Origin: Kiritimatiellia bacterium | Lineage (GTDB): Bacteria > Verrucomicrobiota > Kiritimatiellia > RFP12 > UBA1067 | Length of the DNA stretch: 64,000 nucleotides | Assembly (NCBI GenBank): GCA_045599445.1 | Contig: JAZRWB010000061.1 | Coordinates: forward strand, 12,623-76,622 | Direction: 5' to 3' | In this document: in pieces, positions 1 to 64,000 of the stretch | How the letters are laid out: each line of letters begins with the position of its first letter | Position numbering within the stretch: position 1 is the stretch's first letter | Notes under the pieces: model-generated | What the model was told of the DNA's origin: nothing | What the model saw: only the letters and a program-made list of their open reading frames with translations | Databases searched by the model: none | Made by a program: the position numbers and the translations under genes

Positions 1-973
1 TAACGCAGGCAGGCATCGTAACCGATTTAATTGATGCACAACCCTTAAATGCTTCATTACCAATACTGGCAACAGTTGAAGGCATCTCAACCGACGCAAG
101 ACCACTACAACCATAAAATGCACGATAGCCAATACTAGCCACACCCTCTGGCATCGTCACTGATGTAAGTCCGATACAGCAAGAAAACGCTTCAGCACCA
201 ATTCTTGTAACACCAGGCGGCAACTCTATCGATTCCAGCTTCTCACAGCCGTTAAACATTTCGTTATAAATATCGGTAGCATTTTGGTCAACAACCACTT
301 TCTTAATGATCTTATATGCATCTGGAAATGTCGCCGACAGCATTGTTACACACGTCGGTATTGTTACCGTCTTTATTCCACCGCAATCACTAAACACATA
401 ACTGCCAATGTATGTTATACTTGATGGCATCGTCACAGATTCAAGCTCGCTACAGTAGGAAAACGCACTCTCTTCAATACGCGTCACAGAATTTGGTATC
501 ACAATAGATGTTAATTTTTGACACCCCATAAATGTGGCTACGTCAATACTCACTACGCCACTCGGTATCGTCAATGATGTAAGCATAACACAGTTAGCAA
601 ACGCATAACTACCAATATTCGTGACACTATTAGGTATAGCTACCGAATCCAACTCAATACAAGAACTAAACGCCCATTCGCCAATACATACAACACTTGA
701 TGGTATTGTTACCGAGGTCAGCTTGCTACACCCAGCAAACGCATATCCACCAATCCTCGTCACTGGATATCCGTCTATTACCGACGGAATCATTATCGCG
801 CCAGCAGTTGATTTCGGAACAGCCGTCGTAGATGACGAATCACTGCCAATACTCGCCTCGCCATTACTAATAGTATATGTCCACTTAATACCAGTATTTG
901 AATCCGTCCAAGTATAGACCGCAAAGACACTAAATGACATTAAGGCGCATAATATCGCAACAATCTTTTTCAT
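1..973 (-). CDS. BspA-type leucine-rich-repeat surface protein, N-terminal part (gene runs off the left edge)
   Basis: ATG at 973..971 preceded by a GGAG RBS. Signal peptide MKKIVAILCALMSFSVFA. Repeated ~23-aa units of the form IPSSVxxIGxxAFxxCxxLTSVTIP, typical of BspA/LRR_5 repeats. No stop codon before position 1. Confidence 0.8.
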   Translation of the reverse strand, partial: MKKIVAILCALMSFSVFAVYTWTDSNTGIKWTYTISNGEASIGSDSSSTTAVPKSTAGAIMIPSVIDGYPVTRIGGYAFAGCSKLTSVTIPSSVVCIGEWAFSSCIELDSVAIPNSVTNIGSYAFANCVMLTSLTIPSGVVSIDVATFMGCQKLTSIVIPNSVTRIEESAFSYCSELESVTMPSSITYIGSYVFSDCGGIKTVTIPTCVTMLSATFPDAYKIIKKVVVDQNATDIYNEMFNGCEKLESIELPPGVTRIGAEAFSCCIGLTSVTMPEGVASIGYRAFYGCSGLASVEMPSTVASIGNEAFKGCASIKSVTMPACV

Positions 974-1025
974 GTTTCTACTCCTTAATCTGCACTTCAA
1001 TCAAGCGCTCTCCACCCTCGCGCAG

Positions 1026-1115
1026 AAAAAAAAGAGTGGCGTGCCTTCAAATTTATGTCTTAAAGGAGGCACCGCTAAGAGCCCGAGATAAAACATAAAT
1101 AGAAGACACGCCACA
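1026..1115 (-). terminator. Candidate intrinsic terminator (read on minus strand)
   Basis: An 8-bp GC-rich stem, gtggcgtg (revcomp of plus 1108-1115) pairing with cacgccac (revcomp of plus 1036-1043), encloses nested helices and is followed by a U8 run (plus 1026-1033 A8). Confidence 0.4.
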
Positions 1116-1348
1116 TGGAATTTACCACGTAGCGCACCTACATACTTCGCTTTATCTCTTGGAAATTAGCGGTTTCCCTTTAAAGCTCAGTACGCAAGTT
1201 GCGTACGTTGTCAGGATCCTTTTGGGAGTTCCCAACTCCTCTCCTCGGCTCGTTGTGGACACCGATTTTGAGGTTTTGGCCTCGACGATTTCTCGCCTCA
1301 GCCCGATAGCGGGCGCAACTGCCACCCGCCGATGTCAAAGATCAATGT
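1040..1348 (-). ncRNA. Candidate ~320-nt structured RNA or long 5' leader upstream of the BspA-like gene
   Basis: Bounded by the extended -10 promoter at 1353-1367 (minus: TGTGGTATAATAG) and the terminator at 1026-1115. Contains the hairpin gtacgca-act-tgcgtac (~1213-1229). The six-frame ORFs here look non-coding. No known RNA family recognised. Confidence 0.3.
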
Positions 1349-1352
1349 GCGC

Positions 1353-1367
1353 CTATTATACCACAAC
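1353..1367 (-). promoter_or_regulatory. Extended -10 promoter (TGTGGTATAAT) firing leftward
   Basis: Minus strand reads TGTGGTATAATAG, matching the motif found upstream of many genes in this window. A -35-like TTGGCG sits ~17 bp upstream. Confidence 0.45.
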
Positions 1368-1434
1368 GCCCTCGCCAACAGCAACTGCAATTATTTCCGA
1401 CACATTTTATCACTATTGCCCCTGGTATCGACCA

Positions 1435-1582
1435 AACTGTTATATAAGAGATGCTATTGCCTTATATAGAACTTGTCAATGCGTCATATACCGCCCACCA
1501 AACCGTAATATAACGCAAAATCAACTGTTATATAACGCCCAACCAACTGTTATATAACGCTCGGACAACCGTTATATAACAC
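1435..1582. repeat. Iteron-like array of 7 units at exact 22-bp phase, consensus AACYGTTATATAACGC
   Basis: Units start at 1435, 1457, 1479, 1501, 1523, 1545 and 1567. The four right-hand units are near-identical. The core GTTATATAAC is a perfect 10-bp palindrome. The array is flanked by AT-richer sequence. Confidence 0.75.
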
Positions 1583-1932
1583 TTACCCTATACCCTTGGC
1601 ACCCTTCATCCGCACCGAAAGCGGCAAACGAAAAATACCTCTAATTGACCGAGCGTACGCGAAGGTCTCGTTGCGGAACGAAGGGATGGAAAGCGGTTTG
1701 GCGCACTTCGCAGCGACGGCAAAAAAAGGCGGAATGACCCGATTTCGACGCGCCGCCCTCGTAGCGAAGCGAGAGGTAAAAGGCCGCGAAATCGATGTCA
1801 TACCCGACTTTTACGCCGGAAGGTTGGAGTGTATTCACGACAACCTTAGTGAGAATAGGCGGCCAAACCGCTTTTCATCCCGTAGTGACGCTATCGCGAT
1901 GCCAGAAACGAGCTTATCGCCTTCTCGTTCCG

Positions 1933-2506
1933 CTACCAAAATTGCCAGTTTCCGGTGGCGACGACCCATGCGCCGAGGACGAGATTAGTCGTAGCGTGGG
2001 CGAGGACGGCGGCGAAGAGGCCGCGCTTCAGATACAAAAGTCCGTAGACCATTCCCGCTATCGCTCCGACGAGCCAGCGATCGTGCTCGATTGCGAAAAG
2101 CGCGACCATCCACCAAAATCCGGCAAATCCTATAAGCCATTTGCGAAAGAAGAGCTCCTCGGCGACGGAAATCACCAACGCACTTCCCGCGAGCCGAACG
2201 GCGATCAGCACTGCGTCGCTTTCGGCTATCGCTTCGGTTCCGCCCTCGCCGAGAATGCACCACTCGCGATAGAACGCAAATCGCTCGGGCGCGACCCAAA
2301 TTACGAAAACCGCAATGCCCGCGACGAGTCCAATTACGGCATCAGACCATTTGAGCGGCTTCCAGTCGATTGCGCGGAACCCCCAAACGAGCGCGAGCGC
2401 GACGAGAATCGTGCGCACGGCGTAGGCGAGCGGCGTCGCCGGCAACGCCGCCATCGCGACCATCCACAGAGCGTACGGAAGAATCAGCCGAATGTTTTCG
2501 CGCTTC
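1933..2506 (-). CDS. CPBP-family (CAAX/Abi) intramembrane metalloprotease
   Basis: Motif EELFFRKWL followed by a second motif with His residues, and multiple TM helices. Start is proposed as GTG at 2506 in a GTGA overlap with the upstream stop. The ORF-track ATG at 2610 would overlap the upstream gene by 100 bp. Confidence 0.6.
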
Positions 2507-3074
2507 ACAGCCACTCCCTCAATTTCGCCGCGAGCTTCTTCGCGCAAAACGCGCGGTTTTCCTCGAACTGTCCGACCATCGACCCCTTCCCGTGGACGTT
2601 GGTAACGCACTTAATCGAGACGAACTTCACGCCGCGCTGATTGCAAACATCGGCAATGGCCGCGCCTTCCATATCGCGCAACTCGCACCCGAGCTTGCGA
2701 AAAAGCGCAAGATCTCCGTCATCGTCGGTGAAGCGGTCGCCGGTTGCGAGCACAAGCCCTTCGTCGCCGACGGGAATGTAGGGACTCGTGCGTCCGTCCT
2801 TTACCCCGACTTCGGTGTGGTTGAGCTTGGCAAGGTCGAAGTCGTATTCAACCGCCGCCTTGACGCGATAGACGTCGCCGACATTCATCTTTTCCCCGAA
2901 ACCGCCGCAAAACCCGACGTTGACGACTTCGGTCGCGCCGTCCTTGATCGCCTCGGTGGCAGTGGCAGCGGCATTGACCTTGCCGATGCCCGAAATATAA
3001 AGCCGATCGTCGCTTTTCAGAAACGGACGCACCGCGTCCGCTTCGTCAGCCATTGCAATGACGAACGCCCGCAT
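2505..3074 (-). CDS. mtnN: MTA/SAH nucleosidase family protein (Pfs/MtnN or futalosine hydrolase MqnB-like)
   Basis: PNP_UDP_1 fold. The N-terminus MRAFVIAMADEADAV matches the MKIGIIGAMEEE region of MTANs. Start chosen at M9 of the listed ORF. Confidence 0.7.
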   Translation of the reverse strand: MRAFVIAMADEADAVRPFLKSDDRLYISGIGKVNAAATATEAIKDGATEVVNVGFCGGFGEKMNVGDVYRVKAAVEYDFDLAKLNHTEVGVKDGRTSPYIPVGDEGLVLATGDRFTDDDGDLALFRKLGCELRDMEGAAIADVCNQRGVKFVSIKCVTNVHGKGSMVGQFEENRAFCAKKLAAKLREWL

Positions 3075-4263
3075 CGAAGTCCTTTTTCGCCTTTTCAAAA
3101 TCCACGGTCGGGAACTCGCCCTTCCGATAGAGCGTCTTGCCGCCGACGATCGTTTCCTCGACGTCGCTCGCGTGCATCGAGTGGACGATTAGATTCGCAA
3201 CGTCCAGCGTCGGGCGGAGGTGGAGCTTTTCCATGTCGACGACGCAAAGATCCGCGAGATACCCCGCCTTGAGTTCGCCGACGTCCGCAAGATTCAGCGC
3301 CTTCGCGCCGTTCTTCGTCGCCATTTCAATAATCTCCCAAACCGAAAGCGCCGTCGGGTCTTTCGCAAGTCCCTTGTGGATCAGCGAGGCGAGGTGCATT
3401 TCCTCGAACATGTCGAGATTGTCGTTCGAGGCGCAACCGTCGGTGCCGAGCGCGACGTTGACGCCAAGTTCTATCGCGCGACGGATTCGTGCAAACCCGC
3501 TTCCGAGCTTCATATTGCTGGACGGATTGTGGACGAGCGAAACTCCCTTCTCACGCATAATCGCGAAATCCTCGTCGGTGCAGTAAACGCAATGCGCCGC
3601 GTAGCCGCCTGCGTCCAAGAGCCCCGTTTTCGCAAGATACGCAATCGGCGTCATACCGTGGCGTGCAATACACTCGGCATGCTCCTTCTCGGTCTCGGAA
3701 ACGTGGACGTTGAGGGGTTTTTTCAGCTCGCGATTCGCCTCGGCGAGCGCCCGGCAATACTTCTCGTCGGTCAGATACTCGGAGTGAACGCACAGGTGGC
3801 GACAGGCGCCGCCGCGCGTAAAGTTGACGGAATCTTCAAGCCGTCCTTCGATGAACGACAACCCCACTCGACAGGTAAAGCCGCGCATTCCTATATCTTG
3901 AAGCGCCTTTTCGCAAGCCCAAGGAAAATCGTACATGTCGGCGACACAAGTCGTTCCGCCCGCAAGCATTTCCAGTATTCCCCAAACCATGCCCGCGCGA
4001 ACGTCCTCTTCGGACATCTTCGCCTCGGCGGGGAATATCTTCTCGTTGAGCCAGCGGTCGAGCGGCAGCCCGCCGCCCAGCCCGCGCACCAGCGTCATCG
4101 GCGTATGCCCGTGGCAGTTAATTAGCCCCGGCATCACCAACCGCACCGGGTCGCAATTGCGTTCGCGGATCTCGGCGATTCGCTCGCCTTCAAGGACGAC
4201 ATCGCCCTTGCCGATTCGACGATCGGGCAGGACGAGATAGGCGTTTTCAAGGATTCTGCTCAT
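3046..4263 (-). CDS. mtaD: Amidohydrolase of the MtaD/chlorohydrolase family (MTA/SAH deaminase or aminofutalosine deaminase)
   Basis: Metal-binding MPGLINCHGHTPMTL and downstream HxH/D motifs of the TRZ/ATZ-MtaD family. 405 aa. Confidence 0.75.
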   Translation of the reverse strand: MSRILENAYLVLPDRRIGKGDVVLEGERIAEIRERNCDPVRLVMPGLINCHGHTPMTLVRGLGGGLPLDRWLNEKIFPAEAKMSEEDVRAGMVWGILEMLAGGTTCVADMYDFPWACEKALQDIGMRGFTCRVGLSFIEGRLEDSVNFTRGGACRHLCVHSEYLTDEKYCRALAEANRELKKPLNVHVSETEKEHAECIARHGMTPIAYLAKTGLLDAGGYAAHCVYCTDEDFAIMREKGVSLVHNPSSNMKLGSGFARIRRAIELGVNVALGTDGCASNDNLDMFEEMHLASLIHKGLAKDPTALSVWEIIEMATKNGAKALNLADVGELKAGYLADLCVVDMEKLHLRPTLDVANLIVHSMHASDVEETIVGGKTLYRKGEFPTVDFEKAKKDFDAGVRHCNG

Positions 4264-4883
4264 ACGTTTTCAAGTATATCATTTACCGCCTGGTCTATCA
4301 ATTCGGGGACTTTAATCGGCAAAACGTGCTCGTTGCCGGCGACCATCGTTACCTTCGCTTGCGGAAATATCTCCTTCAGAAATGTCGCGTTGTTCGGCCG
4401 GACGATTCCGTCGCGCTCGCTTTGGAAAATCGCGACCGGAAAATCCGTCTTGCCGAGCGCCTTCAACTCCGGCCTTAAATCGGCGACGCCGAGATACTCA
4501 AGCCCGCGCCGCATGTTCTCGGGCGCGTAAAGCGGCGAGGGATCGTCCCGAAAAAGCATTTCCGTCCCCAGAAGAAACGCCTTGAGCCGCCGCTCGCTCA
4601 TACCCGCCCAATCCGTCGCAGGATCGCTCGTCATCCTCGGCGTCGCCGAGACAAGCACCAGCCCTTTCACCTTTTCCGGATACTTCAAAAGCGTTTTCAG
4701 CGCGAACGACCCGCCCATCGAAAACCCGACGAGCACGACCTCGTCGAAGTCGCGAATTACCTTCTCGTGAACGCCTTCCATCTCTTCGAGATAGCTGAAA
4801 ATCCAATCGTGCGGAAACGTGCAAAGATCCCACGTCTCCGGCCCCGCCGCCCAACCGTTAAATACGAGCGATCTCATCGACAA
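4260..4883 (-). CDS. Alpha/beta-fold hydrolase (BioH-like esterase)
   Basis: GFSMGG nucleophile elbow, ~207 aa. Overlaps neighbouring genes by 4 and 26 nt, indicating an operon. Confidence 0.6.
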   Translation of the reverse strand: MSMRSLVFNGWAAGPETWDLCTFPHDWIFSYLEEMEGVHEKVIRDFDEVVLVGFSMGGSFALKTLLKYPEKVKGLVLVSATPRMTSDPATDWAGMSERRLKAFLLGTEMLFRDDPSPLYAPENMRRGLEYLGVADLRPELKALGKTDFPVAIFQSERDGIVRPNNATFLKEIFPQAKVTMVAGNEHVLPIKVPELIDQAVNDILENV

Positions 4884-5466
4884 TCCTTTTGGCTACCGCC
4901 AGTTTGGTCATCAGCGGAAAGCGTCTGATCTCGCCGTTCGGATAAACGAAGGCGACGCGATTTAAGTCCGAGCCGAATCCCGCGTCCGCGCGACTAACGT
5001 CGTTGGCGACGATGAACTCAAGGCGCTTTTCCTGGCACTTGCGCGCCGCCTCCTCGATAACGTCGTTCGTCTCCGCCGCAAACCCGATCTTTTTCATCCC
5101 GCGCACGCTTTTGAGGATATCGGGATTGCGGACGAGCTTCAGCGTCCCTTCCATCTCGCGCTTTTTGAGCTTCCGCTTCGCGCATTTCGCAGGCCGCCAA
5201 TCAGCAACGGCGGCGACGGCAATCAGCAACTCGCCCTTCGCCCGCTTCACCGCCTTAAGCATTTCCCGCGCGCTCGTAACGTCCACTCGCTTTACGCCCT
5301 TCGGAGTTGCGAGCGCAACCGGCCCTGCAATTAGCGTAACCGCGTGTCCGCGCCGCGCCGCTTCCGCCGCGACCGCGAAGCCCATCTTGCCGGTCGAGGG
5401 ATTCGAGAGAAACCTCACGGGGTCGAGATGTTCGCGCGTCGGTCCTGCGGTAACGACAATCTTCAT
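4858..5466 (-). CDS. coaB: Phosphopantothenate-cysteine ligase (CoaB domain only)
   Basis: IVVTAGPTREHLDPVRFLSNPSTGKMG matches the CoaB/DFP signature. 202 aa with no CoaC domain. ATGA overlap with djlA stop. Confidence 0.8.
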   Translation of the reverse strand: MKIVVTAGPTREHLDPVRFLSNPSTGKMGFAVAAEAARRGHAVTLIAGPVALATPKGVKRVDVTSAREMLKAVKRAKGELLIAVAAVADWRPAKCAKRKLKKREMEGTLKLVRNPDILKSVRGMKKIGFAAETNDVIEEAARKCQEKRLEFIVANDVSRADAGFGSDLNRVAFVYPNGEIRRFPLMTKLAVAKRIVDEIARI

Positions 5467-6161
5467 ATTCCGCGTTCCTCGCGAATTTCCTTCCAGGCGG
5501 CGTTGATTCGACTCATCCGCTCCTCCGCCTTTCCGATCATCTCCTCCGGAAGTCCTTGCGCGCGCAAGGCGTCGGGATGGTATTTGCGGGCGAGTTCGCG
5601 ATAACGCGCTTTCAGCTGCTCGTTCGATTCGTAGCTCTTCACCCCGAGCACCATATACGCCTCTTTCGTCGGATCGACGAACACACCGCGCTTACCGAGG
5701 CGAACGCCGAGGAAGTACTTGTACCAGGCAATGCGGATTCCGAGTGGCCTCGGGATGCGCTGGAGAATCAAAAGCTCGTTCGGCGAGACCTCGCCGTCGG
5801 CGCTCGCGATGTCCCAAAGGATTTCATAGACGAGTTCGCGAATCTCGATCGACTTGATCGCGCGCGCGAAAACCCGCGCGTAGTCGTAGACCGAAACCTC
5901 GTCGTCCTTCGCCTTGCGGAACGAATCGATGGCAATGGCGCGCGTCGCCTCGCCAAATCCAAGCCGAACGAACGCGCCTTCGACTTCGCGAATTTCGTCG
6001 TCGGTAACGACGCCGTCGGCTTTCGCCATCTTTGCGAGCAACGCCGCCGTGGTACGATAGAAGAGATTCGACTTCTCTTCCGTACTTAAATTCGGACGCT
6101 TGCCGAAGGAAAACCCCGTAAGCGACTCTAAATAATCGCGGATAGCTTTTCCAATGCCCAT
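5463..6161 (-). CDS. djlA: DjlA-like co-chaperone (TerB-like domain plus C-terminal J domain)
   Basis: C-terminal J domain (YRELARKYHPD...), N-terminal TerB-like region. Confidence 0.6.
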   Translation of the reverse strand: MGIGKAIRDYLESLTGFSFGKRPNLSTEEKSNLFYRTTAALLAKMAKADGVVTDDEIREVEGAFVRLGFGEATRAIAIDSFRKAKDDEVSVYDYARVFARAIKSIEIRELVYEILWDIASADGEVSPNELLILQRIPRPLGIRIAWYKYFLGVRLGKRGVFVDPTKEAYMVLGVKSYESNEQLKARYRELARKYHPDALRAQGLPEEMIGKAEERMSRINAAWKEIREERGI

Positions 6162-6436
6162 TGCGAGCTTGCTCCTTTCACCAATATCCTTTTCGTTTTC
6201 GCGCTTTCGCCGCTCTTGATCGCAAGTGCGCTCTTGGCGACGCCGAGCGCCTCCGCAAGCGTCTCCACGAGCTCGCGATTCGCCTTGCCGTCCACCGGCG
6301 CGCTTTTTACACGAACCTTGATCGCGTCGCCGACGACCCCGTCCACGCCGGAGCGCGATGACTTCGGTTGGACGCGAACATTCAGGATAACGCCCTCAGC
6401 GCTTGCCGAAAAGATAGATTTTGTTTTCGTTTCCAT
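6128..6436 (-). CDS. DUF167/YggU family protein
   Basis: ~100 aa with VKPKSSR...V.V...P.DGKAN..L...L pattern of UPF0235. Confidence 0.6.
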   Translation of the reverse strand: METKTKSIFSASAEGVILNVRVQPKSSRSGVDGVVGDAIKVRVKSAPVDGKANRELVETLAEALGVAKSALAIKSGESAKTKRILVKGASSQWALEKLSAII

Positions 6437-6992
6437 GCACGAGCCGCCCGATATTCGAGCGATGTTTGAAGATGATGAAAGCGGCGATAACGCTCACGAG
6501 AACGCATTGCGCGATATCGTGGTAACCGACCGTTCCGAGGCACGGGAACCAGATTACGACAATCAAGAACGCCGCCGCCGTGCAACTGCCGAGCGAAATG
6601 TAGTGCGAAAGCGCGAAGACGACCGCGAATACTGCGAACGCTACCCCAACGACGCCGGGAATCAGCCCCAACAGCATGCCAAACGCCGTGGCGACACCCT
6701 TCCCGCCGCGAAACTTCATGTAAGGCGTGAGCATGTGACCGATTACGCAAGTGATGCCGACCCAAATCGCAATCCCGCAAGGCGCGAACATCGTCGGCAA
6801 AAATCCCTTCAAGACGTCGAGCGCAAACGCCAAAAGTCCCCAACCCTTTCCGACCGTGCGAAAAACGTTGGTTGCGCCGATGTTCTTGGAGCCGACCGTG
6901 CGCACGTCGACGCCGCGCGACTTGCCGATCAGAAATCCAAACGGAATTCCGCCAATCAAATAGGCGGCGATAAGCCAAAGCGAGGTTTCCAT
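6396..6992 (-). CDS. plsY: Glycerol-3-phosphate acyltransferase PlsY
   Basis: GSKNIGATN motif. ~198 aa polytopic membrane protein. Confidence 0.85.
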   Translation of the reverse strand: METSLWLIAAYLIGGIPFGFLIGKSRGVDVRTVGSKNIGATNVFRTVGKGWGLLAFALDVLKGFLPTMFAPCGIAIWVGITCVIGHMLTPYMKFRGGKGVATAFGMLLGLIPGVVGVAFAVFAVVFALSHYISLGSCTAAAFLIVVIWFPCLGTVGYHDIAQCVLVSVIAAFIIFKHRSNIGRLVHGNENKIYLFGKR

Positions 6993-6995
6993 AAT

Positions 6996-7907
6996 TTAAG
7001 GATGATCCTTTCCGATGTATTCGCAAGGCGCCTTGTCGGCGCAAATCCCAAGCGCGAACTTGAACCCGTAGACGACGTGGCTCACGACGACACCCGCCGC
7101 CGTCAGCGCCCAAACGAGCGGATTGAAGTTAAAGGCAGTTACGACGACCAACAGGGCGTATAGGGCGTAAAGTGGCCAAATCCACGGCATAAACGGTAGT
7201 CCGAGCACGAAAAACGTAGGCACGAAGTAGCTCAGCCGAAGCGAATTCGCGGGAAAGCGCTTCGCGAAGTAGCCGCGATGGAACGCGTAGCGAGCGAGCT
7301 GGCGGAGATGCGGGCCGAATACCGCGCGACGATGATGATAGACGACGCACTCGGGATCGTACACGATGCGATGGCCGGCGGCGATGATATCACGACAAAG
7401 TAGCGTATCCTCGCCTGGCCAAAAATCCGTTCGATAGCCGCCAATCGCGTCGAGTACGCGCTTGCGGACAAGCAGATTGCAGCTCGGATAATCGTCGATG
7501 TCGCGCTTCGGGCCAGTCGCCCGATAACGATAGCGGTAGTTGCCGCTCACCAATGGATTTTCGTAGACGAAGCCGCCGATTCGCTCGCGCCATCCGTCAT
7601 TCGGCGGCGTCACCGCCGGTCCGCCGACCGCCCCCACCGACTCGTCCGCGAAATTGGCAATCGCCTTTTCGAGCCAACGCGCGTCGGGATAGGCGTCGTC
7701 GTCGATGAACGCGATAATCTCGCCCTTTGCCTCGCGAATTCCGAGATTGCGCTTTTCGGCGGGACGGACCTTGCCGGTTTTCGCGTCATCGAGCACGATC
7801 GTTTCGTAGTTTCGATAGGTCTGCGCGTCAATCGCCCGCAGACACTCTTCGAGCATCCACGAGCGATTGGGACAGGCGATTACCGCCGAAACCAGCGGTT
7901 CCGCCAT
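6996..7907 (-). CDS. Family 2 glycosyltransferase
   Basis: VIACPNRSWMLEECL...IVLDDA...FIDDDAYP (DxD) GT-A motifs, with C-terminal TM helices. Confidence 0.75.
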   Translation of the reverse strand: MAEPLVSAVIACPNRSWMLEECLRAIDAQTYRNYETIVLDDAKTGKVRPAEKRNLGIREAKGEIIAFIDDDAYPDARWLEKAIANFADESVGAVGGPAVTPPNDGWRERIGGFVYENPLVSGNYRYRYRATGPKRDIDDYPSCNLLVRKRVLDAIGGYRTDFWPGEDTLLCRDIIAAGHRIVYDPECVVYHHRRAVFGPHLRQLARYAFHRGYFAKRFPANSLRLSYFVPTFFVLGLPFMPWIWPLYALYALLVVVTAFNFNPLVWALTAAGVVVSHVVYGFKFALGICADKAPCEYIGKDHP

Positions 7908-8315
7908 TTATTTAAGAACCGTGCAGGTGGTCTTCATGACCGTGCGCTTGACGAGGAACAAGCTCCACCACCGCCAACTGTCGGATTCGGTCACGAGATT
8001 GACGACCTTGTCGGAGCCGACCTCTTTAAGCGCCGCCCTAAGCGAAGCGAGGTTTTCGTCGATCGTGCAACGATTGCGGAAGAAAGTGGCGTTCCACCTT
8101 TCGCGATCTTCGTAAGGCCCTTCCTTCCAAGTCGTGCCCGACTCGAAGGGAATAAGCCCGAGAATCGAATAGGAGATGTTGAAAATATCCACATTCGCGA
8201 GCACGGTCTCGCCATCATCGGTCTTGAGCGCAGTCGCCGGACGACCGATATCGGTATAGGAACAGCACCCGCCAAAGAGCATTGCAAAAACGGAAAGTGC
8301 GAGAATCTTTTTCAT
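7908..8315 (-). CDS. Lipoprotein of unknown function
   Basis: Signal peptide plus lipobox LFGGC. Paralogous to the adjacent 8320..8775 gene. Confidence 0.6.
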   Translation of the reverse strand: MKKILALSVFAMLFGGCCSYTDIGRPATALKTDDGETVLANVDIFNISYSILGLIPFESGTTWKEGPYEDRERWNATFFRNRCTIDENLASLRAALKEVGSDKVVNLVTESDSWRWWSLFLVKRTVMKTTCTVLK

Positions 8316-8319
8316 AATC

Positions 8320-8775
8320 TTAAAGTCCTTTCGCTTCGGTTTCGCTCTTCGTCCGCAATACGCCGGAATAGGTAATCGCCTGATAACCGACGATAGTGTG
8401 GAAAAGGTCGCTCAAGCCAAAGAAGTTCACATCGCACACGCATTTATTGTTGATGACGACATCCACAAGGTCGCAATTCTCCCTCGCGGCGTAGCGGCTG
8501 ATCGCCTCAATCATCCTGTCCGCCTTGAGTTGGTTGGAGAAAAGCTTGGTTCCGCCGGAAAGATCATTGTCCTTTTCGTTCCAAGTCACATCACCGGCGA
8601 CGAGCGGTAGCCACTGGAAAAGATAATACCCCTCGTTGGCGACCATGATTACCCGGTCGGCCTTGCCGTCCGCGCCCTTCACATCCACGCCGGAAAGCGT
8701 CCCCGGCGAAGAGATTATTACGGTCGAGCACCCGCCCAACAATACCGACGCCGCCATAATCATTAACTTTTTCAT
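8320..8775 (-). CDS. Lipoprotein of unknown function (tandem paralog)
   Basis: Signal peptide plus lipobox LLGGC. Shares a D(D/G)G...V(I/L)xVAN...Y...L(P/G)L(I/V) block with 7908..8315. Confidence 0.6.
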   Translation of the reverse strand: MKKLMIMAASVLLGGCSTVIISSPGTLSGVDVKGADGKADRVIMVANEGYYLFQWLPLVAGDVTWNEKDNDLSGGTKLFSNQLKADRMIEAISRYAARENCDLVDVVINNKCVCDVNFFGLSDLFHTIVGYQAITYSGVLRTKSETEAKGL

Positions 8776-8810
8776 TTTGTTTCTCTTTTGATATTAAATT
8801 ATCACTTCAG

Positions 8811-11800
8811 TTACTCGGACTTCTGCAGACGGATCTGGAAGAAGTGGTAGCCAGTCGACTCCATTGTCTGCTGCCTATTCCATCCTTCAATCTTTTGCCA
8901 GTCATCCTTCAGATCATTCTTGCCGTAAAGCACTTCTTCATAGCCAACAACTTCGATGCGGGGATAGACATAGGGTACGCCGGACTCGTCGAGCATCAAC
9001 TGATAGACGACGGCCTCGGTGAGCTGAGCGACATTGAAGTCGGGGTTCTCGATCACGATCTTCTCCAGCGACATGCACTTGTAGAAGGCCTTCTCGCCGA
9101 TAGTCGCAACATCCCTGCCTACCGTAACCTCGTTGAGCTTCGTGAAGTCCTTGAAGAAGCGCTTGCCAATATTCTCGACACCATCACGAATCACGGTTTT
9201 CTCGACCGATCTCTTCTGCTTAGTGGTGAAGGTCGGAGCGACGTCGGCGCTACCCTCGCCGGTAACGACGAGCTCTTTACCATCTTCGGAGATGATGATG
9301 CCGTAGTCCTTGGCCAGCGTACCCCTGAAGGTCGATCCCTCGACGACGATGTCGTCTTCACCTTCCTTCGAAAGTACGATCTTCACCGTGATATTGGCCT
9401 GCTTTTCCGAGTTGTTGTCCACCGCGCAAGTGTAGTCAGTCGTAACAGCAACAAGCTGCGCGTAGGTAATCTGGCGATCGACGCTCTTAAGTATCCTGAC
9501 GGGCGTATCCGCCTCAAGCGCGAACGCCGGGAAGTCGATCATCGACTCGCCATCCTGCGGATTCGAGCCCTTGAGCGTGAAGTCCTCTGCGTCGAGCGCG
9601 ATATCCGAGGAAATCTCGAAATCCACGTTCCAATCGCCATAACCGATCGCCGCAGTGCCAAGCGTGTACTTGATCGCGAGGTCAAAGCCGACAATCGTCG
9701 TCAGTTCAACCATTGCCTCGGGAACGACATTTTTCTCGAAGGTCACCTTGCCATCGGTCTCAGTCTTCGTCCAACCGGTTCCCGCCGTTACCCCAGAAAG
9801 CGCAAAGCCCTTCGTATCAATCGTAATCGCCTTGGAAACCGCCACGCTTGCCGAACTTTCGCGTGCAAGAACAACCGTATCTCCATCGCTTGCCGCATTA
9901 ACCGCGCTTGCAAGCGTCGAGTAGAACGTCGGCGTTCCGTTCACATCGCGATACGCGACATTATTCCGCGCACCCAACGTTAATCTGTTTTTCGCGAGTG
10001 AAACAACCTTGGTGTTACCGTTGTAGAGACAGAACTCCACCTCGCAAATCGCACCGTCATTCTCCGCCGCTACGCTGTAGAGACCAACTGTCAGCGCGTT
10101 CTTGAAATTGTCTTCCGTCAGAAAGCGCGAGAGCTTAATCTGCGAACCGCCAAGATACTGATCTACAACAGTAAAAAATGCGCGGTACTCGGTATTGGCC
10201 GGAATCTCCGCCGGCAACTCCTTGCTCATTATGTAATTAAATCCAATCTTCTCGTAGCCGATTTTCTGATCGCACTTGATGACCACGTCAATCGTGTAGC
10301 TACTGAACGGCGTAATCGCCGACTCCGCCTCGGCCTTCGCGAAGAAACTCGATGGATTGCTCGCCGAGAACGTCGGCGACGAACTGTAAGCCGAAACCAG
10401 CGACGAATCGGTAATCGCCACCAGCTTGAACTGTTCATCCAGCGAACTTGAGCCGCCCTGCTTCGCCATGCTACCGATAAGCTTCCGGCCGATACAGTAA
10501 TACGAACCACTCTTCGTCTCCTGATAGTCCTCCCCGAGATAACTCTTAATCGAATTTGTGAACTTGCCGCCCCTGAAGTCCGTCGTTGCGCCCGTGTTAA
10601 CAGTTATGGCGCCGGTAAATGTTCCGTTATAGGTCGTCGCAGTCGAACCCGACTTGAGCGTCAACGCTCCCGTGTAGGTTCCATAGGCGACCGTGAGCTT
10701 GCCGGAAACGTCGACCGCGGGCGCAAACCTGCCGACGGCACCGACCGAAGTGTCGATAATCGTGAGGTCGCCTGCCGACGAAATCGTCACCTTGCCTGGA
10801 CCCGAGAGCGTAAAGCCGTTGAGATCGAGAATGGCGGCACGGTCAATGGTCTCGCCAGCCGACGCGATACCAGCAGCCTGCGCCAACTTAATCACCTGAC
10901 CATTCGCCGCTTTGACGGCGTCGGTAAGCGTGTCATACTTGTTGCCCGAATCAGTCTCCTTGCCGATGTAGAAGTTGTAGTCGACGGTCTTCTCCACGAC
11001 ATCGTAATATTTGGTCTCCTCGTTGTAGAGCCCCTTGTATCCCACCGCGCAATACTTCGTCGGATCGGTCGTGTAGCTTCCGCCGACCGTGCGGACGTTG
11101 GTGGTGGTGGACGGAAGTTTGCAGGCGCCAACGGTCGTAAAAACGTAGTAGCCGCCGCCTTTGTTCTCTTCCAGCAGTTTGCCCGTGCCGTTGTTACTGA
11201 CACCGAAAGCATTGCAATCGTAAAACTCTACGCGGCTGGTCGCGCCGGAATTGGCGTTAATGCGAACCGTGGCCGTCCCTGTGCAGCCGACGACATAGGT
11301 CTTGCCCCAGCTGTTGTAGGCATTATCGCCACTCGAGTGCGAGATTGTCGTTCCGTTAACGAGATAAACCTGCGAGGATGCGACCACGCTAGAGATAGTG
11401 AACTGGAAAGTCGCACAGTCAACGCGGAAACCCGCACCCATCTGCTTGGTGTTGTTTGATAGGATCCACTTGCTGTTGAGTGCGCTCACATCTGCCAGCT
11501 TAATGCTCTGCGCGTCCTTCAAAAGCACGACGAACTTAGTTGCCGTCGGAGCGGTGGACGGCGTCGGATACGCCGCGTTCAGTGCTTTCGCGACCGTATC
11601 GTACGCGCCGTCGACCGAACTGATGGCGTTGATCGCCTTCGAAGTGTTGACCGTGACGACCGCAGCCGCCGGCGAGGCGCAGTCCGCCGTAACCCAGTTG
11701 GTTGCACCTTCAAAACGAACAGCCCCCTTCTGTGCGCAAGCGGGCGCGGTTCCCGAAGTCGTACCCGTAGTTACAGTCGAGACGGTCGTCTTGCAGTACT

Positions 11801-12734
11801 TGAACGATGAATAACTCGCAAAGGCGTTCGCCGGCGTAATTACGTCGCCCTGCGAGATCTCGATGAAGTTAAGCGCATAGGATCCGTTTCCGGAAATCTT
11901 GCCGCCATTGGCGAGCGTGCCCATCACAAGGAGTCGTCCATCGTTCACGACATTCAGGCCGCTCGGCACCGTCGCCGTCTCGCCCTTCGGAATGGTGATG
12001 GTCGCGTTAGACGGAATCTGCACCTTGAGGAGGTTGGGGTTCGCAAGCGCGGCAAATAACTCGTCCTTGGTCGTTACGGTGGCGACCTTGTCCGCGGTGA
12101 GGAACTCTGCCTCAACCGTGGTGTCGGATGTAGTGGAAAATGTGTATGGGTTCGTATCTATTCTGGTGTCATTGATCTTCCATGAGTTGAAGGACGAGTC
12201 GCTGGTCGCGAGCGTCACCGTTGTCACCTTTGTAAGATTCGTTAGGTCCGCTGGCGCCGCATCATTAACGGTATACGAACATCCCGCCGGTGGTGCCGCG
12301 AAGGTAATGGAAAACGGATCGTACTTAATCTCATCGAAAACGGCATAAATGGTCTTGATGACGCTGGAATTCGTCGGGGGATTGTTTTTGTCCGAACTCG
12401 TGACAGCATAGGTATATTTCGTTCCTGCCGTTAGCGTTCCACTACCATCCGTATTTGTCGACCAACCTTTAAACTCAAACCCCTTATTAGCTTGGGCAAA
12501 GCCATAAACAGTTACCGATGCTGAATCTCCAGTTGATGAATTAGAGCCGACAGCGCTTGTTTCCCCGCTTGTGGCATTAGAACTTGTTGATGCATAAACT
12601 TTGCCGGCACCGGTCGGAGAATTGGACGAAAGCCCAACCGTAAGTTTAGCATAATAGGTCGTACTAGTCGCCCGTGCAGAGGTGCTGGCGAAGAGCGACA
12701 AAAGCAGAAAACTATATGCGAGAAGATTCTTCAT
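8811..12734 (-). CDS. Large secreted adhesin-like protein (1307 aa) with beta-helix-type repeats and a C-terminal BspA-LRR-like segment
   Basis: Signal peptide MKNLLAYSFLLLSLFASTSARA. Thr/Ser/Gly-rich repeat stretches. The segment IGEKAFYKCMSLEKIVI resembles a BspA LRR unit. An extended -10 (TGATACAAT) lies at ~12745-12760. Confidence 0.7.
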   Translation of the reverse strand: MKNLLAYSFLLLSLFASTSARATSTTYYAKLTVGLSSNSPTGAGKVYASTSSNATSGETSAVGSNSSTGDSASVTVYGFAQANKGFEFKGWSTNTDGSGTLTAGTKYTYAVTSSDKNNPPTNSSVIKTIYAVFDEIKYDPFSITFAAPPAGCSYTVNDAAPADLTNLTKVTTVTLATSDSSFNSWKINDTRIDTNPYTFSTTSDTTVEAEFLTADKVATVTTKDELFAALANPNLLKVQIPSNATITIPKGETATVPSGLNVVNDGRLLVMGTLANGGKISGNGSYALNFIEISQGDVITPANAFASYSSFKYCKTTVSTVTTGTTSGTAPACAQKGAVRFEGATNWVTADCASPAAAVVTVNTSKAINAISSVDGAYDTVAKALNAAYPTPSTAPTATKFVVLLKDAQSIKLADVSALNSKWILSNNTKQMGAGFRVDCATFQFTISSVVASSQVYLVNGTTISHSSGDNAYNSWGKTYVVGCTGTATVRINANSGATSRVEFYDCNAFGVSNNGTGKLLEENKGGGYYVFTTVGACKLPSTTTNVRTVGGSYTTDPTKYCAVGYKGLYNEETKYYDVVEKTVDYNFYIGKETDSGNKYDTLTDAVKAANGQVIKLAQAAGIASAGETIDRAAILDLNGFTLSGPGKVTISSAGDLTIIDTSVGAVGRFAPAVDVSGKLTVAYGTYTGALTLKSGSTATTYNGTFTGAITVNTGATTDFRGGKFTNSIKSYLGEDYQETKSGSYYCIGRKLIGSMAKQGGSSSLDEQFKLVAITDSSLVSAYSSSPTFSASNPSSFFAKAEAESAITPFSSYTIDVVIKCDQKIGYEKIGFNYIMSKELPAEIPANTEYRAFFTVVDQYLGGSQIKLSRFLTEDNFKNALTVGLYSVAAENDGAICEVEFCLYNGNTKVVSLAKNRLTLGARNNVAYRDVNGTPTFYSTLASAVNAASDGDTVVLARESSASVAVSKAITIDTKGFALSGVTAGTGWTKTETDGKVTFEKNVVPEAMVELTTIVGFDLAIKYTLGTAAIGYGDWNVDFEISSDIALDAEDFTLKGSNPQDGESMIDFPAFALEADTPVRILKSVDRQITYAQLVAVTTDYTCAVDNNSEKQANITVKIVLSKEGEDDIVVEGSTFRGTLAKDYGIIISEDGKELVVTGEGSADVAPTFTTKQKRSVEKTVIRDGVENIGKRFFKDFTKLNEVTVGRDVATIGEKAFYKCMSLEKIVIENPDFNVAQLTEAVVYQLMLDESGVPYVYPRIEVVGYEEVLYGKNDLKDDWQKIEGWNRQQTMESTGYHFFQIRLQKSE

Positions 12735-12763
12735 TTATCCTTTACAATATCAGGGTAATTGTA

Positions 12764-13849
12764 TCATATTCCCGCACATAATACCATATACCCTGCAACC
12801 AAAATATAATAGGCGGGATCGATGAGCAAGTCGGGGTAAATCGACATTCCGCCCATCCATATCAGCAACATTCCCGCAAAATACCATTTCCACCTCTTAC
12901 GCCACTTCCAAAAGACAATCGGCAAGATATTGAACGGCACGACGAGCCAATGCCATGAAGTCGCCGGCAAGCTTGAGCAAAAGACGAGATAAGTATAGAA
13001 AACGCCATACCCAACATAAATTCCATAAAGAACCCCGCTAAACACCCTTCCAATCCACCCTTTTAGGAAGCTTAAGATCGCAAAAAGCGCTACGATTACG
13101 CCGGCAAAGCAAGGCGAAAACCACGAAGCGCCGCTCGGCGAGCTTGAAGGAACAAGCGCTTTGCCTTCTTCGGTAATAATACGCTCCCCTGCAAACTTTG
13201 CACCTCTTAAGACCGTAAGCAAGTCCCAGGGCACGACTACGCGCTCATATTTAAGAACGTATTTGTCGGCTTCAACACCCACCAGCGACTGGGTAAAGAA
13301 GCGATTCCACGGGAAGTCGTCCAAGCATTCGCAAAAAAGCTCTCGCCGAGTTTTCGTGGCAATATTCTCCGGCCAATGGCCAAAGTCGATTCCCAAGGGC
13401 TTCGCCGCTTCCATTAGGCACCGCAATACCGACTGCGCACAACCTCGTTCCAAATAATCGTAAGGCAGCTTTACCCCTTCGGCGACTTTCTCGTCCATTA
13501 TCTTCCAAAGTTGGCGCTTTGTCTCAAGCGGCAAGTTAAGATAGTACTCGCTAACCCCACGATGATCATTGCGATAGAACGACAAGTATTCTTCGGTAGG
13601 AACGGCGAACATCCCCATCTTAAGTCGACCCGAAAGGAAGGTAAGCACCCTTTCACTCACCATCTCGCTCTCGTAGGAGTAGCAATAGTCGAGATTGTAA
13701 GTGTCGCACTTTAAGCGCAATGCCGAATGTCCAGCACAAGAATATAACTCGCCGCCTGGCTCGGCAATTAGCAGATACGCCTCGACGAACTCGCCGCCAA
13801 AGGCGCCAAGCGCCAGTTGCGCCAAAAGTACTATCGCAAACTTATTCAT
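12764..13849 (-). CDS. Membrane protein, possibly DUF4105 family
   Basis: N-terminal signal, GHSALRL motif and a C-terminal multi-TM region. The family assignment is tentative. Confidence 0.4.
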   Translation of the reverse strand: MNKFAIVLLAQLALGAFGGEFVEAYLLIAEPGGELYSCAGHSALRLKCDTYNLDYCYSYESEMVSERVLTFLSGRLKMGMFAVPTEEYLSFYRNDHRGVSEYYLNLPLETKRQLWKIMDEKVAEGVKLPYDYLERGCAQSVLRCLMEAAKPLGIDFGHWPENIATKTRRELFCECLDDFPWNRFFTQSLVGVEADKYVLKYERVVVPWDLLTVLRGAKFAGERIITEEGKALVPSSSPSGASWFSPCFAGVIVALFAILSFLKGWIGRVFSGVLYGIYVGYGVFYTYLVFCSSLPATSWHWLVVPFNILPIVFWKWRKRWKWYFAGMLLIWMGGMSIYPDLLIDPAYYILVAGYMVLCAGI

Positions 13850-13853
13850 ATAT

Positions 13854-15086
13854 TTATTGCAAGTAATTAGTCGCTGGGACTATCTTTACAACTTGATTAT
13901 CTACTGAAACCACTTCTTCTTCATGGTCGGTAATCAGAGTAAGGCGCGGGCAATTAAGCTTTCTACCAGCACCTAAAAGCGAAGAAAGTTCACGTTTGCG
14001 TGTTTTTTCGTTTTCTATCGTATACGACACTTGAATAAGTTCGACAATCTTTCCGTGTTCGGTCAAGCAGAAATCAATATCATAGGATTGATCTCGATAA
14101 TAAAAGATTTCCACATCCATCGCCTTTCTCCGGCGCAATAGTTCCAAATAGACGATATTCTCCAATCGCCAGCCAAGTTCCTCGTCAGTTCCCAAAACCC
14201 CGGTAAAGTACGAGATAAGCGCCGGATCGGCAACATACAACTTGTCGTTGCGAATACGTTCGACTATTTTAGTAGAATATTTGCGAATCCGCGACACTAA
14301 ACACGACTCTTCCAAGTAGGATAGATACGTTTGCATAGTATGCGCACTGGATACGCCGGCCTTAACTGCGAGCGCATCATGGGATATCTCGCGAGCATAT
14401 TGCTGCATAATGACATACGCGGCGTCAATGAATCGCTGAGCATTACGCACTTGATGACGACCAAGGATATCTTTAGAGAGGATCGAATTATACAAAGCGG
14501 TGATATATCCGCGAATATCGGGCATCGCAAATGTTTCCGGAAGTCCTCCACGGAAGAAATAGTTTTTCCATGCCTCTTTGACGGGAAGCTTTGACCAAGC
14601 GACATACTCGCCAAAGGAAAAAGGATAGACCTCAATCGGTAAAAATCTACCTGTTAAATGAGTAGCCAATTCGCTCGTAAGTAGCCGCGCATTGGATCCG
14701 GTGATTACCACATGATTGCCTGATCGCAATAAACGATTGACAAAAAGATGCCACCCTTCAACATTTTGAATTTCATCAAATAAAAAGTGTTTAACTGGCC
14801 CATAGACCGCAAGCACCGCCTGTAAGACATCATCTAACTGATCAGCGGTTAGATTCAATAGTGCCTCATCGTCAAAGTTTACATACCCAAACGTCACCCC
14901 CGAGTCCGACAATGCTTTACGGCAAACCACCGACTTACCAGCACGTCGCATCCCAAGAACTGCCTGAGCAAAGGGACTGTTTACCTCGACGCTCCGCATA
15001 GAGGAGCGGAAAAGCACATCTTGGACCAATAAATGTCTTAACTCCTCGCGTTGCTCAAGGACTATCTTCTCAAAGTTTCTTGACAT
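13854..15086 (-). CDS. AAA+ ATPase (AAA_14) with C-terminal DUF4143 / PD-(D/E)xK-like domain
   Basis: Walker A GMRRAGKS, Walker B FLFDEIQ. Start set at MSRNFEK because GGAGG lies 5 nt upstream, rather than the ORF-track ATG at 15107. Confidence 0.8.
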   Translation of the reverse strand: MSRNFEKIVLEQREELRHLLVQDVLFRSSMRSVEVNSPFAQAVLGMRRAGKSVVCRKALSDSGVTFGYVNFDDEALLNLTADQLDDVLQAVLAVYGPVKHFLFDEIQNVEGWHLFVNRLLRSGNHVVITGSNARLLTSELATHLTGRFLPIEVYPFSFGEYVAWSKLPVKEAWKNYFFRGGLPETFAMPDIRGYITALYNSILSKDILGRHQVRNAQRFIDAAYVIMQQYAREISHDALAVKAGVSSAHTMQTYLSYLEESCLVSRIRKYSTKIVERIRNDKLYVADPALISYFTGVLGTDEELGWRLENIVYLELLRRRKAMDVEIFYYRDQSYDIDFCLTEHGKIVELIQVSYTIENEKTRKRELSSLLGAGRKLNCPRLTLITDHEEEVVSVDNQVVKIVPATNYLQ

Positions 15087-15107
15087 TTTACCTCCAAAGA
15101 TATGCAA

Positions 15108-15221
15108 TATTGCATTTCATTGCACCTTATTGCAATAACTTATAAAGGTTAATGCGATAAGCCGCTCGTATTTGCAATATTACCAAAAACTTGTGCAATG
15201 CGTCAAGGGCATAAACCTCAC
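15108..15221. promoter_or_regulatory. Promoter/operator region with four TTGCAAT-containing palindromes
   Basis: tgcaatattgca and ttattgcaataa are perfect 12-bp palindromes. Further copies: tttgcaatatt and gtgcaatgc. Lies directly upstream of the ATPase gene 13854..15086. Confidence 0.4.
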
Positions 15222-16394
15222 CTAAATGGCGGGAGGAAACCACATAACCGAACGGAAATTATCCGCTCGAACCGATGCATCTCCAAACGATTTAATCGGC
15301 TCGCCATCGTAAACAAGTAAAGGATCTACCGCCGATAAATCACTTTGCGAATAAACCAAAAGATTTCGAACAAGATCTTTTGAGAAAGTCCTTGCCGACT
15401 TTACCTCAACCGGACGCACTTGCGCACTCTGCGAAACAATCAAATCGACCTCGAACCCCTTCTCGGTTCGATAAAATGCCATCCTCGGCTCTCTTCCGCG
15501 ATTTGTGAAGTTTTTACGTGCGTCCGCCACAACCAAGTTTTCAAAGAGATTTCCACGAAGCGGATCCCTCGCTAATTGATTCGGTGTCTCAATGCCCAGC
15601 AAGTAAGCCGCAAGTCCTACGTCCGTAAAATAAACCTTCGGGGATTTGACTACCCGTTTGGAGACATTGGAAAAATACGGTGGTAGCCGGAATACAAGAA
15701 AAGACGCCTCAAGAACGGAAAACCAACTCGAAAGCGTCGTTGCCGAAACTCCAACTTCACTTGAAAGCGTAGAAAAATTCACAATCTGCCCCACGCGCCC
15801 CGCCAATAGAGTCACGAACCGCTCAAACAACAACAGATCTTTCACATTCACCAGTCGCCGCACATCGCGTTCTACATACGTTCTGAAATAATTACGATAA
15901 TAATTCGTCGGGTCTTTCCTCGTTCGATAGAGTTCGGGCATAAACCCACGGAGAATGAGTTCGTCCGTCGTCAGCTCCTTTGATTCGGACGCGATTTCGT
16001 CAATTGAAAGCGGCAAAAGTTCAAGAATACTCGTCCGTCCCGCCAACGACTCGTCGATCGTCTCCGCAAGACTCGCTTGTTGACTTCCGGTCAGAACAAA
16101 CTGCCCGCATCTTTCACGATGCTCATCGACCATCACCTGAACCGCTGAAGCAATTTCCGGGACATGCTGAATCTCATCAATAATCAGCGGCTTGGTATGC
16201 ATCAAAAATAACGATTTGTAATCCGCAATCGCTAAATCCCTCGTCTCCTTATCCTCCAACGAAATGTAGTCAAAGTCTGGACAACATGCCTTCGCAAGAG
16301 TTGTCTTACCAGATTGTCGCGGACCAAAAATAGTTACAACGGGATATTCGGCAAGCGAAGATTTTAAAATAGAAGTTAATTTACGGTCAATCAT
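15222..16394 (-). CDS. AAA+ ATPase (AAA_14) with DUF4143 domain, second paralog
   Basis: Walker A GPRQSGKT, Walker B LIIDEIQ, C-terminal FEVDLIV...VEVK motif. Confidence 0.8.
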   Translation of the reverse strand: MIDRKLTSILKSSLAEYPVVTIFGPRQSGKTTLAKACCPDFDYISLEDKETRDLAIADYKSLFLMHTKPLIIDEIQHVPEIASAVQVMVDEHRERCGQFVLTGSQQASLAETIDESLAGRTSILELLPLSIDEIASESKELTTDELILRGFMPELYRTRKDPTNYYRNYFRTYVERDVRRLVNVKDLLLFERFVTLLAGRVGQIVNFSTLSSEVGVSATTLSSWFSVLEASFLVFRLPPYFSNVSKRVVKSPKVYFTDVGLAAYLLGIETPNQLARDPLRGNLFENLVVADARKNFTNRGREPRMAFYRTEKGFEVDLIVSQSAQVRPVEVKSARTFSKDLVRNLLVYSQSDLSAVDPLLVYDGEPIKSFGDASVRADNFRSVMWFPPAI

Positions 16395-16496
16395 GTACTT
16401 ACTATCTATTTATGATGACTGGAGTATACCAAATCAGGGCGTAATTTACAAGTACAACTTTTAAATACCCACCATAATGTTTCCGTGGTGAAAATA

Positions 16497-16545
16497 AAAC
16501 AAGAAGGAGCGGTTTCCCCGCTCCTTCTTGTTTGGATTTAGCCGT
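16497..16545 (-). terminator. Intrinsic terminator downstream of the giant protein gene
   Basis: Perfect 13-bp stem caagaaggagcgg/ccgctccttcttg with a 4-nt loop, followed on the minus strand by TTTTATTTT. Lies ~10 bp after the stop at 16551. Confidence 0.7.
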
Positions 16546-16550
16546 TTGGC

Positions 16551-19500
16551 TTACTTATATTCAACCGGCGTGACGATCGTCTGATAGAAGCCCTTGCCTT
16601 CCGGCTTCGTAAGCGTGAACTTGACCTCGTCCTTGCCCGCAAGCTTATTCTTATCGCCTTCCTCATTGAAGCCAAGGTTGGTAAGCTCGCCACCCTGCTT
16701 GAGCGAGTAGTAGAAGCCCTTGAGCGGATCTGCAATCGTGAGCTCGGTCGTATCAGCGGAGAGCGCAACCGAGAGCACATCGGCCTCAGCGGCCTTGACC
16801 GCCTCCTCAACCGCCTCCTCGCCATCCTCGTTCAACACAAACGCAACCTTCTCGCCAACGACCTGAGCCGTGAAGTAGCTCTGGTAAGTCGAGAGCGCTT
16901 CACCGGTAAGCTCAACCGGCGCCTTGAGGAGAGTTGCCTTTTGAGCTTCGACTTCACCAGCATACTCTTGCGGATCCTTGCCGGACGGGATGTCAATATC
17001 CTCTCCAGGAACGACCGGCGAGGACTTCGCCTTAACCGTGAGGTTGTCGATCGAGCAGATTTCCTTCGTAGTCTCGCCATCGGTGATGACGAGCTTGAGC
17101 GTGAAGGTCGCATCGTTCTTAAGATCGATGTTCTTCACTCCGCACTTGAAGGACTGGATCGCCTCGAAGACAGTCTTGACCGTGATGTCGTCTTCCAATC
17201 CAACCGTCGCCAAGACGCTGACAGGATCCCCAGCCGTGCAGGTGTAGTCCTTGTCAACCCAGCCATACGAACCGTAGTTGCCACCAAGCTGGACTTCACC
17301 CTCGCCGATTGTGACATCCGAAATGAGGTAGAACTTGGCAATCCAGCTGTCGTAGCCAACACCGATATTGCCAGCCGTGAACTCAGCCGCCGCCTCGTAG
17401 CCCTCGGCAGTGGTCGGAGCAACCGTAGCCGTCGGAAGGACCTTGGCCGCTGGAATTGTGAACTCGATATCCTTGGTAAGAACGGTATCATCATCCTTAG
17501 CAATCGTGAGCGTTACCGTGAAGGTAGTCTCCTCAGTAAGCGCAATATTCTTAAGTCCACAATTGAAGGTCTTAACATTTTCGGCAATGTAGTTCCACGG
17601 CATATCGATTACCGCGTATGGCTCGTTTGCCGTAAGATCGCTCGTAAGCGGCATATCAATCCACTCGCCATCGTAGTTGTTGTTAATGCCCGCTGGATCT
17701 TCAAGATCGGTCGCATTGAACTGACCCGCGAGAATAATCGCATCTTGCGCAACATTCTTATCGGACGTAATCGTCAAACTCGCCGTATAGTCAGCATACT
17801 TCTGAGCACCCGCCTCCGTCGCCTTGAAGGTAGCCGCCGCGGCAAGCTCTTCCGGCTTGTCAGTCATCGCCTCAACCGTCGCCTCTGGCTTGATCCACTC
17901 AGCCGTGTAGGTGTAGAGTTTGACGCCTTCCGCATAAGAGACTGCCGTTTCAACGATCTTCGCGCCCTCGACCGTCACAATATGACCATCTCCGACATCA
18001 GGATTGTCGATGAGCTTGATGAACGTCTGAACTTGGCCACGCTCCGGAACGAGCGTAATCACCGCCGAATCATCGTAGAACATCAAGACTGATGCTTCGA
18101 GCATGGCAATATTGTCCGGATAAGTCTCGTAATCCATACCCTGACCATCGGCACCAATCACGAGCGGACCGGCAATCATACAAGCGCCGCCGACATTGAT
18201 GATCGTGTGATAACCGTGAGAACCGCGTTCGATGACGCCAGCAAGCACCAGTCCGCTCGCGCCATTGCCGGGAACGACGTTGATTGACTTCTTCGCCGCA
18301 GCACCGTAGAAGTTGTAGAGCAGTCCATCATCAGGCAGCGTGATCGTCGTGATCGTCGCGCCCGGAATCCCCTGCACCTTCATGATTGTGAGCACCGTCT
18401 CGGCCGGGAAGGTATACGCGTACGCAACCACCATATCAACCGCGAACTTGATCGTACCGTGCGTATCGATAAGCGCGAGAGCCGTCGTTTCGTCGTAGAT
18501 AACGATCATGCCGTTGTTCACGATGTTCGCCGGGTTAATCAGAACGGTCTTCTCGTTGAGGTCGAGCGTGACATCTTCGGGAATCGTAAGCGTAAGCGAA
18601 CTGAGATCCGCGTTCTGAAGAACGATTACCGTATCGCCATCCGTTGCATCAGCAAGTGCCGCAGGAATGTCGAGGTAATCGACATCTTCAATCCTCGCGC
18701 CCGCGTCGACCGTGACATCATCCTCAGTAATATCATTGGCAATCTCAGGATCTTCCGTGACAGAATAGTAATCAAATTCGAGTCCGTCAGTGCCGTCCTT
18801 GAAGAGCTTGCCGGGCTGAACCGTGTAAGTAACGGTCATGTCCGCACCATACGGAATCGCAGCATAGCCGCCGATAACGGGGATTGGCTCCTCAACCCCT
18901 TCAACCGTAACCACGACATCCGTACCAGCAATCTCCGGAATCGCGACTTCCACCTGCGCATACGAGACCGTGAGCTTGCCGCCCGCATAGACGAGCATGT
19001 AGTCGCCTTCAACTATCTCGCCCTCGGCGTCGATAAGCGTGATTTCCGGAATCGTCGCCGGCTCAGGCATCGTGATGAAGCTGCCGACCTCGCCGATAAC
19101 CGCCAAGGTCTCGCCAAAGGTAACGCCGCCCTCGGCAATCCACTGCTGACCCGCGAAGGTAATCGTCGCGTCATCGGCGACCGCAATCTTCGCGTTGTTA
19201 ACTGTGCCCTCACCACTACCGAGCGTAATGCCCATGCCGCCAATCATACGGACCTGACCAATATGTTCCGAGGCGTCAACAACCGCGATCTTCTGCGTAA
19301 CATTCGGCTTGTTGCCGATGAAGTTGCCATTTCCGCTGACCTTGCTGAAGATAACCGGCGAGTAGCTCGATCCGTCGGTAAGTTCAAGACCGGCAAGATT
19401 GTTATTCGCGAGAATAACTTCTGGCTCAAACTCAACGCCATCCTTCAGATAACCAACGACGCCAGTAAGCTTAACCGTCGTATTCTCGTTGCCATACTTG

Positions 19501-22500
19501 TTGAGGTCCGCGCCAGTCACCGTGACATTGGTGAACTCGACCGCGCCAGCCCAATCCTCGTCAACCGTGAAGAGCGGAGACGCTTCCGTGAGCGTAGCGC
19601 CGGTAACCGCGATCGTGCCCGCGCCCTGAATCGGTGTCGTAAGCGGAATCGCAAGCGCCGTCGTAGGAATCGTCATCGTCACGTCCGAAGGAACGACGAT
19701 CTCATCCTCCGCAAAGAGACGCGGCATATCCGCCTCGCCGTCCTCGGTCAGCGCAAAGAGCGTATCGTCGGAGAGCGTAGTCGAGCTCTTGAGATAGAGC
19801 GTCGTCGCCTCACGATCCGCGATAGTCGTCACGCCATACGCCTTGTGCTCGGCGCTATAGCCGAACGAAATCGAACGTCCGGCCGGAGCGGACGGAAGCG
19901 CGGTGCAAGTAACCTTGTCGCCAAGATCATCAGTCGTACCCGTCAAAGCAACGAAGCCAATCTTGGCAAAAGTGCTGACAGGAGCGGCACTATAATCGAA
20001 TGCGACCGAACCTTCGCCCGAAACCACGAACGGACCGTTCGCAATCGAGATCGAGCCGTACTCGATCGTAATCGGGGACGCAACCGTTGTAAGACCGATG
20101 TTAATCGCTTCTGCCGCACCCGCCTTGAAGGTCATCGCCGCGCCCGAGAAAGTCATTGCCTCGTAGTCGGTTTCTTCGGTGAGATCAACCGTGATTGATG
20201 CCGCACCAGCCGCGCTGATATTCAACGTCGAACCAGCCGCAGGAAGATCAACGGTCTCCGACGTCTTCGTATTCGTCCAAGAATCGGCCAACGTCCAAGT
20301 ATCATCGCCCTCCGCAAATTCACGCTCGAAAGTACCGTTCGGCGAGTTGTAGGGGAACTCGTCGGCAAGCTGCTTAAGCGCATTCGGGCCCAAAGCACCT
20401 TCGAAAATACGAACCGCCTGAATGGCCGTATCATTCGTCGCATCCTTCGAGCTCTCAATCATCGTGTTCTGCTTACCACCGTGAATCGAGCCAACCTGAA
20501 TACGATTACCGAAGGAAACGTTCGAAACAGGGGTTACGTTCCAAAGGTTACCATCAAGATAAACCGTAATCGAATTCGCCGTCTTCACGAACGCATAGGT
20601 ATGCGAGGTCGTGAGCGCATTGGCAACCTGCATCGTCGCAAGCGACTGGTACGCGCTATTGCCAATCGTACGGGCAATCAGAACCTCAGTATCAGTCGAG
20701 CCCTTGAGAATCGCAATGCTGCCACCAGTCGAAGTACCAAAGGCAATCAAGGCCGCATTTACGGTATTAGGAACGACACCGGCAACGACACACGTCCATT
20801 CGGTCGGATAATTGATTGTAAAGTCCGAATACGGAGTCGCCTTGGTGTTCAGCGCCTTACCGTAAACAAAGTCTTCACTCTCAAGGATCCGTTCAGATGC
20901 ATGCTCCTGACCATCTTTGTATCCAGTATCCCAGGTTAGCGTGCTCTTGATCTGACCAACGCTCGTAAGCGAATCGGCCTTGAACGTCCAGTCGTAGAGG
21001 CACGCTTCACCATCGGTCTTGATCGTAAATGACGCAGTTACGGTAGTACCCGAAACCGTGGTGGTAAGCGGGGTAACACCATCCATATCGTAAACAACGA
21101 GCGATGTGCCAACAGGGACATTGACAATCTTAACTGTTCCGTCATCAGCCACCGTCGCGACAACCTTGATCTTACCCTCGCCCGACGTCGTTATATTGCC
21201 GATCGTGCTAAAATCGCGCACATACCCGACATCATATTCGCCGCCGGCGATTTCCACGCTACCCGTGCCCGAGGTGGACACGCTCTTCACATACGACGCA
21301 TTATCCAAAACAACCTTGCCCGCGTTAGCGACGACGGTCACGTTGCCTTGGGATGCACCGATCTTGAGCGTTCCTGCGCCCGTCTTGGTCAAGGTCCTTG
21401 TCTGGTTGGACTTGACGGCGCCAGTGAGCTTCAAGGTCATACCATCGCCGACATTAAACGTCGTGTCGGCGGAATACTTGAACGGCGCGGAGACCGTCGC
21501 TTCCGTCGAACTGCCGTTAACGGCCGCGTTGATCGGAATATACATATCAAGCGCGCCGTTTCCATCACCAGCACCCGAAATCTCGGCGCCGTCATAGATG
21601 TTAAGTGCGCCACTGCTACCCTTGTACGTCCAACGATACCCGCCCATATTGAGCGCACCATAGACATTGAGCGTAAAGGAAGCGTTGTCCGCATAACTGA
21701 ACGCATCGCCCGAAGCGGCGATCGCCGTCGCTCCCGCGTCGATCGTGAGCGTACCACCGCCGCTAATGCCCTGGCTCGCGAACTTCAAGGTCGCCTGGCC
21801 GTTCACGACTTCAAGCGTACCGCCGGGAACCGCGTTGTTCGCGTCAAGGTTCACATAGCCCTCGGTCTTCAAGGTGCCGTTGACCGTAAGTGCACCAGTG
21901 CAAGTAAAGGTATTATCCTCGGTCTCGCCGCCCTGAATAGTCCAAACTTCATCCACTGGAATTGTGACATTGGCAGTGAGTTCAGTATTGGCGGTAACCA
22001 CTTGTTCAAGCGTGAAATCACCCTTCGTGAAGGTAATATCACCAATTGGTGCCGTAGCATCATAGGTAAGAACCGTGTTGCCTTCCAAGGTAATCTCGGT
22101 CGCAGCCTCCGCGTAGAACTTGCCAGCATCCCAAGTAATAGTGCTCCAATTCTGGTTGCCACTAATAGTTGCCGTATTCTTGAGCGCGAGATTCCACTTA
22201 GCCGTGAGATAATCTTCAACCGTCTTGAGTTGATCCGCAGTAAGAACCGCGTTAAAGATAAGAACTTCGCTGAGCTTACGACCGCCCGAACGATTGTCCG
22301 AGCCACCACGATCGCCCGAGAAGCAGTCCGTCGAGCAATTCGCCGAAGTCGTCATCGACACCACGCGGAAGCCCTCGGGAAGAACATAGCTCTTGCCGTC
22401 TCCCTCGTTCGCGCCATTATCACGAACCGAGAACGCAACTGCGTTGCCATTAAAGCACTTCGTCGAACCCGCAGCCGTCTGGTCGCGGTGGAAGTTATAG

Positions 22501-25500
22501 ACCTGACGATCGCCCATCAAAAACGCACGAGGATCGTTCTTAATATCAATGACTTCAATCACCGTCTTGGCATTGTTATCGACTGGCTCAAAGCCAAGGT
22601 CAATGTGGCTATTGCACTCGCCGAAATCGAGGTATTCACGAAGCTCACCATTAACGAAGGTCGGCGTGTCGGTAATATTGGCAGTCGTATATGCCGCCGC
22701 AGCCGTCGTGCCGCAAAGATCCGCCCACGCGGTAACCTTGTTGTTATCGCCCGTCGTCACTCCGCGCGAAGCATCAAAGCGACGAATAAGCGATGTATCC
22801 TCGAGAATCGCTGCAACATCAGCAGTATAGTAGTCGGACTTGGTGATTGCGAACACAATCGCCTTCATCTCCCATTCTTCAAGCTCAACCAACTGGAACT
22901 CACCTTCCATGCCCTTCGGCAACTTACCGGTAAGCGTGCACTTGAAGTCGTTGATCGTCGCGTCGCTCTCTCCAATCGTGAAAGCGCTTGCGGCCACGAC
23001 CAAGATCTCCTCACCCACGACATACTCGTCTTCGCAGACGAAGGTAATCGGCAAGCCACTCTCCGGAAGCGTAATCGTTCCCGTCGCCGTCAAGCTTGCA
23101 CCGTTGTGGGTAATGTTGATCGATCCGCCTTCACCAAAGGCCAAATCACCCTCAATATTCGTCGGTTCCGCAACATTGTAAGGCGTGGTAATCTCCGACT
23201 TCTTGAGGACGATGTAGCCATCGCCATCAATTTCCAGCTTATCAGCGCTAATCGTTGCACCCGTACTATCCTTGAATGTCAAGCCCTCGGGAATCGCGCT
23301 CGCCTTGGCGATCTGTCCGAACGGGAAGCCAGTAGGAAGCTTGATGGAGCCAGTGGAAGCCGCATCAATCGTCCAGCTAAGCGGCATCTCCGTCGTGCCA
23401 AGATCGATATCGCCGTTAATCACAACCGTATTCGTAGCCGTGCGATTAATCTGGCCGCCCGTAAGCGTAATCGTCTGCGTATAGGCCGCCGGGAGATTGA
23501 GCGTGCCCGCGCCGGTCTTGGTAATCGCAAAGTCGCCCGAAATCGCCGAAATGGTCGCCGTGCCCGACGCAACTTCAATCTCAGTCGCCTTGGTAAGAGT
23601 CAAACTGTTGACCGTGCCGCCAAGCGCGAGCGAGCCATCATCAACTGTAATCCCCAGGGTAACATTGTCGGTGATTTCAAGCTTACCTGCGCCACGCTTG
23701 CCAAGCACACGACTGGTGTTGATGCCCTTCAACTCGCCGACAATCCTCAAAGTCGAACCCGCGCCGACGTAAAAGCCCGCGTTAGGATTGTTTTCCTGTC
23801 CGATATACATGTTGGCATTGTTTTCAATCGTAATCGTCGCAACGCCATTTTCACTCTCGGGAACATAAATCTGCTCCTTGCCGCTCACATTGCCGCCGTT
23901 TATGCGGAGATGATCGCCAGAATTGTAGACATGGGTCGACGAACCCGGATCAAGATAAAGCCGTGCGCTGAAGAAGAAAGTATTGCTGGAAGAATAATCG
24001 CGCAAATTGAGAGTTGCGCCAGAATTGACGCGAACTACGCCATTCGGATTAGCCGCCGCATTCCATCCGCAGAAATCCCTACCATAAAGGTTAAGTATCG
24101 TACCTCCCGTAACGAGGATGGTCGGATTCTCCGCCGTGCCATTATTCGCGAAAGACGTTCCCGGACCACTATTGCTGCGCTTGAACGCATGAGTACCGCC
24201 ATCAAATACGATGTGCGTATTGAATGTGTCGTTCCCAACAAAGTCCAGCGTTGCGCCGTTAGAACCAGAACCGATGAAGGTGAACACCTTGTCATCGCCC
24301 GCGACCTTAATCATGTCCAAAAGCGCGCTATCTGCCGTAAGCCCGCTCGTTGCATCAAAGCGATAATCAAACTTGCCCGCGAAGTCGACAGTCGCCGTCA
24401 CCTTGCCGAGGAAGGAGTTGATATTCGTAGCCGCACCCGCGATTCCAACGACCTGCGCAGTAGTATCGCCAATGAGCTTGATATTCTTAGCAACTACCTC
24501 CGTGTCAATCGTCAAGGTCGGCGAACCGATAAACGTAAGCTCAACTGGCGTATTCGCCGTCGGAGCGGTGCCGCCCTCCCAAAGCGCCGACCAAGTGGTA
24601 TTCTCCGAAATCGTCGCCGTTACCGCTGGCTGTGGCGGAGCCACCTTCACAATCACAATCGCCGCAATGCAACCACGCTCCGAATTACTCGCCTTTGGCG
24701 AATTTGTAATCTCGAACTTTTGCGTGGTAAGTCCAGAAAGACGCATTACATTCTTACCGAGAATCGGCGTCAACTGCTGCGAAGCGCCCCATGCCGCAGT
24801 TGAATTCGCAACCGCTTCACCATTCTCATTTGCGCTATAATTTACGCCGTTAATGGTCTTGTAGGAGAATTTCGCATTTCCCGTATCGGTCGCGCAGATA
24901 ATATACACATCATAGCGATCAAACGGAACAGTAGTTTTAAAGGAAATGTTACTATCGTCGAGGTAACCTTTTAGGTAAGGAGTGGTAGCATTGTTCCACT
25001 GATAAGAACCGCCATTATACGAAACTGGGATGGTATCAGCAAGAACCGTCGAACCATCCGAACCGAACAACTTGGCATCAAGCGAGCCAGAAGTACCAAC
25101 ATTATTCCAGGTGTTACCGTAAATCGTCAAGTCAGGGATTCCCGCTTCATCGCTATCACCAAGCTTGCCGGAATCCTGCTTGAAGTTAATCGCCATACCG
25201 CTACCAACAGGGAGCCACGCATAATCAAGCGAGGTGACGCCCTTGAAATCAAACTTGGCCAAATCCGCAGGTGCCGCCTCGCCAAGAATCTTAAGCGCAC
25301 CATCATAAACAATCTTCGCCTGACCAAAAGCAAAAGTCTCATCGAACTCAAGCGTCTTCGCCGCCGTGAGATTCACGACAACCTTGTCGTCCGAAGTGCA
25401 ATCCGCAAACTCAGTCGCGTTATTGATGTCACTAACCTTAACCGCCTCTGCCTCAATCGTCGTCTCTGGCAACACAGGAGGAGGAAGCTCCTTAACCGCG

Positions 25501-26246
25501 AGGAAGTTGATGCCTGCGCGCTCGCCAGTCAGGACAAGGTCTATCGTTCCGCCGCTCTTCGGAACGATACCCTTCATACGAATAAGCGCCAAGCCATCCG
25601 CACCAGCACAAATCGACTCGCCAAAGCCAAACGAAGTAAACGAATCCGCAACTACCGTCGAGGATCCCGAGCGCCCCCAACTTGAAGCGACCGTAACCAC
25701 ATAATCAAGAGAATCGACTTCTGCGCATGCATTGGAAGGCACCTTGAATCCACAAGACGACTTACCAATGTTGCCGTTGTCATGCCCGCAACCCGCATAA
25801 ATCACATAAGAGGATTCCGCGTTCAATCCGGAAATCGTAATAGTTCCATCCGTATTCGCACCATTGGCGACGCCAGACATGTAAACGTTGTAAGGGACTT
25901 CAATTCCCAAATTCGTCTGCATATCGCTGGTTGCAAACGTAGGAAGATCGGTGCCGACCAACTTGGAAAACGACCGCTTGAAGTTACCGCCAATACTCGC
26001 TCCGCCAACCGAAACGTCATTATCAGTCTCGCTGTTCAAATTACCGCCACCTTCTTGTTGGCAACTATGCCACCCTGCAACTTCATATCCAGTGTTGCAA
26101 TAGTTAAAGAGCGCCATCTTCAGTTCAGCTGCCTGCGCAGAGCTGATGAACAGGAACGAGAAAAGCGATACGAGCGCGTACCGCACGATGTTTAGGGTTT
26201 TTTTCATGTTGGTTTTGTTTTGTTTTTGGTTGTTGTTAGTAGTCAT
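16551..26246 (-). CDS. Giant secreted surface protein (~3230 aa) with PATR repeats and internal domain repeats
   Basis: Signal peptide MKKTLNIVRYALVSLFSFLFISSAQA, preceded in frame by MTTNNNQKQNKTNM. Two PATR-like repeats (ITKTGAGTLNLPAAYTQTITLTGG and LTKTGAGTLKIGASQGNV). Repeated ~40-aa domain (FNCGLKNIALTEETTFTVTLTI and FKCGVKNIDLKNDATFTLKLVI). True start is 26246 or 26207. The ORF-track start at 26327 is an extension into the inserted cassette. Confidence 0.75.
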   Translation of the reverse strand: MTTNNNQKQNKTNMKKTLNIVRYALVSLFSFLFISSAQAAELKMALFNYCNTGYEVAGWHSCQQEGGGNLNSETDNDVSVGGASIGGNFKRSFSKLVGTDLPTFATSDMQTNLGIEVPYNVYMSGVANGANTDGTITISGLNAESSYVIYAGCGHDNGNIGKSSCGFKVPSNACAEVDSLDYVVTVASSWGRSGSSTVVADSFTSFGFGESICAGADGLALIRMKGIVPKSGGTIDLVLTGERAGINFLAVKELPPPVLPETTIEAEAVKVSDINNATEFADCTSDDKVVVNLTAAKTLEFDETFAFGQAKIVYDGALKILGEAAPADLAKFDFKGVTSLDYAWLPVGSGMAINFKQDSGKLGDSDEAGIPDLTIYGNTWNNVGTSGSLDAKLFGSDGSTVLADTIPVSYNGGSYQWNNATTPYLKGYLDDSNISFKTTVPFDRYDVYIICATDTGNAKFSYKTINGVNYSANENGEAVANSTAAWGASQQLTPILGKNVMRLSGLTTQKFEITNSPKASNSERGCIAAIVIVKVAPPQPAVTATISENTTWSALWEGGTAPTANTPVELTFIGSPTLTIDTEVVAKNIKLIGDTTAQVVGIAGAATNINSFLGKVTATVDFAGKFDYRFDATSGLTADSALLDMIKVAGDDKVFTFIGSGSNGATLDFVGNDTFNTHIVFDGGTHAFKRSNSGPGTSFANNGTAENPTILVTGGTILNLYGRDFCGWNAAANPNGVVRVNSGATLNLRDYSSSNTFFFSARLYLDPGSSTHVYNSGDHLRINGGNVSGKEQIYVPESENGVATITIENNANMYIGQENNPNAGFYVGAGSTLRIVGELKGINTSRVLGKRGAGKLEITDNVTLGITVDDGSLALGGTVNSLTLTKATEIEVASGTATISAISGDFAITKTGAGTLNLPAAYTQTITLTGGQINRTATNTVVINGDIDLGTTEMPLSWTIDAASTGSIKLPTGFPFGQIAKASAIPEGLTFKDSTGATISADKLEIDGDGYIVLKKSEITTPYNVAEPTNIEGDLAFGEGGSINITHNGASLTATGTITLPESGLPITFVCEDEYVVGEEILVVAASAFTIGESDATINDFKCTLTGKLPKGMEGEFQLVELEEWEMKAIVFAITKSDYYTADVAAILEDTSLIRRFDASRGVTTGDNNKVTAWADLCGTTAAAAYTTANITDTPTFVNGELREYLDFGECNSHIDLGFEPVDNNAKTVIEVIDIKNDPRAFLMGDRQVYNFHRDQTAAGSTKCFNGNAVAFSVRDNGANEGDGKSYVLPEGFRVVSMTTSANCSTDCFSGDRGGSDNRSGGRKLSEVLIFNAVLTADQLKTVEDYLTAKWNLALKNTATISGNQNWSTITWDAGKFYAEAATEITLEGNTVLTYDATAPIGDITFTKGDFTLEQVVTANTELTANVTIPVDEVWTIQGGETEDNTFTCTGALTVNGTLKTEGYVNLDANNAVPGGTLEVVNGQATLKFASQGISGGGTLTIDAGATAIAASGDAFSYADNASFTLNVYGALNMGGYRWTYKGSSGALNIYDGAEISGAGDGNGALDMYIPINAAVNGSSTEATVSAPFKYSADTTFNVGDGMTLKLTGAVKSNQTRTLTKTGAGTLKIGASQGNVTVVANAGKVVLDNASYVKSVSTSGTGSVEIAGGEYDVGYVRDFSTIGNITTSGEGKIKVVATVADDGTVKIVNVPVGTSLVVYDMDGVTPLTTTVSGTTVTASFTIKTDGEACLYDWTFKADSLTSVGQIKSTLTWDTGYKDGQEHASERILESEDFVYGKALNTKATPYSDFTINYPTEWTCVVAGVVPNTVNAALIAFGTSTGGSIAILKGSTDTEVLIARTIGNSAYQSLATMQVANALTTSHTYAFVKTANSITVYLDGNLWNVTPVSNVSFGNRIQVGSIHGGKQNTMIESSKDATNDTAIQAVRIFEGALGPNALKQLADEFPYNSPNGTFEREFAEGDDTWTLADSWTNTKTSETVDLPAAGSTLNISAAGAASITVDLTEETDYEAMTFSGAAMTFKAGAAEAINIGLTTVASPITIEYGSISIANGPFVVSGEGSVAFDYSAAPVSTFAKIGFVALTGTTDDLGDKVTCTALPSAPAGRSISFGYSAEHKAYGVTTIADREATTLYLKSSTTLSDDTLFALTEDGEADMPRLFAEDEIVVPSDVTMTIPTTALAIPLTTPIQGAGTIAVTGATLTEASPLFTVDEDWAGAVEFTNVTVTGADLNKYGNENTTVKLTGVVGYLKDGVEFEPEVILANNNLAGLELTDGSSYSPVIFSKVSGNGNFIGNKPNVTQKIAVVDASEHIGQVRMIGGMGITLGSGEGTVNNAKIAVADDATITFAGQQWIAEGGVTFGETLAVIGEVGSFITMPEPATIPEITLIDAEGEIVEGDYMLVYAGGKLTVSYAQVEVAIPEIAGTDVVVTVEGVEEPIPVIGGYAAIPYGADMTVTYTVQPGKLFKDGTDGLEFDYYSVTEDPEIANDITEDDVTVDAGARIEDVDYLDIPAALADATDGDTVIVLQNADLSSLTLTIPEDVTLDLNEKTVLINPANIVNNGMIVIYDETTALALIDTHGTIKFAVDMVVAYAYTFPAETVLTIMKVQGIPGATITTITLPDDGLLYNFYGAAAKKSINVVPGNGASGLVLAGVIERGSHGYHTIINVGGACMIAGPLVIGADGQGMDYETYPDNIAMLEASVLMFYDDSAVITLVPERGQVQTFIKLIDNPDVGDGHIVTVEGAKIVETAVSYAEGVKLYTYTAEWIKPEATVEAMTDKPEELAAAATFKATEAGAQKYADYTASLTITSDKNVAQDAIILAGQFNATDLEDPAGINNNYDGEWIDMPLTSDLTANEPYAVIDMPWNYIAENVKTFNCGLKNIALTEETTFTVTLTIAKDDDTVLTKDIEFTIPAAKVLPTATVAPTTAEGYEAAAEFTAGNIGVGYDSWIAKFYLISDVTIGEGEVQLGGNYGSYGWVDKDYTCTAGDPVSVLATVGLEDDITVKTVFEAIQSFKCGVKNIDLKNDATFTLKLVITDGETTKEICSIDNLTVKAKSSPVVPGEDIDIPSGKDPQEYAGEVEAQKATLLKAPVELTGEALSTYQSYFTAQVVGEKVAFVLNEDGEEAVEEAVKAAEADVLSVALSADTTELTIADPLKGFYYSLKQGGELTNLGFNEEGDKNKLAGKDEVKFTLTKPEGKGFYQTIVTPVEYK
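26205..26246. repeat. Direct repeat A, copy of the giant-gene leader
   Basis: catgttggttttgttttgtttttggttgttgttagtagtcat. Matches 26782-26820 with 1 mismatch and a 3-bp indel. On the minus strand it encodes MTTNNNQKQNKTNM. Confidence 0.85.
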
Positions 26247-26262
26247 TGTGTTCAATGTAAGT

Positions 26263-26418
26263 TCAAAATTGATGGGGTAAGGCTTTTTGTTGACGCTTTG
26301 CAAGACCATGCTCGTAGCGACGCGCACGCTTCGCCAACACAGAATCTTTGGCTTCGGCTTCCGTAGCCATTTTTTGCATCTTCGCCCAGTTAGCGATGCC
26401 TTCTTCTATAGTCGTCAT
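26263..26418 (-). CDS. 51-aa ORF downstream of the toxin gene (possible truncated or atypical antitoxin)
   Basis: MTTIEEGIANWAKMQKMATEAEAKDSVLAKRARRYEHGLAKRQQKALPHQF. Sits where a HigA-type antitoxin would be, but has no recognisable HTH. Its stop lies just before repeat A. Confidence 0.3.
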   Translation of the reverse strand: MTTIEEGIANWAKMQKMATEAEAKDSVLAKRARRYEHGLAKRQQKALPHQF

Positions 26419-26420
26419 TG

Positions 26421-26753
26421 TCACAAGCCAAGGCCTTTCATGATGGCGCGAGCCTTCTTAATCTCCTGCTTCGGTGTTTTCTGCGTCTTCTTGATGAAGC
26501 CATTGAGAATGTAAATCACATTACCAACAATCGTATAGCAATAAAACGCCCTCCCTTGCTTACCGTCTGCTCGGACGCGTAATTCAAAGAGATTGTCACC
26601 AATTTTCTTAGCATCTGGGAGACCCAGGCGTCCGCATTTCGCCAACATTTGGATCGCACGATTGAAATCGACAAACATAGGCAGAGGCAACGACATGAAG
26701 AATTCATTCGCTTGAGCCGTAATAACAATTTGCTTTTTCGTTTCTTTACACAT
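26421..26753 (-). CDS. RelE/ParE-superfamily toxin of the phage Gp49-like (DUF891/HigB-like) family
   Basis: LFELRVRADGKQGRAFYCYTIVGNVIYILNGFIKKTQKTPKQEIKKARAIMK matches the Gp49-like pattern (LxE[LI]R..., RxxY..., LLxGFxKK[ST]QKTP). Strong RBS AAAGGAGG 6 nt upstream of ATG. Confidence 0.7.
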   Translation of the reverse strand: MCKETKKQIVITAQANEFFMSLPLPMFVDFNRAIQMLAKCGRLGLPDAKKIGDNLFELRVRADGKQGRAFYCYTIVGNVIYILNGFIKKTQKTPKQEIKKARAIMKGLGL

Positions 26754-26775
26754 CTTTACCTCCTTTCTCCGATTT

Positions 26776-26820
26776 TCAACTCATGTTGGTTTTCTTTTGT
26801 TTTTGGTTGTTGTTAGTCAT
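26776..26820 (-). CDS. 14-aa upstream leader ORF (MTNNNQKQKKTNMS)
   Basis: Lies within direct repeat B. Duplicate of the N-terminal leader of the giant protein. Terminates 12 nt before the toxin RBS. Confidence 0.4.
   Translation of the reverse strand: MTNNNQKQKKTNMS
26782..26820. repeat. Direct repeat B
   Basis: catgttggttttcttttgtttttggttgttgttagtcat. Partner of 26205-26246. The two repeats bracket a 535-bp toxin cassette. Confidence 0.85.
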
Positions 26821-26862
26821 TTCAAATTCACCGACTGCGGACACACCTTCCGCAATTTTGGG

Positions 26863-26896
26863 CTTATAATACCAAATTTCCATCCACCGCGTCAAG
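26863..26896 (-). promoter_or_regulatory. Sigma70-type promoter for the leader, toxin cassette and giant-gene transcription unit
   Basis: Minus strand reads cTTGACGcggtggatggaaatttgGTATTATaag: -35 TTGACG, 18-nt spacer, TG-extended -10 TATTAT. Leader is ~45 nt. Confidence 0.55.
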
Positions 26897-27129
26897 CAGG
26901 AAAAAGCAAACAGTACCATTCTAAACAATATCTTAGATTGGTGAGTACTATTCTAAACCATTATTTACTCTTCGCCTCCGCCATCATCGCTCCCACCACG
27001 CCCAAAACTACCATCCATCTTGCGAAAACGGAGACTCCAGAGTCTTGCAAACGCCTCACCTAGCTGTCGGCCATGTCCCTATAGGCCCGAGCGTTGGGGG
27101 CTTTGAATATCTCTATGGGGTAAGAAGCG

Positions 27130-27837
27130 TCACTTCAGCAACTTTAGCTCATCGGCGGTAAGATCTCGCCATTCGCCCGGCTGAAGGTCTTTCGGCAGTC
27201 TAAACTCGCCTACGGCTACGCGCTTGAGCGAAAGAACTACGAGATGGGCGAGCGAACACATTTTGCGAATTTGGCGCTTGCGCCCTTCTTTCAAGACGAA
27301 CTTCAAAAGCCGAATATTCGCCCCCATATCTTCCACTTCCTCCACCGGCACCGGCCGAATAACGTATCCGTCGTCGAGCTTCAAGCTCGAGCGCAAGGTC
27401 GCGAGCTTTTCGGCGCTCCAACGTCCGGCGACCTTTACGAGATAAGTCTTCGAATGCTCGAATCGCGGATGCGTAAGCCGATTTACGAGACCGCCGTCGT
27501 TGGACATAAGTAAAAGCCCCTCGCTGTCCTTGTCGAGCCGTCCAATCGGCACAAGCCGCTCCGGGGTTTTGACGAGATCCGCGACCGTCTTTCCGCCGAA
27601 CGGATCGCTCATCGTCGAAAGGACGCCTACCGGCTTGTAAAGAACGACCGTGCGCGGCTTCTCCGCGCCGGAAATCGCCTTGCCGTTGACCTTGATTTGA
27701 ACGCCCGCCTCGAATCTCGCTCCCGGCTCGCGAACGACAACGCCGTCAACCGTGACGACGCCGCTTTCAATCAGCATCGCCGCGCCGCGCCGCGAAGCGA
27801 CGCCGGCATGCGCGAGCATGTTCTGCAGCCGTTCCAC
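27130..27837 (-). CDS. rluB: RsuA/RluB-family rRNA pseudouridine synthase (S4 domain plus catalytic domain)
   Basis: MERLQNMLAHAGVASRRGAAMLIESGVVTVDG (S4 domain), then catalytic LVPIGRLDKDSEGLLLMSNDG. Confidence 0.8.
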   Translation of the reverse strand: MERLQNMLAHAGVASRRGAAMLIESGVVTVDGVVVREPGARFEAGVQIKVNGKAISGAEKPRTVVLYKPVGVLSTMSDPFGGKTVADLVKTPERLVPIGRLDKDSEGLLLMSNDGGLVNRLTHPRFEHSKTYLVKVAGRWSAEKLATLRSSLKLDDGYVIRPVPVEEVEDMGANIRLLKFVLKEGRKRQIRKMCSLAHLVVLSLKRVAVGEFRLPKDLQPGEWRDLTADELKLLK

Positions 27838-27843
27838 TTGACT

Positions 27844-28401
27844 TCAGGGAACCGCGCGATAAGCGGCGAGCGCTTTCTTAAACGCCGCCGAACCGAAGAA
27901 CCCGCAGGGCTTGAACTCGGGGCAAAAGCCGCGATAGACGCACTCGGGAACGCAACACGCGGCGACCTCCGGCTCCTTCTCCGCAATCGCGTCGACGACG
28001 AGCTTCCACGCCGCGCGCGTCTCGGAACTCGCCTGCCCGCAGAGCCGACGACGCGAAATGAACATTACCGCCTGGGCGTTCGCGAAGCACTCGTGCATCA
28101 CCGGCGCGTCTTGGCGATTGGCGTCGCGCACGACGCCCGTGCGGTCGGAGCGCTGAGTGGAGACGAAATGCTCGATACCGTATTTGTGGCGAACGAAGTG
28201 AACCGAAACCCAATAGGGCAAGTCCAACCACTTCCAATTGAAGCAAAGCTTGCGAATCGGCGAATGCTCGGCGAGCAGGATGCGCTTTTTCCAGCGCGAG
28301 CTCGGCTCGAGCGTTCCCTCTTCCTGACGAATCGTGGTGCGCGCCGCGTCCGCGACCTCGCGCCACGTCCCCTTTACCTTCAGAAACTTGATCTTCGCCA
28401 T
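27844..28401 (-). CDS. Short ThyX-like (flavin-dependent thymidylate synthase family) protein with C-terminal Cys cluster
   Basis: N-terminus aligns with ThyX (AARTTI ~ AARVSF, AEHSPIRKLCFNW ~ HGHETPFEHIVFTF). Motif FVRHKYGIEHFVS is RH(K)-X7-S against the ThyX RHR-X7-S. Only 185 aa, with an unusual tail CCVPECVYRGFCPEFKPCGFF. Confidence 0.4.
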   Translation of the reverse strand: MAKIKFLKVKGTWREVADAARTTIRQEEGTLEPSSRWKKRILLAEHSPIRKLCFNWKWLDLPYWVSVHFVRHKYGIEHFVSTQRSDRTGVVRDANRQDAPVMHECFANAQAVMFISRRRLCGQASSETRAAWKLVVDAIAEKEPEVAACCVPECVYRGFCPEFKPCGFFGSAAFKKALAAYRAVP

Positions 28402-28405
28402 ATCC

Positions 28406-29155
28406 TCACCTCTTCGTCTTGATGTCCGGAGTGGGCGGACGGTTGTAGACTCTGGAAAACGGCGGCACCGATTCGCGAAGCCAGACGTTACCGCCGATTT
28501 CGCTGCCGCGCCCGATAACCGTGTTGCCGCCGAGAATCGTCGCGCCCGCGTAGATTACGACGTCGTCCTCGACGTTCGGATGGCGCTTGACACCCTTGAC
28601 GAGCGCGCCGGTCGCCGGATCCTTGTCGAACGAAAGCGCGCCCAAGGTCACGCCCTGATAAAGTTTCACGTTCCGACCGATGACCGTGGTCTCGCCGATT
28701 ACAACGCCAGTGCCGTGGTCGATGAAGAACCGCTCGCCGATGATCGCGCCGGGATGGATGTCGATTCCGGTCTTGGAATGGGCAAGCTCGCTCATCACGC
28801 GCGGAATAATCGGCACTTTGAGCCGATAGAGTTCGTGCGCGAGCCGGTGAATGGCGACCGCGTAAAGCCCGGGATACGCCATCACCACCTCCATCGGACT
28901 CGTCGCCGCCGGGTCGCCCTCGTAAGCGGCCTCAACGTCGGAGTCGACGAGGCGCTTGATCTCGGGCAGGGCGCGAACGAATTCGGCGACGACTTCCTTC
29001 GCGTTCCGCTCCGGGGAAAGCATGGAAACTTCCTCTTCCAGACGAGACGCGATCTCCCCGGTCGGGTCTTTCGCGCCCAATTCGCCGTACACGCAAGGAT
29101 TAAGGAGCGCCATGGCCTTGCGTACGATATGTTCGACTCGTTCGGGAAGCGTCAT
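28406..29155 (-). CDS. cysE: Serine O-acetyltransferase
   Basis: SATase N-terminal domain plus hexapeptide repeats DIHPGAIIGERFFIDHGTGVVIGETTVIG. Confidence 0.85.
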   Translation of the reverse strand: MTLPERVEHIVRKAMALLNPCVYGELGAKDPTGEIASRLEEEVSMLSPERNAKEVVAEFVRALPEIKRLVDSDVEAAYEGDPAATSPMEVVMAYPGLYAVAIHRLAHELYRLKVPIIPRVMSELAHSKTGIDIHPGAIIGERFFIDHGTGVVIGETTVIGRNVKLYQGVTLGALSFDKDPATGALVKGVKRHPNVEDDVVIYAGATILGGNTVIGRGSEIGGNVWLRESVPPFSRVYNRPPTPDIKTKR

Positions 29156-29158
29156 CTT

Positions 29159-30052
29159 TTAAAATGCGAGCGACAGCGTAACGCCGCCCGTGAAATTGCA
29201 GGTATCGTCGATCTTGTCGAAGCAATACGCCGTTCTCCGATATTCCTTCGCGGCATCGCGAATCGTCTCGTCGAACAAAATGTCGGTGTAGGCCGCGTAG
29301 CCGGAAAGCGAAAGGTTCTCGCAGATATTCCAGGTAAGCTCCAACTTCGCGCGAGTGTCCATAAGTCCGCCGTGACGAAGCGGCTCGCCATCGTAATCGC
29401 GAACCAAATACGCCGCCACGCGCTGCGAATTGCCGTATCCTTGGGAGAGCGAAGCGCGAAGCGTCAATATAGGGTCCTCGCTCTCGCCTTCGACAAGCGT
29501 GAAGGTGTGGCCGATTTCAAGATTGAAGTAGGAACCCTGATCGCGCATCAAATCGCGTTCCCAGTAAAACGCCGGCTCGAACCAAAGATCGGGCAAGTAC
29601 AGTCCAAGCGTAAGAAACTGGGTATCCTCTGCCCACGTCTTGTAGGCGGGGTCGCCCGCGTTCTTGGCGTCGCGCCACTTTGAGTTCGGATGGTACTCGT
29701 AATCGTAGTTGGCGTAAAAGCCGATTGTCGTCGGCAACCACTCGTAATCGTCGGCGCTGAACTCATGACCCAATTCGACATTGGGGTGAAGCTCGATATA
29801 TCGCCACGAGCGATCGGTGTAGCCGGCCTTGCGTCCGTATTTGGTTATATCGAAAATCGAGTAGACGCCGATTTTCAGCCAATCGAAGAAGGTTGCGGAT
29901 GCTGCTGGAGTTAAAATGGGATCGTTATTGTCGACGAGACCATAACTTAAGTACTTTGAATCAAAAGCAAGCGAGAAATTCGCCGACACTTCACTGCCAG
30001 CGAAAGCCAAACTGGCCACTAATAACACCGCAACAACTACTATTTTTTTCAT
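29159..30052 (-). CDS. Outer-membrane beta-barrel protein (putative porin)
   Basis: Signal peptide MKKIVVVAVLLVASLAFA. Aromatic-rich alternating pattern. Ends with a C-terminal aromatic residue (...LSLAF). The ORF-track N-terminal extension overlaps feoB and is rejected. Confidence 0.55.
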   Translation of the reverse strand: MKKIVVVAVLLVASLAFAGSEVSANFSLAFDSKYLSYGLVDNNDPILTPAASATFFDWLKIGVYSIFDITKYGRKAGYTDRSWRYIELHPNVELGHEFSADDYEWLPTTIGFYANYDYEYHPNSKWRDAKNAGDPAYKTWAEDTQFLTLGLYLPDLWFEPAFYWERDLMRDQGSYFNLEIGHTFTLVEGESEDPILTLRASLSQGYGNSQRVAAYLVRDYDGEPLRHGGLMDTRAKLELTWNICENLSLSGYAAYTDILFDETIRDAAKEYRRTAYCFDKIDDTCNFTGGVTLSLAF

Positions 30053-30075
30053 AACCGTATCCTCAATAATTTGAA

Positions 30076-32277
30076 TTATATCATATCGACACGATGATGT
30101 TTGCCAAAAACCCAAAAGAGCGCGAACATTGCGGCGGGAATCGTCAGCCCCGTCATTAGCCAGAAAACACTCCCCGAAACCATTAGCGCGTGGTAAACCG
30201 TCGCCACCGACCACCCAAGTGCCGTAAGATACGCCACAAAAATCGTGCCGTAGAACTTGCCGATTTCCTTAAAGACCACCGCCGTCGCCCCGACGCAGGG
30301 AACGTAAAGGAGAATGAAGAGCAAGAATGCGAACGCCTGATGAAACCCCTTTGAGAAATGATTCTTAAGTTCGGTGCGCTCGGATATCTCCGCATGCTTC
30401 GCGGCCCGATGCCCGGCAAAATCACCGCCCCATCCTTCGCCAACGGGACAGTTCTTGTTCGCGGCAGACTGCGAATAGAGTCCGTTCAGCGTTCCAATCA
30501 CCGATTCTTTGGCGAATAGTCCAGTAAAGATCGCAACCGACGCCTCCCAGTTGTCCTTCTCGACCCCGATTGGCTCGAAAACCGGCGTACACGCGCGGCC
30601 GATCGAGGAAAGGAGCGTATTGGACGAAATCTCGTCATTCACCCGAGCGTAGCCGTGAATGTCGAAGCTATTAAGTAGGCCAAGTATAAGCATCATCGGA
30701 ACGATGAACTTGCCGGCGCGCCAAATAAAGCCGACGAGATTGTCGAGCGCATGCCGAAGGAAGTGCCGAGGGCGCGGCAGATGATACGGCGGCAGCTCCA
30801 TAATGAAGTGCGCGGGGTTGCCGCGAAAGAGCGTCTTTTTAAGGACGAATCCGACAAGCGTCCCCAAGACGATGCCGACGAGATACAAGGCGAGCATCAG
30901 CTTCCACGGATGCTCCGGCGAGAACGCGACCGCAAACGCCGCATAGACGGGCAGCTTCGCGCCACAGCTCATGAACGGAATCATAAAAACGGTAAGCAAT
31001 CTATCCCGCTTCGACTCGAGCATGCGCGTTGCGAGAATCGCCGGCACCGTGCACCCGAAGCCCACGAGCAGCGGCACGAAGGACTTGCCCGGAAGTCCGA
31101 GCGCACGCATGAACCTGTCCGCAAGAAAGGCCGCGCGCGAAATGTAGCCGGAGTCCTCGAGAATCGCGAGCGCGAGAAACATCGTAAAGATAACCGGGAT
31201 GAACGAAAAGAGGATGTTGAACGCACCGCCAACGGCCATGATTACGGCGACCGCCCAATCGGGCGCACCCGTAATTGTAGCGAAAAGTCCGGGCAGATAC
31301 TGGAAGATCGCCGAGCCCCAGTGATGGAAAAACTCCGTGGGTTTCCCGCCCATCGCGCTGACCAGCCCGAACACTCCCGCCATAATGAGGAAAAATAGCG
31401 GCAATCCGAGAAACCGGTTCAGCACAAATCGATCGATGATTTCGGAAAAGTACATCTTCGACTGGCGCACTTGAACGACATCGCGCACAAGTCCCGTAAT
31501 GATGCCGTAGCGCGCCTCGGCAAGCTCGATGTCCGGCGGATCCGCGAGCACCTTCGTAACGCGCTCGATCGCGCCTTCGATTACCTCCGGCGCCATGTCG
31601 TGATAATCGATTAGCGCCTTGGTGACGAGCGGTTCGCCTTCCAGCGCCTTGATCGCCACCCAACGCGGCGAAACCTTCAGCCCCTCGGCGGTCTTGATCG
31701 TGCAGGACGCGAGAATGTCGATTTCCGCTTCAAGTTCGTTTCCGTACTCGAGCTTGAGCGACGGTATCAGCGACTTCGGCTCGACGAGCAGAGACGAAAG
31801 ACTTTTTTGCAACTTGCGAATGTCGAGCGGATTGTTGCCGTTAACTCCGAAGACGGGAACGCCGAGATGCTCCGAGAGATGCTTGAGATTGACGGCGATG
31901 TTCCGATGACGCGCAATGTCCATCATCGACACCACCACGACCATCGGAACTCGGAGCTCGCACATGACGAGCGTCAGGTAAAGATTGCGCTCCAACGCCG
32001 TCGCGTCGACGATGTTCACGTAAAGGTCGGCCTCGTGCTTCAGCACGTATTCGAGCGTCGCGCGCTCGTCTTCACTGGTCGCCGTAAGCGAATAGACTCC
32101 GGGCAAATCGACGATCTTGGTTTGACCGTCGGTTGAAAGCGGCAGCTCGGCGACGCCTTCTTTCTTCTCGACCGTAACTCCCGGCCAGTTGCCGATCGGT
32201 TGCTTCAATCCGGTCAAGGCGTTGAAGATCGTCGTCTTTCCGCAATTGGGATTCCCGATTAGCCCAATCGTCTTCAT
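30076..32277 (-). CDS. feoB: Ferrous iron transporter FeoB
   Basis: N-terminal G-domain GNPNCGKTT...DLPG, C-terminal polytopic permease. 733 aa. Confidence 0.9.
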   Translation of the reverse strand: MKTIGLIGNPNCGKTTIFNALTGLKQPIGNWPGVTVEKKEGVAELPLSTDGQTKIVDLPGVYSLTATSEDERATLEYVLKHEADLYVNIVDATALERNLYLTLVMCELRVPMVVVVSMMDIARHRNIAVNLKHLSEHLGVPVFGVNGNNPLDIRKLQKSLSSLLVEPKSLIPSLKLEYGNELEAEIDILASCTIKTAEGLKVSPRWVAIKALEGEPLVTKALIDYHDMAPEVIEGAIERVTKVLADPPDIELAEARYGIITGLVRDVVQVRQSKMYFSEIIDRFVLNRFLGLPLFFLIMAGVFGLVSAMGGKPTEFFHHWGSAIFQYLPGLFATITGAPDWAVAVIMAVGGAFNILFSFIPVIFTMFLALAILEDSGYISRAAFLADRFMRALGLPGKSFVPLLVGFGCTVPAILATRMLESKRDRLLTVFMIPFMSCGAKLPVYAAFAVAFSPEHPWKLMLALYLVGIVLGTLVGFVLKKTLFRGNPAHFIMELPPYHLPRPRHFLRHALDNLVGFIWRAGKFIVPMMLILGLLNSFDIHGYARVNDEISSNTLLSSIGRACTPVFEPIGVEKDNWEASVAIFTGLFAKESVIGTLNGLYSQSAANKNCPVGEGWGGDFAGHRAAKHAEISERTELKNHFSKGFHQAFAFLLFILLYVPCVGATAVVFKEIGKFYGTIFVAYLTALGWSVATVYHALMVSGSVFWLMTGLTIPAAMFALFWVFGKHHRVDMI

Positions 32278-32519
32278 CGAACGTCCTTCTTGTCCAACTG
32301 CTTGACCTTGATGACCTTGACCTCGTCTCTTCTAAGCGAAAGGTGATAACCGCGAACCGCGATCTCGAACGGATCGCCGAGCGGCGCGATGTTGATGATC
32401 TTAAGTTGCGTTCCGTGAGTCAACCCGAGCGCCAGCAACTTGGCGCGATAGACGGCGTTCCCCATCGTGTAGCCCACGATCTCCGCGAGTTCCCCGACTT
32501 TAAGTTCTGCCATCGTCAT
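32274..32519 (-). CDS. feoA: FeoA
   Basis: 81-aa SH3-like protein. 4-bp overlap with feoB. Confidence 0.8.
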   Translation of the reverse strand: MTMAELKVGELAEIVGYTMGNAVYRAKLLALGLTHGTQLKIINIAPLGDPFEIAVRGYHLSLRRDEVKVIKVKQLDKKDVR

Positions 32520-32568
32520 TGAAGCGTTCCTTAGGAGTTAGACGTGGCAAAGTTTATCATAACCTACC

Positions 32569-33417
32569 CTACACCGTCAAGACTCGCTTGACTTTTACGT
32601 CCGTTTCCGACTGCGGCAAGGCGCTTACAAGTTGGAAGTCGTAGCCGACGCCGACGGTAACGGCATCCGCCCGCGCCGAGGCGAGGAAACGGTCGTACCA
32701 ACCCCCTCCGAACCCCAAGCGCTCGCCCGCTTTCGTAAAGGCGAGCCCGGGTACGACCCACAAATCGACCGATTCAGGATTACGCACGAGATAGCCGTCC
32801 GCGGTTTTCTCGGGAAACGCGACGGCAACGCCTCTTAGCCGACACTCATCGACGAAAAAGGCGAGATCGAGTTCGCTCTTAAGCGCCTCGTACGCGCAAA
32901 CCGACCGCGCCCCGTCCAGCATCTCCACGAGCTTCTCGCAAAGTTCCCGCGATTTTCGCGCACGCGTCTCCGACGAAACGGCGGCGCGCAACTTCTTCAT
33001 TTCCGCGCGAACGAGCGCCTTCCACGGCTCGCGAACAAAAGCCCTTTCGTTCGCCCGCGGATGCGGCAGAGTCAACGACGGCGAGTCCGATTCAAGTCCG
33101 TCAAAATCGACGAGATCGACGTCAATCGTGCGCGGACCGTTGCGAATCGTCCGAACTCTTCCGAGCGCATCTTCGACCGCGTGCATTCTCGCGGAGAAAT
33201 CATCCATCGTAAGCTCGGTATCGAATCGCGCGACCTGATTGAGAAACTTGAGATTCACGAATTCCCGCGGCACGTCGACCGGCTCGGTTTCCTCGACGTC
33301 GCTCGCGTCCACCAATCGCGTCGACGGAAAGTCGCCAAGCGCCGCGAGCGCCCTTTCGAGCATTTCCTTCCTCGGCTCCAGATTGGAACCGAGCGCGACG
33401 ACTACGCGACGAGACAT
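32569..33417 (-). CDS. folK: Bifunctional fusion: HPPK (FolK) plus 5-formyltetrahydrofolate cyclo-ligase
   Basis: N-terminal half has VVALGSNLE...LTLPHPRANERAFV (HPPK). C-terminal half has VCAYEALKSELDL...GFGGGWYDRFL (5-FCL). Start taken at MSRRVVVALGSN. Confidence 0.7.
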   Translation of the reverse strand: MSRRVVVALGSNLEPRKEMLERALAALGDFPSTRLVDASDVEETEPVDVPREFVNLKFLNQVARFDTELTMDDFSARMHAVEDALGRVRTIRNGPRTIDVDLVDFDGLESDSPSLTLPHPRANERAFVREPWKALVRAEMKKLRAAVSSETRARKSRELCEKLVEMLDGARSVCAYEALKSELDLAFFVDECRLRGVAVAFPEKTADGYLVRNPESVDLWVVPGLAFTKAGERLGFGGGWYDRFLASARADAVTVGVGYDFQLVSALPQSETDVKVKRVLTV

Positions 33418-34070
33418 CGCACCACCTCGCTCGCCAAGGCCATCCCGAAAGTCGCGGTAACCGTAACCAAGCTGCCGCGCTCGGCGCATTCCATCGGACG
33501 CTCCTTCGACCAAACACACCTAAACGCGTTCGGGGTCTTTCCCGATTCGCGAAAGCGACGACGCAACGCCTTGGCAAGAGCGTCTCCCGCAACCTGCTCG
33601 AAATCCGACGCCACTACCGCCGTCGGATTGATCCTCAATGCCGCGCCCATGCTGGAAAAAACCGGCTTGCCCGCGTCCAACGCCCGGATGATCAGTTTCG
33701 CCTTGCAGTCGACGCTGTCGATGGCGTCCACAATCGCATCGTACGTGGAAAAGTCGAAATCGCCCTCGAAGCGTCGGTCGATCGCCTCGACCGCGCACTT
33801 CGGGTTCACCGCCAACAGGCGTTCGCGAAGCGCCTTGACCTTGGATTCTCCGATGGTCGACGGCAACGCCTGAAGCTGACGATTGCAGTTGGACTCGACG
33901 ACGCGGTCGTCGTCCATCAGCGCCACGCCGCCGACGCCCGTGCGCACCAACGCCTCCGCGCACCAACTGCCGACGCCACCGACCCCGACTACCAGCACTC
34001 GCGCAGTCTTAAGCCGACTCGTCGCCGCCGCGCCGAGCAACGCCTCGGCTCTGGCAAGATATCCGTTCAC
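33402..34070 (-). CDS. tcdA: ThiF/MoeB-family tRNA threonylcarbamoyladenosine dehydratase TcdA-like
   Basis: VLVVGVGGVGSWCAEALVRTGVGGVALMDDDRVVESNCNRQ. GTG start at 34070 in a GTGA overlap with the nadD stop. Confidence 0.65.
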   Translation of the reverse strand: MNGYLARAEALLGAAATSRLKTARVLVVGVGGVGSWCAEALVRTGVGGVALMDDDRVVESNCNRQLQALPSTIGESKVKALRERLLAVNPKCAVEAIDRRFEGDFDFSTYDAIVDAIDSVDCKAKLIIRALDAGKPVFSSMGAALRINPTAVVASDFEQVAGDALAKALRRRFRESGKTPNAFRCVWSKERPMECAERGSLVTVTATFGMALASEVVRCLVA

Positions 34071-34699
34071 GGCTTCAAATACAGCCGGCAATGGCAAAGA
34101 CCGTGATAATTCGGATCGGCGAGCTGCGCCTTGAACTCGTCGCACGGACAAAAGAACTCCGGCAATTTCGGCAATCTGCACGGGCAATAGCCGTTTTTGC
34201 GCACCACTCCCTCGCGAACCGTTTTCGCGAGTCGCGCGTCGGGATTGACCGCAACCCGGTTGTCCTCGAAAAGTTTGCGGATCGCCGAGGACGATTCGCT
34301 GGTGCGCGGGAAGGAATCGAAAACGCAAAGCTTTTTCAGTTCGTCGTAGTCCTTCCACTCCTCAAGCCTCGCGACCGAATCCTCGCCGACGAGAAAATGA
34401 ATTTCCGCTCCCGGATTCTCCTCGACGATTTCGCGCACGGTGTCGATCGCGTACGACACTCCGCCGCGCCGAATTTCCCGCTCGTCGACTTCGACCTTGT
34501 CCATTCCGGCGAAAGCCGCTCTGACCAGTTCCAATCGATCCCAAGGCATCGCGGGACGCGCTTCGGTCTTAAAAGGACTCGTATTCGCCGGAACAATCAG
34601 CAATCGGTCGAGCGACAGATTCTCGATCGCCTTGCGGGCGAGATTCACGTGTCCGAGATGAACGGGATTGAAGCTTCCGCCGTAAATTCCGAGTTTCAT
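34067..34699 (-). CDS. nadD: Nicotinate-nucleotide adenylyltransferase with ~45-aa Cys-rich C-terminal extension
   Basis: GIYGGSFNPVHLGH (HxGH). Tail NGYCPCRLPKLPEFFCPCDEFKAQLADPNYHGLCHCRLY has a CPC...CPC...CHC pattern suggesting a zinc ribbon. Confidence 0.75.
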   Translation of the reverse strand: MKLGIYGGSFNPVHLGHVNLARKAIENLSLDRLLIVPANTSPFKTEARPAMPWDRLELVRAAFAGMDKVEVDEREIRRGGVSYAIDTVREIVEENPGAEIHFLVGEDSVARLEEWKDYDELKKLCVFDSFPRTSESSSAIRKLFEDNRVAVNPDARLAKTVREGVVRKNGYCPCRLPKLPEFFCPCDEFKAQLADPNYHGLCHCRLYLKP

Positions 34700-34703
34700 A
34701 ACC

Positions 34704-35987
34704 CTAAATCCTCCTAATGTCCGCGCCAAGCGCTCCGAGCCGATTTTCCACGCGCACGTAGCCGCGATCGACCGTCTCCGCGTTCAAAATCGTCGTCTCG
34801 CCTTTCGCGGAAAGCGCGGCGATTACCAGCGAAATCCCGGCGCGAATGTCGTTGGCGGCGACCATTCCTCCGCAAAGCTGCGAGGGGCCGGTAACCACCA
34901 CGCGATGCGGATCGCACTGCACGATCTTCGCCCCCATCTGCCGCAGATGATCCACGAAATAAAGCCGCGATTCGAACATCTTCTCGAAAAAAAGGCACGT
35001 TCCCCGCGCCTGAGTGGCGAGCACGATAAGTACCGACATGAGATCCGACGGAAAGGCCGGCCACACGCCGTCGGCGATCGAGGGAATCGCGTCGCCGAGA
35101 TCGTAATTCATCTTGAGCCGCCGACGGGGAACGTAATGGAGCGAGCCGGCTTTTTCGTCGATAGTCCAACTTATTCCGAAGCGCCGAAAAGCCCCTTCCA
35201 AAACCTCGAACGGCGCGGGGTCGATCCCCGTAAGAACGAGCTCGCCGCCGGTTGCGGCCGCGGCCGCGATGTAGCTGCCGGCCTCGATGTAATCGCAACC
35301 GATTCTCGCCTCGCACCCGTGCAAACTCTCGACTCCCTCGACGAGAATGCGATTAGTACCGGCGCCGGAGATCTTCGCCCCCATTTTTGAGAGCATCGTC
35401 GCGAGATCCACGATATGCGGTTCGCAGGCGGCGTTGTAGATTTCGGTACGGCCCTTCGCCAACACCGACGCCATCAAAATGTTTTCCGTCGCGGTAACCG
35501 ACGCCTCGTCGAGCAATATCCGAGCGCCCTTGAGGTCGCCGCGAAAGGCCAGCGCCTTCTTGCCGACGGTCGCGCGAGCGCCCAACGCCTTGAAACCGGC
35601 GAAATGGGTGTCGAGCCGACGATGACCGATGGCGTCGCCGCCGGGCGGCGGCAAGCTCGCGCGTCCGAACCGCGCAAGCAAGGGACCGGCGAAGAGAAAC
35701 GAGGTGCGCAAACGCGCCGAAAGCTCCGGATCGATCCGCGCGGTCTTGAGGCGCGAGGCGACCAGCGTCACCGTTCCCTCGCGCAAATTGCGCGAAACTT
35801 TCGCGCCGAAGGTCTTCGCAACCTCCAGCATCGCGGCGACATCGTCGATTTCCGGCACGTTGACGAGCGTCACCGGTTCGGCGGAGAGTAGCGAAGCGGC
35901 GATCATCGGCAAGGCGGCGTTCTTGTTTCCAGAGACCCGATGCGTCCCCGAAATCGTCTTGCGCCCCTGGATTACGAATTTGGACAC
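34704..35987 (-). CDS. murA: UDP-N-acetylglucosamine 1-carboxyvinyltransferase
   Basis: N-terminus MSKFVIQGRKTISGTHRVSGNKNAALP. 427 aa EPT fold. Confidence 0.9.
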   Translation of the reverse strand: MSKFVIQGRKTISGTHRVSGNKNAALPMIAASLLSAEPVTLVNVPEIDDVAAMLEVAKTFGAKVSRNLREGTVTLVASRLKTARIDPELSARLRTSFLFAGPLLARFGRASLPPPGGDAIGHRRLDTHFAGFKALGARATVGKKALAFRGDLKGARILLDEASVTATENILMASVLAKGRTEIYNAACEPHIVDLATMLSKMGAKISGAGTNRILVEGVESLHGCEARIGCDYIEAGSYIAAAAATGGELVLTGIDPAPFEVLEGAFRRFGISWTIDEKAGSLHYVPRRRLKMNYDLGDAIPSIADGVWPAFPSDLMSVLIVLATQARGTCLFFEKMFESRLYFVDHLRQMGAKIVQCDPHRVVVTGPSQLCGGMVAANDIRAGISLVIAALSAKGETTILNAETVDRGYVRVENRLGALGADIRRI

Positions 35988-36003
35988 CGCCCGAACTCTC
36001 CCT

Positions 36004-36663
36004 TCACGAGGAAAGCGCGTCGATTCGCCTCGCTTCGCCGAACACGATCAGGCGATCATCGGCGGAGATGACGTCATTGGCCTGCGGAATGATGATCTTC
36101 CGCGGCTTCTTGGAATCCGCGTCGTTGCGACGAATGCACAACACCGTAACGCCGTCCCGCTTGCGCAAATCCGCCTCGGCGAGGGTCTTTCCGCGAATCC
36201 GCTCGGGAACCTCGATCTCGGCGATCGAATATCCGTCGGAAACCTCGAAGAAATCGATGGCGTCGTGGTTCGCGATCGAACGCGCGAGCCGATGGGCGCT
36301 GTCGCGATCGGGATAGACGACCGAATCCGCGCCGATGCGCCGCAGAATTTTGCCGTGCAGCTCGCTCGTCGCCTTGGCGACGACGTTGGCGACGCCCAGC
36401 TCCTTGCAGTTCGCGGTGGCCATGATCGACGCCTCCATGTTCGAGCCAATCGCCACCACTACGACGTCGCACTCTCCGAAACCCGCCTCCTCCAGCACGT
36501 GCGGCTGGGTCGCGTCGCCCTGCAACGCGGTCGCGAACTCGCTCGCGAGTTGCATCGCCGGGCGATTGCGGTCGATTAATAGCACCTCGGTTCCGGCGTT
36601 GGCCAACGACTCCGCAAGCGACATGCCGAACCTGCCGGCGCCGATGATTCCGATTCTTTTCAC
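36004..36663 (-). CDS. trkA: TrkA/KtrA-type K+ transport regulatory protein (TrkA-N plus TrkA-C)
   Basis: IGIIGAGRFGMSLAESL Rossmann motif. 219 aa. Confidence 0.75.
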   Translation of the reverse strand: MKRIGIIGAGRFGMSLAESLANAGTEVLLIDRNRPAMQLASEFATALQGDATQPHVLEEAGFGECDVVVVAIGSNMEASIMATANCKELGVANVVAKATSELHGKILRRIGADSVVYPDRDSAHRLARSIANHDAIDFFEVSDGYSIAEIEVPERIRGKTLAEADLRKRDGVTVLCIRRNDADSKKPRKIIIPQANDVISADDRLIVFGEARRIDALSS

Positions 36664-37463
36664 TCGAGCTCCATTTTCTTCGCTTCCGCGACCAGCGCTT
36701 GCGAGTAGGGATGGACGGGATGGTTGAAAAACTCCGCCGGATCGTCGCTGCGTTCGATCACCAAGCCGTTCTTCATCACCGCGAGCTTGGTCGCCATCTG
36801 CGAAACGACGCCGAGATCGTGGGTAATGAGCAATACCGCGGAATTGGCGCGATGCAGCTCCTTTATGAGCTTCAGAACCTGCGCCTGAACAGTGACATCG
36901 AGCGCGGTCGTCGGCTCATCGGCGATTACCAGATCCGGCTCGAGCATAAGCCCCATCGCAATCATCACCCGCTGCTGCATGCCGCCGGAAAGCTCGTGGG
37001 GATACGCCTTCGCCCAGACCTCGGGGCTCATCGTCGAGTTGCCGCGAACCTTACCGAGCCAGGTAAGCGCCTTTTCACGCGCCGCCGCCTTCGAGACGTC
37101 CTCGTGCAGGAGAATCGTCTCCACCAACTGCTCGCCGATTCGGTGCAACGGCGAAAGCGAACCCATCGGATCCTGGAAGACTACACCAATCTTCTTGCCG
37201 CGAATCTTCCGCAGCTTCGCGAGCGGCATCGAAAGCGTGTCCTCGCCATCGAGCAATATCCGGCCTTTGGGATAAAACGCCGGCGGGCTCGGCAACAATC
37301 TGGCGATGCTCATCGAGACCGAGCTTTTCCCCGAACCCGATTCGCCGACAATACCCAGAACTTCGCCGCGATCCAGTTCCAAATCGACGTCCCGCGCCGC
37401 CGCGGTTACCTCGCCCTCGTCGTTACGGAACGACACGTCCAAATCTTTGATTTCGAGCAACAT
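36660..37463 (-). CDS. ABC transporter ATP-binding protein (peptide/nickel Dpp/Opp-type ATPase)
   Basis: Walker A GESGSGKS, signature LSGGMQQR, Walker B LVIADEPT. The -10 TGATATAAT ends 6 nt before the ATG, predicting a leaderless mRNA. Confidence 0.8.
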   Translation of the reverse strand: MLLEIKDLDVSFRNDEGEVTAAARDVDLELDRGEVLGIVGESGSGKSSVSMSIARLLPSPPAFYPKGRILLDGEDTLSMPLAKLRKIRGKKIGVVFQDPMGSLSPLHRIGEQLVETILLHEDVSKAAAREKALTWLGKVRGNSTMSPEVWAKAYPHELSGGMQQRVMIAMGLMLEPDLVIADEPTTALDVTVQAQVLKLIKELHRANSAVLLITHDLGVVSQMATKLAVMKNGLVIERSDDPAEFFNHPVHPYSQALVAEAKKMELE

Positions 37464-37475
37464 AACCTTATTATA

Positions 37476-37721
37476 TCAAATTCTCCGCGAAGTAACCTCG
37501 ATCACATTCACGCAATTTCGCAGTTGCAAAATGATCTGCTTGACGACGCGTTCGCTGCCCAAGACGTCGATTCGCATGCGCGAAACGGTTCCGTCCTCGG
37601 TCGGCCCCACGTTCAGCATCTGGATGTTGTAGCCGCGGCCGGAAATAAGCCCCACGATCCGCGCCAACACGCCCGGCCGATTCTCCACGAAGCAATTGAG
37701 ACGGTGAATTTCATCCTTCAT
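37476..37721 (-). CDS. ilvN: Acetolactate synthase small subunit (ACT domain only)
   Basis: 81 aa. ACT fold RPGVLARIVGLISGRGYNIQML. 4-bp overlap with ilvB. Confidence 0.75.
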   Translation of the reverse strand: MKDEIHRLNCFVENRPGVLARIVGLISGRGYNIQMLNVGPTEDGTVSRMRIDVLGSERVVKQIILQLRNCVNVIEVTSRRI

Positions 37722-39346
37722 ACGTTCGCCTCCCCGTCGACGACGATCTCGACCAGCGTCGGACGCTTGGCGCGAATCGCCTTCGCGACGACCCTCGCGA
37801 GACGCTTAGGATCGCTCACTCGAACGCCCTTAATGCCGTAGGCCGAGGCGAGGCGCACGAAATCCGGCGATTTGAGCGCGGTCGCCGAACGCCTGCCGCC
37901 GAACGATTCGTCCTGCATTTGGCGAACCAGCCCGAGCCATCCGTTGTTGATTACGAAGAAGGTTATCGGCAACTTCTCCTCCGCAGCCACAATCAGCTCC
38001 TCGCTCGTCATCTGCGCCCCGCCGTCGCCGACGACCGCGACGACCTTCGCATCGCTCCGCGCAATGGCCGCGCCAATCGCCGCCGGTATCGCAAACCCCA
38101 TCGTCCCCATGCCGCCGGAGGAAATGAAACGCCTCGGCGCGACGTGCCTAATATACTTCGCACACCACATTTGATGCTGTCCGACGTCGGCGACCAGAAT
38201 CGCCCTTCCCTTGGTCGCCGCCGAAATCGCCTCGATCGCCTCCTGCGGCATGATGACACCGCGATGCAAACGGCGATACGCGTTTTCGCGTCCGAACTCG
38301 ACGAGGCGTCTTACCCACGATTCGTGCCGCGCCGCCCTCACTCGCGAGGCGACCGTGGTCAGAAGATCCTTCACGTCCGCGACGATGCCGAGCGAAACGG
38401 TAACGTTCTTGTCGATGGACGAAGCGTCGCAGTCCACATGCACAATCTTCGCGCGCCGCGCGTACTTGGAAACCTCGCCGGTCACCCGATCGTTGAACCT
38501 GACTCCCAGCGCCAAAATGAGATCGGCCTCGGCAATCGCCGCGTTCGCCGCTCGCGTTCCGTACATTCCCGCCATTCCGAGCGCAAGATGATTCGTTTCG
38601 TCGAACGCCCCGACGCCGGTAAGCGTCGTCACGACCGGAATCTCGGCTTTCGCGGCAAGCGCGGCGACGTCGCTCGCGGCATTGGCCGCGATAACTCCGC
38701 CGCCGGCGTAAATCACCGGCCGCTTCGCCTCGTTGATCATTCGCGCGAGTCGGGAAATCTGACGCGGCGCGGCGGCGACCTCGGGATGGTACGCCCGAAG
38801 CGCGATGCGCTCGGGATACTGGGCGGCGGTAAGCTCCTCCTGAACGTTTCGCGGCAAGTCTATCACCACCGCGCCCGGCTTGCCGTGCGTCGCGATGTAA
38901 AAGGCCTCGGCCACGGTCTCGGGAATTTCGTCCGCGCTCTTGACGAGGAAGCTGTGCTTGGTCGCCGCGCGGCAAATTCCGGTCATGTCCGCTTCCTGGA
39001 AGGCGTCGGTGCCGATTTGCGAAAGCGGGACCTGCCCCGAGACGAGCACCATCGGCACGCCGTCCATATTCGCGGTCGCGAGCCCGGTAATCGCGTTGGT
39101 CGCTCCGGGACCGGAAGTTACGATGACGACGCCGGGCTTGCCGGTGGCGCGGGCGTACCCGTCGGCCATGTGCGTCGAACCCTGCTCGTGGCGACCCAAG
39201 ACGAACTTGAAACGCGCGGTGCGAATGCAGTCGAAGATATCGACGACATTACCGCCCGGATAGCCGAACACCACCTCGACGCCGGCTTTTTCCAAACTCT
39301 CCACCAACGCCTTGGCGCCGGTTCTCGTACCTCTCGCGGAAGCCAT
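37718..39346 (-). CDS. ilvB: Acetolactate synthase large subunit
   Basis: TPP-binding GDGG...NN motifs. Start taken at MASARGTRTG because the -10 TGGTATAAT ends 6 nt upstream, predicting a leaderless mRNA. Confidence 0.9.
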   Translation of the reverse strand: MASARGTRTGAKALVESLEKAGVEVVFGYPGGNVVDIFDCIRTARFKFVLGRHEQGSTHMADGYARATGKPGVVIVTSGPGATNAITGLATANMDGVPMVLVSGQVPLSQIGTDAFQEADMTGICRAATKHSFLVKSADEIPETVAEAFYIATHGKPGAVVIDLPRNVQEELTAAQYPERIALRAYHPEVAAAPRQISRLARMINEAKRPVIYAGGGVIAANAASDVAALAAKAEIPVVTTLTGVGAFDETNHLALGMAGMYGTRAANAAIAEADLILALGVRFNDRVTGEVSKYARRAKIVHVDCDASSIDKNVTVSLGIVADVKDLLTTVASRVRAARHESWVRRLVEFGRENAYRRLHRGVIMPQEAIEAISAATKGRAILVADVGQHQMWCAKYIRHVAPRRFISSGGMGTMGFAIPAAIGAAIARSDAKVVAVVGDGGAQMTSEELIVAAEEKLPITFFVINNGWLGLVRQMQDESFGGRRSATALKSPDFVRLASAYGIKGVRVSDPKRLARVVAKAIRAKRPTLVEIVVDGEANV

Positions 39347-39353
39347 GCGGATA

Positions 39354-40463
39354 TTATACCAAAACCAGCTCGAAAACACACCCCGAAGGACGATTGCGCG
39401 AAACCGAAAGTTCGCCGCCCATCGCCCGCGCCGCCTCGCGCGCGTTGCAAAGTCCGATGCCGAAGCCGCCCTTCCCGCTCTTCGTGGCGCTTTTCGCCCG
39501 ATAGTAACGATTGAAAGCGCGTTTCAGGTCGCGCTTTTCCATTCCCGGCCCGCAATCGACGAATTTAACCGACGCGCCCTTTTGCCCGCCGGACACGCAC
39601 ACCTCGACCGAACCGTACGGCGCGGCGTATTTAAGATCGTTGGCGAAGAGATTCCAGAGAATTTGCGCCAGCAACGTGCGGTCGGCGCTCGCTTCGACCG
39701 GCCCTTCGTGGATTATCGCCACGTCCTTGCCGTCAAAGCAATCCCGGTAATCGGGCGCGAAAGAGGCGTACGCCTCCTTCACGGCTTGAACGAGGTCGAG
39801 CTTTTCCATCTTCGGTTTTGGACGTCTGCCGCCCGCACGCAGAAACTCGCGAATGTTGCGCACCAAAAACTGCATTTGCCCGACGATCCGCTTGGCCTCC
39901 GCGTCGTCGCGACCGATGATGAACTCCAACGCCGCGAGCGGCGTCGTAAGATCATGCGCGCTCGCCGCCATGAAATCTTCGCGCTCGGCGAGAAACCTCC
40001 GCCACCGCCTGAGCCCCGCGTTGGTGACGACGAGGAAAAACGCGAACACCGACGCTCCCGTCACTCCATAGACAAGCGCGATATCGCGCTCGGGAATCGC
40101 CTCTACCCATAACGCCAAAATCTCCTCCGATTTCGGCGGACGATACCAAACGAGCTTATCGGAGAGTACGTGTTTACCGTGTTTGATTCCCCAGGTTCCG
40201 CGCCCCAATCGACCGAGCGATTTCGCGTTCCCCGCCGGCATCGCCCGAACGTCCTTCGCCTCGCCGTCCTTGATGGTCTCGGCGATTTCACGATACTTCG
40301 CCTCCACTCTCGCCTTTTCCGTCGCCTCCAACCGAGGCAGTTCGTGCAGGAAGAATACGACTCCGATTGCGACAACCGCCAAAAGCGGCATCGCAATCAA
40401 AAACTCGGTGAAGAAAAAGCGCGGCTTTTTCATAATCCGAGCAAGCGCCGCGCCGCCGCCATT
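39354..40463 (-). CDS. Sensor histidine kinase (orphan, no adjacent response regulator)
   Basis: N-terminal TM, H-box HDLTTPLAALEF, C-terminal HATPase_c (G-boxes). Confidence 0.75.
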   Translation of the reverse strand, partial: NGGGAALARIMKKPRFFFTEFLIAMPLLAVVAIGVVFFLHELPRLEATEKARVEAKYREIAETIKDGEAKDVRAMPAGNAKSLGRLGRGTWGIKHGKHVLSDKLVWYRPPKSEEILALWVEAIPERDIALVYGVTGASVFAFFLVVTNAGLRRWRRFLAEREDFMAASAHDLTTPLAALEFIIGRDDAEAKRIVGQMQFLVRNIREFLRAGGRRPKPKMEKLDLVQAVKEAYASFAPDYRDCFDGKDVAIIHEGPVEASADRTLLAQILWNLFANDLKYAAPYGSVEVCVSGGQKGASVKFVDCGPGMEKRDLKRAFNRYYRAKSATKSGKGGFGIGLCNAREAARAMGGELSVSRNRPSGCVFELVLV

Positions 40464-41335
40464 TCCGAAGAAAGGTCGATCTTGCGCGCGCCGCCGACGT
40501 AACCCGCCTTTTCCAGATTCTCGACGAACCGCCGGAACTTGTGCTGGCCGGGATTCAAGTTGTCGAGCGCGATCACCTCGGCGACGCCGAAAGTGCACGC
40601 CTCGGAAAGCATCCCCGTCGACTCGGCGGTGACGTAGAGCTTTTTCGCGAGTTTCACAAACGCGGGAATCGGATTAAAATGGTCGCGGGAATAAATAAGC
40701 TTGTAATCCCACGGATACGAATCGACGAGCGCTTCCACTTCCGGCGGTGTGCGCCGCGAAGTCGTAACCGCCTTCGCGCCCGAAACGGCGAAGATTTCGT
40801 CGAGCTTCGCCTTCATCCACTCCTTCGTCATCGTCGAGCACTTGTTGGGCCCGCCGACGATAACCGCGATCTCCGGCTTAACTTTCGTGCGCTTCTTGAA
40901 TTCTTCCACGCCCTTTGCGTAAAACGCTTCATCGTTGGCGACGAGATTCGCCGGTATCTCGACGACGTTCTTCGCCTTCGCCGGTCGGTCGAACGCCGGC
41001 GCGAGCACGCAATCGAAGCTCTTCAAATCGTAACCGCGAGGATAAAGAACGACCGCGCACTTTTTTCCCGCCTTGCGCGCCGCCGCCTTCGCCGCGTAGA
41101 ACGTCCCCGACCCGGTGCCAATCGCGACCGCGCAGTCCTCGGCTTCCGGCGAGCGGTCGAAAAGCCAAGTCGCCGTCCTAAGGCCGATTCGGTCGAGGAG
41201 ATAGGAAAGCGCCTTGTGCGCCTTCGAACGAAAATGGACTTCGACGACTTCCGCCTCCAATCCAAGCGCGCGGGCGAGCGCCCTCGACTGGTTTTCGTGG
41301 CCCGCCTTGCCGTCGGTCAGAATCAGCGCCTTCAC
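40430..41335 (-). CDS. ELM1/DUF1022-family protein (predicted nucleotide-sugar/glycosyltransferase-like)
   Basis: ALILTDGKAGHENQSRALARALGL. GTG start at 41335 in a GTGA overlap with the nrnA stop. The Arg-rich ORF-track N-terminus is rejected. Confidence 0.5.
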   Translation of the reverse strand: MKALILTDGKAGHENQSRALARALGLEAEVVEVHFRSKAHKALSYLLDRIGLRTATWLFDRSPEAEDCAVAIGTGSGTFYAAKAAARKAGKKCAVVLYPRGYDLKSFDCVLAPAFDRPAKAKNVVEIPANLVANDEAFYAKGVEEFKKRTKVKPEIAVIVGGPNKCSTMTKEWMKAKLDEIFAVSGAKAVTTSRRTPPEVEALVDSYPWDYKLIYSRDHFNPIPAFVKLAKKLYVTAESTGMLSEACTFGVAEVIALDNLNPGQHKFRRFVENLEKAGYVGGARKIDLSSEMAAARRLLGL

Positions 41336-42360
41336 AGCTTGATCTCCGGGATGCGCATCGTCTTGCGGCAAGCGCTTTTCAATAGCTCCTTCACCGCCGC
41401 GCGCATCATTCGCTTCGCCGACCCCATCGAGGCGGTGATGGTGCAACCCGCCGCCTTCAGATGTCCGCCGCCGCCGAACTTGGCGGCGAGCTTCGTCGCG
41501 TCCCACTCGCCGCGCGTCCGAATCGAGCAGCGAATCTCCCGCGTCCGATCGGGAATTTGGTAAAAAAATAGCGCAATCTCGTTTCTGGCAACCGAGCGCG
41601 GAATCTCGATTACATCCTCGGCATCGGCCTTGGTTCCGCGAACGGCGCGAAAATCGGCGCGCGTAAGCGTCACCTCGGCGACCTTGCGATTCTTCCAGAT
41701 GCGCAAGCTCCGCCACGCGATGCGCTTAAGCTCGATCGCCTTGCGCGAAAAAGTTCCGTAGAGAATGTCGTTGATGAGCGCCGTCCGAACGCCGTAACCA
41801 ACAAGGTCGCCCGCCGCCCGAAGCGTTTCCTTGCGCGTCGAATCGTAAGCGAAGCGCCCCGAATCGGTGACGATCGCGACCCACAGCGCCTCGGCGATGG
41901 CGCGATCCAGCTTCCACTCGTTCCACTTCGCGAGCCGCCAGACTATCTCGCCGGTCGAGGAAGCGCCCGGCTCGACGATCGAGACGTCGGCGAACGCGCC
42001 GTCGTTGGTGAGATGGTGGTCGATGCAGAGCTTGGGCAGCTTCTCGGCGACCGGCCGCACTTCCGGCGGCATGCGCTCGAACGACGCGCAATCGACGGCG
42101 ATGAAAAGATCGAACTTGCGCTGCCGCTTCAAGCGACGCACGGGTATCAAGTCCTCGACTCCCTCCAGAAAGCCGGGCTTCCCCAGCGCGTTCAAGTCCG
42201 CCGTCGCGTAGGCGTCGAAGCCCGCGCCGCGCAAAAGTCGCGCGAGCGCGATCATCGAACCTAAAGAATCCCCATCCGGGCTAAGATGACCCGAGATGAG
42301 GATTCGTTTCGCGCCGTTCAGCAGCTTTCGCGCCGAGGCGTAGTTTTCCTTAGTCGACAA
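41332..42360 (-). CDS. nrnA: DHH-family phosphoesterase NrnA (oligoribonuclease/pAp phosphatase)
   Basis: DHH motifs [19 protein letters not shown] in CIDHH, plus DHHA1 GGGHLKAAG. Confidence 0.8.
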
Positions 42361-42583
42361 TAGTAACGACCTTGCCGTCCTTGACGAACTTCACCTTTCC
42401 GTCCTTGAGGGCGAAGAGGGTAAAATCGCGTCCCTGGCCGACGTTCTTGCCGGGATGGATCTTCGTGCCGCGCTGGCGAACGATGATCGAGCCGGTCTTG
42501 AGGAATTGGCCGTCGTATGCCTTGACCCCGAGGAACTGGGGGTTGGAGTCGCGACCGTTGCGAGCCGATGCGGAAGTAGCCAT
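42350..42583 (-). CDS. rpmA: 50S ribosomal protein L27
   Basis: [17 protein letters not shown]...[15 protein letters not shown] signature. Confidence 0.9.
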
Positions 42584-42599
42584 TTTCTATCCTCCTTGA

Positions 42600-42914
42600 T
42601 TAGGCGATCGCCTTGACGGTGGCGACGGTCAACTGCTGCCGGTGACCGACTTTCCGGCGTTCGCCCTTGCGGCGCTTGGCCTTGAAATTCACGACCTTCT
42701 TGCCCTTGACGATGCCGTCGATCGAGAGCGTGACCTTCGCGCCCGCGACATAGGGAGAACCAACCTTGAGCGTGGTGCCGTCCGATACGGCGCAAACCGT
42801 GTCGAGAACCGCTTCCTTGCCCGCTTCGACCGAGAGCTTTTCAATCTCGATCTTGTCACCGACCCTGACAAGCGTCTGCTTGCCGCCGGTTTCGAGTACA
42901 GCGTATGCTTCCAT
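42600..42914 (-). CDS. rplU: 50S ribosomal protein L21
   Basis: MEAYAVLETGGKQ...V..G start. An extended -10 (TGATACAAT) plus leader lie at 42960-43000. Confidence 0.9.
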   Translation of the reverse strand: MEAYAVLETGGKQTLVRVGDKIEIEKLSVEAGKEAVLDTVCAVSDGTTLKVGSPYVAGAKVTLSIDGIVKGKKVVNFKAKRRKGERRKVGHRQQLTVATVKAIA

Positions 42915-42984
42915 TGTTACTTTCCTTTGCTTCTTGCCTTCCTTGTGGAAACCTCTCCACGAAAGGCTAAGTTCACGTATTGTA

Positions 42985-43839
42985 TCAAAAATCCGCCGCT
43001 TTGGTCAATAGCCCGCTCGTCCACTCGCCAAACGTCTTGCGCGAAAGCTCCTTAAAGCCACGCTTCGCGTACGCCGCGAGGACTTCTTCGTAAATTTCGC
43101 TCAAAATTCCGGAAATGACCAGCTTTCCGCCGACATACTCGACGATTTCATCCGCAAAGCGAACGAGCAACGGCCCCAAGATATTGGCGACGACCAAATC
43201 GTACTTCTTCTCCGCCTTCCCCGCGCCGCTCGTCCTCCCCAAGGCGAACTTGAAATACTCGACCGGCGCGTCGTTCTTCTTCGCGTTTTCGATCGACGCG
43301 TCCACCGCTTCCTGGTCGACGTCAAATCCCCTTACCGGCTTAAAGCCAAGTTTGGCGGCGGCGATGGAAAGAATCCCCGAGCCGCACCCCATGTCGAGAA
43401 AGGATCCGCCCTCGTCCGCAAGCTCGTCGATGAACTCAAGACACGCGCGGGTCGTTTCGTGCTTGCCCGTGCCGAACGCCATTCCGGGATCGAGTACAAT
43501 CGAGAGCCGCTCGCCTTCCGGAACTTTCTCCCACGCGGGAACGACGACGAGCCGCCGACCGATTTCCTCGGTCTTGAAGTGGCGACGATACGCGTACCGC
43601 CAATCCTCGTCGGCGATTTCGCCCGCCTCGATTTCGCGCTCGACGCCGACGATCTCCATCGCGCTCTTCAGCGCCTTTTGCGCACCCTCGCGCTCGCTCT
43701 CGCGCTCGAAATAGATGCGCATCCTCGTTTCGCTCTCCTCGATGTCGCGATACGAGGACAATATGAAATCCCCTCCGTCGAACACTTCAAAGAGGGGATT
43801 TACGAACCGTTCCGGAACGGAACAGCTGACGAAAAACAT
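42985..43839 (-). CDS. prmA: Ribosomal protein L11 methyltransferase PrmA
   Basis: SAM motif LDMGCGSGILSIAA, FDV...DI. Start at MFFVSCSVPE in a TAATG overlap with the upstream small ORF. Confidence 0.8.
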   Translation of the reverse strand: MFFVSCSVPERFVNPLFEVFDGGDFILSSYRDIEESETRMRIYFERESEREGAQKALKSAMEIVGVEREIEAGEIADEDWRYAYRRHFKTEEIGRRLVVVPAWEKVPEGERLSIVLDPGMAFGTGKHETTRACLEFIDELADEGGSFLDMGCGSGILSIAAAKLGFKPVRGFDVDQEAVDASIENAKKNDAPVEYFKFALGRTSGAGKAEKKYDLVVANILGPLLVRFADEIVEYVGGKLVISGILSEIYEEVLAAYAKRGFKELSRKTFGEWTSGLLTKAADF

Positions 43840-44051
43840 TACTTCGCCTTCTTGGCGACGAGCTTCTTGACCACCGTCGGACGCTGCACCAAAACGCGCA
43901 CTTCCTCGTCGCCCATGAGTTTCACGTCCTCGGCCTTCATGCCGAACTTCACGAGCCGTGCGCGTTGCGCCTTGTTCTTGCGCACCTTGCCGGCGGGCGT
44001 CTTGCACGGACGAACGTGAGATTCCTTGCGGAGTGTACGACCAGTACCCAT
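43839..44051 (-). CDS. Small basic Lys/Arg-rich protein (ribosomal-protein-like, possibly bL28)
   Basis: 70 aa, highly basic, ESHVRP...RVLV. Preceded by an extended -10 (TGATATAAT) and a ~40-nt hairpin-containing leader, as in ribosomal protein operons. Family is uncertain. Confidence 0.3.
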   Translation of the reverse strand: MGTGRTLRKESHVRPCKTPAGKVRKNKAQRARLVKFGMKAEDVKLMGDEEVRVLVQRPTVVKKLVAKKAK

Positions 44052-44117
44052 TTCTTCTTCTCTCTTTCCGTTGATGAAAACAACGGTGCGTATTATATCA
44101 AAACGCCGTGCGTTGCG

Positions 44118-44969
44118 TCAACGCAGGTCTTGCGCACTCTCAATCCACTTCTTGAGCTCGGCGGCGTAGTTGGCGACATCTTCGCGGATTTCCGTCGGCG
44201 CGATCTTGGCCTTCGCCTCGGCTTCGACGAGCAACGCGGAGAATTTCGGCAGAAACTCCTTCACGAGTACGCTCGATTCTCCGCGAAGCTCTTCACGGCT
44301 CTTGGTGTTGCCTTCCTTGGCCAGATTCTCCTCGATATACTTTCCGCAAGCCCGATTAAGTTCCGCGAAAATCGCCATATACTTGTCGTTGAGCGGCTTA
44401 ACCCACTCGTCGCCAAGCGCCTGCACCCTGACAAACGCATCCGGATCGACGGCGATGCCCTTCAAAAACTCGACGTACGCCTTAGCCCCGCCTTCACGAT
44501 AGGCACTGCTCTGAAAAACGATCGAACCGTCGCCCTTGAAGACGATCATCGACGGAAAGCCGCGAATATCGTACTTCTTTACCAACTCCGGATTCTTCAG
44601 CTTTGCGTTTTCGGAAAGAATATCCTTGTTGCGCGGTGAATCGATGTACACGAGCTCGTACTTGTCCTTCAACTCGGCGGCGAAGCTCGCGTCCGAAAAG
44701 ACCTCCTCCTCGAGCCGAATGCACCACCCGCACCAATCACTGCCGGAGAAGCAGGCGTAAACGAGCTTGCCCGACGATTTGGCGGAGGCAAGCGCACTTT
44801 CCAAGTCATCCGTAAAACCTTTGGGGGTAGAAGTCTTCACCTCCTCTGGCGTCTTCGTCTCCTCGACCTCGGGCGACTTCGTCGTCTCGACTTCGGCGGT
44901 GTTTTCCTCGTTCTTCTCGCAGCCGGTTAAAGCCAGCAGCGCCGACATCATAATAGCAGTATTTTTCAT
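44118..44969 (-). CDS. Thioredoxin-fold lipoprotein
   Basis: Lipobox LALTGCEK. Active site SGSDWCGWC. The TGGTATAAT -10 ends 4-7 nt before the ATG, predicting a leaderless mRNA. Confidence 0.65.
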   Translation of the reverse strand: MKNTAIMMSALLALTGCEKNEENTAEVETTKSPEVEETKTPEEVKTSTPKGFTDDLESALASAKSSGKLVYACFSGSDWCGWCIRLEEEVFSDASFAAELKDKYELVYIDSPRNKDILSENAKLKNPELVKKYDIRGFPSMIVFKGDGSIVFQSSAYREGGAKAYVEFLKGIAVDPDAFVRVQALGDEWVKPLNDKYMAIFAELNRACGKYIEENLAKEGNTKSREELRGESSVLVKEFLPKFSALLVEAEAKAKIAPTEIREDVANYAAELKKWIESAQDLR

Positions 44970-44997
44970 ATGTGGTATTATACCACAAAATCGCGCT

Positions 44998-46158
44998 TTA
45001 ACCAATCGACGAGGAAACTTTGAATACCGCCATCAAAATCGCAATCGCGACGAATCCGACGACGCCGGCGATGGCGACGATAAGAATCGGCTCCAATGCG
45101 TTGGTAAACGAGGCGATGTTGCGATCCATGTCCTTCTGGTAGCGCTTGCCGATGTTCTCCAATGCCGAAGGCATGTCGCCCGCCTGCTCGCCCACCGCGA
45201 GCATGTCGGTCATCATTCGCGGAAATACGCCCGAGGATGCGAGCGGGCCGGAAATCGTCGTGCCGTCGGTAACTCGTTGCCGCGCAGTCTTGAGCGCGTC
45301 TCCAATGACCGCGTTATTGCAAGTCTCTTCGCAAATCTTCAGCGCCTGCAAGACGTTGACGCCGTTCACCAGCAACGTCTTCAGCGTATAGGCGAGCGAC
45401 GAATACGCCCCCGAGGCGACGATGCCCTTGATAAGCGGCGCCTTGAGCTTCCACGCGTCGATCTTCCTTACTCCGTTCGGCGTCCGTTTCCAGCGCCTGA
45501 ACCACCAGACGAACGCCGCGAACGCGATCGCCATGAGCCATCCGTAGTGGATAAGTCCATCGGACATTCCGATCAGAATCTTCGTCGGTAGCGGCAACGT
45601 CGCGCCCATCGAATCGAACACCTTCTGGAACTGGGGAATGATCCACACCAACGCCCCGATGACCGCTACGACGCCGAAACAAAGAACGATTATCGGATAG
45701 GAAAGCGCGCTTTTGATCTTTCCGCGCATATTGTCGTCGCGCTCGTAATGATCGGCGAGCCGCCGCAAAACCTCCACCATCGCGCCCGAGGCCTCGCCTG
45801 CCCGAAGCATGTTCGAGAAAAGCGGCGGAAAGGTCTTCGGATGGCTCGCACACGCGGTGGAGAAGTTTTCGCCGCTCACGATCCGGTCGCAAAGATCCTG
45901 GCAGATCACTCGCTGCGCGGAATCCTCCTCGCCCTGATTCGCGAGCGCCTTGAGCGCCTGCCCGAGCGTCATTCCCGCCTCCAACAGGTCCGCGAGCTCC
46001 GAGACGAAGAGCAGCACCTCCACGCGCTTCATTTCGCTCTTGCGTTTCTTGCCGCCGATTTGCAGTTGCCAAATGGACCCGCTCGTCTTGGACGCGTCCG
46101 TTTTCGGCGAAGCGGTCGTCGTTGCGGCGGGTGCGGTGGCTCGTTTGGCGTATCCCAT
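44998..46158 (-). CDS. gspF: Type II secretion / type IV pilus platform protein (GspF/PilC family)
   Basis: Two GspF-type repeats and three TM segments. Start chosen at MGYAKRAT because the TGGTATAAT -10 ends 7 nt upstream (leaderless). No other T2SS/T4P genes are adjacent. Confidence 0.7.
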   Translation of the reverse strand: MGYAKRATAPAATTTASPKTDASKTSGSIWQLQIGGKKRKSEMKRVEVLLFVSELADLLEAGMTLGQALKALANQGEEDSAQRVICQDLCDRIVSGENFSTACASHPKTFPPLFSNMLRAGEASGAMVEVLRRLADHYERDDNMRGKIKSALSYPIIVLCFGVVAVIGALVWIIPQFQKVFDSMGATLPLPTKILIGMSDGLIHYGWLMAIAFAAFVWWFRRWKRTPNGVRKIDAWKLKAPLIKGIVASGAYSSLAYTLKTLLVNGVNVLQALKICEETCNNAVIGDALKTARQRVTDGTTISGPLASSGVFPRMMTDMLAVGEQAGDMPSALENIGKRYQKDMDRNIASFTNALEPILIVAIAGVVGFVAIAILMAVFKVSSSIG

Positions 46159-46186
46159 GTCGCTTATTATACCAAATTTACGCCGC

Positions 46187-47053
46187 TCAAAACCTCGGCA
46201 AGCGCGAAAGCGACTCGACGCGACCGAAATCGGCGAAGCGCATTCGCCAAATTCTTCCGTGCTCGTCTCGAAGTTCCCGGAGCCGCCGCTCGTCGCGCCG
46301 ATTGCACGCCGCGTCCACCAGTTGCGCGGCATATGCGATCTCCTTCGCCCAGTCGCTTCTCTCCGTCCACTTCTCGCAGGCGATGCGAATTCCACAGGCG
46401 ATTCCGGAAATCTCGTCCAGAATGCAATCGGTCAGCCCCGGATGTCGCGAATAGCCGATTGGCGAGGCGAGGATGTTGAAAAGCTCCGAACCGTCCGGTC
46501 TCATCGCACCGCCGCGCAAATAGAGCGTTCCGAGCTTCAAGAGGACGCCTCCGAGCGGCACGCCGAGAACGCGATCGAGCTCGCGCTCGAGATCCATCTT
46601 CGCCGACTTAGCGCCCGAGGACGCGAACGCGCCGCCCATCAGAATCGCGGGCAACGAAACGCAAAGCGGCTGCCAGTTGCAATCGTCGGCGAAGTCGACG
46701 ACGAGAAACCCCTTTGCGCCGCTCGCACGACCCTTCGTCTCCGCCTCGATCATCCGCTCGCGCATCTCCTCGACCCGTCCCGCGAGACTGCGCGCAGATT
46801 CGGTTTTCACGACCACCCGATCCGCGACTGCCTCGGCGTATGCGTCGCAATTCAGGAACTTCACGTCGATTCCCTGCATCCGGCAATACGCCGCAAGACG
46901 TTCCGCGTCGACGTCGTCCGGAATCGCCTTTTCCGCGAACAGCCAGAACTCGTTGTAACGATACGCGACGAGCGTATCGACGAGTTCCTCGAACGTCGAG
47001 CGCTTCGGCGTCCGCCCGCTTACGTCCAGCAAGTATCCGCGCTTCGAAAACAT
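46187..47053 (-). CDS. GH20-like (beta-hexosaminidase catalytic-domain-like) protein, short or possibly degenerate
   Basis: RGYLLDVSGRTPKRSTFEELVDTLVAYRYNEFWL resembles the GH20 RG(L/M)xLDVxR...L...N.lH.H block. The catalytic DE pair was not identified. 288 aa. Confidence 0.3.
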   Translation of the reverse strand: MFSKRGYLLDVSGRTPKRSTFEELVDTLVAYRYNEFWLFAEKAIPDDVDAERLAAYCRMQGIDVKFLNCDAYAEAVADRVVVKTESARSLAGRVEEMRERMIEAETKGRASGAKGFLVVDFADDCNWQPLCVSLPAILMGGAFASSGAKSAKMDLERELDRVLGVPLGGVLLKLGTLYLRGGAMRPDGSELFNILASPIGYSRHPGLTDCILDEISGIACGIRIACEKWTERSDWAKEIAYAAQLVDAACNRRDERRLRELRDEHGRIWRMRFADFGRVESLSRLPRF

Positions 47054-47075
47054 GGAGGCGCCTTAAGCGCCGTTC

Positions 47076-48812
47076 CTACCGTTCGGCGGCGAGACGCGCC
47101 AGCAGCGACTCGATCGTCATCGACCCGAGATCGCCGTCCGCGCGCGAACGCACGCTGATCGTGCCCGCGGCTTCGTCGCGCGGCCCGACCACCACCTGAT
47201 AGGGAACTTTCTGGAGCGTGGCCTCGCGGATCTTCGCGCCGAGTTTTTCGGACGAAACGTCGATATCGACCCGATAGCCGGCTTCGCGCAGGGCGTTTTG
47301 CGTCTTTTTCGCGTAGTCGAGCGCCTTGTCGGAAATCGGCAGAATCCGCACCTGCTCCGGAGCGAGCCACAGCGGGAACGCGCCCGCGTAATGCTCGATC
47401 AGAATTCCGAAGAAGCGTTCAATCGAACCGAGTAGCGCGCGGTGAACCATATAGGGCTGATGCTCCTTGCCGTCGTCGCCGACGTAAGTCAGGTTGAAGC
47501 GCTCCGGCAGGTTGAAGTCGAACTGCACCGTGCCGAGCTGCCACGGACGGCCAAGCGCGTCCTTGATCTTCATGTCGATCTTGGGGCCGTAGAACGCGCC
47601 GCCGCCTTCGTCGACCTCGTAGCTCATCCCCTCCTGATCCAGCGCATCCCGCAGGGATTGCGTCGCCTGCTCCCAGCGCGCCGGATCGCCGACCGCCTTG
47701 GCGGGCTTGGTGGAGAGATACGCCTGGATGTCGTGGAAGCCGAACTTGCCGAGCATGTTCTTCGCGAAGTTGACCGTGTCGCGAATTTCGCTCACGATCT
47801 GCTCCGGCGTGCAGAAGATGTGGGCGTCGTCCTGGGTAAAGCCGCGCACGCGAAACAGACCGTGCCGAACGCCGTCCTTCTCGTAGCGATACACCGTTCC
47901 CAATTCCGCGAGGCGCATCGGCAAATCGCGATAGGAGCGTTTCTTGAACTGGTAGATCTGGATATGGAACGGGCAGTTCATGGGCTTTACGTAGTACTCT
48001 TCGATGTACGCGTCGTTGCCCGAGCCCTCCTGCACCTTCATGCACGGGAACATTCCCTCCTTGTAGAAGCCAAGATGGCCCGAAGTCTGCCAGAGGTTTG
48101 AACGCCCGACGTGCGGAGTGTAGACGATTTCGTAGCCCGCCTCGTAATGCTTCTTGCGCCAATACTCCTCGATCGCGACGCGAATGCGCGCGCCCTTGGG
48201 GAGCCAGTGGGCGAGGCCGGGGCCGACCGATTCCGTAATCGTGAAAAGCTCCAGTTGCTTGCCCAAGACGCGATGGTCGCGCTTCTTCGCCTCTTCCTCG
48301 CGCGCGATAATCGCGTCCATCTCCGCTTGATCCTTGGCGACGATGCCGTAGACCCGCTGCAGCATCTTGTTCTTCTCGTCGCCGCGATAGTAGGAGCCGG
48401 CGATCTTGGTGAGCTTGACGACGCCGATTTCCTTGGCGTGATCGACGTGGGGTCCGCGGCACATTTCGACGTAGTCGCCGACCGTGTAGGTGGAGATCTT
48501 CGCGCCGTCCGCGATCACGTCCGCGAGCCGCTCGAGCTTGTACTGCTGGCCCGCGAGGAGCGCCTTCGCCTCGTCGGCGGAAACCTCCTTGCGAACGAAC
48601 GGCTCGTCGAGCGCGATGAGGCGCGCGATCTCCTTCTCGATTTTCGGAAAGTCCTCCGTCGAAATGCGATGCGGCAAATCGAAGTCGTAGTAAAAGCCCT
48701 CTTCGGTCGCCGGCCCGATGTCGACCTGCACGTCCTCGAAGAGGTTCATAATCGCCCGCGCCATCATGTGCGCGGCGGAATGCCTTCTCATTTCAACCGT
48801 AATTTCGGCCAT
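47076..48812 (-). CDS. thrS: Threonyl-tRNA synthetase
   Basis: Class II motifs, HRDLGKQLELFT, anticodon-binding C-terminus. RBS GGAG lies inside the 3' end of purL, with a 15-bp gap. Confidence 0.9.
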   Translation of the reverse strand: MAEITVEMRRHSAAHMMARAIMNLFEDVQVDIGPATEEGFYYDFDLPHRISTEDFPKIEKEIARLIALDEPFVRKEVSADEAKALLAGQQYKLERLADVIADGAKISTYTVGDYVEMCRGPHVDHAKEIGVVKLTKIAGSYYRGDEKNKMLQRVYGIVAKDQAEMDAIIAREEEAKKRDHRVLGKQLELFTITESVGPGLAHWLPKGARIRVAIEEYWRKKHYEAGYEIVYTPHVGRSNLWQTSGHLGFYKEGMFPCMKVQEGSGNDAYIEEYYVKPMNCPFHIQIYQFKKRSYRDLPMRLAELGTVYRYEKDGVRHGLFRVRGFTQDDAHIFCTPEQIVSEIRDTVNFAKNMLGKFGFHDIQAYLSTKPAKAVGDPARWEQATQSLRDALDQEGMSYEVDEGGGAFYGPKIDMKIKDALGRPWQLGTVQFDFNLPERFNLTYVGDDGKEHQPYMVHRALLGSIERFFGILIEHYAGAFPLWLAPEQVRILPISDKALDYAKKTQNALREAGYRVDIDVSSEKLGAKIREATLQKVPYQVVVGPRDEAAGTISVRSRADGDLGSMTIESLLARLAAER

Positions 48813-48827
48813 GTCTTAACTCCTTCT

Positions 48828-52670
<3,843 letters not shown>

Positions 52671-52761
52671 TGAGATAAATCTCCTTAAGGTCTTTTGGTG
52701 TATTATACCAAAAAACGCCGCTTAAAGGTAACGTTCCGCTCCTTATAAAAAGACAGGGATA

Positions 52762-53136
52762 TCATACCAATACCTTGGCCAAATCGACAAAGGCGATTTT
52801 CACCGGCTCGAACTTGTAATCCAAGGGATTGACATTCGTCACTGGGTCGTTGACCGCGACTTGATAAACATACGGAACCTTCAATTTCGCCGCAAAGGAC
52901 TTCAAGCTGGCACTCATCGACTCCTTGCCGAACATCTTGCACTCCACCAACATGAACGGCTTGCCATCGCGAACAACGACAAAATCCACTTCGTGCTGTT
53001 GCTTGTCGCGAATATATCCGAGTTCAAAGCGCCCCAAACCGCTATCCGTCCACCAATCGACGCTCTTTAGCAAGTGCGATGCCACGAAATTCTCCGCTCG
53101 CGCCCCGACGTCCGACAGCAAGCTCCAATCCCACAA
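52762..53136 (-). pseudogene. C-terminal remnant of an AAA+/DUF4143 ATPase gene
   Basis: 124-aa ORF with only the DUF4143 / PD-(D/E)xK-like C-terminus (HEVDFVVV...VECK). The upstream ATPase domain is missing. Neighbouring fragments are in other frames. Confidence 0.6.
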
Positions 53137-53299
53137 ATAGATTTAAAGCGCCCTCACTCCCCGCAAATCCTGAACACGGCTCAAATCGCGCAAATCTTCG
53201 GAGAAAATCTTGTCCAAGCGAGAGTTCTGCCAACGAGTGTAAAAACGTCGCGTACCGTTCAAAAACGGCTCGGGATATCCGCCGAACTCCAACTATCTC

Positions 53300-53434
53300 T
53301 CTACCCCAACCCGGTAGAACGCCTTGCCCTTCGGCAAGTCGCCGTCCTTTAGCATCATCTGCGATTCGGTTGCAGGCGTCGTCACTACCGTAGTATCAAG
53401 TTTGCCAATCTCCGCGCCGCGAATAAGCGAATAC
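53300..53434 (-). pseudogene. Fragment duplicating the 3' end of the 54788..56245 gene
   Basis: ~93 bp (53341-53434) is ~91% identical to 54839-54932. Minus-strand translation KYSLIRGAEIGKLDTTVVTTPATESQMMLKDG matches the C-terminus of the 485-aa protein. Confidence 0.65.
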
Positions 53435-53439
53435 TTACT

Positions 53440-54657
53440 TTACCCTAAACAAGACATAGGAACGGCATAATAGCCATCACCGAAACGTAGGACGTGTTCT
53501 CCTGGGTAAAGGACTATTCCCGTATAAGGATTTTTCGCCAAATTACAACCAAACCACTTAAGATGCTTGAAATCGTTCTTGCTAACATTTGCCCCCGCCT
53601 TGACTTCCACCCCAAGTAAGTCACCCTTTTCATTCTCAATAATGAAATCAACTTCGCGTTTATTCTTGTCGCGGTATTGGCTAATCGAATATCCGCCCTC
53701 TACATCCGCAAGCACGGCAAGTTCATGATACACCCAACTTTCGACTAACTTTCCGGAAATATCCGCATCGACAAATGCCATCTCCTCATCCCACCCAAGC
53801 AGGTTCGCCATCAACCCCGTATCCGTTGCAAAATACTTCGGCCTTTTCCCAATCCGATCATAATCCGTTTTCGACCAAGCGGGAACCTTATCAAAAACAT
53901 ATAGAGCACAAAGCGCTGAAAGATACGACTCGGCTGTTGCCTTGCTAATGGACGATTTACCGCAAAGCTCCTCCAAGGTAAAAAATTTGGAAGAATGCGC
54001 CAAAAGCCAATGCGCAATTTCGCGCAATGCATCCAACTTTCGAATCTCTGTCACATCGTGGACATCTTTCTGCAATAAATGCTCAAGATAGTCAGCGAAC
54101 CACGACTTGCGTGGACGAACTGGAAACTCTCGGCATTCTGGATATCCACCCTGAAATGCCAAGTGAATAATCTCCCGTTTCCCAAGCGGTGCTCTTGCCT
54201 CATCAAATTGCCGATTAAAGGCCTTGCTTAAAAATGAAGGTTTTTGGCTCGTAATCTCGCCCAAGCTCAATGTTCGCAACCTGATCGTATGCAAGCGCCC
54301 TGCAAGGGAATCTTTGATTTTCTTTGAGAAATCAAGATTAGAACTCCCGGTTAGCAGATACTGCCCCTTCGCATCATTGATATCAACATGCATTTTGATA
54401 GCATCAAGAAGTTCTGGCACCTTCTGCACTTCGTCAATAATCATTGGTCGCTCATCGGTGCGCTTGGAAAAGGCAATTGGATCCTCCCTTGCCACATTGC
54501 GAACACCCGAATCATCCAATGTATACCGCCTACACGCAGCAAGGTCAAGCATCTTGACAAGCGTCGTCTTTCCGACCTGACGCGCACCTGTCACATGCAC
54601 AACGCGCCGATACCGAAGCGATTCAAGAACTTCATTTTGTTGCCAACGAACAATCAT
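53440..54657 (-). CDS. AAA+ ATPase (AAA_14) with DUF4143 domain, third intact paralog
   Basis: Walker A GARQVGKTT, Walker B MIIDEVQ, C-terminal REVDFII...VEVK. Confidence 0.8.
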   Translation of the reverse strand: MIVRWQQNEVLESLRYRRVVHVTGARQVGKTTLVKMLDLAACRRYTLDDSGVRNVAREDPIAFSKRTDERPMIIDEVQKVPELLDAIKMHVDINDAKGQYLLTGSSNLDFSKKIKDSLAGRLHTIRLRTLSLGEITSQKPSFLSKAFNRQFDEARAPLGKREIIHLAFQGGYPECREFPVRPRKSWFADYLEHLLQKDVHDVTEIRKLDALREIAHWLLAHSSKFFTLEELCGKSSISKATAESYLSALCALYVFDKVPAWSKTDYDRIGKRPKYFATDTGLMANLLGWDEEMAFVDADISGKLVESWVYHELAVLADVEGGYSISQYRDKNKREVDFIIENEKGDLLGVEVKAGANVSKNDFKHLKWFGCNLAKNPYTGIVLYPGEHVLRFGDGYYAVPMSCLG

Positions 54658-54787
54658 AATGAGACTCTATAACCAGCAATCAGTATAACAAATAGTTGGA
54701 CTAAATGTCAATTATGAATTGGACTAAACGCAATCTTTTAATCAGTCCAAATACTCATTACTCCCTCAACTTACAACTACTTCCCGC
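54658..54787. promoter_or_regulatory. Intergenic region with TTGGACTAAA(T/C)G direct repeats and an inverted partial copy
   Basis: agttggactaaatg ... attggactaaacg ... aatcagtccaaatac. Lies upstream of the ATPase gene 53440..54657. Confidence 0.3.
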
Positions 54788-56245
54788 CTACTTCCCTACG
54801 CCTACTTTATAGAACGCATTGTTCGTAGGTGGGTTTTCGTCCTTTAGCGTCATCTGCGATTCGGTTGCAGGCGTCGTCACTACCGTAGTGTCGATTTTGC
54901 CGAGTTCAGCGCCGCGAATAAGCGAATACTTAAGACCGGGTATCGTCTTAATCGTTACCGCTACCTCGCCCGTGCCGACGACGAACGGCTCGCCCGCGTC
55001 CAATTCGCCAATCTTAGGCGTAACCACCTCGGGGTTAAGCGCAAGCGAGAATACCCCGCCTTCGCCAAATCCCATAAACGCCTCGCTCGGAATATCGTAG
55101 CCGTTCAGCTTGACTGCTACCTTCGCCTCTTCTGGCAGATTCCCGATTGTCACCGCCTCAACTCCCTCATTCGGTGTAATAACCCAAACGCCATCCTCGC
55201 CATCGGCTATCGCTCCGCCTTCGCACATTTGGTCCTTTTTGGCGATCTTTACATATGGGTGGCCAGTGCCAACCGCGCCTTCAACCACCATCACCTTATC
55301 ACCCAGCGTCACCGTGCCGTCCGCACCATTCCAGCCGCCGCCGATACCTGGCGCACTGTAGCCTCCAGTTGCCGTCACCGTACCGAGCGTATTGAGAACG
55401 ATGGTTCCTGCATCCTGCCGACTTGCACCGCCAATGCCTGCAGCAAAATCATCACCTTGTGCCAAGATATCGCCCTCGCCCAAAATGGTGAGGGTGTTGC
55501 CCTGGTTAACAACAATGCCATGTGTAGCGTTCAGAAGAGACCCCTCCGCAAGATACAGCGTGACCCCGCCATCAATGACGATGGACGCGGCAAGATCGAG
55601 CCGCCCTTCGACAAACCAGTTGCCAGAAGTGAGCTTTAGAGTTTCCGCCGTCACATCATTGTAGCTGTCCACAGGGGGCAGACCGCACAAGTCGCAGAGA
55701 CCGTTTCCGTCCGCATCGACATGGGGACCTGGCCGAGTGTCAAAAACGCTCTCGGTTCGTGTGGCTTCAATCGTCTGGAATTTCGCCTCGTAGTGTCCCT
55801 TGCCTTTTTCCCTGCAGTCCGCGCCGGGCGTGTCTTCGACAAACGCGATCTCCGTCGCCTGTTCGATCAGGATGTCCTCGCCGCAGTCGCCGCAGTGCCG
55901 CGTCGCCGTGCAAGCCGTATGATCGGCATTCCAATGGAAAGTCAAGTTCATGGATTCCCAAACGTGGTAATGCACGGAAATATACTTTTCGTCGGTGTAC
56001 GCGGTAAAGGTCACTGCCGTCTCTTCGCTTTCGCCGCCCTTGATTATAGGTTTACCGAACACATTCCAAAAGCCATCGGCCAGCGAACCGTCATCGCCAC
56101 GATCGCCGGCTTCGCCGATAGCGCCCCAATTACTAGCGTTTCTGCCGGCGTCGCCGCCGTCGCCGCCGCACCGCCGAAGGCCACTCCGACCGCTGCACCG
56201 CCGCCGCGCTCGCCTCGCTCGCCCGCACGGTAACCGCCAATCCAA
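54788..56245 (-). CDS. Secreted repeat protein (Gly-rich beta-strand repeats, Cys-pair N-region), 5' end probably truncated
   Basis: GIGGASRQDAGTIVLNTLGTVTATGGYSAPGIGGGWNGADGTVTL repeats. Cys pairs (CGDCG, CDLCG). No signal peptide. The first ~35 codons are Arg-rich and GC-rich and coincide with the prophage boundary at ~56130. Confidence 0.5.
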   Translation of the reverse strand: MDWRLPCGRARRARRRCSGRSGLRRCGGDGGDAGRNASNWGAIGEAGDRGDDGSLADGFWNVFGKPIIKGGESEETAVTFTAYTDEKYISVHYHVWESMNLTFHWNADHTACTATRHCGDCGEDILIEQATEIAFVEDTPGADCREKGKGHYEAKFQTIEATRTESVFDTRPGPHVDADGNGLCDLCGLPPVDSYNDVTAETLKLTSGNWFVEGRLDLAASIVIDGGVTLYLAEGSLLNATHGIVVNQGNTLTILGEGDILAQGDDFAAGIGGASRQDAGTIVLNTLGTVTATGGYSAPGIGGGWNGADGTVTLGDKVMVVEGAVGTGHPYVKIAKKDQMCEGGAIADGEDGVWVITPNEGVEAVTIGNLPEEAKVAVKLNGYDIPSEAFMGFGEGGVFSLALNPEVVTPKIGELDAGEPFVVGTGEVAVTIKTIPGLKYSLIRGAELGKIDTTVVTTPATESQMTLKDENPPTNNAFYKVGVGK

Positions 56246-56298
56246 GCGCCAAGGACAAGAAGCTCGCCGACGAACAAGTCGCCGCCGTCTCGGAGCTC

Positions 56299-57918
56299 GT
56301 GAACTCTATCGACAATCTCGACGAAGTTATCGAACACCTCGATCTCGCCTTCTTCCGTGGCTATTCCGTCGCCCAGCCGATCTGGACGAACGACACCGTC
56401 CGCCACATCGAAGTCTTCGATTCCTGGAACTTCCTCTTCGACGAGCGCGGCGCGCTCCTCTGGAACCCCAACTGCTCGATGGACGTGAAGGACTGCGAGA
56501 CAATTGGGCCCTCCGCCCGTCTTCTCTACCTGAAGCGTCGCCGCGCGATCGACTGGCCCGCGCTGATAATCTATCTTCGGAAGTACATCGGCGAGCGCGA
56601 CTGGGGCCGCTTCCTCGAACGCTACGGTATCCCGCCGGTCGACGTCGTCATGGCGGCGAACGCGACCAAGGAGGATCGCTCGGAATACGAAAAGGGCGCC
56701 GACGCCGCCAACAACGGCCAAAACGTCGTCTGGCCGGCTAACTCCCAAATCTCCCGCTCCGAAACCTCGCGCGGCCAGGATCCGTTCTCCGCGTTCATCG
56801 ACCATCAGGAGCGCGAGATCGTCCTTATGGCGACGGGCGGAACCCTAACCTCGCTCGCCCAAGCCGACACCGGCGCCCTCGCCGGCGGCGCCCAGATGAA
56901 AGTCTGGGAGCAGATCGTCGCTCGCGACGCGGTCTTGACCAACGCCGTCTTCGCGCGTTCGCTAATTAACCGCTTCCTCGCTCTCAACTTCCCCGGGCGC
57001 GAGATCGCCGCCAAGTTCGAACTCGGCCCCGAGAAGAATCCCTCGCCGGCCGAAGTCGCCGAGCTCGCCGGCAAGATCAAGTCCGCCGGCTACCTCGTCG
57101 ATCAACACGCCCTCGAAGAGGCGACCGGCTTCAAGCTCGTCAAGGACGAAACGCCTTCGAACGGCGTCCCGTTCCTGAACAAGCGTCCCTCTCCCGACGC
57201 CACCGCTCGCGGTGGCGATAAGCTCCTCGCCGCCTTCGCCTCCGACATGTCCCCCTTGGGCGACGCGATTAAAGCGCTTTTAAACGACCCTTCACCCGCC
57301 GCTGCCACGGCTTTAATCGACCGCCTCCCGTCCCTCCTCCCGGACGATCCCGCCCTCGCCTCCATCCTCGCCGAGGCAATGGCCGAGGAGTTCGGCGTTA
57401 CTCTCGCAAATAGCGGTACTTCCGAAGGTGCCAAGAAAGGATGGGAGACGCGCCTCCGCAACGGCTGGACCCCCAAGCAGCTCGAGGACAACAAGAAAGC
57501 CGTCCGCGCGCTCGCCGAAAAAGCAATATCCGACAGGCAATCGAACGAGACAATCGACCTCGGAACCGTCAACGGCGAAGCCGTGTCGGACATCAAACGC
57601 AAAACCGGCATTGACGTAACCGGTTTCAAACAAACGATTTCGTCGCGCGATCTGCGCCACGCCGACAACCGGCACGGATCGAACGGCGAAACAAACAAAG
57701 GGCAAGTCCCGCTGACGATTGAAGATTACGAGCGAATCCCGGAGCTCTTTTCAAATTACGACCGAATTGAAAAAGGATCTCCGGAGAAGAATACTAACCT
57801 CCCCTCGATACGATTCATAAAAAAATACGACGACGGAACTCTATACGGAGTTGATGTCATCGTTGAGAAGGACAAGACGATCCGCTACAAAACCGGATGG
57901 AAAGATGCTCCGCAATGA
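56299..57918 (+). CDS. Mu gp29-like (DUF935) portal protein with low-GC C-terminal extension domain; N-terminus probably truncated
   Basis: FLERYGIPP...LMATGGTLTSLAQADTGALAGG matches the DUF935 core. GTG start at 56299 is the first start after the stop at 56134. The last ~100 aa, carrying the RHADNRHGSNG...LTIEDYERIPELFSNYDRI block, are ~50% GC against ~65% for the rest. Confidence 0.65.
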   Translation: MNSIDNLDEVIEHLDLAFFRGYSVAQPIWTNDTVRHIEVFDSWNFLFDERGALLWNPNCSMDVKDCETIGPSARLLYLKRRRAIDWPALIIYLRKYIGERDWGRFLERYGIPPVDVVMAANATKEDRSEYEKGADAANNGQNVVWPANSQISRSETSRGQDPFSAFIDHQEREIVLMATGGTLTSLAQADTGALAGGAQMKVWEQIVARDAVLTNAVFARSLINRFLALNFPGREIAAKFELGPEKNPSPAEVAELAGKIKSAGYLVDQHALEEATGFKLVKDETPSNGVPFLNKRPSPDATARGGDKLLAAFASDMSPLGDAIKALLNDPSPAAATALIDRLPSLLPDDPALASILAEAMAEEFGVTLANSGTSEGAKKGWETRLRNGWTPKQLEDNKKAVRALAEKAISDRQSNETIDLGTVNGEAVSDIKRKTGIDVTGFKQTISSRDLRHADNRHGSNGETNKGQVPLTIEDYERIPELFSNYDRIEKGSPEKNTNLPSIRFIKKYDDGTLYGVDVIVEKDKTIRYKTGWKDAPQ

Positions 57919-58040
57919 AAAAACAATCGCGAGATATCCGCGGAGTGTACGTGCCCTCCAGCGATTACGTCCAAGACGTAATATCTCGCGACGCCCCGAA
58001 TTATACCACAACGAACTTCTGAAAGGCAATAGCGAATTTT

Positions 58041-58691
58041 ATGAAGCGATATTCAATAACGATCAAGATGGACAGCGCGACGGAGTTCAACATGCTCCCA
58101 GCGTGCGATCCTCTTATCGGCGAGGAATTCGTCGCCCATCTCGGTGCGAACGCCGAATCTGATGTGAGCATATCTTGCGACATCTCTCAAGGTTCCGTGA
58201 TCGGGAAGCGCAAAAACGGCCTTCGCCCCTTCCTCCCCGCGCTTTACAACGATGCGCGGAAGTTCTTCCTCGCCCCACTTAACGAAAATCGGGAATCGCT
58301 GCTTGAAGACAATCCCGACCTCGGCGAAGATGTATTCGATGGTCTCGCCATTCTCGCCGTCATTGACAACAATCACTTCGGGGATCACGGAAAGGTCATC
58401 AGTAAAGCGGATGTGGAACGCTACGCGAAGCCGATTCTTGCCGCGCTTCGTTTTGCGAAATCTATCGCAAAAGTCGAAAGCTCCTTTTATGAACTCAAAA
58501 ATCTTCAGTATGACGTCCATTTTAACCCCCTTAATCGAGAGGTGATTATATCAAAAAGACCCGCTCGCGGTTTACTTGGCTTCATCCAGCGTCATTCCAA
58601 TCGCGGCTTTGGAATTAACGACCTTCCAAAAACTCGTCATTTACTGACATTCAAAATTCCCACCCGTCCCACCCGTCCCACTCGTCCCTAA
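58041..58691 (+). CDS. Low-GC accessory (moron) gene, candidate immunity protein
   Basis: 216 aa with no recognisable domain. ~52% GC. Lies directly downstream of the portal's C-terminal extension. Ends with PTRPTRPTRP encoded by a 3x 9-bp tandem repeat. Confidence 0.4.
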   Translation: MKRYSITIKMDSATEFNMLPACDPLIGEEFVAHLGANAESDVSISCDISQGSVIGKRKNGLRPFLPALYNDARKFFLAPLNENRESLLEDNPDLGEDVFDGLAILAVIDNNHFGDHGKVISKADVERYAKPILAALRFAKSIAKVESSFYELKNLQYDVHFNPLNREVIISKRPARGLLGFIQRHSNRGFGINDLPKTRHLLTFKIPTRPTRPTRP

Positions 58692-58895
58692 CATGCCCAT
58701 TTCCCCCCAATTCTACCTCCCCGAAGGGTCTTGCGGCGGCCGCGGCGTCGGCCGCACCCCCGTGACCCCGTTTAATCCCGACGCTATGCCGTTTAAAAAC
58801 TCGCCGCGCGTTTTGGACGGCTCGTTGCCCGTCCCGACCCTCCAAGCGCTCCTACGGCCGTTTTCGAGGGGGTTTTAGGAAAGGAACCGACATCC

Positions 58896-59918
58896 ATGAA
58901 ACTATTCGCCCTCGCTAACGAGAAAAACGACACCAAAGACCGGGTGATCCGCGTCCCTTACGGAACTTGGGACTACGGAACCAAGAAGCTGGAAGACGGA
59001 CGCTCGATCTTCTTCACCCAGACGCTCGACCGGCGCGGCGCCCAAGCGATCGCCGGCGAAGTCTCCGCCAAGATCGCGAAAAACGAAAAAGGCGTGCCGG
59101 TCTACTGGGGCCACCCGGACGTCCCGGAGCTCGCCCACAAATATCCGGACAAGCGAGCCAAGGGTTGGATCGTCAAGGCCGAAGCGACCGACGACGCGCT
59201 GCTGCTTACCGTCGACTGGCTCGACGAAAAGCCGACCGAGGGCTTCGGTTGGTTCTCGCCCTTCTGGAAGGGCTCGATCACCCCGACCGGCGAAGGCCGC
59301 GCGTCGATGGCGGTCGACTCGATCCAGTCGGTCGCGCTCATCAACACCCCCAACATCGAGGAATTTCGTCTTGCAAACGAATTGCAGGACACCGACAACC
59401 CGGCCGACATCGGCCACAAAGAAAAGGAACAAGACATGGACAGGAACAAACTGATCCAAATGCTTGGGCTCAAGCCGGAAGCGACCGACGAGGAAATCTT
59501 CGCCGCGATCGGCAAGCTCAAGACCGACGCCGCCGATGCGAGCACGAAGCTCGAAGCGGCCAACGCCGAAACCGAAACGGCGAAAAAGGAGTGCAAGGAG
59601 GCCAAGGACGCCCTCGCCAACGAGCGCAACGAGCGTTGCAACCTTCTTCTCGACAGCGCCATCGCCGACGGTCGCATCTCCGTCGCGGGTCGCGCCGCGT
59701 GGGCCAAGCGCCTCACCGAGGACTTCGCCGCCGGCTCGGTCGCGCTCGCGAACGAGAAGCCGCTGAAGCGCGAAAGCGCCGTCAAGGAGCTCGCGAACAC
59801 GAGCGGCAAGTCCGTGGATCTCGTCGCGCTCGCGAACGAGCGCATGCAGAAGAACCCCGGCATGTCCTACACCGTCGCCTTCGCCGCGGTGATGAAGGAA
59901 CACCCCGAAGTCAAGTAA
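58896..59918 (+). CDS. Mu I-like prohead protease with C-terminal coiled-coil scaffold
   Basis: N-terminus VIRVPYGTWDYG... matches Mu-like_Pro. The C-terminal half is Ala/Glu/Lys-rich coiled coil (gpZ-like scaffold). RBS aaaggaa upstream. Confidence 0.7.
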   Translation: MKLFALANEKNDTKDRVIRVPYGTWDYGTKKLEDGRSIFFTQTLDRRGAQAIAGEVSAKIAKNEKGVPVYWGHPDVPELAHKYPDKRAKGWIVKAEATDDALLLTVDWLDEKPTEGFGWFSPFWKGSITPTGEGRASMAVDSIQSVALINTPNIEEFRLANELQDTDNPADIGHKEKEQDMDRNKLIQMLGLKPEATDEEIFAAIGKLKTDAADASTKLEAANAETETAKKECKEAKDALANERNERCNLLLDSAIADGRISVAGRAAWAKRLTEDFAAGSVALANEKPLKRESAVKELANTSGKSVDLVALANERMQKNPGMSYTVAFAAVMKEHPEVK

Positions 59919-59943
59919 CCCCCGAAAGAAAGGCAAAAAACCA

Positions 59944-60315
59944 ATGAAAGGTATTCATCGTAACGGTCTCATGACGTTCGTCGCCGGCGCGGCCATCGCT
60001 GCGGGCGAGTTCGTCAAGTTCTCCAGCGGCAAGGTCGTCAAGTGCTCCGCCGCGACGGACATCGCCATCGGCGTCGCGCTCGACAGCGCCTCCGCCGACG
60101 GCGACAACATCCCGGTGCAGCTCCTGACGGGCTCCGACACCGTGATCGTCAAGGCGGGCGGCGCGGTCGCCCAGGGCGGAACGCTCTCGTGCCTCGGTAC
60201 GACCGTCTCCACCGCCGGCGCTCTTCAGTACGGCATCGCCCTCGAAGCGGCGACCGCCTCCGGCGACCTCATCGAGGCCATCGTCGGTATTCCGGCCGTT
60301 ACCAAGATCAGCTAA
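59944..60315 (+). CDS. DUF2190-family head decoration protein
   Basis: 123 aa, Gly/Ala-rich beta pattern GEFVKFSSGKVVK...GVALDSA..GD.IPVQLLTG. Confidence 0.55.
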   Translation: MKGIHRNGLMTFVAGAAIAAGEFVKFSSGKVVKCSAATDIAIGVALDSASADGDNIPVQLLTGSDTVIVKAGGAVAQGGTLSCLGTTVSTAGALQYGIALEAATASGDLIEAIVGIPAVTKIS

Positions 60316-60348
60316 GTTCACGCACAAAACCAAGAAAGGCAAATCAAC

Positions 60349-61320
60349 ATGGACAATATCATCCTCCCCGCTACCGCCAACGGTAGCATGAAGCCCGGCG
60401 AGATCTATCTCGCGAACGAGGGCGCAGTCAACAACCAGTTCCTCTCGGAGGCTCTGACGCAGTACTCCGTCGGCTGGAAGTCCCCCAGCGGTGTGCTCGA
60501 GGCGCTCCTCAAGCTCATCTTCGGCGAGCCGATCGTCGTCGGCAAGTCGTTCCAGTTCTCGAAGGCCGACGACAAGGCGTCGTTCTACGCCTGCGAAAGC
60601 GACGAGGACGTCCGCGCGATCGGAGCCGACTTCAAGCGCGTCAACTGGGGCAGCACGAAGGTCGACAGCCACACGCTCTCGAAGGGTCTCACGACTCGCA
60701 TCGATCGCGACAAGCTGAACGACGACCCGGAAGCCGAGCAGAAGGCCATCTCCGCGCTCCGCACGTTCCTGATGCGCGCCGACATCCTTCGCGGTCTCAA
60801 CGCGCTCTCGTCGAACGCGACGAACGCCGCGAAGACCTGGGGCACGGGCGACAACAAGGCCGACGCCGACGCGGACGTGATCGGAATGCTCATCACCGCC
60901 GCCAAGGCCGCCGGACTCAAGCCCAATCAGGTGCTCTACGGCATCACCGCGTACCAGAAGCGCTTCCTCACGCTTCGCGACGCGAACAACACCGCGGTCG
61001 CCGGTTCCGCGACGCTCGCCAACGAGCAGCTCGCCGGACTCTTCGGCGTCAAGACCGTCAGCCAGGTGGAGCAGATCTACCAGAGCGGCGCGTCCAAGGC
61101 GGCGATGATCGACAACCTGGTGCTCGGCTACAACGTGCAGCAGTCCGGGCTCGACGAGGATCCGTCGAACATCAAGCTCTTCATCACGAAGATGGGCGGC
61201 GGCAGCGAGTACGCCGTCTTCCGCGAGGAGCACGGTGCGTTCGTCGACCTCACGGTCGCCCACCAGAGCCGCGCGGTCGTGACCTCGACCACCGGCATCG
61301 GCAAGCTTACGATCTCGTAA
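60349..61320 (+). CDS. Mu gpT-like major head subunit
   Basis: 323 aa. Pattern and position after protease/scaffold are consistent with Mu-like_gpT. Confidence 0.7.
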   Translation: MDNIILPATANGSMKPGEIYLANEGAVNNQFLSEALTQYSVGWKSPSGVLEALLKLIFGEPIVVGKSFQFSKADDKASFYACESDEDVRAIGADFKRVNWGSTKVDSHTLSKGLTTRIDRDKLNDDPEAEQKAISALRTFLMRADILRGLNALSSNATNAAKTWGTGDNKADADADVIGMLITAAKAAGLKPNQVLYGITAYQKRFLTLRDANNTAVAGSATLANEQLAGLFGVKTVSQVEQIYQSGASKAAMIDNLVLGYNVQQSGLDEDPSNIKLFITKMGGGSEYAVFREEHGAFVDLTVAHQSRAVVTSTTGIGKLTIS

Positions 61321-61412
61321 CGCTTAAGGTGCGCTGGAGCGGGCTTTACCATTGTTCCCCGCTCCAGCCACCTCCTAACTACAACTACAACTCCAACTAC
61401 AACTAAATCACC

Positions 61413-61847
61413 ATGTGGCGCAAACTTACCGAAGAAGATCTGATTGCCGCGCTCTCGCGCCGTGAAGTCGAAGCGTTTCGTCGCGACTTCGAGGTCGACA
61501 CGATTCCCCAGCTGCTCTCGCAGACCTCGGCCATGGTTCGCGGCTACATTCGCAACAACGGCAACGTCCGCATGTCGCCGGAAGACGGCACGATTCCCGA
61601 AAGCTGCGTCGGTCCCGCGATCGATTACGTCGTCATCTCCATCTTGAAGCGCATCGCGCTCGAACCGACCGAGGCCCGCTCCAAGGCCCGCGACGCCGCC
61701 ATCACCTTCTTCCGCGACATCGCCTCCGGCCACAACAACCCCGAATCCTATCTCGCGGACGAATCCGCCCCGACCGGCGGCTCCTGCGCCGTCGTCATCC
61801 AGAACTCCCGCACCCGCGTCTCCTCCCGCAAACTCGAAGGCCTGTAA
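61413..61847 (+). CDS. Mu gp36-like (DUF1320) head-tail connector protein
   Basis: 144 aa. MWRKLTEEDLIAALSRREVEAF... matches DUF1320 in layout and position. Confidence 0.5.
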   Translation: MWRKLTEEDLIAALSRREVEAFRRDFEVDTIPQLLSQTSAMVRGYIRNNGNVRMSPEDGTIPESCVGPAIDYVVISILKRIALEPTEARSKARDAAITFFRDIASGHNNPESYLADESAPTGGSCAVVIQNSRTRVSSRKLEGL

Positions 61848-62392
61848 TGCGCATCACCCGCGTCATAGTTCCTCGCGACCTCATCCCCGCCGACCGTCTC
61901 TGCGCGGAGAAGGCCGCGTTGCGCGTGACCGACCTCGTTATCAAGCATCTGCGCAAGAAAAACTTCGCCACCAAGCCGAATCCCTTTGGGATGCCCAAGT
62001 CCAACTACTATGCCGACGCGGCCGATACCGCCAAATACGAAGTCCACACCAAATCATTCGTCGTCTCCGTCGGCACCGACTCTACCGAGCGTAACGCGCC
62101 CGGTCGCGGACTCGCCCTCCACTACGAGGGCGGCACCATCTACCCTCGCAAAAAATCACTCGCCATGCCGATCGATCCGATCGTTGCTGGCATCTGGCCG
62201 AGCGAATACACCCAAGCGGGTCACAAACTTTTCAAAACTCCTGGCGGCGCGCTTGGCGACAGCGAGACGGGTAAGATTCTCTACATCCTTCTGCCGCGCG
62301 CAACCATCCCCGCCGATCCGTCGGTTCTGCCGACCGACGAGGAAATCGCCAATGCCGCAACTCTTGGACTCGGGGAGGCGACCGCAGTATGA
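61847..62392 (+). CDS. Phage virion morphogenesis protein (Mu gp37/K-like)
   Basis: 181 aa, ATGA-coupled to the upstream gene. Assignment is by position only. Confidence 0.35.
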   Translation: MRITRVIVPRDLIPADRLCAEKAALRVTDLVIKHLRKKNFATKPNPFGMPKSNYYADAADTAKYEVHTKSFVVSVGTDSTERNAPGRGLALHYEGGTIYPRKKSLAMPIDPIVAGIWPSEYTQAGHKLFKTPGGALGDSETGKILYILLPRATIPADPSVLPTDEEIANAATLGLGEATAV

Positions 62393-63549
62393 CCGCCGCC
62401 GACTTAATCCTCCAAAAAGCCCTAGTTGGATCGAAGATCAACTCGACCGAGTGGTCACGCATTCAAGCCGGACTTCGCGACCGTGCCTTTTTCTCTGCGA
62501 CTGTCGAAGACGTTCGCCTTCTCCATACGATGCGCGAAGCCGTCGCTCAAGTGGCAAGCCAAAAACTCGATCCTTCCGAAGCCAGACTGACGATCCGCAA
62601 AGCTTTGGATACCATAGGATATAGCGCCCCGGAAGGCAAAGAAGGATCCCTCCGGGATTTACGCACTAAAGCGAGATTGGACTTGATTATTAAAACCAAT
62701 CGCGACCAAGCGCATGGATTTCTGCAATACAAACAATTTACGACAAAATCCGCGCTTGAGGAGTTTCCCGCCTCGCGTCTCGTTCGCGTGAAATCGCGCC
62801 GTGTTCCACGCGATTGGCACGCGCGCTGGAACTCTGCCGCAGCGGCCGTCGCTTACGATGGAGTACTTCGCGCTCGCGACATGGTCGCGCTCAAGACCTC
62901 GCCTATCTGGACGGCCATCTCCCGCTTTGGCCACCCTTACCCTCCCTTCGACTTCAATTCCGGAATGGGAGTCGAAAACGTCTCGATTTCGGAAGCAATA
63001 TCCATCGGGCTCGTAAAAAAAGACGATCCTCCGCAAAAAGTCCCGGATATCGGCTTTAACGACGCTCTTGGCGCGGAAATACCCAATCTTCGCAACGACT
63101 CGCTCTGCGCGGATATTCTCCATCAGAAATTTGGCGACCAGATCTCAATAGAGAATAGCAAGGTTAATTGGCAAGGTAACTTGATTCAAGATGTCCTCGA
63201 AGGACGCATAAAACGCGCTCGTTTGGGGAAAGGATTCAACGGACAGAACCTAAGTTTGTCACATCAATTTCTTGTTGAACACGGTTCCAAACATTTAAAC
63301 CCCGAAGAACCGGGCGAGCATTTGACCAAACAGGAATTCGAGCTCTTGCCTTCTCTATGGCGAAATCCCGACCGCATACTGCCGACACGAGATCCCAACC
63401 GCTTCGAGCTCGACTTGGACACTCTGGACGGAGGATATATCTTGGCCATAATCGATCGAAGAGATGGACTGAAAAGCATTCAAAAAAAATTATCCGGGCG
63501 GGAGCATCACCTGAACTTCTCGCTCGGAGCCTCAAAGGGCTTGAGATGA
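62389..63549 (+). CDS. MuF-like minor head protein with low-GC C-terminal extension homologous to the portal's extension
   Basis: MuF-like core PRDWHARWNS...FGHPYPPFDFNSGMG. The last ~120 aa are ~48% GC and align with the portal C-terminus: HQFLVEHGSKHLNPEEPGEHLTKQEFELLPSLWRNPDRI against RHADNRHGSNGETNKGQVPLTIEDYERIPELFSNYDRI. Confidence 0.6.
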   Translation: MTAADLILQKALVGSKINSTEWSRIQAGLRDRAFFSATVEDVRLLHTMREAVAQVASQKLDPSEARLTIRKALDTIGYSAPEGKEGSLRDLRTKARLDLIIKTNRDQAHGFLQYKQFTTKSALEEFPASRLVRVKSRRVPRDWHARWNSAAAAVAYDGVLRARDMVALKTSPIWTAISRFGHPYPPFDFNSGMGVENVSISEAISIGLVKKDDPPQKVPDIGFNDALGAEIPNLRNDSLCADILHQKFGDQISIENSKVNWQGNLIQDVLEGRIKRARLGKGFNGQNLSLSHQFLVEHGSKHLNPEEPGEHLTKQEFELLPSLWRNPDRILPTRDPNRFELDLDTLDGGYILAIIDRRDGLKSIQKKLSGREHHLNFSLGASKGLR

Positions 63550-63593
63550 CCTGAACCGCTCGGATGCAAGAAGTATACAATAATTCGCTAACC

Positions 63594-64000
63594 ATGACAA
63601 TACACGAATTTCAAAACCAGTTAAAAGCGCGTTTAGCGAGCGTTCAAGCGCTCGTACAAGGCGGCTGCGTGATTCTCGCCGAAGACACCCGCGAAGTCTA
63701 CGATCGCGCCAAGCAAGCGTTGAGCGAAGGCAAAGTCGCCGTTGTCGTTACCACCCCCAAATTCACCCGCAACGGTTGCAGCCAGGGCTGCATCCCCGTC
63801 GAAGCCAATCTCGTCATTCGCTGCGTGGAGATCCCGCCGATTGCCCGCGAAGACTCTCTCACCATCCGCGCTCTTGATGCGGCCGGCATCATCGCCCACG
63901 AACTCGAAGACGAGTACATTCAATTCGAAGACATCGAACAGACCCTATCTAACGACGGCACGGTCACCGCGTCAACGACATTCTCAACCACCATTTATCT
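63594..64000 (+). CDS. Hypothetical phage protein (5' part, runs off the right edge)
   Basis: Open frame from ATG 63594 to the window end. MTIHEFQNQLKARLASVQALVQGGCVILAEDTREV... Confidence 0.4.
   Translation, partial: MTIHEFQNQLKARLASVQALVQGGCVILAEDTREVYDRAKQALSEGKVAVVVTTPKFTRNGCSQGCIPVEANLVIRCVEIPPIAREDSLTIRALDAAGIIAHELEDEYIQFEDIEQTLSNDGTVTASTTFSTTIY

Follow-up and report, generated by a model that had tools for sequence, protein, structure and literature searches.

A seven-unit, 22-bp-phased repeat array around a predicted promoter forms a conserved cassette in Kiritimatiellia

What is an array of seven direct repeats, set at an exact 22-bp period, doing between two genes of a Kiritimatiellia bacterium? 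The array lies in a 64,000-nucleotide stretch of one contig (here called the window), between the last gene of an operon and a gene for a BspA-like surface protein. A sequence-only reading of the window had proposed either iterons of a plasmid or phage type of origin or a stack of operators for a dimeric regulator, with a possible part in cooperative control or phase variation of the BspA-like gene. The Kiritimatiellia are almost entirely uncultured and, to our knowledge, nothing is known of their transcription factors or promoters. Arrays of phased operators, or of iteron-like repeats, that enclose a promoter are well known; the one described here is a new orphan member of that group, from an uncultured class and with an unusually regular seven-site layout.

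The regularity of the array holds up to closer inspection. Laid out in 22-bp register from 1435, the sequence from 1435 to 1588 falls into seven units in exact phase (Table 1). Tandem Repeats Finder gave a period of 22 over 1486-1580, and a second repeat search returned repeat families spaced 22, 22, and 22. The 10-bp core, GTTATATAAC, is a perfect palindrome and is intact in three of the seven units (core starts 1527, 1549, and 1571), while the other four are degenerate, with one mismatch at 1439 and 1505, two at 1483, and three at 1461. Seven exactly phased units with a palindromic core, as first described, are thus confirmed by the register layout, both repeat searches, and shuffling, whereas the statement that the four right-hand units are almost identical needs amendment, as only three have a perfect core. 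At one mismatch or fewer the core has five matches in the 64-kb window, all five in the array, against 0.58 expected from shuffles; none of 100 shuffles reached five, which excludes a chance origin. Random scatter of the motif, named beforehand as an observation that would speak against a real array, is therefore not what the window contains, and two-mismatch matches outside the array occur at chance level.

Table 1. Features of the array, its cassette, and the adjoining region (coordinates in the window; box centres are relative to the predicted P1 start)
Feature	Coordinates	Strand	Description
Array units, in register	from 1435		AACTGTTATATAAGAGATGCTA / TTGCCTTATATAGAACTTGTCA / ATGCGTCATATACCGCCCACCA / AACCGTAATATAACGCAAAATC / AACTGTTATATAACGCCCAACC / AACTGTTATATAACGCTCGGAC / AACCGTTATATAACACTTACCC
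Array site	1435..1588	minus	GC-GTTATATAAC-RGTTG, then variable linker of ~5-7 bp
Box 7 (distal)	1571..1580		perfect core; centre ~ -131.5
Box 6	1549..1558		perfect core; centre ~ -109.5
Box 5	1527..1536		perfect core; centre ~ -87.5
Box 4	1505..1514		GTAATATAAC, one mismatch, same in 3/3 genomes; centre ~ -65.5
Box 3	1483..1492		GTCATATACC, two mismatches, identical in 3/3 genomes; centre ~ -43.5, abuts -35 hexamer
Box 2	1461..1470		CTTATATAGA; inside 17-bp P1 spacer, centre ~ -21.5
Box 1	1439..1448		GTTATATAAG, one mismatch, full AGTTTGG flank (minus strand); covers predicted transcription start
P1 -35 hexamer	1474..1479	minus	TTGACA, invariant in three genomes
P1 -10 hexamer	1451..1456	minus	TAGCAT (TAGAAT in L015 and L058); predicted start near 1444
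Conserved cassette, ~190 bp	1421..1610	minus	left flank GTGCCAAGGGTATAGGGTAAG, seven 22-bp units, right flank AGTTTGGTCGATACCAGG
MITE-like insertion, 242 bp	1656..1897		just outside cassette, between CPBP gene and cassette
CPBP/Rce1-like gene	1933..2610	minus	Pfam PF02517; last gene of upstream operon, 3' end faces cassette
P2, extended -10	1355..1363	minus	TGgTATAAT; promoter of structured RNA, outside cassette; conserved in L015, L063, and L064
Structured RNA/leader, ~325 nt	1022..1348	minus	ends in long hairpin (1114-1036) and T8 (1033-1026)
BspA-type LRR_5 gene	2..973	minus	Pfam PF13306, E = 1.5e-72; cut by window edge; 42% GC

Around the core, the array site is asymmetric, in that RGTTG follows the core on one side only. 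The full site, GC-GTTATATAAC-RGTTG, is present in the four distal boxes and in the box at +1, and the two boxes squeezed between promoter elements have a degenerate core only. Within each box it is the central TATAT, and not the outer half-sites, that varies least, a pattern untypical of the sites of a classical HTH dimer.

The 960 bp in which the array lies had been described as noncoding; they are not featureless, as they also hold the MITE-like insertion and, on the minus strand, a promoter-RNA-terminator unit (1363-1022). The region has ~50% GC versus ~56-58% for the window, and the cassette itself has a GC content of 40.5% against ~57% for its host. The MITE-like insertion has imperfect terminal inverted repeats of ~30 nt (1673-1702 and 1862-1891).

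To find relatives, we scanned one genome per species for two adjacent perfect cores 22 bp apart. This returned 51 loci from many phyla, two of them in Kiritimatiellia metagenome-assembled genomes (MAGs): L015 and L048, the latter extended as L058 and derived from a 45%-GC genome. The evidence on conservation and distribution is therefore thin, as it comes from two lineages and three genomes and from a scan that asked for two adjacent perfect cores. L015 is a near-conspecific MAG, with 97% identity to the window across the CPBP gene and 92% across the segment that runs from cassette to RNA terminator; by blastn it carries the cassette at the same locus with ~92% identity. The MITE-like element is absent at this L015 site; a copy 87% identical and in the opposite orientation lies at 2660-2879 of L015, adjoining a tRNA-Thr gene. 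In L058, blastn aligns the cassette at 86.3% identity over 190 bp (11638-11827), although the two genomes differ in GC content (57% versus 45%) and their orthologous proteins are only 70-79% identical. Here the cassette is non-syntenic and its flanking genes are unrelated: the upstream neighbour encodes a sulfatase-like membrane protein and the downstream one a metallophosphoesterase. At both edges of the cassette, the homology of the window and L058 breaks off sharply; weaker homology possibly extends to ~1650 and ~1405. These edges and the unrelated flanks indicate that the cassette is a discrete unit of ~190 bp, located at non-syntenic positions in the two lineages. In both it is co-directional with the gene whose 3' end it follows, and it reads downstream.

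The flanking genes do not carry the array with them. The CPBP orthologue in the L058 MAG and the sulfatase-like orthologue in the L015 MAG each lack an adjoining array. In a synteny walk the same was true of CPBP orthologues L053-L057, with the exception of the near-identical strain, and of sulfatase-like orthologues L059-L062. Each sequence examined by nhmmer and PWM has one cassette copy, and the two-core scan found one locus per MAG. A family-specific two-unit pattern had one match in metagenomes (L052), which is unrelated, and two-unit, promoter-junction, and three-unit patterns had none in viral contigs. Neither the PLSDB plasmids nor the INPHARED phages contained a match to the 960-bp region in distant-mode blastn. 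Searching the literature for the core sequence yielded primers and unrelated matches only, and an exact look-up of the window's CPBP protein returned no record.

The occurrence of the same ~190-bp block with sharp edges at non-homologous sites in two lineages raises the possibility of a mobile element or element end, either a MITE-like unit or a transposon end with subterminal transposase-binding sites and a promoter, in the style of Tn7, Mu, or IS21. Ends with multiple 22-bp sites are known from Tn7 and Mu, the genome carries another MITE, and the window and L015 share a weak terminal symmetry, TGCCnnnGGTAT ... ATACCnnnGGCA. This symmetry, however, is lost in L058. Furthermore, no second, inverted array occurs in 62 kb of the window, 5 kb of L015, or 10 kb on either side in L058 (21.6 kb), there is one copy per genome in the two-core scan, and there is neither a recognisable target-site duplication nor an adjoining transposase. 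The conserved promoter and the stronger conservation of sites than of linkers (see below) point instead to a host function, and we give the mobile-element explanation little chance.

The layout of the array is conserved in detail. All three genomes have seven units with the same individual deviations. In L058, the fourth core reads GTTATATTAC and the fifth GGTATATGAC, with GCATTGACAA after it; the sixth occupies the space separating the promoter hexamers, and AGTTTrGyCGATACCAGG comes after the seventh. Neither of the degenerate cores GTTATATTAC and GGTATATGAC differs between genomes. Retention of deviations in single units across species indicates selection on a fixed layout, not decay. Substitutions between the window and L058 are concentrated in linker phases 15-21, with 10 of 112 site positions changed versus 8 of 30 linker positions (Fisher p = 0.025, for an a-priori split and two lineages), the pattern that would be expected if the array sites were under purifying selection, and not one expected of a repeat that was copied recently or is decaying. 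The presence of the same seven units, each with its own deviations, in two independent MAG assemblies also rules out a misassembled repeat collapse, which had been raised as a concern; three assemblies agree.

These comparisons also bear on whether the conserved sequence could act as protein-coding sequence or as RNA. Open reading frames do run through the array (132 aa on the plus strand of the window, 67 aa in L058), but a 22-bp period is out of frame, and 10 of 44 aligned residues are changed for ~18 nucleotide changes, indicating no coding constraint. That the array is coding sequence, a chance occurrence, or an assembly artefact thus has a practically negligible probability. In the RNA or single-stranded DNA alternative, the self-complementary cores of neighbouring units would pair into 10-bp hairpins with 12-nt loops, either in a read-through transcript or in single-stranded DNA. 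Folded as RNA, the cassette has a z-score of -3.6, and no terminator separates it from the upstream gene. However, any series of repeated palindromes would give such a z-score; pairs are broken, with no compensation, by boxes 2 and 3 and by a G-to-A change in box 5 of L058; there is no Rfam match; and the RGTTG flank and promoter hexamers would play no part in such hairpins. We regard action as RNA or single-stranded DNA as highly improbable.

The promoter hexamers belong to P1, a predicted sigma-70-type promoter embedded in the proximal units. The promoter scan found TTGACA-17-TAGCAT in the window, a match at 10 of 12 positions, and TTGACA-17-TAGAAT in L058, at 11 of 12, each the best sigma-70-type match of its region. 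The linkers that carry these hexamers are the best conserved of the array, at 11 of 12 positions each. With boxes centred at about +1, -21.5, and -43.5, the sites overlap the core elements of the predicted promoter; positions at +1, in the spacer, and beside the -35 hexamer are the classic ones for repression, and a promoter close to consensus is usually under the control of a repressor. A sigma-54 promoter, considered on account of a conserved TGGCAC on the opposite strand of the left flank, was rejected, as the GG-to-GC spacing is 13-14 in all genomes and not 12.

On this evidence we tentatively prefer to read the array as a set of operators that represses P1, the two together forming a self-contained promoter-operator cassette of ~190 bp, a preference that stops a little short of calling it probable. 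Of the two families of explanation offered originally, a stacked operator array for a dimeric regulator is the best fit within the window, given an embedded predicted promoter whose +1, spacer, and -35 flank are overlapped by boxes. We infer that P1 fires, that a protein binds the array, and that its binding is repressive. A putative sequence-specific DNA-binding protein would recognise a site of ~15-17 bp, GC-GTTATATAAC-RGTTG, every 22 bp, a period of about two helical turns that would place the sites roughly on one face of the DNA. Cooperative binding would be nucleated at the four full upstream sites (centres ~ -65 to -131) and would spread over the two degenerate boxes, beside the -35 hexamer and inside the spacer, to the full site at the start point. 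The occupied array could then occlude or loop out the near-consensus minus-strand P1, which should be strong in the absence of the protein and repressed in its presence. Two points favour repression over activation: P1 is near consensus as it stands, and both +1 and the spacer are covered by boxes.

Several known systems resemble the proposed operator cassette. In multi-operator repression, too, a strong promoter is combined with an operator at the start point and in-phase upstream operators; in the lac, gal, and deo loops and the four-operator hipBA promoter, auxiliary upstream sites raise occupancy by cooperativity. Unlike these, the cassette has seven contiguous sites at a strict 22-bp period and is thus denser. 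The core itself has an operator-like precedent in more than 15 Bacillaceae genomes, in which the interval from a promoter to the gene for L-lactate permease contains a pair of TGTTATATAACA boxes spaced 22 bp. This TGTTATATAACA-N10-TGTTATATAACA pair has the same 10-bp core, centre spacing, and placement at a sigma-70-type promoter. However, it consists of two symmetric 12-mers downstream of the promoter and has a conserved target gene, whereas the Kiritimatiellia cassette consists of seven boxes with an asymmetric core-plus-RGTTG site, arranged around and upstream of the promoter, and its target is not conserved. The Bacillaceae pair was not assigned to LutR/GntR; the regulator adjoining one such pair (L006) is of the IclR type, with no link shown.

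The core also occurs in unrelated arrays, recorded here as separate observations. Among the CPR and Salinivenus loci (L007, L020, L023, L029, and L045), the CPR genomes have two or three TGTTATATAACA boxes 22 bp apart. Four Bacteroidales loci (L001, L025, L034, and L047) have three or four 22-bp direct repeats (GGGTTATATAACTCATAACTGT) and no Rep gene nearby. In a Limisphaerales MAG (L044), four 11-bp tandem copies of the core are found immediately upstream of a GNAT gene.

What the Kiritimatiellia P1 would control is less apparent. Downstream of it, the window has a short variable stretch and then the separately promoted structured RNA and BspA gene, while L058 has an unrelated stretch of ~250 nt with a terminator-like hairpin at its end and no unusual degree of structure (z = -0.67). 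The downstream sequences of the window and L015 show no similarity to that of L058, the best local score being within the shuffle range. As no sequence downstream of P1 is conserved, a regulated product common to both lineages is missing, which is unusual for a conserved operator-promoter. Moreover, no HTH, RHH, or response-regulator gene adjoins the cassette in any of the three contexts, and no regulator gene was recognised in the annotated parts of the window. With no adjoining regulator, no conserved product, and two lineages only, a good part of the probability stays with an iteron relic or decoy.

According to that alternative, the array is of the plasmid iteron type, a relic or a functional in-trans copy of an origin and rep-promoter region. 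In the chromosome it would titrate or "handcuff" a Rep-type initiator whose gene lies elsewhere, such as on a plasmid, and so serve incompatibility or copy control, or else it would be a decaying remnant. The anatomy matches that of Rep_3/pi-type iteron arrays, which share the 22-bp direct period, a similar number of units, an asymmetric site of ~17 bp, and a promoter in the proximal units reading outward; the gamma origin of R6K has seven 22-bp iterons. About 26 nt past the last core there is an SD-like AGGAGG/AGGGG with an aligned GTG/ATG start. The non-syntenic, patchy distribution and the low GC content of the cassette (40.5% versus ~57% for the host) are as expected of imported DNA. The Rep_3 genes of three Psychrobacter replicons (L004, L019, and L035) adjoin true iterons, four or five perfect units of 22 bp with the identical GTTATATAAC core; this likeness arises by construction, since the scan asked for that core and spacing.

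Against an iteron array stand the absence of a rep gene within 62 kb on one side in the window and 10 kb on both sides in L058, in keeping with the initial remark that none lies nearby, and of any initiator gene in Pfam scans of the flanking genes of the window, L015, and L058. No DnaA box (TTATCCACA at one mismatch or fewer) occurs within 300 bp in the three genomes, and there is no AT-rich unwinding block outside the boxes, the flanks being 43-57% AT. The frames behind the start codon, of just 23 and 41 aa, are unrelated, and no plasmid or phage record matches. The cassette also differs from Rep_3/pi-type arrays in its chromosomal location and in its units, which are diverged rather than near-identical, and the conservation of their deviations across species speaks for selection on a fixed layout. 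We therefore consider a plasmid-type iteron array unlikely, though well above negligible. The more specific suggestion of an origin of replication at this site finds no support: in addition to lacking an initiator, a DnaA box, and an unwinding block, the array has housekeeping genes on both sides, and in both the window and L058 the GC skew keeps the same sign on either side of it.

It is also conceivable, if quite unlikely, that the cassette is a Rep-less chromosomal iteron array maintained by selection, which binds a plasmid initiator in trans and serves as a titration or anti-plasmid incompatibility locus. The embedded promoter would in that case report occupancy by the initiator. In a related variant, the cassette may be a self-propagating mobile promoter-operator unit.

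Repeat arrays that enclose a promoter are in addition a hallmark of centromeres of the parC/parH type. The parC of R1, the 20-bp repeats of pSK41, and the parH of TP228 are coated by a small dimeric protein and have an autoregulated promoter. The cassette could accordingly be a centromere-like or architectural nucleoprotein platform of the type Ib/II par kind, its repeats coated by an RHH or HTH adaptor that autoregulates the promoter. It has phased short repeats, an embedded promoter, and one copy per genome seen, but in none of the three contexts is a gene for ParA, ParM, TubZ, or a small adaptor found after the promoter. Its location is chromosomal and varies in position, and its repeat sequence is different from those of plasmid partition arrays. 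A partition-type platform has, in our estimate, a slim chance of being correct.

The cassette is a sharply defined and conserved bait for capturing the putative binder, as it presents seven copies of a 17-bp site around a promoter near consensus. Because its distribution is patchy and non-syntenic, candidates for that binder could also be nominated by phylogenetic profiling. Should the binder be a replication initiator, the array would be a chromosomal iteron decoy, which would be the more unusual finding.

The part first suggested for the array, dedicated control of the BspA-like gene, is not supported by the organisation of the adjoining region. The BspA gene has its own extended -10 promoter, the ~325-nt RNA, and a terminator. 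Homologues of the RNA are present in the window (1022-1363), L015 (1087-1421), L063 (425-757, reverse complement), and L064 (30-364, reverse complement); the last two were found by a search of the protein collection with a spurious antisense ORF spanning the array region, which retrieved the RNA part only (P0201 and P0202) and no further arrays. In both L063 and L064, the RNA has its own TGnTATAAT promoter and terminator and no array upstream, and in L063 it is followed by a BspA-like gene whose N-terminus resembles that of the window's. The reverse holds for L058, which has the array but lacks both the RNA and a BspA gene. As the RNA-BspA unit exists in L063 without the array and the array in L058 without the unit, they are neighbours in the window's species and not one system. 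Phase variation of BspA through the array fares no better, as all three genomes have seven units and there is no sign of variation in repeat number.

The array is thereby separated from the surface-protein gene, and the RNA that precedes this gene is itself uncatalogued and strongly structured. It has a folding z-score of -6.9, and none of its predicted pairs is broken between the window and L015; the four homologues are more than 85% identical, and their alignment contains few covariations. Rfam has no match in the whole window at gathering score, and chance-level matches only in 900-2000 at E <= 10. The RNA could be a leader/attenuator or an sRNA, and is a better candidate than the array for control of BspA.

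Two further observations concern this RNA locus. Homology between the window and L015 spans the RNA, terminator, and Shine-Dalgarno region and stops at the start codon (973 in the window, 1464 in L015); past it, the window has the 42%-GC BspA gene and L015 an ORF of 112 aa rich in CxxC motifs, which is a strain-level gene swap behind a conserved leader. L064 has a second TGTGGTATAAT promoter upstream of the RNA locus (~640-700, reverse complement), with a short GC-rich hairpin and a T-run behind it; this may be another small RNA.

The remainder of the window is chromosomal in character. The operon upstream of the cassette is of a housekeeping type (MTA-nucleosidase-like, amidohydrolase, hydrolase, CoaB-like, TerB-DnaJ, and CPBP), and further genes encode ThrRS, EPSP synthase, FeoB, PrmA, and a T2SS F protein, with some low-GC patches. 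A tRNA/tmRNA scan of the window found none. Low-GC patches (45-49% GC) hold three paralogous minus-strand genes for AAA_14 + DUF4143 ATPases (13857-15107, 15225-16394, and 53443-54657). Mu-like head genes occur on the plus strand, one encoding Portal_Mu fused to a PBECR3 nuclease-like C-terminus (56299-57915) and another a Mu-like prophage protease (58896-59915), which suggests a prophage or phage-derived element that starts at ~56 kb and runs off the window. Just upstream of a giant ORF of 3285 aa (16551-26405), a minus-strand ORF for a Gp49-like (HigB-type) toxin is found at 26424-26753, and a small partner ORF at 26.7-27.1 kb may overlap with it.

Follow-up and report, generated by a model that had tools for sequence, protein, structure and literature searches.

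The stretch of DNA analysed here, referred to as the window, comprises 64,000 nt from a Kiritimatiellia bacterium (GCA_045599445.1, contig JAZRWB010000061.1, positions 12,623 to 76,622). We denote the locus in this window as W and the retrieved related loci by L-numbers. At W, a small promoterless toxin gene pair lies downstream of a promoter and directly ahead of a 9.7-kb gene for a secreted protein, with a minus-strand order of promoter-like site, 5' hairpin, leader copy with uORF, Gp49/HigB toxin gene, 51-aa ORF, second leader copy and signal peptide. This agrees with a sequence-only reading that had described a toxin cassette between leader repeats 5' of the giant gene, as all of the elements that it listed were found on the minus strand where it had placed them:

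26866..26895, minus strand: sigma-70-like promoter, TTGACG, 18-nt spacer and extended -10 TG-G-TATTAT, TGGTATTAT, with 10/12 matches
26832..26857, minus strand: 5'-UTR hairpin AATTGCGGAAGGTGTGTCCGCAGTCG, with an 8-bp stem and 7-nt loop (RNA centroid fold)
26781..26820, minus strand: upstream (left) CA-rich leader copy, with the native flank GGTGAATTTGAA 5' of it
26776-26820, minus strand: uORF of 14 codons from ATG to TGA, made by the upstream leader copy and reading MTNNNQKQKKTNMS followed by the stop
26421-26753, minus strand: Gp49/HigB-family (RelE/ParE superfamily) toxin, 110 aa, Pfam PF05973, E=1.1e-20
26263-26418, minus strand: partner ORF, putative antitoxin, 51 aa (53 aa if from the GTG overlapping the toxin stop codon)
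26247..26268, minus strand: cassette-associated right flank 'type C', TTTTGAACTTACATTGAACACA
26204..26246, minus strand: downstream (right) leader copy, ATGACTACTAAC..CCAACATGA, in frame with the signal peptide
26130..26207, minus strand: signal-peptide coding region MKKTLNIVRYALVSLFSFLFISSAQA, a nucleotide sequence common to paralogous giant genes
16551..26246, minus strand: giant secreted protein gene, 3231 aa from the ATG at 26246, ending at 16551

The 3258-aa length that was previously assigned to the giant protein is the product of a mechanical GTG start at 26327. Translation more likely starts at the ATG at 26246 (3231 aa) or at the ATG at 26207. The giant protein has no significant Pfam domain, and its mature portion is unrelated or weakly related to the mature proteins located behind the same 5' module in L001-L004. 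Homology to these other loci stops in the signal-peptide codons, specifically at window position 26135 for L002-L004 and at about 26128-26136 for L001. The portable 5' module is composed of the promoter, the 5' hairpin, the CA-rich leader and the signal-peptide codons, and exhibits nucleotide identity between loci of about 92-96% even though the mature proteins differ.

The toxin matches PF05973 across the whole profile and has HigB (6af3, E=2.4e-4) as its nearest solved structure. A GGAGG located 8 nt before its ATG constitutes a strong Shine-Dalgarno sequence, which confirms the earlier assignment of a Gp49/DUF891 RelE-family toxin with a strong RBS. Comparison of the toxin genes of W and L001 revealed 12 synonymous and 0 non-synonymous differences (pS 0.17, pN 0), and comparison with L006 gave a pS of 0.70 and a pN of 0.035, values that indicate strong purifying selection on the toxin. 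The partner ORF starts 2 nt past the toxin stop codon, or overlaps it by 4 nt when read from the GTG. No match to the partner was found in Pfam, NCBIfam or PDB, and its AF2 model (pLDDT 82.5) contains only two helices, at 4-24 and 26-46. The absence of a recognisable HTH antitoxin fold reported by the sequence-only reading is therefore upheld, and the partner is a conserved and rare protein that is predicted to consist of two helices. The partner is conserved beside toxin homologues in all 11 aligned sequences, a homologous partner being located 3' of the toxin in L001, L006, L008, L009, L015, L018 and L019, and between W and L006 it has a pS of 0.53 and a pN of 0.14 (pN/pS about 0.27). Both genes are thus under purifying selection, which is indirect evidence for a toxin that would inhibit growth and a partner that would neutralise it. 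The idea that the toxin is unopposed or degenerate conflicts with the pN of 0 relative to L001 and with the presence of the small ORF as a conserved partner in free-standing relatives. Given a toxin under purifying selection and a conserved partner, the pair is, by sequence conservation, not degenerate, and the 51-aa protein would be a putative antitoxin that neutralises the toxin.

As in higBA/Gp49 (PF05973) type II modules, W has this toxin family, a toxin-first order and a tightly coupled downstream partner that is adjacent, translationally coupled and conserved. Relatives of the toxin module also occur near integrases and phage-repressor-like genes. Unlike higBA, the partner is a 51-aa two-helix protein without the Xre/HTH domain of HigA-type antitoxins, and the module has no autoregulated promoter or operator of its own in the window, whereas in the free-standing relatives L005/L006 the module comes with a TGATATAAT promoter of its own. 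PaaA2-type antitoxins (paaR2-paaA2-parE2) are small and have no DNA-binding domain. The W partner appears comparable in being a short helical protein that lacks a DNA-binding fold and pairs with a toxin of the RelE/ParE superfamily. No sequence similarity between the two was detected. Some relatives (L008-L014) have a third small gene, absent from the window, that could be a separate regulator.

Apart from the promoter, which the sequence-only reading had also recognised as strong and upstream of the left repeat, no good promoter-like site lies upstream of the cassette and the giant gene. The -35 and -10 of this promoter are conserved in L001-L004, with variation in the spacer and upstream flanks. 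The 5'-UTR hairpin (6 bp of stem in a DNA fold) is also found in L001-L004, with wobble-compatible changes, and the -35, -10 and hairpin are kept in five loci despite three unrelated upstream flanks. Only 27 nt, with no promoter-like site, separate the left junction from the toxin ATG, and the gene strand from the promoter to the giant gene contains no second promoter-like site. The sole terminator-like hairpin sits within the signal-peptide coding region, and the count of such hairpins is at chance level. The sequence is thus consistent with the proposal that a single promoter would co-transcribe the cassette and the giant gene.

A repeat search of the window returned a 37-nt direct repeat with 97% identity (26204-26240 and 26781-26817) that grows to 43 and 40 nt (26204-26246 and 26781-26820) if a 3-nt ACT indel is allowed, in line with the two near-identical ~40-bp repeats described earlier around a 535-bp segment. 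A 26-nt leader pattern (<=3 mismatches) matched twice in the 64-kb window and 0 times in 100 shuffles. The left cassette junction is placed right after ..CCAACATGA of the upstream leader copy. As previously described, this copy forms a 14-aa uORF that ends before the toxin, and the downstream copy continues in frame into the signal peptide. The downstream copy keeps the giant gene's native translation-start context. The upstream flanks of the two copies differ, the left having the native GGTGAATTTGAA that is also found in L003 (ACGGATTTGATG in L001) and the right having the cassette-associated ACATTGAACACA. The duplicated length in relatives ranges from about 29 to 129 nt. These two features contradict a simple target-site duplication, as had been suggested for the repeats. 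On the right, comparison of the 'type C' flank in W, L001, L002 and four copies in L004 showed that its ACATTGAACAYA part (ATATGAACATA in one case) is found at the 3' end of every cassette in the window's family. The repeat search found no inverted repeats at the window locus.

Five loci of the window's repeat family were retrieved, with no further members in metagenome and viral scans. L001, from an independent Logan assembly, has the cassette and junctions of W before a different mature protein. The empty-site comparison that the sequence-only reading had proposed led to L003, from a Kiritimatiellia MAG. This locus shares the promoter, hairpin, leader and signal peptide of W, but its leader is single-copy and it lacks a cassette; since it is not syntenic with the window locus it represents a paralogous empty site and not an orthologue. 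In L002 the same site is occupied by a HicB-like/HicA cassette, and in L004 by four cassettes, each bounded by copies of the leader or of the leader plus partial signal peptide (DUF2442; a 68-aa ORF with PIN/VapC; a PIN-like ORF with a 47-aa ORF; and the PIN-like/47-aa cassette again, with its toxin deleted). Overall, at least five different cassettes are found at this site in other genomes. The sequence-only reading had overlooked this recurrent hot spot with cassette arrays. In L018 a 129-nt repeat precedes each of a PIN and a Gp49 cassette that are followed by a giant gene, and in a second, sequence-unrelated family (L029-L033) signal-peptide-coding repeats lie between PIN, Gp49, YafQ and Abi_2 cassettes. 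Three unrelated repeat families thus show the same architecture. All cassettes share one orientation, and wherever the junction was read there is no room for a promoter, the gap from junction to first start being 9-43 nt in W, L002, L004, L018, L029 and L030, with one strong promoter-like site at the head of each array. Toxin-deleted derivatives that keep the protective gene are cassette 4 of L004 and 1041-1361 of L032.

Left junctions vary in position and sequence between cassettes, falling in the hairpin flank, leader or signal peptide with no common core, and are constant for a given cassette; right cassette flanks are shared sequence. Homology of L005/L006 to the window extends from 26780/26781 to 26289, with ATG microhomology at the left junction, and across the free-standing cassettes L005-L008 it starts at 26780/26781, or at 26770 at the contig end of L008. 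Certain breakpoints are identical in different cassettes. Specifically, L002 and L004 cassette 1 have the same right-flank start, at TAATTAGRAAACTTTC, and a common left junction, after GCAGTCG, and the YafQ and PIN+76aa cassettes have an identical right-flank start at AGCCACGC.

These arrays resemble sedentary chromosomal integrons (IntI/attI/attC/Pc) in having compact, promoterless, co-oriented cassettes that are predicted to be expressed from one shared promoter, a repeated element at each cassette boundary, and cargo that in integrons often includes TA/defence cassettes and is here dominated by TA and abortive-infection genes. Unlike integrons, there is no attC-like folded site and no IntI was found near the W locus, the boundary repeats are copies of the host gene's leader and signal-peptide start, left junction positions vary, and the array at W ends in a 9.7-kb host gene on the same promoter. 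Integrase-less cis-mobilisable elements, which accrete at att sites in the ends of genes, and the pdif modules of Acinetobacter presumably resemble the W family in that small recombinase-less modules, often TA-encoding, are flanked by repeated sites and build up in tandem. The W family presumably differs from both in lacking a recognisable Xer/dif-like or att core and in its repeats, which copy a coding 5' end and are long and variable. At Rhs, CdiA and T6SS effector loci, orphan toxin/immunity arrays have arisen through recombination at conserved segments of the genes (Kirchberger et al. 2017, PMC5361080). In both cases a fragment of a conserved giant or polymorphic gene segment flanks each module, here leader/signal-peptide fragments at every boundary, and toxin-deleted derivatives occur. 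However, Rhs/CdiA/T6SS arrays sit 3' with secreted toxin tips and immunity genes, whereas the W-family arrays sit 5', repeat a segment made of UTR, leader and signal peptide, and carry intracellular HigB, HicA, PIN, YafQ and Abi_2 type II TA/Abi genes that are unrelated to the giant protein.

We favour, with moderate confidence, the view that the locus in the window is an occupied example of a cassette landing pad, with recombination anchored in the conserved 5' module. Recombination in this module among paralogous giant genes is the most likely mechanism. A giant secreted-protein gene family of uncultured Kiritimatiellia would carry the shared portable module, with promoterless TA cassettes lodging between promoter and giant gene. 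As these always take the orientation of the giant gene, its promoter would transcribe them, and as each cassette brings, or precedes, a further leader or signal-peptide start, the giant gene keeps its native translation start. Homologous recombination would anchor one end in the 5' module, and the other end would be joined illegitimately, at microhomology (homology-facilitated illegitimate recombination). The asymmetry of variable left and shared right junctions fits one homologous and one illegitimate end, by analogy with what has been proposed for orphan immunity arrays (PMC5361080). Once placed between two shared homology arms, a cassette could be copied to paralogues and other strains by ordinary recombination, and unequal exchange between leader copies could stack, duplicate or delete cassettes.

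This homology-driven explanation does not account for the origin of the 'type C' flank. Furthermore, illegitimate joins that arose independently would not be expected to hit the same nucleotide repeatedly, so the identical breakpoints in different cassettes favour site specificity at some step, or a single ancestral junction with shuffling afterwards. A possible, though rather doubtful, alternative is a dedicated site-specific system, comparable to an integron or a cis-mobilisable element, in which a recombinase encoded elsewhere inserts circular promoterless cassettes at the 5' UTR/leader/signal-peptide site of giant genes, where arrays accrete. In addition to the recurring breakpoints, compact co-oriented cassettes under one promoter, the conserved short flank that ends every cassette of the window's family, and an architecture shared by three unrelated repeat families are in accord with such a system. 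Relatives of the toxin-partner pair are also often located beside tyrosine integrases (L019, L020). Against this, the junction repeats are unstructured (DNA folds with z = -0.7 to -1.5, only a 5-bp hairpin, no attC-like folding) and lack inverted repeats, and the left junctions are scattered. The nine flanking ORFs, which reach from about 19 kb downstream of the locus to 7 kb on its upstream side, encode housekeeping families or have no match, with no integrase or transposase among them, and tblastn with two tyrosine integrases gave no match in the window, L001-L004 or L018.

We regard as improbable a regulatory design in which the leader/uORF or toxin controls the giant protein, by attenuation via the Asn/Gln/Lys-rich leader or by toxin cleavage of the long mRNA, with the duplication maintained for control. 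All five full leader copies keep the reading frame of the signal peptide, their indels being 3 nt, and the terminator-like hairpin falls within conserved signal-peptide codons, as such a design would have it, but the chance-level count of these hairpins weakens the second point. Moreover, in L001 the uORF has diverged to MMTNNNTKGKND before its stop while the downstream leader copy is conserved. This runs counter to the earlier suggestion of a regulatory leader peptide, the upstream uORF probably being a decaying relic and no regulator. The empty site and the unrelated cassettes at other loci also indicate that the giant gene does not need the toxin of W. An ordinary transposon-like insertion that left the leader copies as a one-off scar of target-site duplication, with no wider significance, would explain a discrete 535-bp segment between two direct repeats, but is very improbable given the differing upstream flanks, the variable repeat lengths, the lack of terminal inverted repeats or a transposase at the locus and in the nine flanking ORFs, and the different cassettes at the same site. 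Finally, short-read MAGs and metagenomic contigs with repeated segments invite the idea that paralogous 5' ends were joined in error during assembly, yet this is hardly credible with exact repeat stretches in the window of <=23 nt, the same cassette and junctions in the independent L001 assembly, which is about 92% identical and has many substitutions, and second-family junctions that recur in five contigs from different samples.

Returning to the favoured landing-pad reading, related genomes hold this site empty or with up to four other TA cassettes, and the start of the giant gene thus behaves as a previously undescribed cassette-collecting site. Tentatively, Kiritimatiellia and at least one other uncultured lineage may have an undescribed cassette-capture platform that uses giant-gene 5' ends as its recombination site through a dedicated mechanism. 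If true, this would constitute an integron-like system without attC or IntI that stacks and exchanges TA and abortive-infection cassettes under the promoter of a giant gene.

The two repeats, toxin gene, partner ORF and promoter-like site described in the sequence-only reading are all present on the minus strand of the window, where they are arranged as follows.

26895-26866, minus: promoter-like site, TTGACG, 18 nt, TGGTATTAT
26857-26832, minus: 5' hairpin with a stem of 8 bp by RNA folding
26820-26781, minus: left (upstream) leader copy, ATGACTAACAACAACCAAAAACAAAAGAAAACCAACATGA
26820-26776, minus: uORF, MTNNNQKQKKTNMS and stop
26753-26421, minus: GGAGG Shine-Dalgarno, then Gp49/HigB-family toxin, 110 aa (PF05973, E=1.1e-20)
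26418-26263, minus: partner ORF, 51 aa, without a family match
26268-26247, minus: flank TTTTGAACTTACATTGAACACA ('type C')
26246-26204, minus: right (downstream) leader copy
26207-26130, minus: signal peptide, MKKTLNIVRYALVSLFSFLFISSAQA
26246-16551, minus: giant ORF, 3231 aa if translation starts at the ATG at 26246

A repeat search recovers the leader copies as a 37-nt direct repeat with 97% identity, and the window has two matches to the leader pattern, which none of 100 shuffles contains. The earlier proposal that the toxin segment is an insertion is right, as one related locus is an empty (paralogous) site and other loci hold other cassettes. Specifically, an independent Logan assembly contig (L001), retrieved by exact look-up of the toxin, matches the window in its promoter and encodes the identical toxin protein, again with a 51-aa partner. 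Its left leader copy is degenerate; its right leader and signal peptide are well conserved. Identity is ~92% across roughly 750 nt, and the mature protein behind the signal peptide is completely different. A degenerate signal-peptide pattern then yielded three loci in Kiritimatiellia MAGs. L003 has the promoter, the hairpin, GGTGAATTTGAA, a single leader copy and the signal peptide, followed by a different giant protein. In L002 the space between the hairpin and a flank ending in ACATTGAACACA plus leader is filled by a HicB-like/HicA pair. L004 has four successive cassettes: DUF2442, a 68-aa ORF with PIN/VapC, a PIN-like ORF accompanied by one of 47 aa, and a derivative of this third cassette that lacks the toxin gene. 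The boundaries between them consist of a leader fragment of 29 nt and two leader/partial-signal-peptide copies, both cut directly after GCGCTCGTA, and the array is followed by the full signal peptide and giant gene. The -35, extended -10 and hairpin are kept in all five loci, with upstream flanks of three unrelated kinds. The loci are not syntenic, and therefore the module of promoter, hairpin, leader and signal-peptide codons is a portable 5' end common to a family of paralogous genes, with L003 a paralogous empty site. Scans of metagenome and viral contigs with the signal-peptide/hairpin pattern gave no match, so this repeat family rests on the window and L001-L004. Directly upstream of the window's -35 there are also two 18-nt direct repeats (ATTGTTTAGAATGGTACT at 26912-26929 and ATGGTTTAGAATAGTACT at 26944-26961, minus, spacing 32 nt) that could be a putative regulator binding site and that are absent from L001-L004.

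This arrangement suggests that the cassettes borrow the promoter of the giant gene. The truncated leader or signal-peptide ORF would stop 1-3 codons past the junction, a Shine-Dalgarno would then restart translation, and the right leader copy would give the giant gene back its native start context. A role for the uORF peptide is made less likely by the decay of the left copy in L001. The leader (26204-26246 and 26781-26820) is a run of A-A-N/C-A-A triplets. Whether or not it codes for MTTNNNQKQNKTN, it could serve as an unstructured translation enhancer or as a binding region of the Hfq/S1 type. An Rfam search of the 5' UTR and leader returned no family; a CrcZ match (E=0.08, 16 bits versus a gathering score of 95) was dropped, this weak match being due to the CA-rich triplet run. 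The signal-peptide codons also contain a terminator-like hairpin, GCGGTACGCGCTCGTATCGC, with a T-rich run (window 26165-26184, minus; likewise L004 4451-4470). This hairpin occupies part of the module's best-conserved stretch, and the breakpoints of the partial module copies in L004 fall inside its 3' arm; the number of terminator-like hits is at chance level.

Three further contexts share this architecture with unrelated repeats. In L018, an NCBI MAG contig, one promoter heads two cassettes, PIN and then Gp49 plus partner, each preceded by a copy of a 129-nt repeat, and the gene for a >2600-aa protein follows. In L015, 38-nt repeats flank a Gp49-plus-partner cassette. In L029-L033 the boundaries between the cassettes (PIN+76 aa, Gp49+73 aa, 109 aa+YafQ-like, and Abi_2) are copies of the signal-peptide codons that begin the gene for a glycine-rich giant protein, and L029 has two full promoter-plus-signal-peptide modules. 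All cassettes have the same orientation as the giant gene. Upstream of the array promoter, L018 has tandem 24-nt CCCTATTGGGTAGGGT palindromic repeats as well as GC-alternating repeats (1834-1921 and 2031-2214). Derivatives that have lost the PIN gene and retain the downstream small ORF occur in L004 (4227-4367) and L032 (1041-1361), and these resemble orphan antitoxins or immunity genes.

Left junctions vary between cassettes and are constant for a given cassette, with right flanks in common. This asymmetry fits a model in which a cassette would be acquired by homology at one end, anchored in the conserved leader and signal peptide, and by illegitimate joining at the other, as likewise proposed for orphan immunity arrays (PMC5361080), and in which ordinary recombination between the common arms would follow. 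The homology model leaves unexplained that different cassettes have identical right-flank starts, and that one pair also has identical left junctions. This lends some weight to the alternative of a site-specific recombinase acting in trans, which we consider less likely than the homology model; none of the nine flanking ORFs (from ~19 kb downstream to 7 kb upstream) is an integrase, and tblastn with two tyrosine integrases against the window, L001-L004 and L018 gave no match. Folding of the junctions showed no attC-like structure, and the locus differs from an integron in that neither an attC nor, in the sequence covered by these searches, an IntI was found; no inverted repeats appeared in the window repeat search. 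A type-C palindrome (CATTG-AACA-CAATG) was discarded as a Xer/dif-like site, being too short and not conserved in L004, as was TTGAA as a core motif common to both cassette ends, since it is missing from the left junctions of L002 and L004. Finally, the repeats had been read as a possible target duplication, which is not borne out: their outer flanks are unlike (native left versus type C right) and duplicated lengths range from ~29 to 129 nt across loci, therefore excluding a transposase-type duplication.

Free-standing relatives define the cassette limits. The toxins of L005-L008 are close homologues (93%, 91% amino-acid identity), and L005 and L006 each pair the toxin with the same small partner and have a TGATATAAT promoter of their own. 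Nucleotide homology of L005-L008 to the window runs from 26780/26781 to 26288/26289, with limits set by contig ends for L008 (26770) and L007 (26369). An ATG at the left junction is common to the window and these relatives, and the captured cassette starts ~7-8 nt after the -10 of the free-standing operon (L005 270-300 versus window 26760-26781), so by sequence its left edge roughly coincides with the expected transcription start. The coincidence may be fortuitous, may result from selection of copies that lack a promoter, or may hint at an origin from RNA. More distant toxin homologues have integrases or a phage-repressor-like gene as neighbours, or belong to an island adjoining mfd. In locus L027 (2074-2373 and 3030-3329) a three-gene unit (68 aa, Gp49 of 122 aa, 84 aa) is duplicated in tandem with a 300-nt head repeat 97% identical, followed by a third partial unit.

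The pair is a HigB-like toxin with a non-HTH partner. For the toxin, pS and pN are 0.17 and 0 between the window and L001, and 0.70 and 0.035 against L006; for the partner they are 0.095 and 0.058, and 0.53 and 0.14, respectively. The suggestion that the toxin is unopposed or degenerate probably does not hold given these values and the conserved partner family, and judging from the coding sequences both genes would be functional. The partner family has the motif G.ANW..Q.....E..P.L.+R..R....L..RQ, with an extra C-terminal P.(S/T)KAY.DY in longer members, and is predicted to form two helices. It has no Pfam or PDB relative, the 51-aa ORF gave no matches in a protein word-index search, and only ~3 real representatives were found among 1.84 billion cluster representatives; an apparent homologue, P0101 (3347 aa), is a low-complexity repeat artefact.

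The 3231-aa secreted protein (16551-26246, minus) has TKTGAGTL-type motifs, no significant Pfam domain, an N-terminus without matches in the word-index search, and only patchy similarity of its mature part to that of L004. Directly downstream are two DUF4143/AAA ATPases (15222-16394 and 13854-15107, minus) with matches to PDC-S01, a candidate defence family of PADLOC (E=2.6e-97 and 2.4e-87); L002 and L003 also have homologues at a distance of 1-2 kb from their giant-gene modules. Further TA-like pairs, assigned by eye as HTH plus HipA-like or nucleotidyltransferase-like plus HEPN-like, occur just upstream of the modules (L003 5113-6563, L004 248-1751, L002 1332-1990). The neighbourhoods of these modules are generally TA-rich.

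A site at the 5' ends of giant genes where cassettes repeatedly stack up seems not to have been described before, and literature searches turned up no account of such arrays from Kiritimatiellia. If confirmed, it would be a second route, besides integrons, to expressed arrays of small defence or addiction cassettes, in which the conserved start of a giant surface-protein gene family serves as both promoter donor and recombination substrate. It provides a rare antitoxin candidate without a DNA-binding domain and a concrete, testable case for the spread of promoterless selfish modules among paralogues. In this poorly studied phylum, TA and abortive-infection genes would be linked to very large surface proteins both in position and in transcription.

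Follow-up and report, generated by a model that had tools for sequence, protein, structure and literature searches.

The window analysed here is a stretch of 64,000 nt from a Kiritimatiellia bacterium (contig JAZRWB010000061.1, positions 12,623 to 76,622 of the forward strand, assembly GCA_045599445.1). It carries a Mu-like prophage with three open reading frames of interest, all confirmed where the first-pass annotation of this DNA had placed them: a portal gene (56299..57918, 539 aa), an ORF of 216 aa (58041..58691, hereafter ORF216) and the gene of a MuF-like protein of 386 aa (62389..63549). The features discussed below are the following:

56203..57918, + strand: Mu-type portal gene, truncated at its 5' end, with a Portal_Mu match; the annotated ORF is 56299..57918, 539 aa, with a GTG start
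57391..57579, + strand: linker of aa 365-427, joining the portal core to the nuclease domain; in the portal of locus L017, which has no tail, the core homology stops at aa 364
57415..57468, + strand: motif GTSEGAKKGWETRLRNGW inside the portal linker, invariant among portal-PBECR3 fusions
57580..57903, + strand: PBECR3 domain (PF18812) at the portal C-terminus, predicted to be a metal-independent RNase with the BECR fold
57927..57991, + strand: structured element just after the portal stop codon (MFE -32.2 kcal/mol, z=-3.3)
58041..58691, + strand: ORF216, apparently a conserved orphan accessory gene at the portal-protease junction, with five homologues
62389..63549, + strand: minor head protein of 386 aa, with a MuF-like N-terminal and a PBECR3-like C-terminal domain
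62449..63015, + strand: MuF-like domain (aa 21-209), from the hhalign alignment to Mu gp30
63223..63492, + strand: divergent PBECR3-like domain (aa 279-368), with profile-level homology to PBECR3

The genes that flank both PBECR-type carriers encode a protease, a cement protein, the major capsid protein and gp36. Six genes separate the portal from the MuF-like gene, whereas the usual place of the latter is directly after the portal; a MuF-like gene located several genes downstream, past the capsid genes, is also found in loci L001, L016 and L017. Comparison of the neighbours of the MuF-like gene with Mu gp31 and gp35-38 by hhalign gave no match. A terminase gene was not found anywhere within the 64-kb window, and no tRNAs are present near the prophage end.

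The portal protein and the portal-protease junction

The portal core is recognised by the Pfam model Portal_Mu (PF06074; E=2.7e-31), with aa 5-277 aligned to profile positions 53-335 of 336; the match is therefore short of full-length membership in the Mu-type portal family, given that only these positions are covered. Homology to P0132 and P0156 detected with tblastn begins at nt 56203, which corresponds to residue 74-82 of these proteins, and no start codon was found upstream of the GTG at 56299. Compared with its relatives, the portal is short of about 75-115 N-terminal residues, a truncation that had been missed in the first-pass annotation. P0132 is a full-length portal-PBECR3 fusion of 696 aa, 42% identical to the portal from end to end; a search of viral contigs for related loci with the single portal sequence as query retrieved nothing. 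Because the portal lacks its N-terminus and the terminase is absent from the window, the prophage copy found here is probably decaying, and probably delivers nothing any longer.

The C-terminal region of the portal (aa 428-535) matches PF18812 (PBECR3) with 68.5 bits, against a cut-off of 30 bits (E=5.9e-19), and the tail alone reaches 72.7 bits. The first-pass annotation had suspected a polyvalent protein with a BECR-type RNase and had proposed a comparison with the profiles of the PBECR group; this idea was right, and the domain, for which that annotation had no name, is PBECR3, one of the profiles of that group. The predicted catalytic residues H454 (57658), H459 (57673) and K531-T532 (57889..57894) are invariant across seven fusions, and the configuration expected of an active site, i.e., a His in the N-terminal helix together with a C-terminal Thr or Ser (PMC5512222), is present in the portal tail as well as in the 386-aa family. 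The metal-independent endoRNase activity of PBECR3 is itself a prediction, here as in the literature. An exhaustive phmmer search with the tail recovered 1671 relatives, among them giant polyvalent proteins of 1-6 kaa and full-length portal fusions (a word-indexed search with the same tail returned one relative only). The motif GTSEGAKKGWETRLRNGW of the linker is invariant in six portal-PBECR3 fusions and absent in the 144 other PBECR3 proteins examined.

Both tails had been described as low in GC and as horizontally swapped cassettes, and for the portal these claims stand. The GC content falls from 0.64 in the core to 0.49 in the tail, and GC3 from 0.83 to 0.58, with an intermediate GC3 of 0.69 in the linker. 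Furthermore, the nearest portal core, at 52% identity (L017, 463 aa), stops at the core boundary and has no tail, the portal of L001 carries a different, PBECR1-like tail at that boundary, and in L004 and L016 the tail gives way to a separate ORF; in L016 this is the 158-aa module also found in L004, followed by a DNA methyltransferase and not by a homologue of ORF216. In the phage contig L007 (IMG/VR) the order is terminase, portal with PBECR3, and protease, with no gene between the last two. In this phage group the junction is occupied by a nuclease tail, by solo ORFs, by a methyltransferase gene or by ORF216, and as judged from these comparisons the portal tail is a cassette and the portal-protease junction a cargo hotspot.

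The spacer between the portal and ORF216 (57919..58040) is a mosaic that encloses the structured element 57927..57991. The fold of this element was equalled by none of 200 shuffles (0/200), and it has no match in Rfam. The left half of the spacer is shared with L015, where it lies downstream of a solo PBECR3, and the right half with L004, where it lies upstream of the ORF216 homologue.

ORF216 and the question of immunity

Five homologues of ORF216 were detected, with identities of 36-75%. Its GC content is 0.51 and its GC3 0.56; it has no match in Pfam, PHROG, PADLOC, NCBIfam or PDB, and its AF2 model has a pLDDT of 48.6, which is too low for a fold comparison. A scan for promoters and terminators around the gene gave nothing convincing. 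The single sequence used as query in viral contigs revealed no related loci, nor did the alignment used as query in genome and metagenome contigs. The distant homologues lie in contexts that resemble early regions.

The first-pass annotation had considered ORF216 as an immunity gene. According to this reading, patterned on the MuF polymorphic toxins, the tail of the portal is an antibacterial toxin, and ORF216 the cognate immunity protein that protects the lysogen or the virion-producing cell. In its favour stand adjacency and composition: ORF216 begins 122 bp past the portal stop codon, and its GC3 is close to that of the tail (0.58) in a neighbourhood of 0.83-0.93. In L004, too, the junction holds a homologue with 75% identity that comes after a nuclease-like ORF, such that a nuclease-like module precedes ORF216 in both informative portal-context loci, as expected of an immunity gene; the comparison comprises these two portal-context loci only. 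It is also known that immunity ORFs are often found downstream of MuF toxin genes (PMC5576092). However, the ORF upstream in L004 is not detectably similar to the PBECR3 tail in spite of the 75% identity between the genes that follow, whereas a cognate immunity protein normally changes along with its toxin. The 158-aa module of L004 precedes the methyltransferase in L016, and the portal-PBECR3 fusion of L007 has no intervening gene. The homologues of L005 and L006 (36-39% identity) have as neighbour either the gene of a divergent HTH repressor or a small ORF resembling a lipoprotein, on contigs that carry no PBECR domain, although these contigs are short (1.6-2.4 kb). The mosaic spacer likewise marks a junction between the module of the portal tail and that of ORF216, and with 216 aa the product is longer than the ORFs found behind MuF toxin genes, which have <150 aa. 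An immunity ORF should lie immediately downstream of the toxin domain, travel with it and co-vary with it; in this small sample ORF216 does not behave in this way. The immunity reading is thus unsupported, and the toxin-immunity pair seems unlikely. From its conservation and its contexts, ORF216 appears to be a real orphan gene that is not tied to PBECR3, and most likely it belongs to the cargo hotspot as an independent accessory gene rather than being a cognate immunity gene.

A more speculative proposal, which we regard as rather improbable, is that the ORF216 family represents a new inhibitor of broad specificity, or 'safety catch', of phage PBECR-type nucleases, which would move independently at the portal-protease junction and protect the producing cell during synthesis of the portal that bears the nuclease; in this proposal, the conserved motif GTSEGAKKGWETR would be a head-protease site that releases the nuclease into the capsid.

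The 386-aa protein and the relationship between the two tails

More than 800 full-length homologues of the 386-aa protein were found, in Kiritimatiellae MAGs where the source names the organism. The family phrog_220 ('minor head protein and DNA pilot') was matched by 21 of 25 members, with a best E of 1.4e-12. Using hhalign, the profile of the family (A1) was aligned with Mu gp30 with a probability of 91.6% (E=8.2e-7), pairing aa 21-209 with residues 33-202 of gp30, a region that contains its PF04233 domain (residues 59-188). PF04233 itself had no match at E<=1 in the protein and 25 relatives; hence, the 'MuF-like' label given earlier holds at the level of profile homology to Mu gp30, and not through a direct match to the Pfam model. 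At the position where Mu gp30 has PPNGWNCRCRV, the family shows an invariant PPFDFNSGMGV.

Pfam at E<=10 detected nothing in the complete 386-aa protein or in its tail, and the Pfam PBECR3 model matched 3 of 25 relatives, with a best E of 0.028. Foldseek with the 386-aa model yielded no significant match in PDB and a best E of 1.9e-3 in BFVD, where a few proteins annotated 'head morphogenesis' or 'minor capsid' were listed with non-significant scores. Sequence searches of PDB with the profiles A1 and A3 returned nothing meaningful, and neither PADLOC nor NCBIfam had a match for the portal, ORF216 or the 386-aa protein.

The conserved residues of the tail are H298 (63280), K301-H302 (63289..63294), E307 (63307) and K362-S363 (63472..63477); within the family H302 and S363 are invariant, and H298, K301 and K366 are conserved at >=90%. 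In contrast to the portal tail, and contrary to the earlier claim, this tail is not a recent low-GC acquisition: GC3 is low throughout the gene (0.55, 0.60 and 0.52 by thirds), and the domain is kept in the >800 homologues at the position that MuF_C has in Mu gp30. It is replaced only in distant relatives from Akkermansia phages, whose 'head morphogenesis' proteins have the MuF-like part only in common with the 386-aa protein.

The constancy of this domain bears on another explanation, in which the tails are catalytically dead and play a structural or an RNA/DNA-binding role, aiding head assembly or genome anchoring, as proposed for the inactive MuF-C of Mu gp30 (PMC5512222). The presence of the tail in every one of >800 homologues at that position agrees with such a role, and portal C-termini touch packaged DNA. 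Nevertheless, neither family varies at the His and Ser/Thr positions by which active PBECRs are defined, and the portal tail is dispensable, being absent in L017 and replaced in other relatives; a role confined to structure or to RNA/DNA binding is accordingly improbable.

The two tails are similar in a central block, LTIEDYERIPELFSNYDRI in the portal and LTKQEFELLPSLWRNPDRI in the 386-aa protein, with 9 of 19 residues identical (pairwise BLASTP, E=7e-4). Three shared patterns had been described, of which the central one is exact; the first and the third fit only with shifts of one residue, the portal having H454-x4-H459 and YGVDVIVEKD where the 386-aa protein has H298-x3-H302 and YILAIIDRRD. 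P0234, which also has 386 aa, was considered as a direct link between the tails and was discarded, as it is unrelated to the MuF-like protein. At the profile level, the tails of the 386-aa family aligned with the PBECR3 alignment with a probability of 92.4% (hhalign, E=5.2e-7, 90 columns), pairing H302 with H459 and K362-S363 with K531-T532, and with the single portal tail with 86% (E=4.6e-6). A custom PBECR3 HMM matched 107 of 120 members of the family (best 31.5 bits), and the 386-aa copy of the window scored 6 bits only; reciprocally, the HMM of the family tails matched genuine PBECR3 domains, and the predicted secondary structures agree. Although the BLASTP match spans 19 residues only and Pfam misses the 386-aa tail, the profile-profile E over 90 columns, the matches of the independent HMM to most of the family, the reciprocal matches and the agreement in secondary structure make it very improbable that the similarity is an effect of chance or composition between two low-GC, charged C-termini, a reading that is effectively refuted. 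As far as sequence comparison can tell, the two tails are homologous over the whole domain, and the 386-aa protein carries a divergent relative of PBECR3.

Comparison with known systems and possible role

PBECR domains fused to MuF and portal proteins were described by Iyer, Burroughs, Anand, de Souza and Aravind (2017, J Bacteriol, PMC5512222), who considered that these fusions are probably packaged and injected; this architecture has thus been published since 2017, and the prophage described here adds a member. As in those fusions, the portal bears a domain of this family, which here scores above the Pfam cut-off; the two carriers, the head-gene context and the His plus Ser/Thr configuration of the active site also agree. 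The prophage differs in that both carriers occur in one phage, the MuF-like copy belongs to a divergent subfamily missed by the Pfam model and is encoded apart from the portal, and the portal copy is 5'-truncated. Each carrier combines at least two conflict or carrier domains and is encoded among virion or packaging genes, as defined for polyvalent proteins.

Mu gp30 (F; PF04233 and MuF_C, PF18819) also has a MuF domain followed by a C-terminal domain of the PBECR class, the latter described as inactive (PMC5512222). Its alignment with the 386-aa tail is weak (hhalign, 9-26% probability), although in the same register, with LKPEDLQRLPSLMAKPQAV against LTKQEFELLPSLWRNPDRI; the equivalence of this tail to MuF_C is suggested by its position and by the published analysis (PMC5512222). 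Unlike Mu gp30, the 386-aa family retains the catalytic His and Ser, has NSGMG in place of the NCRC motif, and matches neither PF04233 nor PF18819. The MuF polymorphic toxins (Jamet et al. 2017, BMC Biol, PMC5576092) likewise begin with a head-protein domain and end with an enzymatic one, in temperate phages or prophages; in contrast, no co-varying small immunity ORF was found here, the C-terminal domain is constant in the 386-aa family and other genes lie between the portal and the MuF-like gene. The tails have no detectable sequence similarity to colicin-like BECR RNase toxins (colicin D, CdiA-CT tRNases, BrnT/RelE), and the locus shows neither a secretion or CDI setting nor a demonstrated partner for immunity.

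The reading that we favour, with a probability of about 0.7, is that two head-internal proteins of a Mu-like prophage, the portal and the MuF-like minor head protein, both carry a PBECR3-type domain at the C-terminus, in the simplest form of the polyvalent architecture, with ORF216 most likely independent and the copy in the window probably decaying. In an intact phage of this kind, the domains would be packaged inside the capsid, given that the portal C-terminus and proteins of the MuF/gp7 type face the DNA; they would enter the host together with the DNA, and may cleave RNA of the host or of a rival element early in infection.

The result is mainly one of annotation, as it provides a name and a predicted activity for the C-termini of two head proteins of a prophage, and it reveals no new kind of system. 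More than 800 unannotated minor head proteins can now be described as MuF proteins whose divergent PBECR3-like domain escapes the current Pfam models, and the portal-protease junction is documented as a cargo hotspot in this phage group. If PBECR3 were shown to be an injected RNase, phages of this group in which the portal and the MuF-like protein both bear nuclease-type domains would offer convenient test systems.

The head-gene region and the portal nuclease domain

The three open reading frames described in the first-pass annotation are all present, i.e., a portal gene at 56299..57918 (539 aa), a 216-aa ORF at 58041..58691 (hereafter ORF216) and a MuF-like gene at 62389..63549 (386 aa), and they belong to a series of Mu-like head genes that also includes the following:

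58896..59918, Mu-like protease
59944..60315, cement or decoration protein
60349..61320, major capsid protein
61413..61847, gp36-like protein

The gene next after the MuF-like gene (63594..64000, running past the end of the window) is kept at the same position in the related loci L016 (153 aa) and L017 (156 aa), with 37-38% identity; no BLASTP similarity was found to the 162-aa ORF at the equivalent position of a third locus, L001, and none was detectable to Mu gp31 or gp35-38.

In the portal, Pfam recognizes Portal_Mu at residues 5-277 and PF18812 at residues 428-535 (E=5.9e-19, 68.5 bits with a cut-off of 30); the latter is the 'phage-Barnase-EndoU-ColicinE5/D-RelE like nuclease 3' (PBECR3) in its full Pfam name, and the tail that the first-pass annotation had left unnamed can now be designated. 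An exhaustive phmmer search retrieved 1671 relatives of this tail at E<=1e-3, which are of three kinds: giant proteins with many domains (1-6 kaa), solo proteins 130-250 aa long, and portals of ~690-740 aa. The 696-aa protein P0132, which carries Portal_Mu and PBECR3 according to Pfam, is 42% identical to this portal from end to end, and seven portal fusions are all invariant at H454, H459, E464 and K531-T532.

Residues 373-390 of the portal (57415..57468) include the motif GTSEGAKKGWETR[RL]RNGW, which is invariant in six portal-PBECR3 fusions and was found in none of 144 other PBECR3 proteins. It also occurs twice in a 369-aa protein (4938..6047) of L008, an unrelated IMG/VR contig. This motif may represent the border between two modules or a point of cleavage by a protease.

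Regarding composition, the low GC attributed to both tails was borne out for the portal, where GC3 breaks sharply at the tail and remains low in ORF216; the 386-aa gene is low throughout and not in its tail alone.

GC3 along the head-gene region
Portal core: 0.83
Portal linker: 0.69
PBECR3 portal tail: 0.58
ORF216: 0.56
Protease: 0.84
Major capsid protein: 0.93
386-aa gene, three thirds: 0.55 / 0.60 / 0.52

The second domain of the MuF-like protein

Pfam gave no match at all on the 386-aa protein, and pairwise BLASTP between the portal tail and this protein aligned a 19-residue central block only (E=7e-4). Full-length homologues of the protein (95-96% coverage) number more than 800 and come from Kiritimatiellae MAGs wherever the source gives the organism, and intermediate members of this family, such as P0061, bear a far closer resemblance to PBECR3. 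An HMM made from 140 representative PBECR3 domains matched 107 of 120 family members (best score, 31.5 bits), and in a profile-profile comparison the family tails aligned with PBECR3 over 90 columns with a probability of 92.4% (E=5.2e-7). Reciprocally, the HMM of the family tails matched genuine PBECR3 domains in the loci L015 and L007. The residues H302, S363 and others nearby are invariant in the family, and this region aligns onto H459 and K531-T532 of the portal; in the AF2 model (mean pLDDT 74.7, ~80-90 in the tail) a helix at 292-303 is followed by four strands. Given the reciprocal and profile-profile matches, the aligned invariant residues and the model, the two tails are homologous, as had been suggested from the sequence alone, and the second one (aa 279-368) is a divergent PBECR3-like domain with its predicted catalytic configuration intact.

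The label 'MuF-like' is likewise sustained, not by Pfam, in which PF04233 gave no match on this protein, but by other comparisons. With hhalign, residues 21-209 of the family align onto residues 33-202 of Mu gp30 (91.6%, E=8.2e-7), a span that includes the PF04233 domain of gp30 (59-188); 21 of 25 family members match phrog_220, 'minor head protein and DNA pilot'; and Akkermansia phage proteins annotated as 'head morphogenesis' have the N-terminal part alone in common with it, their C-termini being different. The C-terminus of Mu gp30 is a MuF_C domain, classed as an inactive PBECR (Iyer et al. 2017, PMC5512222), to which the second tail aligns weakly and in the same register. Therefore, this protein shows the canonical two-domain MuF layout, and the idea that an extension was recently joined to a MuF core was rejected. 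Judging from the sequence, its second domain is apparently an active, predicted nuclease version of what is classed as inactive in gp30.

At aa 183-194 (62935..62970) the invariant family sequence PPFDFNSGMGV replaces PPNGWNCRCRV of Mu gp30; thus, the Cys-Arg-Cys of MuF has been lost in this family.

ORF216 and the portal-protease junction

Sequence comparison indicates that ORF216 is a real gene; its five homologues (36-75% identity) have many invariant residues in common with it. No naming match was obtained in Pfam, PHROG, PADLOC, NCBIfam or PDB, and the structure model was unusable. The 3' end of ORF216 encodes a short PTRPTRPTRP repeat (58662..58691), which is absent from its homologues. 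The contents of the junction between the portal and protease genes in related loci are as follows.

Portal-protease junction in related loci
L017: 463-aa portal, 52% identical to this core, stops 10 residues past the core; then protease
L001: 686-aa portal with a different tail (weak PBECR1 match, E=7.5e-4)
L004: portal stops at the core; separate 158-aa ORF (weak PBECR2 match, E=0.024), then ORF216 homologue
L016: 156-aa ORF, 55% identical to that of L004; then DNA methyltransferase
L007: portal-PBECR3 fusion; protease directly next, no gene in between

These differing contents indicate that the junction is a hotspot for cargo, and the N6/N4 DNA methyltransferase of L016 (4189..5094, after the 156-aa ORF) that it receives accessory genes.

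It had been proposed that ORF216 is the cognate immunity protein of the portal tail, which it adjoins and whose low GC3 it shares; moreover, ORF216 or its homologue comes after a nuclease-like module in both portal-context examples. Nevertheless, the L004 homologue is 75% identical to ORF216 while the ORF preceding it has no similarity to this PBECR3 tail, the module of L004 is paired with a methyltransferase in L016, and the L007 portal bears PBECR3 without ORF216. The neighbour of the 36-39% identical homologues is, in L005, a divergent HTH repressor and, in L006, a small lipoprotein-like ORF; both contigs are short, and neither has a detectable PBECR domain. In addition, the 122-bp spacer between the portal and ORF216 is a mosaic, its left half matching the sequence that follows a solo PBECR3 in L015 and its right half the sequence upstream of the ORF216 homologue in L004. 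In this small sample, where the next-downstream gene is seen in L007, L004, L015 and the window only, a cognate immunity role is improbable.

Directly 3' of the portal stop codon, 57927..57991 folds, as RNA or DNA, into a stable branched structure with a 10-bp outer stem (CGCGAGATAT/ATATCTCGCG) around two hairpins (MFE -32.2 kcal/mol, z=-3.3). It has no match in Rfam, and its inner part is kept after the solo PBECR3 gene in L015.

State of the prophage and relation to known systems

Full-length portal homology begins at nt 56203, corresponding to residue 74-82 of its relatives; the portal frame has no start codon upstream of the GTG at 56299, and no terminase homologue was found anywhere in 1..64000. 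From these sequence features, this copy of the prophage is 5'-truncated at the portal, appears to be cut off on its left side, and is probably defective. To the left there is a lower-GC island and then purL; ORFs on this side include the following:

54788..56245, minus strand, 485-aa ORF whose sole match is a weak one to a beta-helix repeat; at its 5' end it overlaps what is left of the portal 5' region
53440..54657, minus strand, 405-aa AAA_14 + DUF4143 ATPase matching the PADLOC candidate defence family PDC-S01 (E=5e-124)
52762..53136, minus strand, 124-aa ORF matching the C-terminal part of PDC-S01; it looks like a fragment of a gene of this family
48828..52670, minus strand, purL

Both PDC-S01-matching ORFs (52762..54657) sit in a stretch of 44-50% GC. 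The host part of the window also includes two very long minus-strand ORFs, 16551..26327 (3258 aa) and 8811..12734 (1307 aa).

The PBECR families were defined by Iyer et al. 2017 (PMC5512222), who described fusions to MuF and portal domains as their simplest architectures and inferred that these domains are packaged and injected; PBECR3 was placed in the colicin-like BECR group by a 2026 preprint. Small immunity ORFs have been reported downstream of MuF toxins (Jamet et al. 2017, PMC5576092), whereas such a pattern is not demonstrable at this locus. Overall, the first-pass annotation is confirmed in part as to its observations and supported in part as to their interpretation. Both carriers fit the PBECR-portal and PBECR-MuF fusions already described, and the kind of system that they represent is already known.
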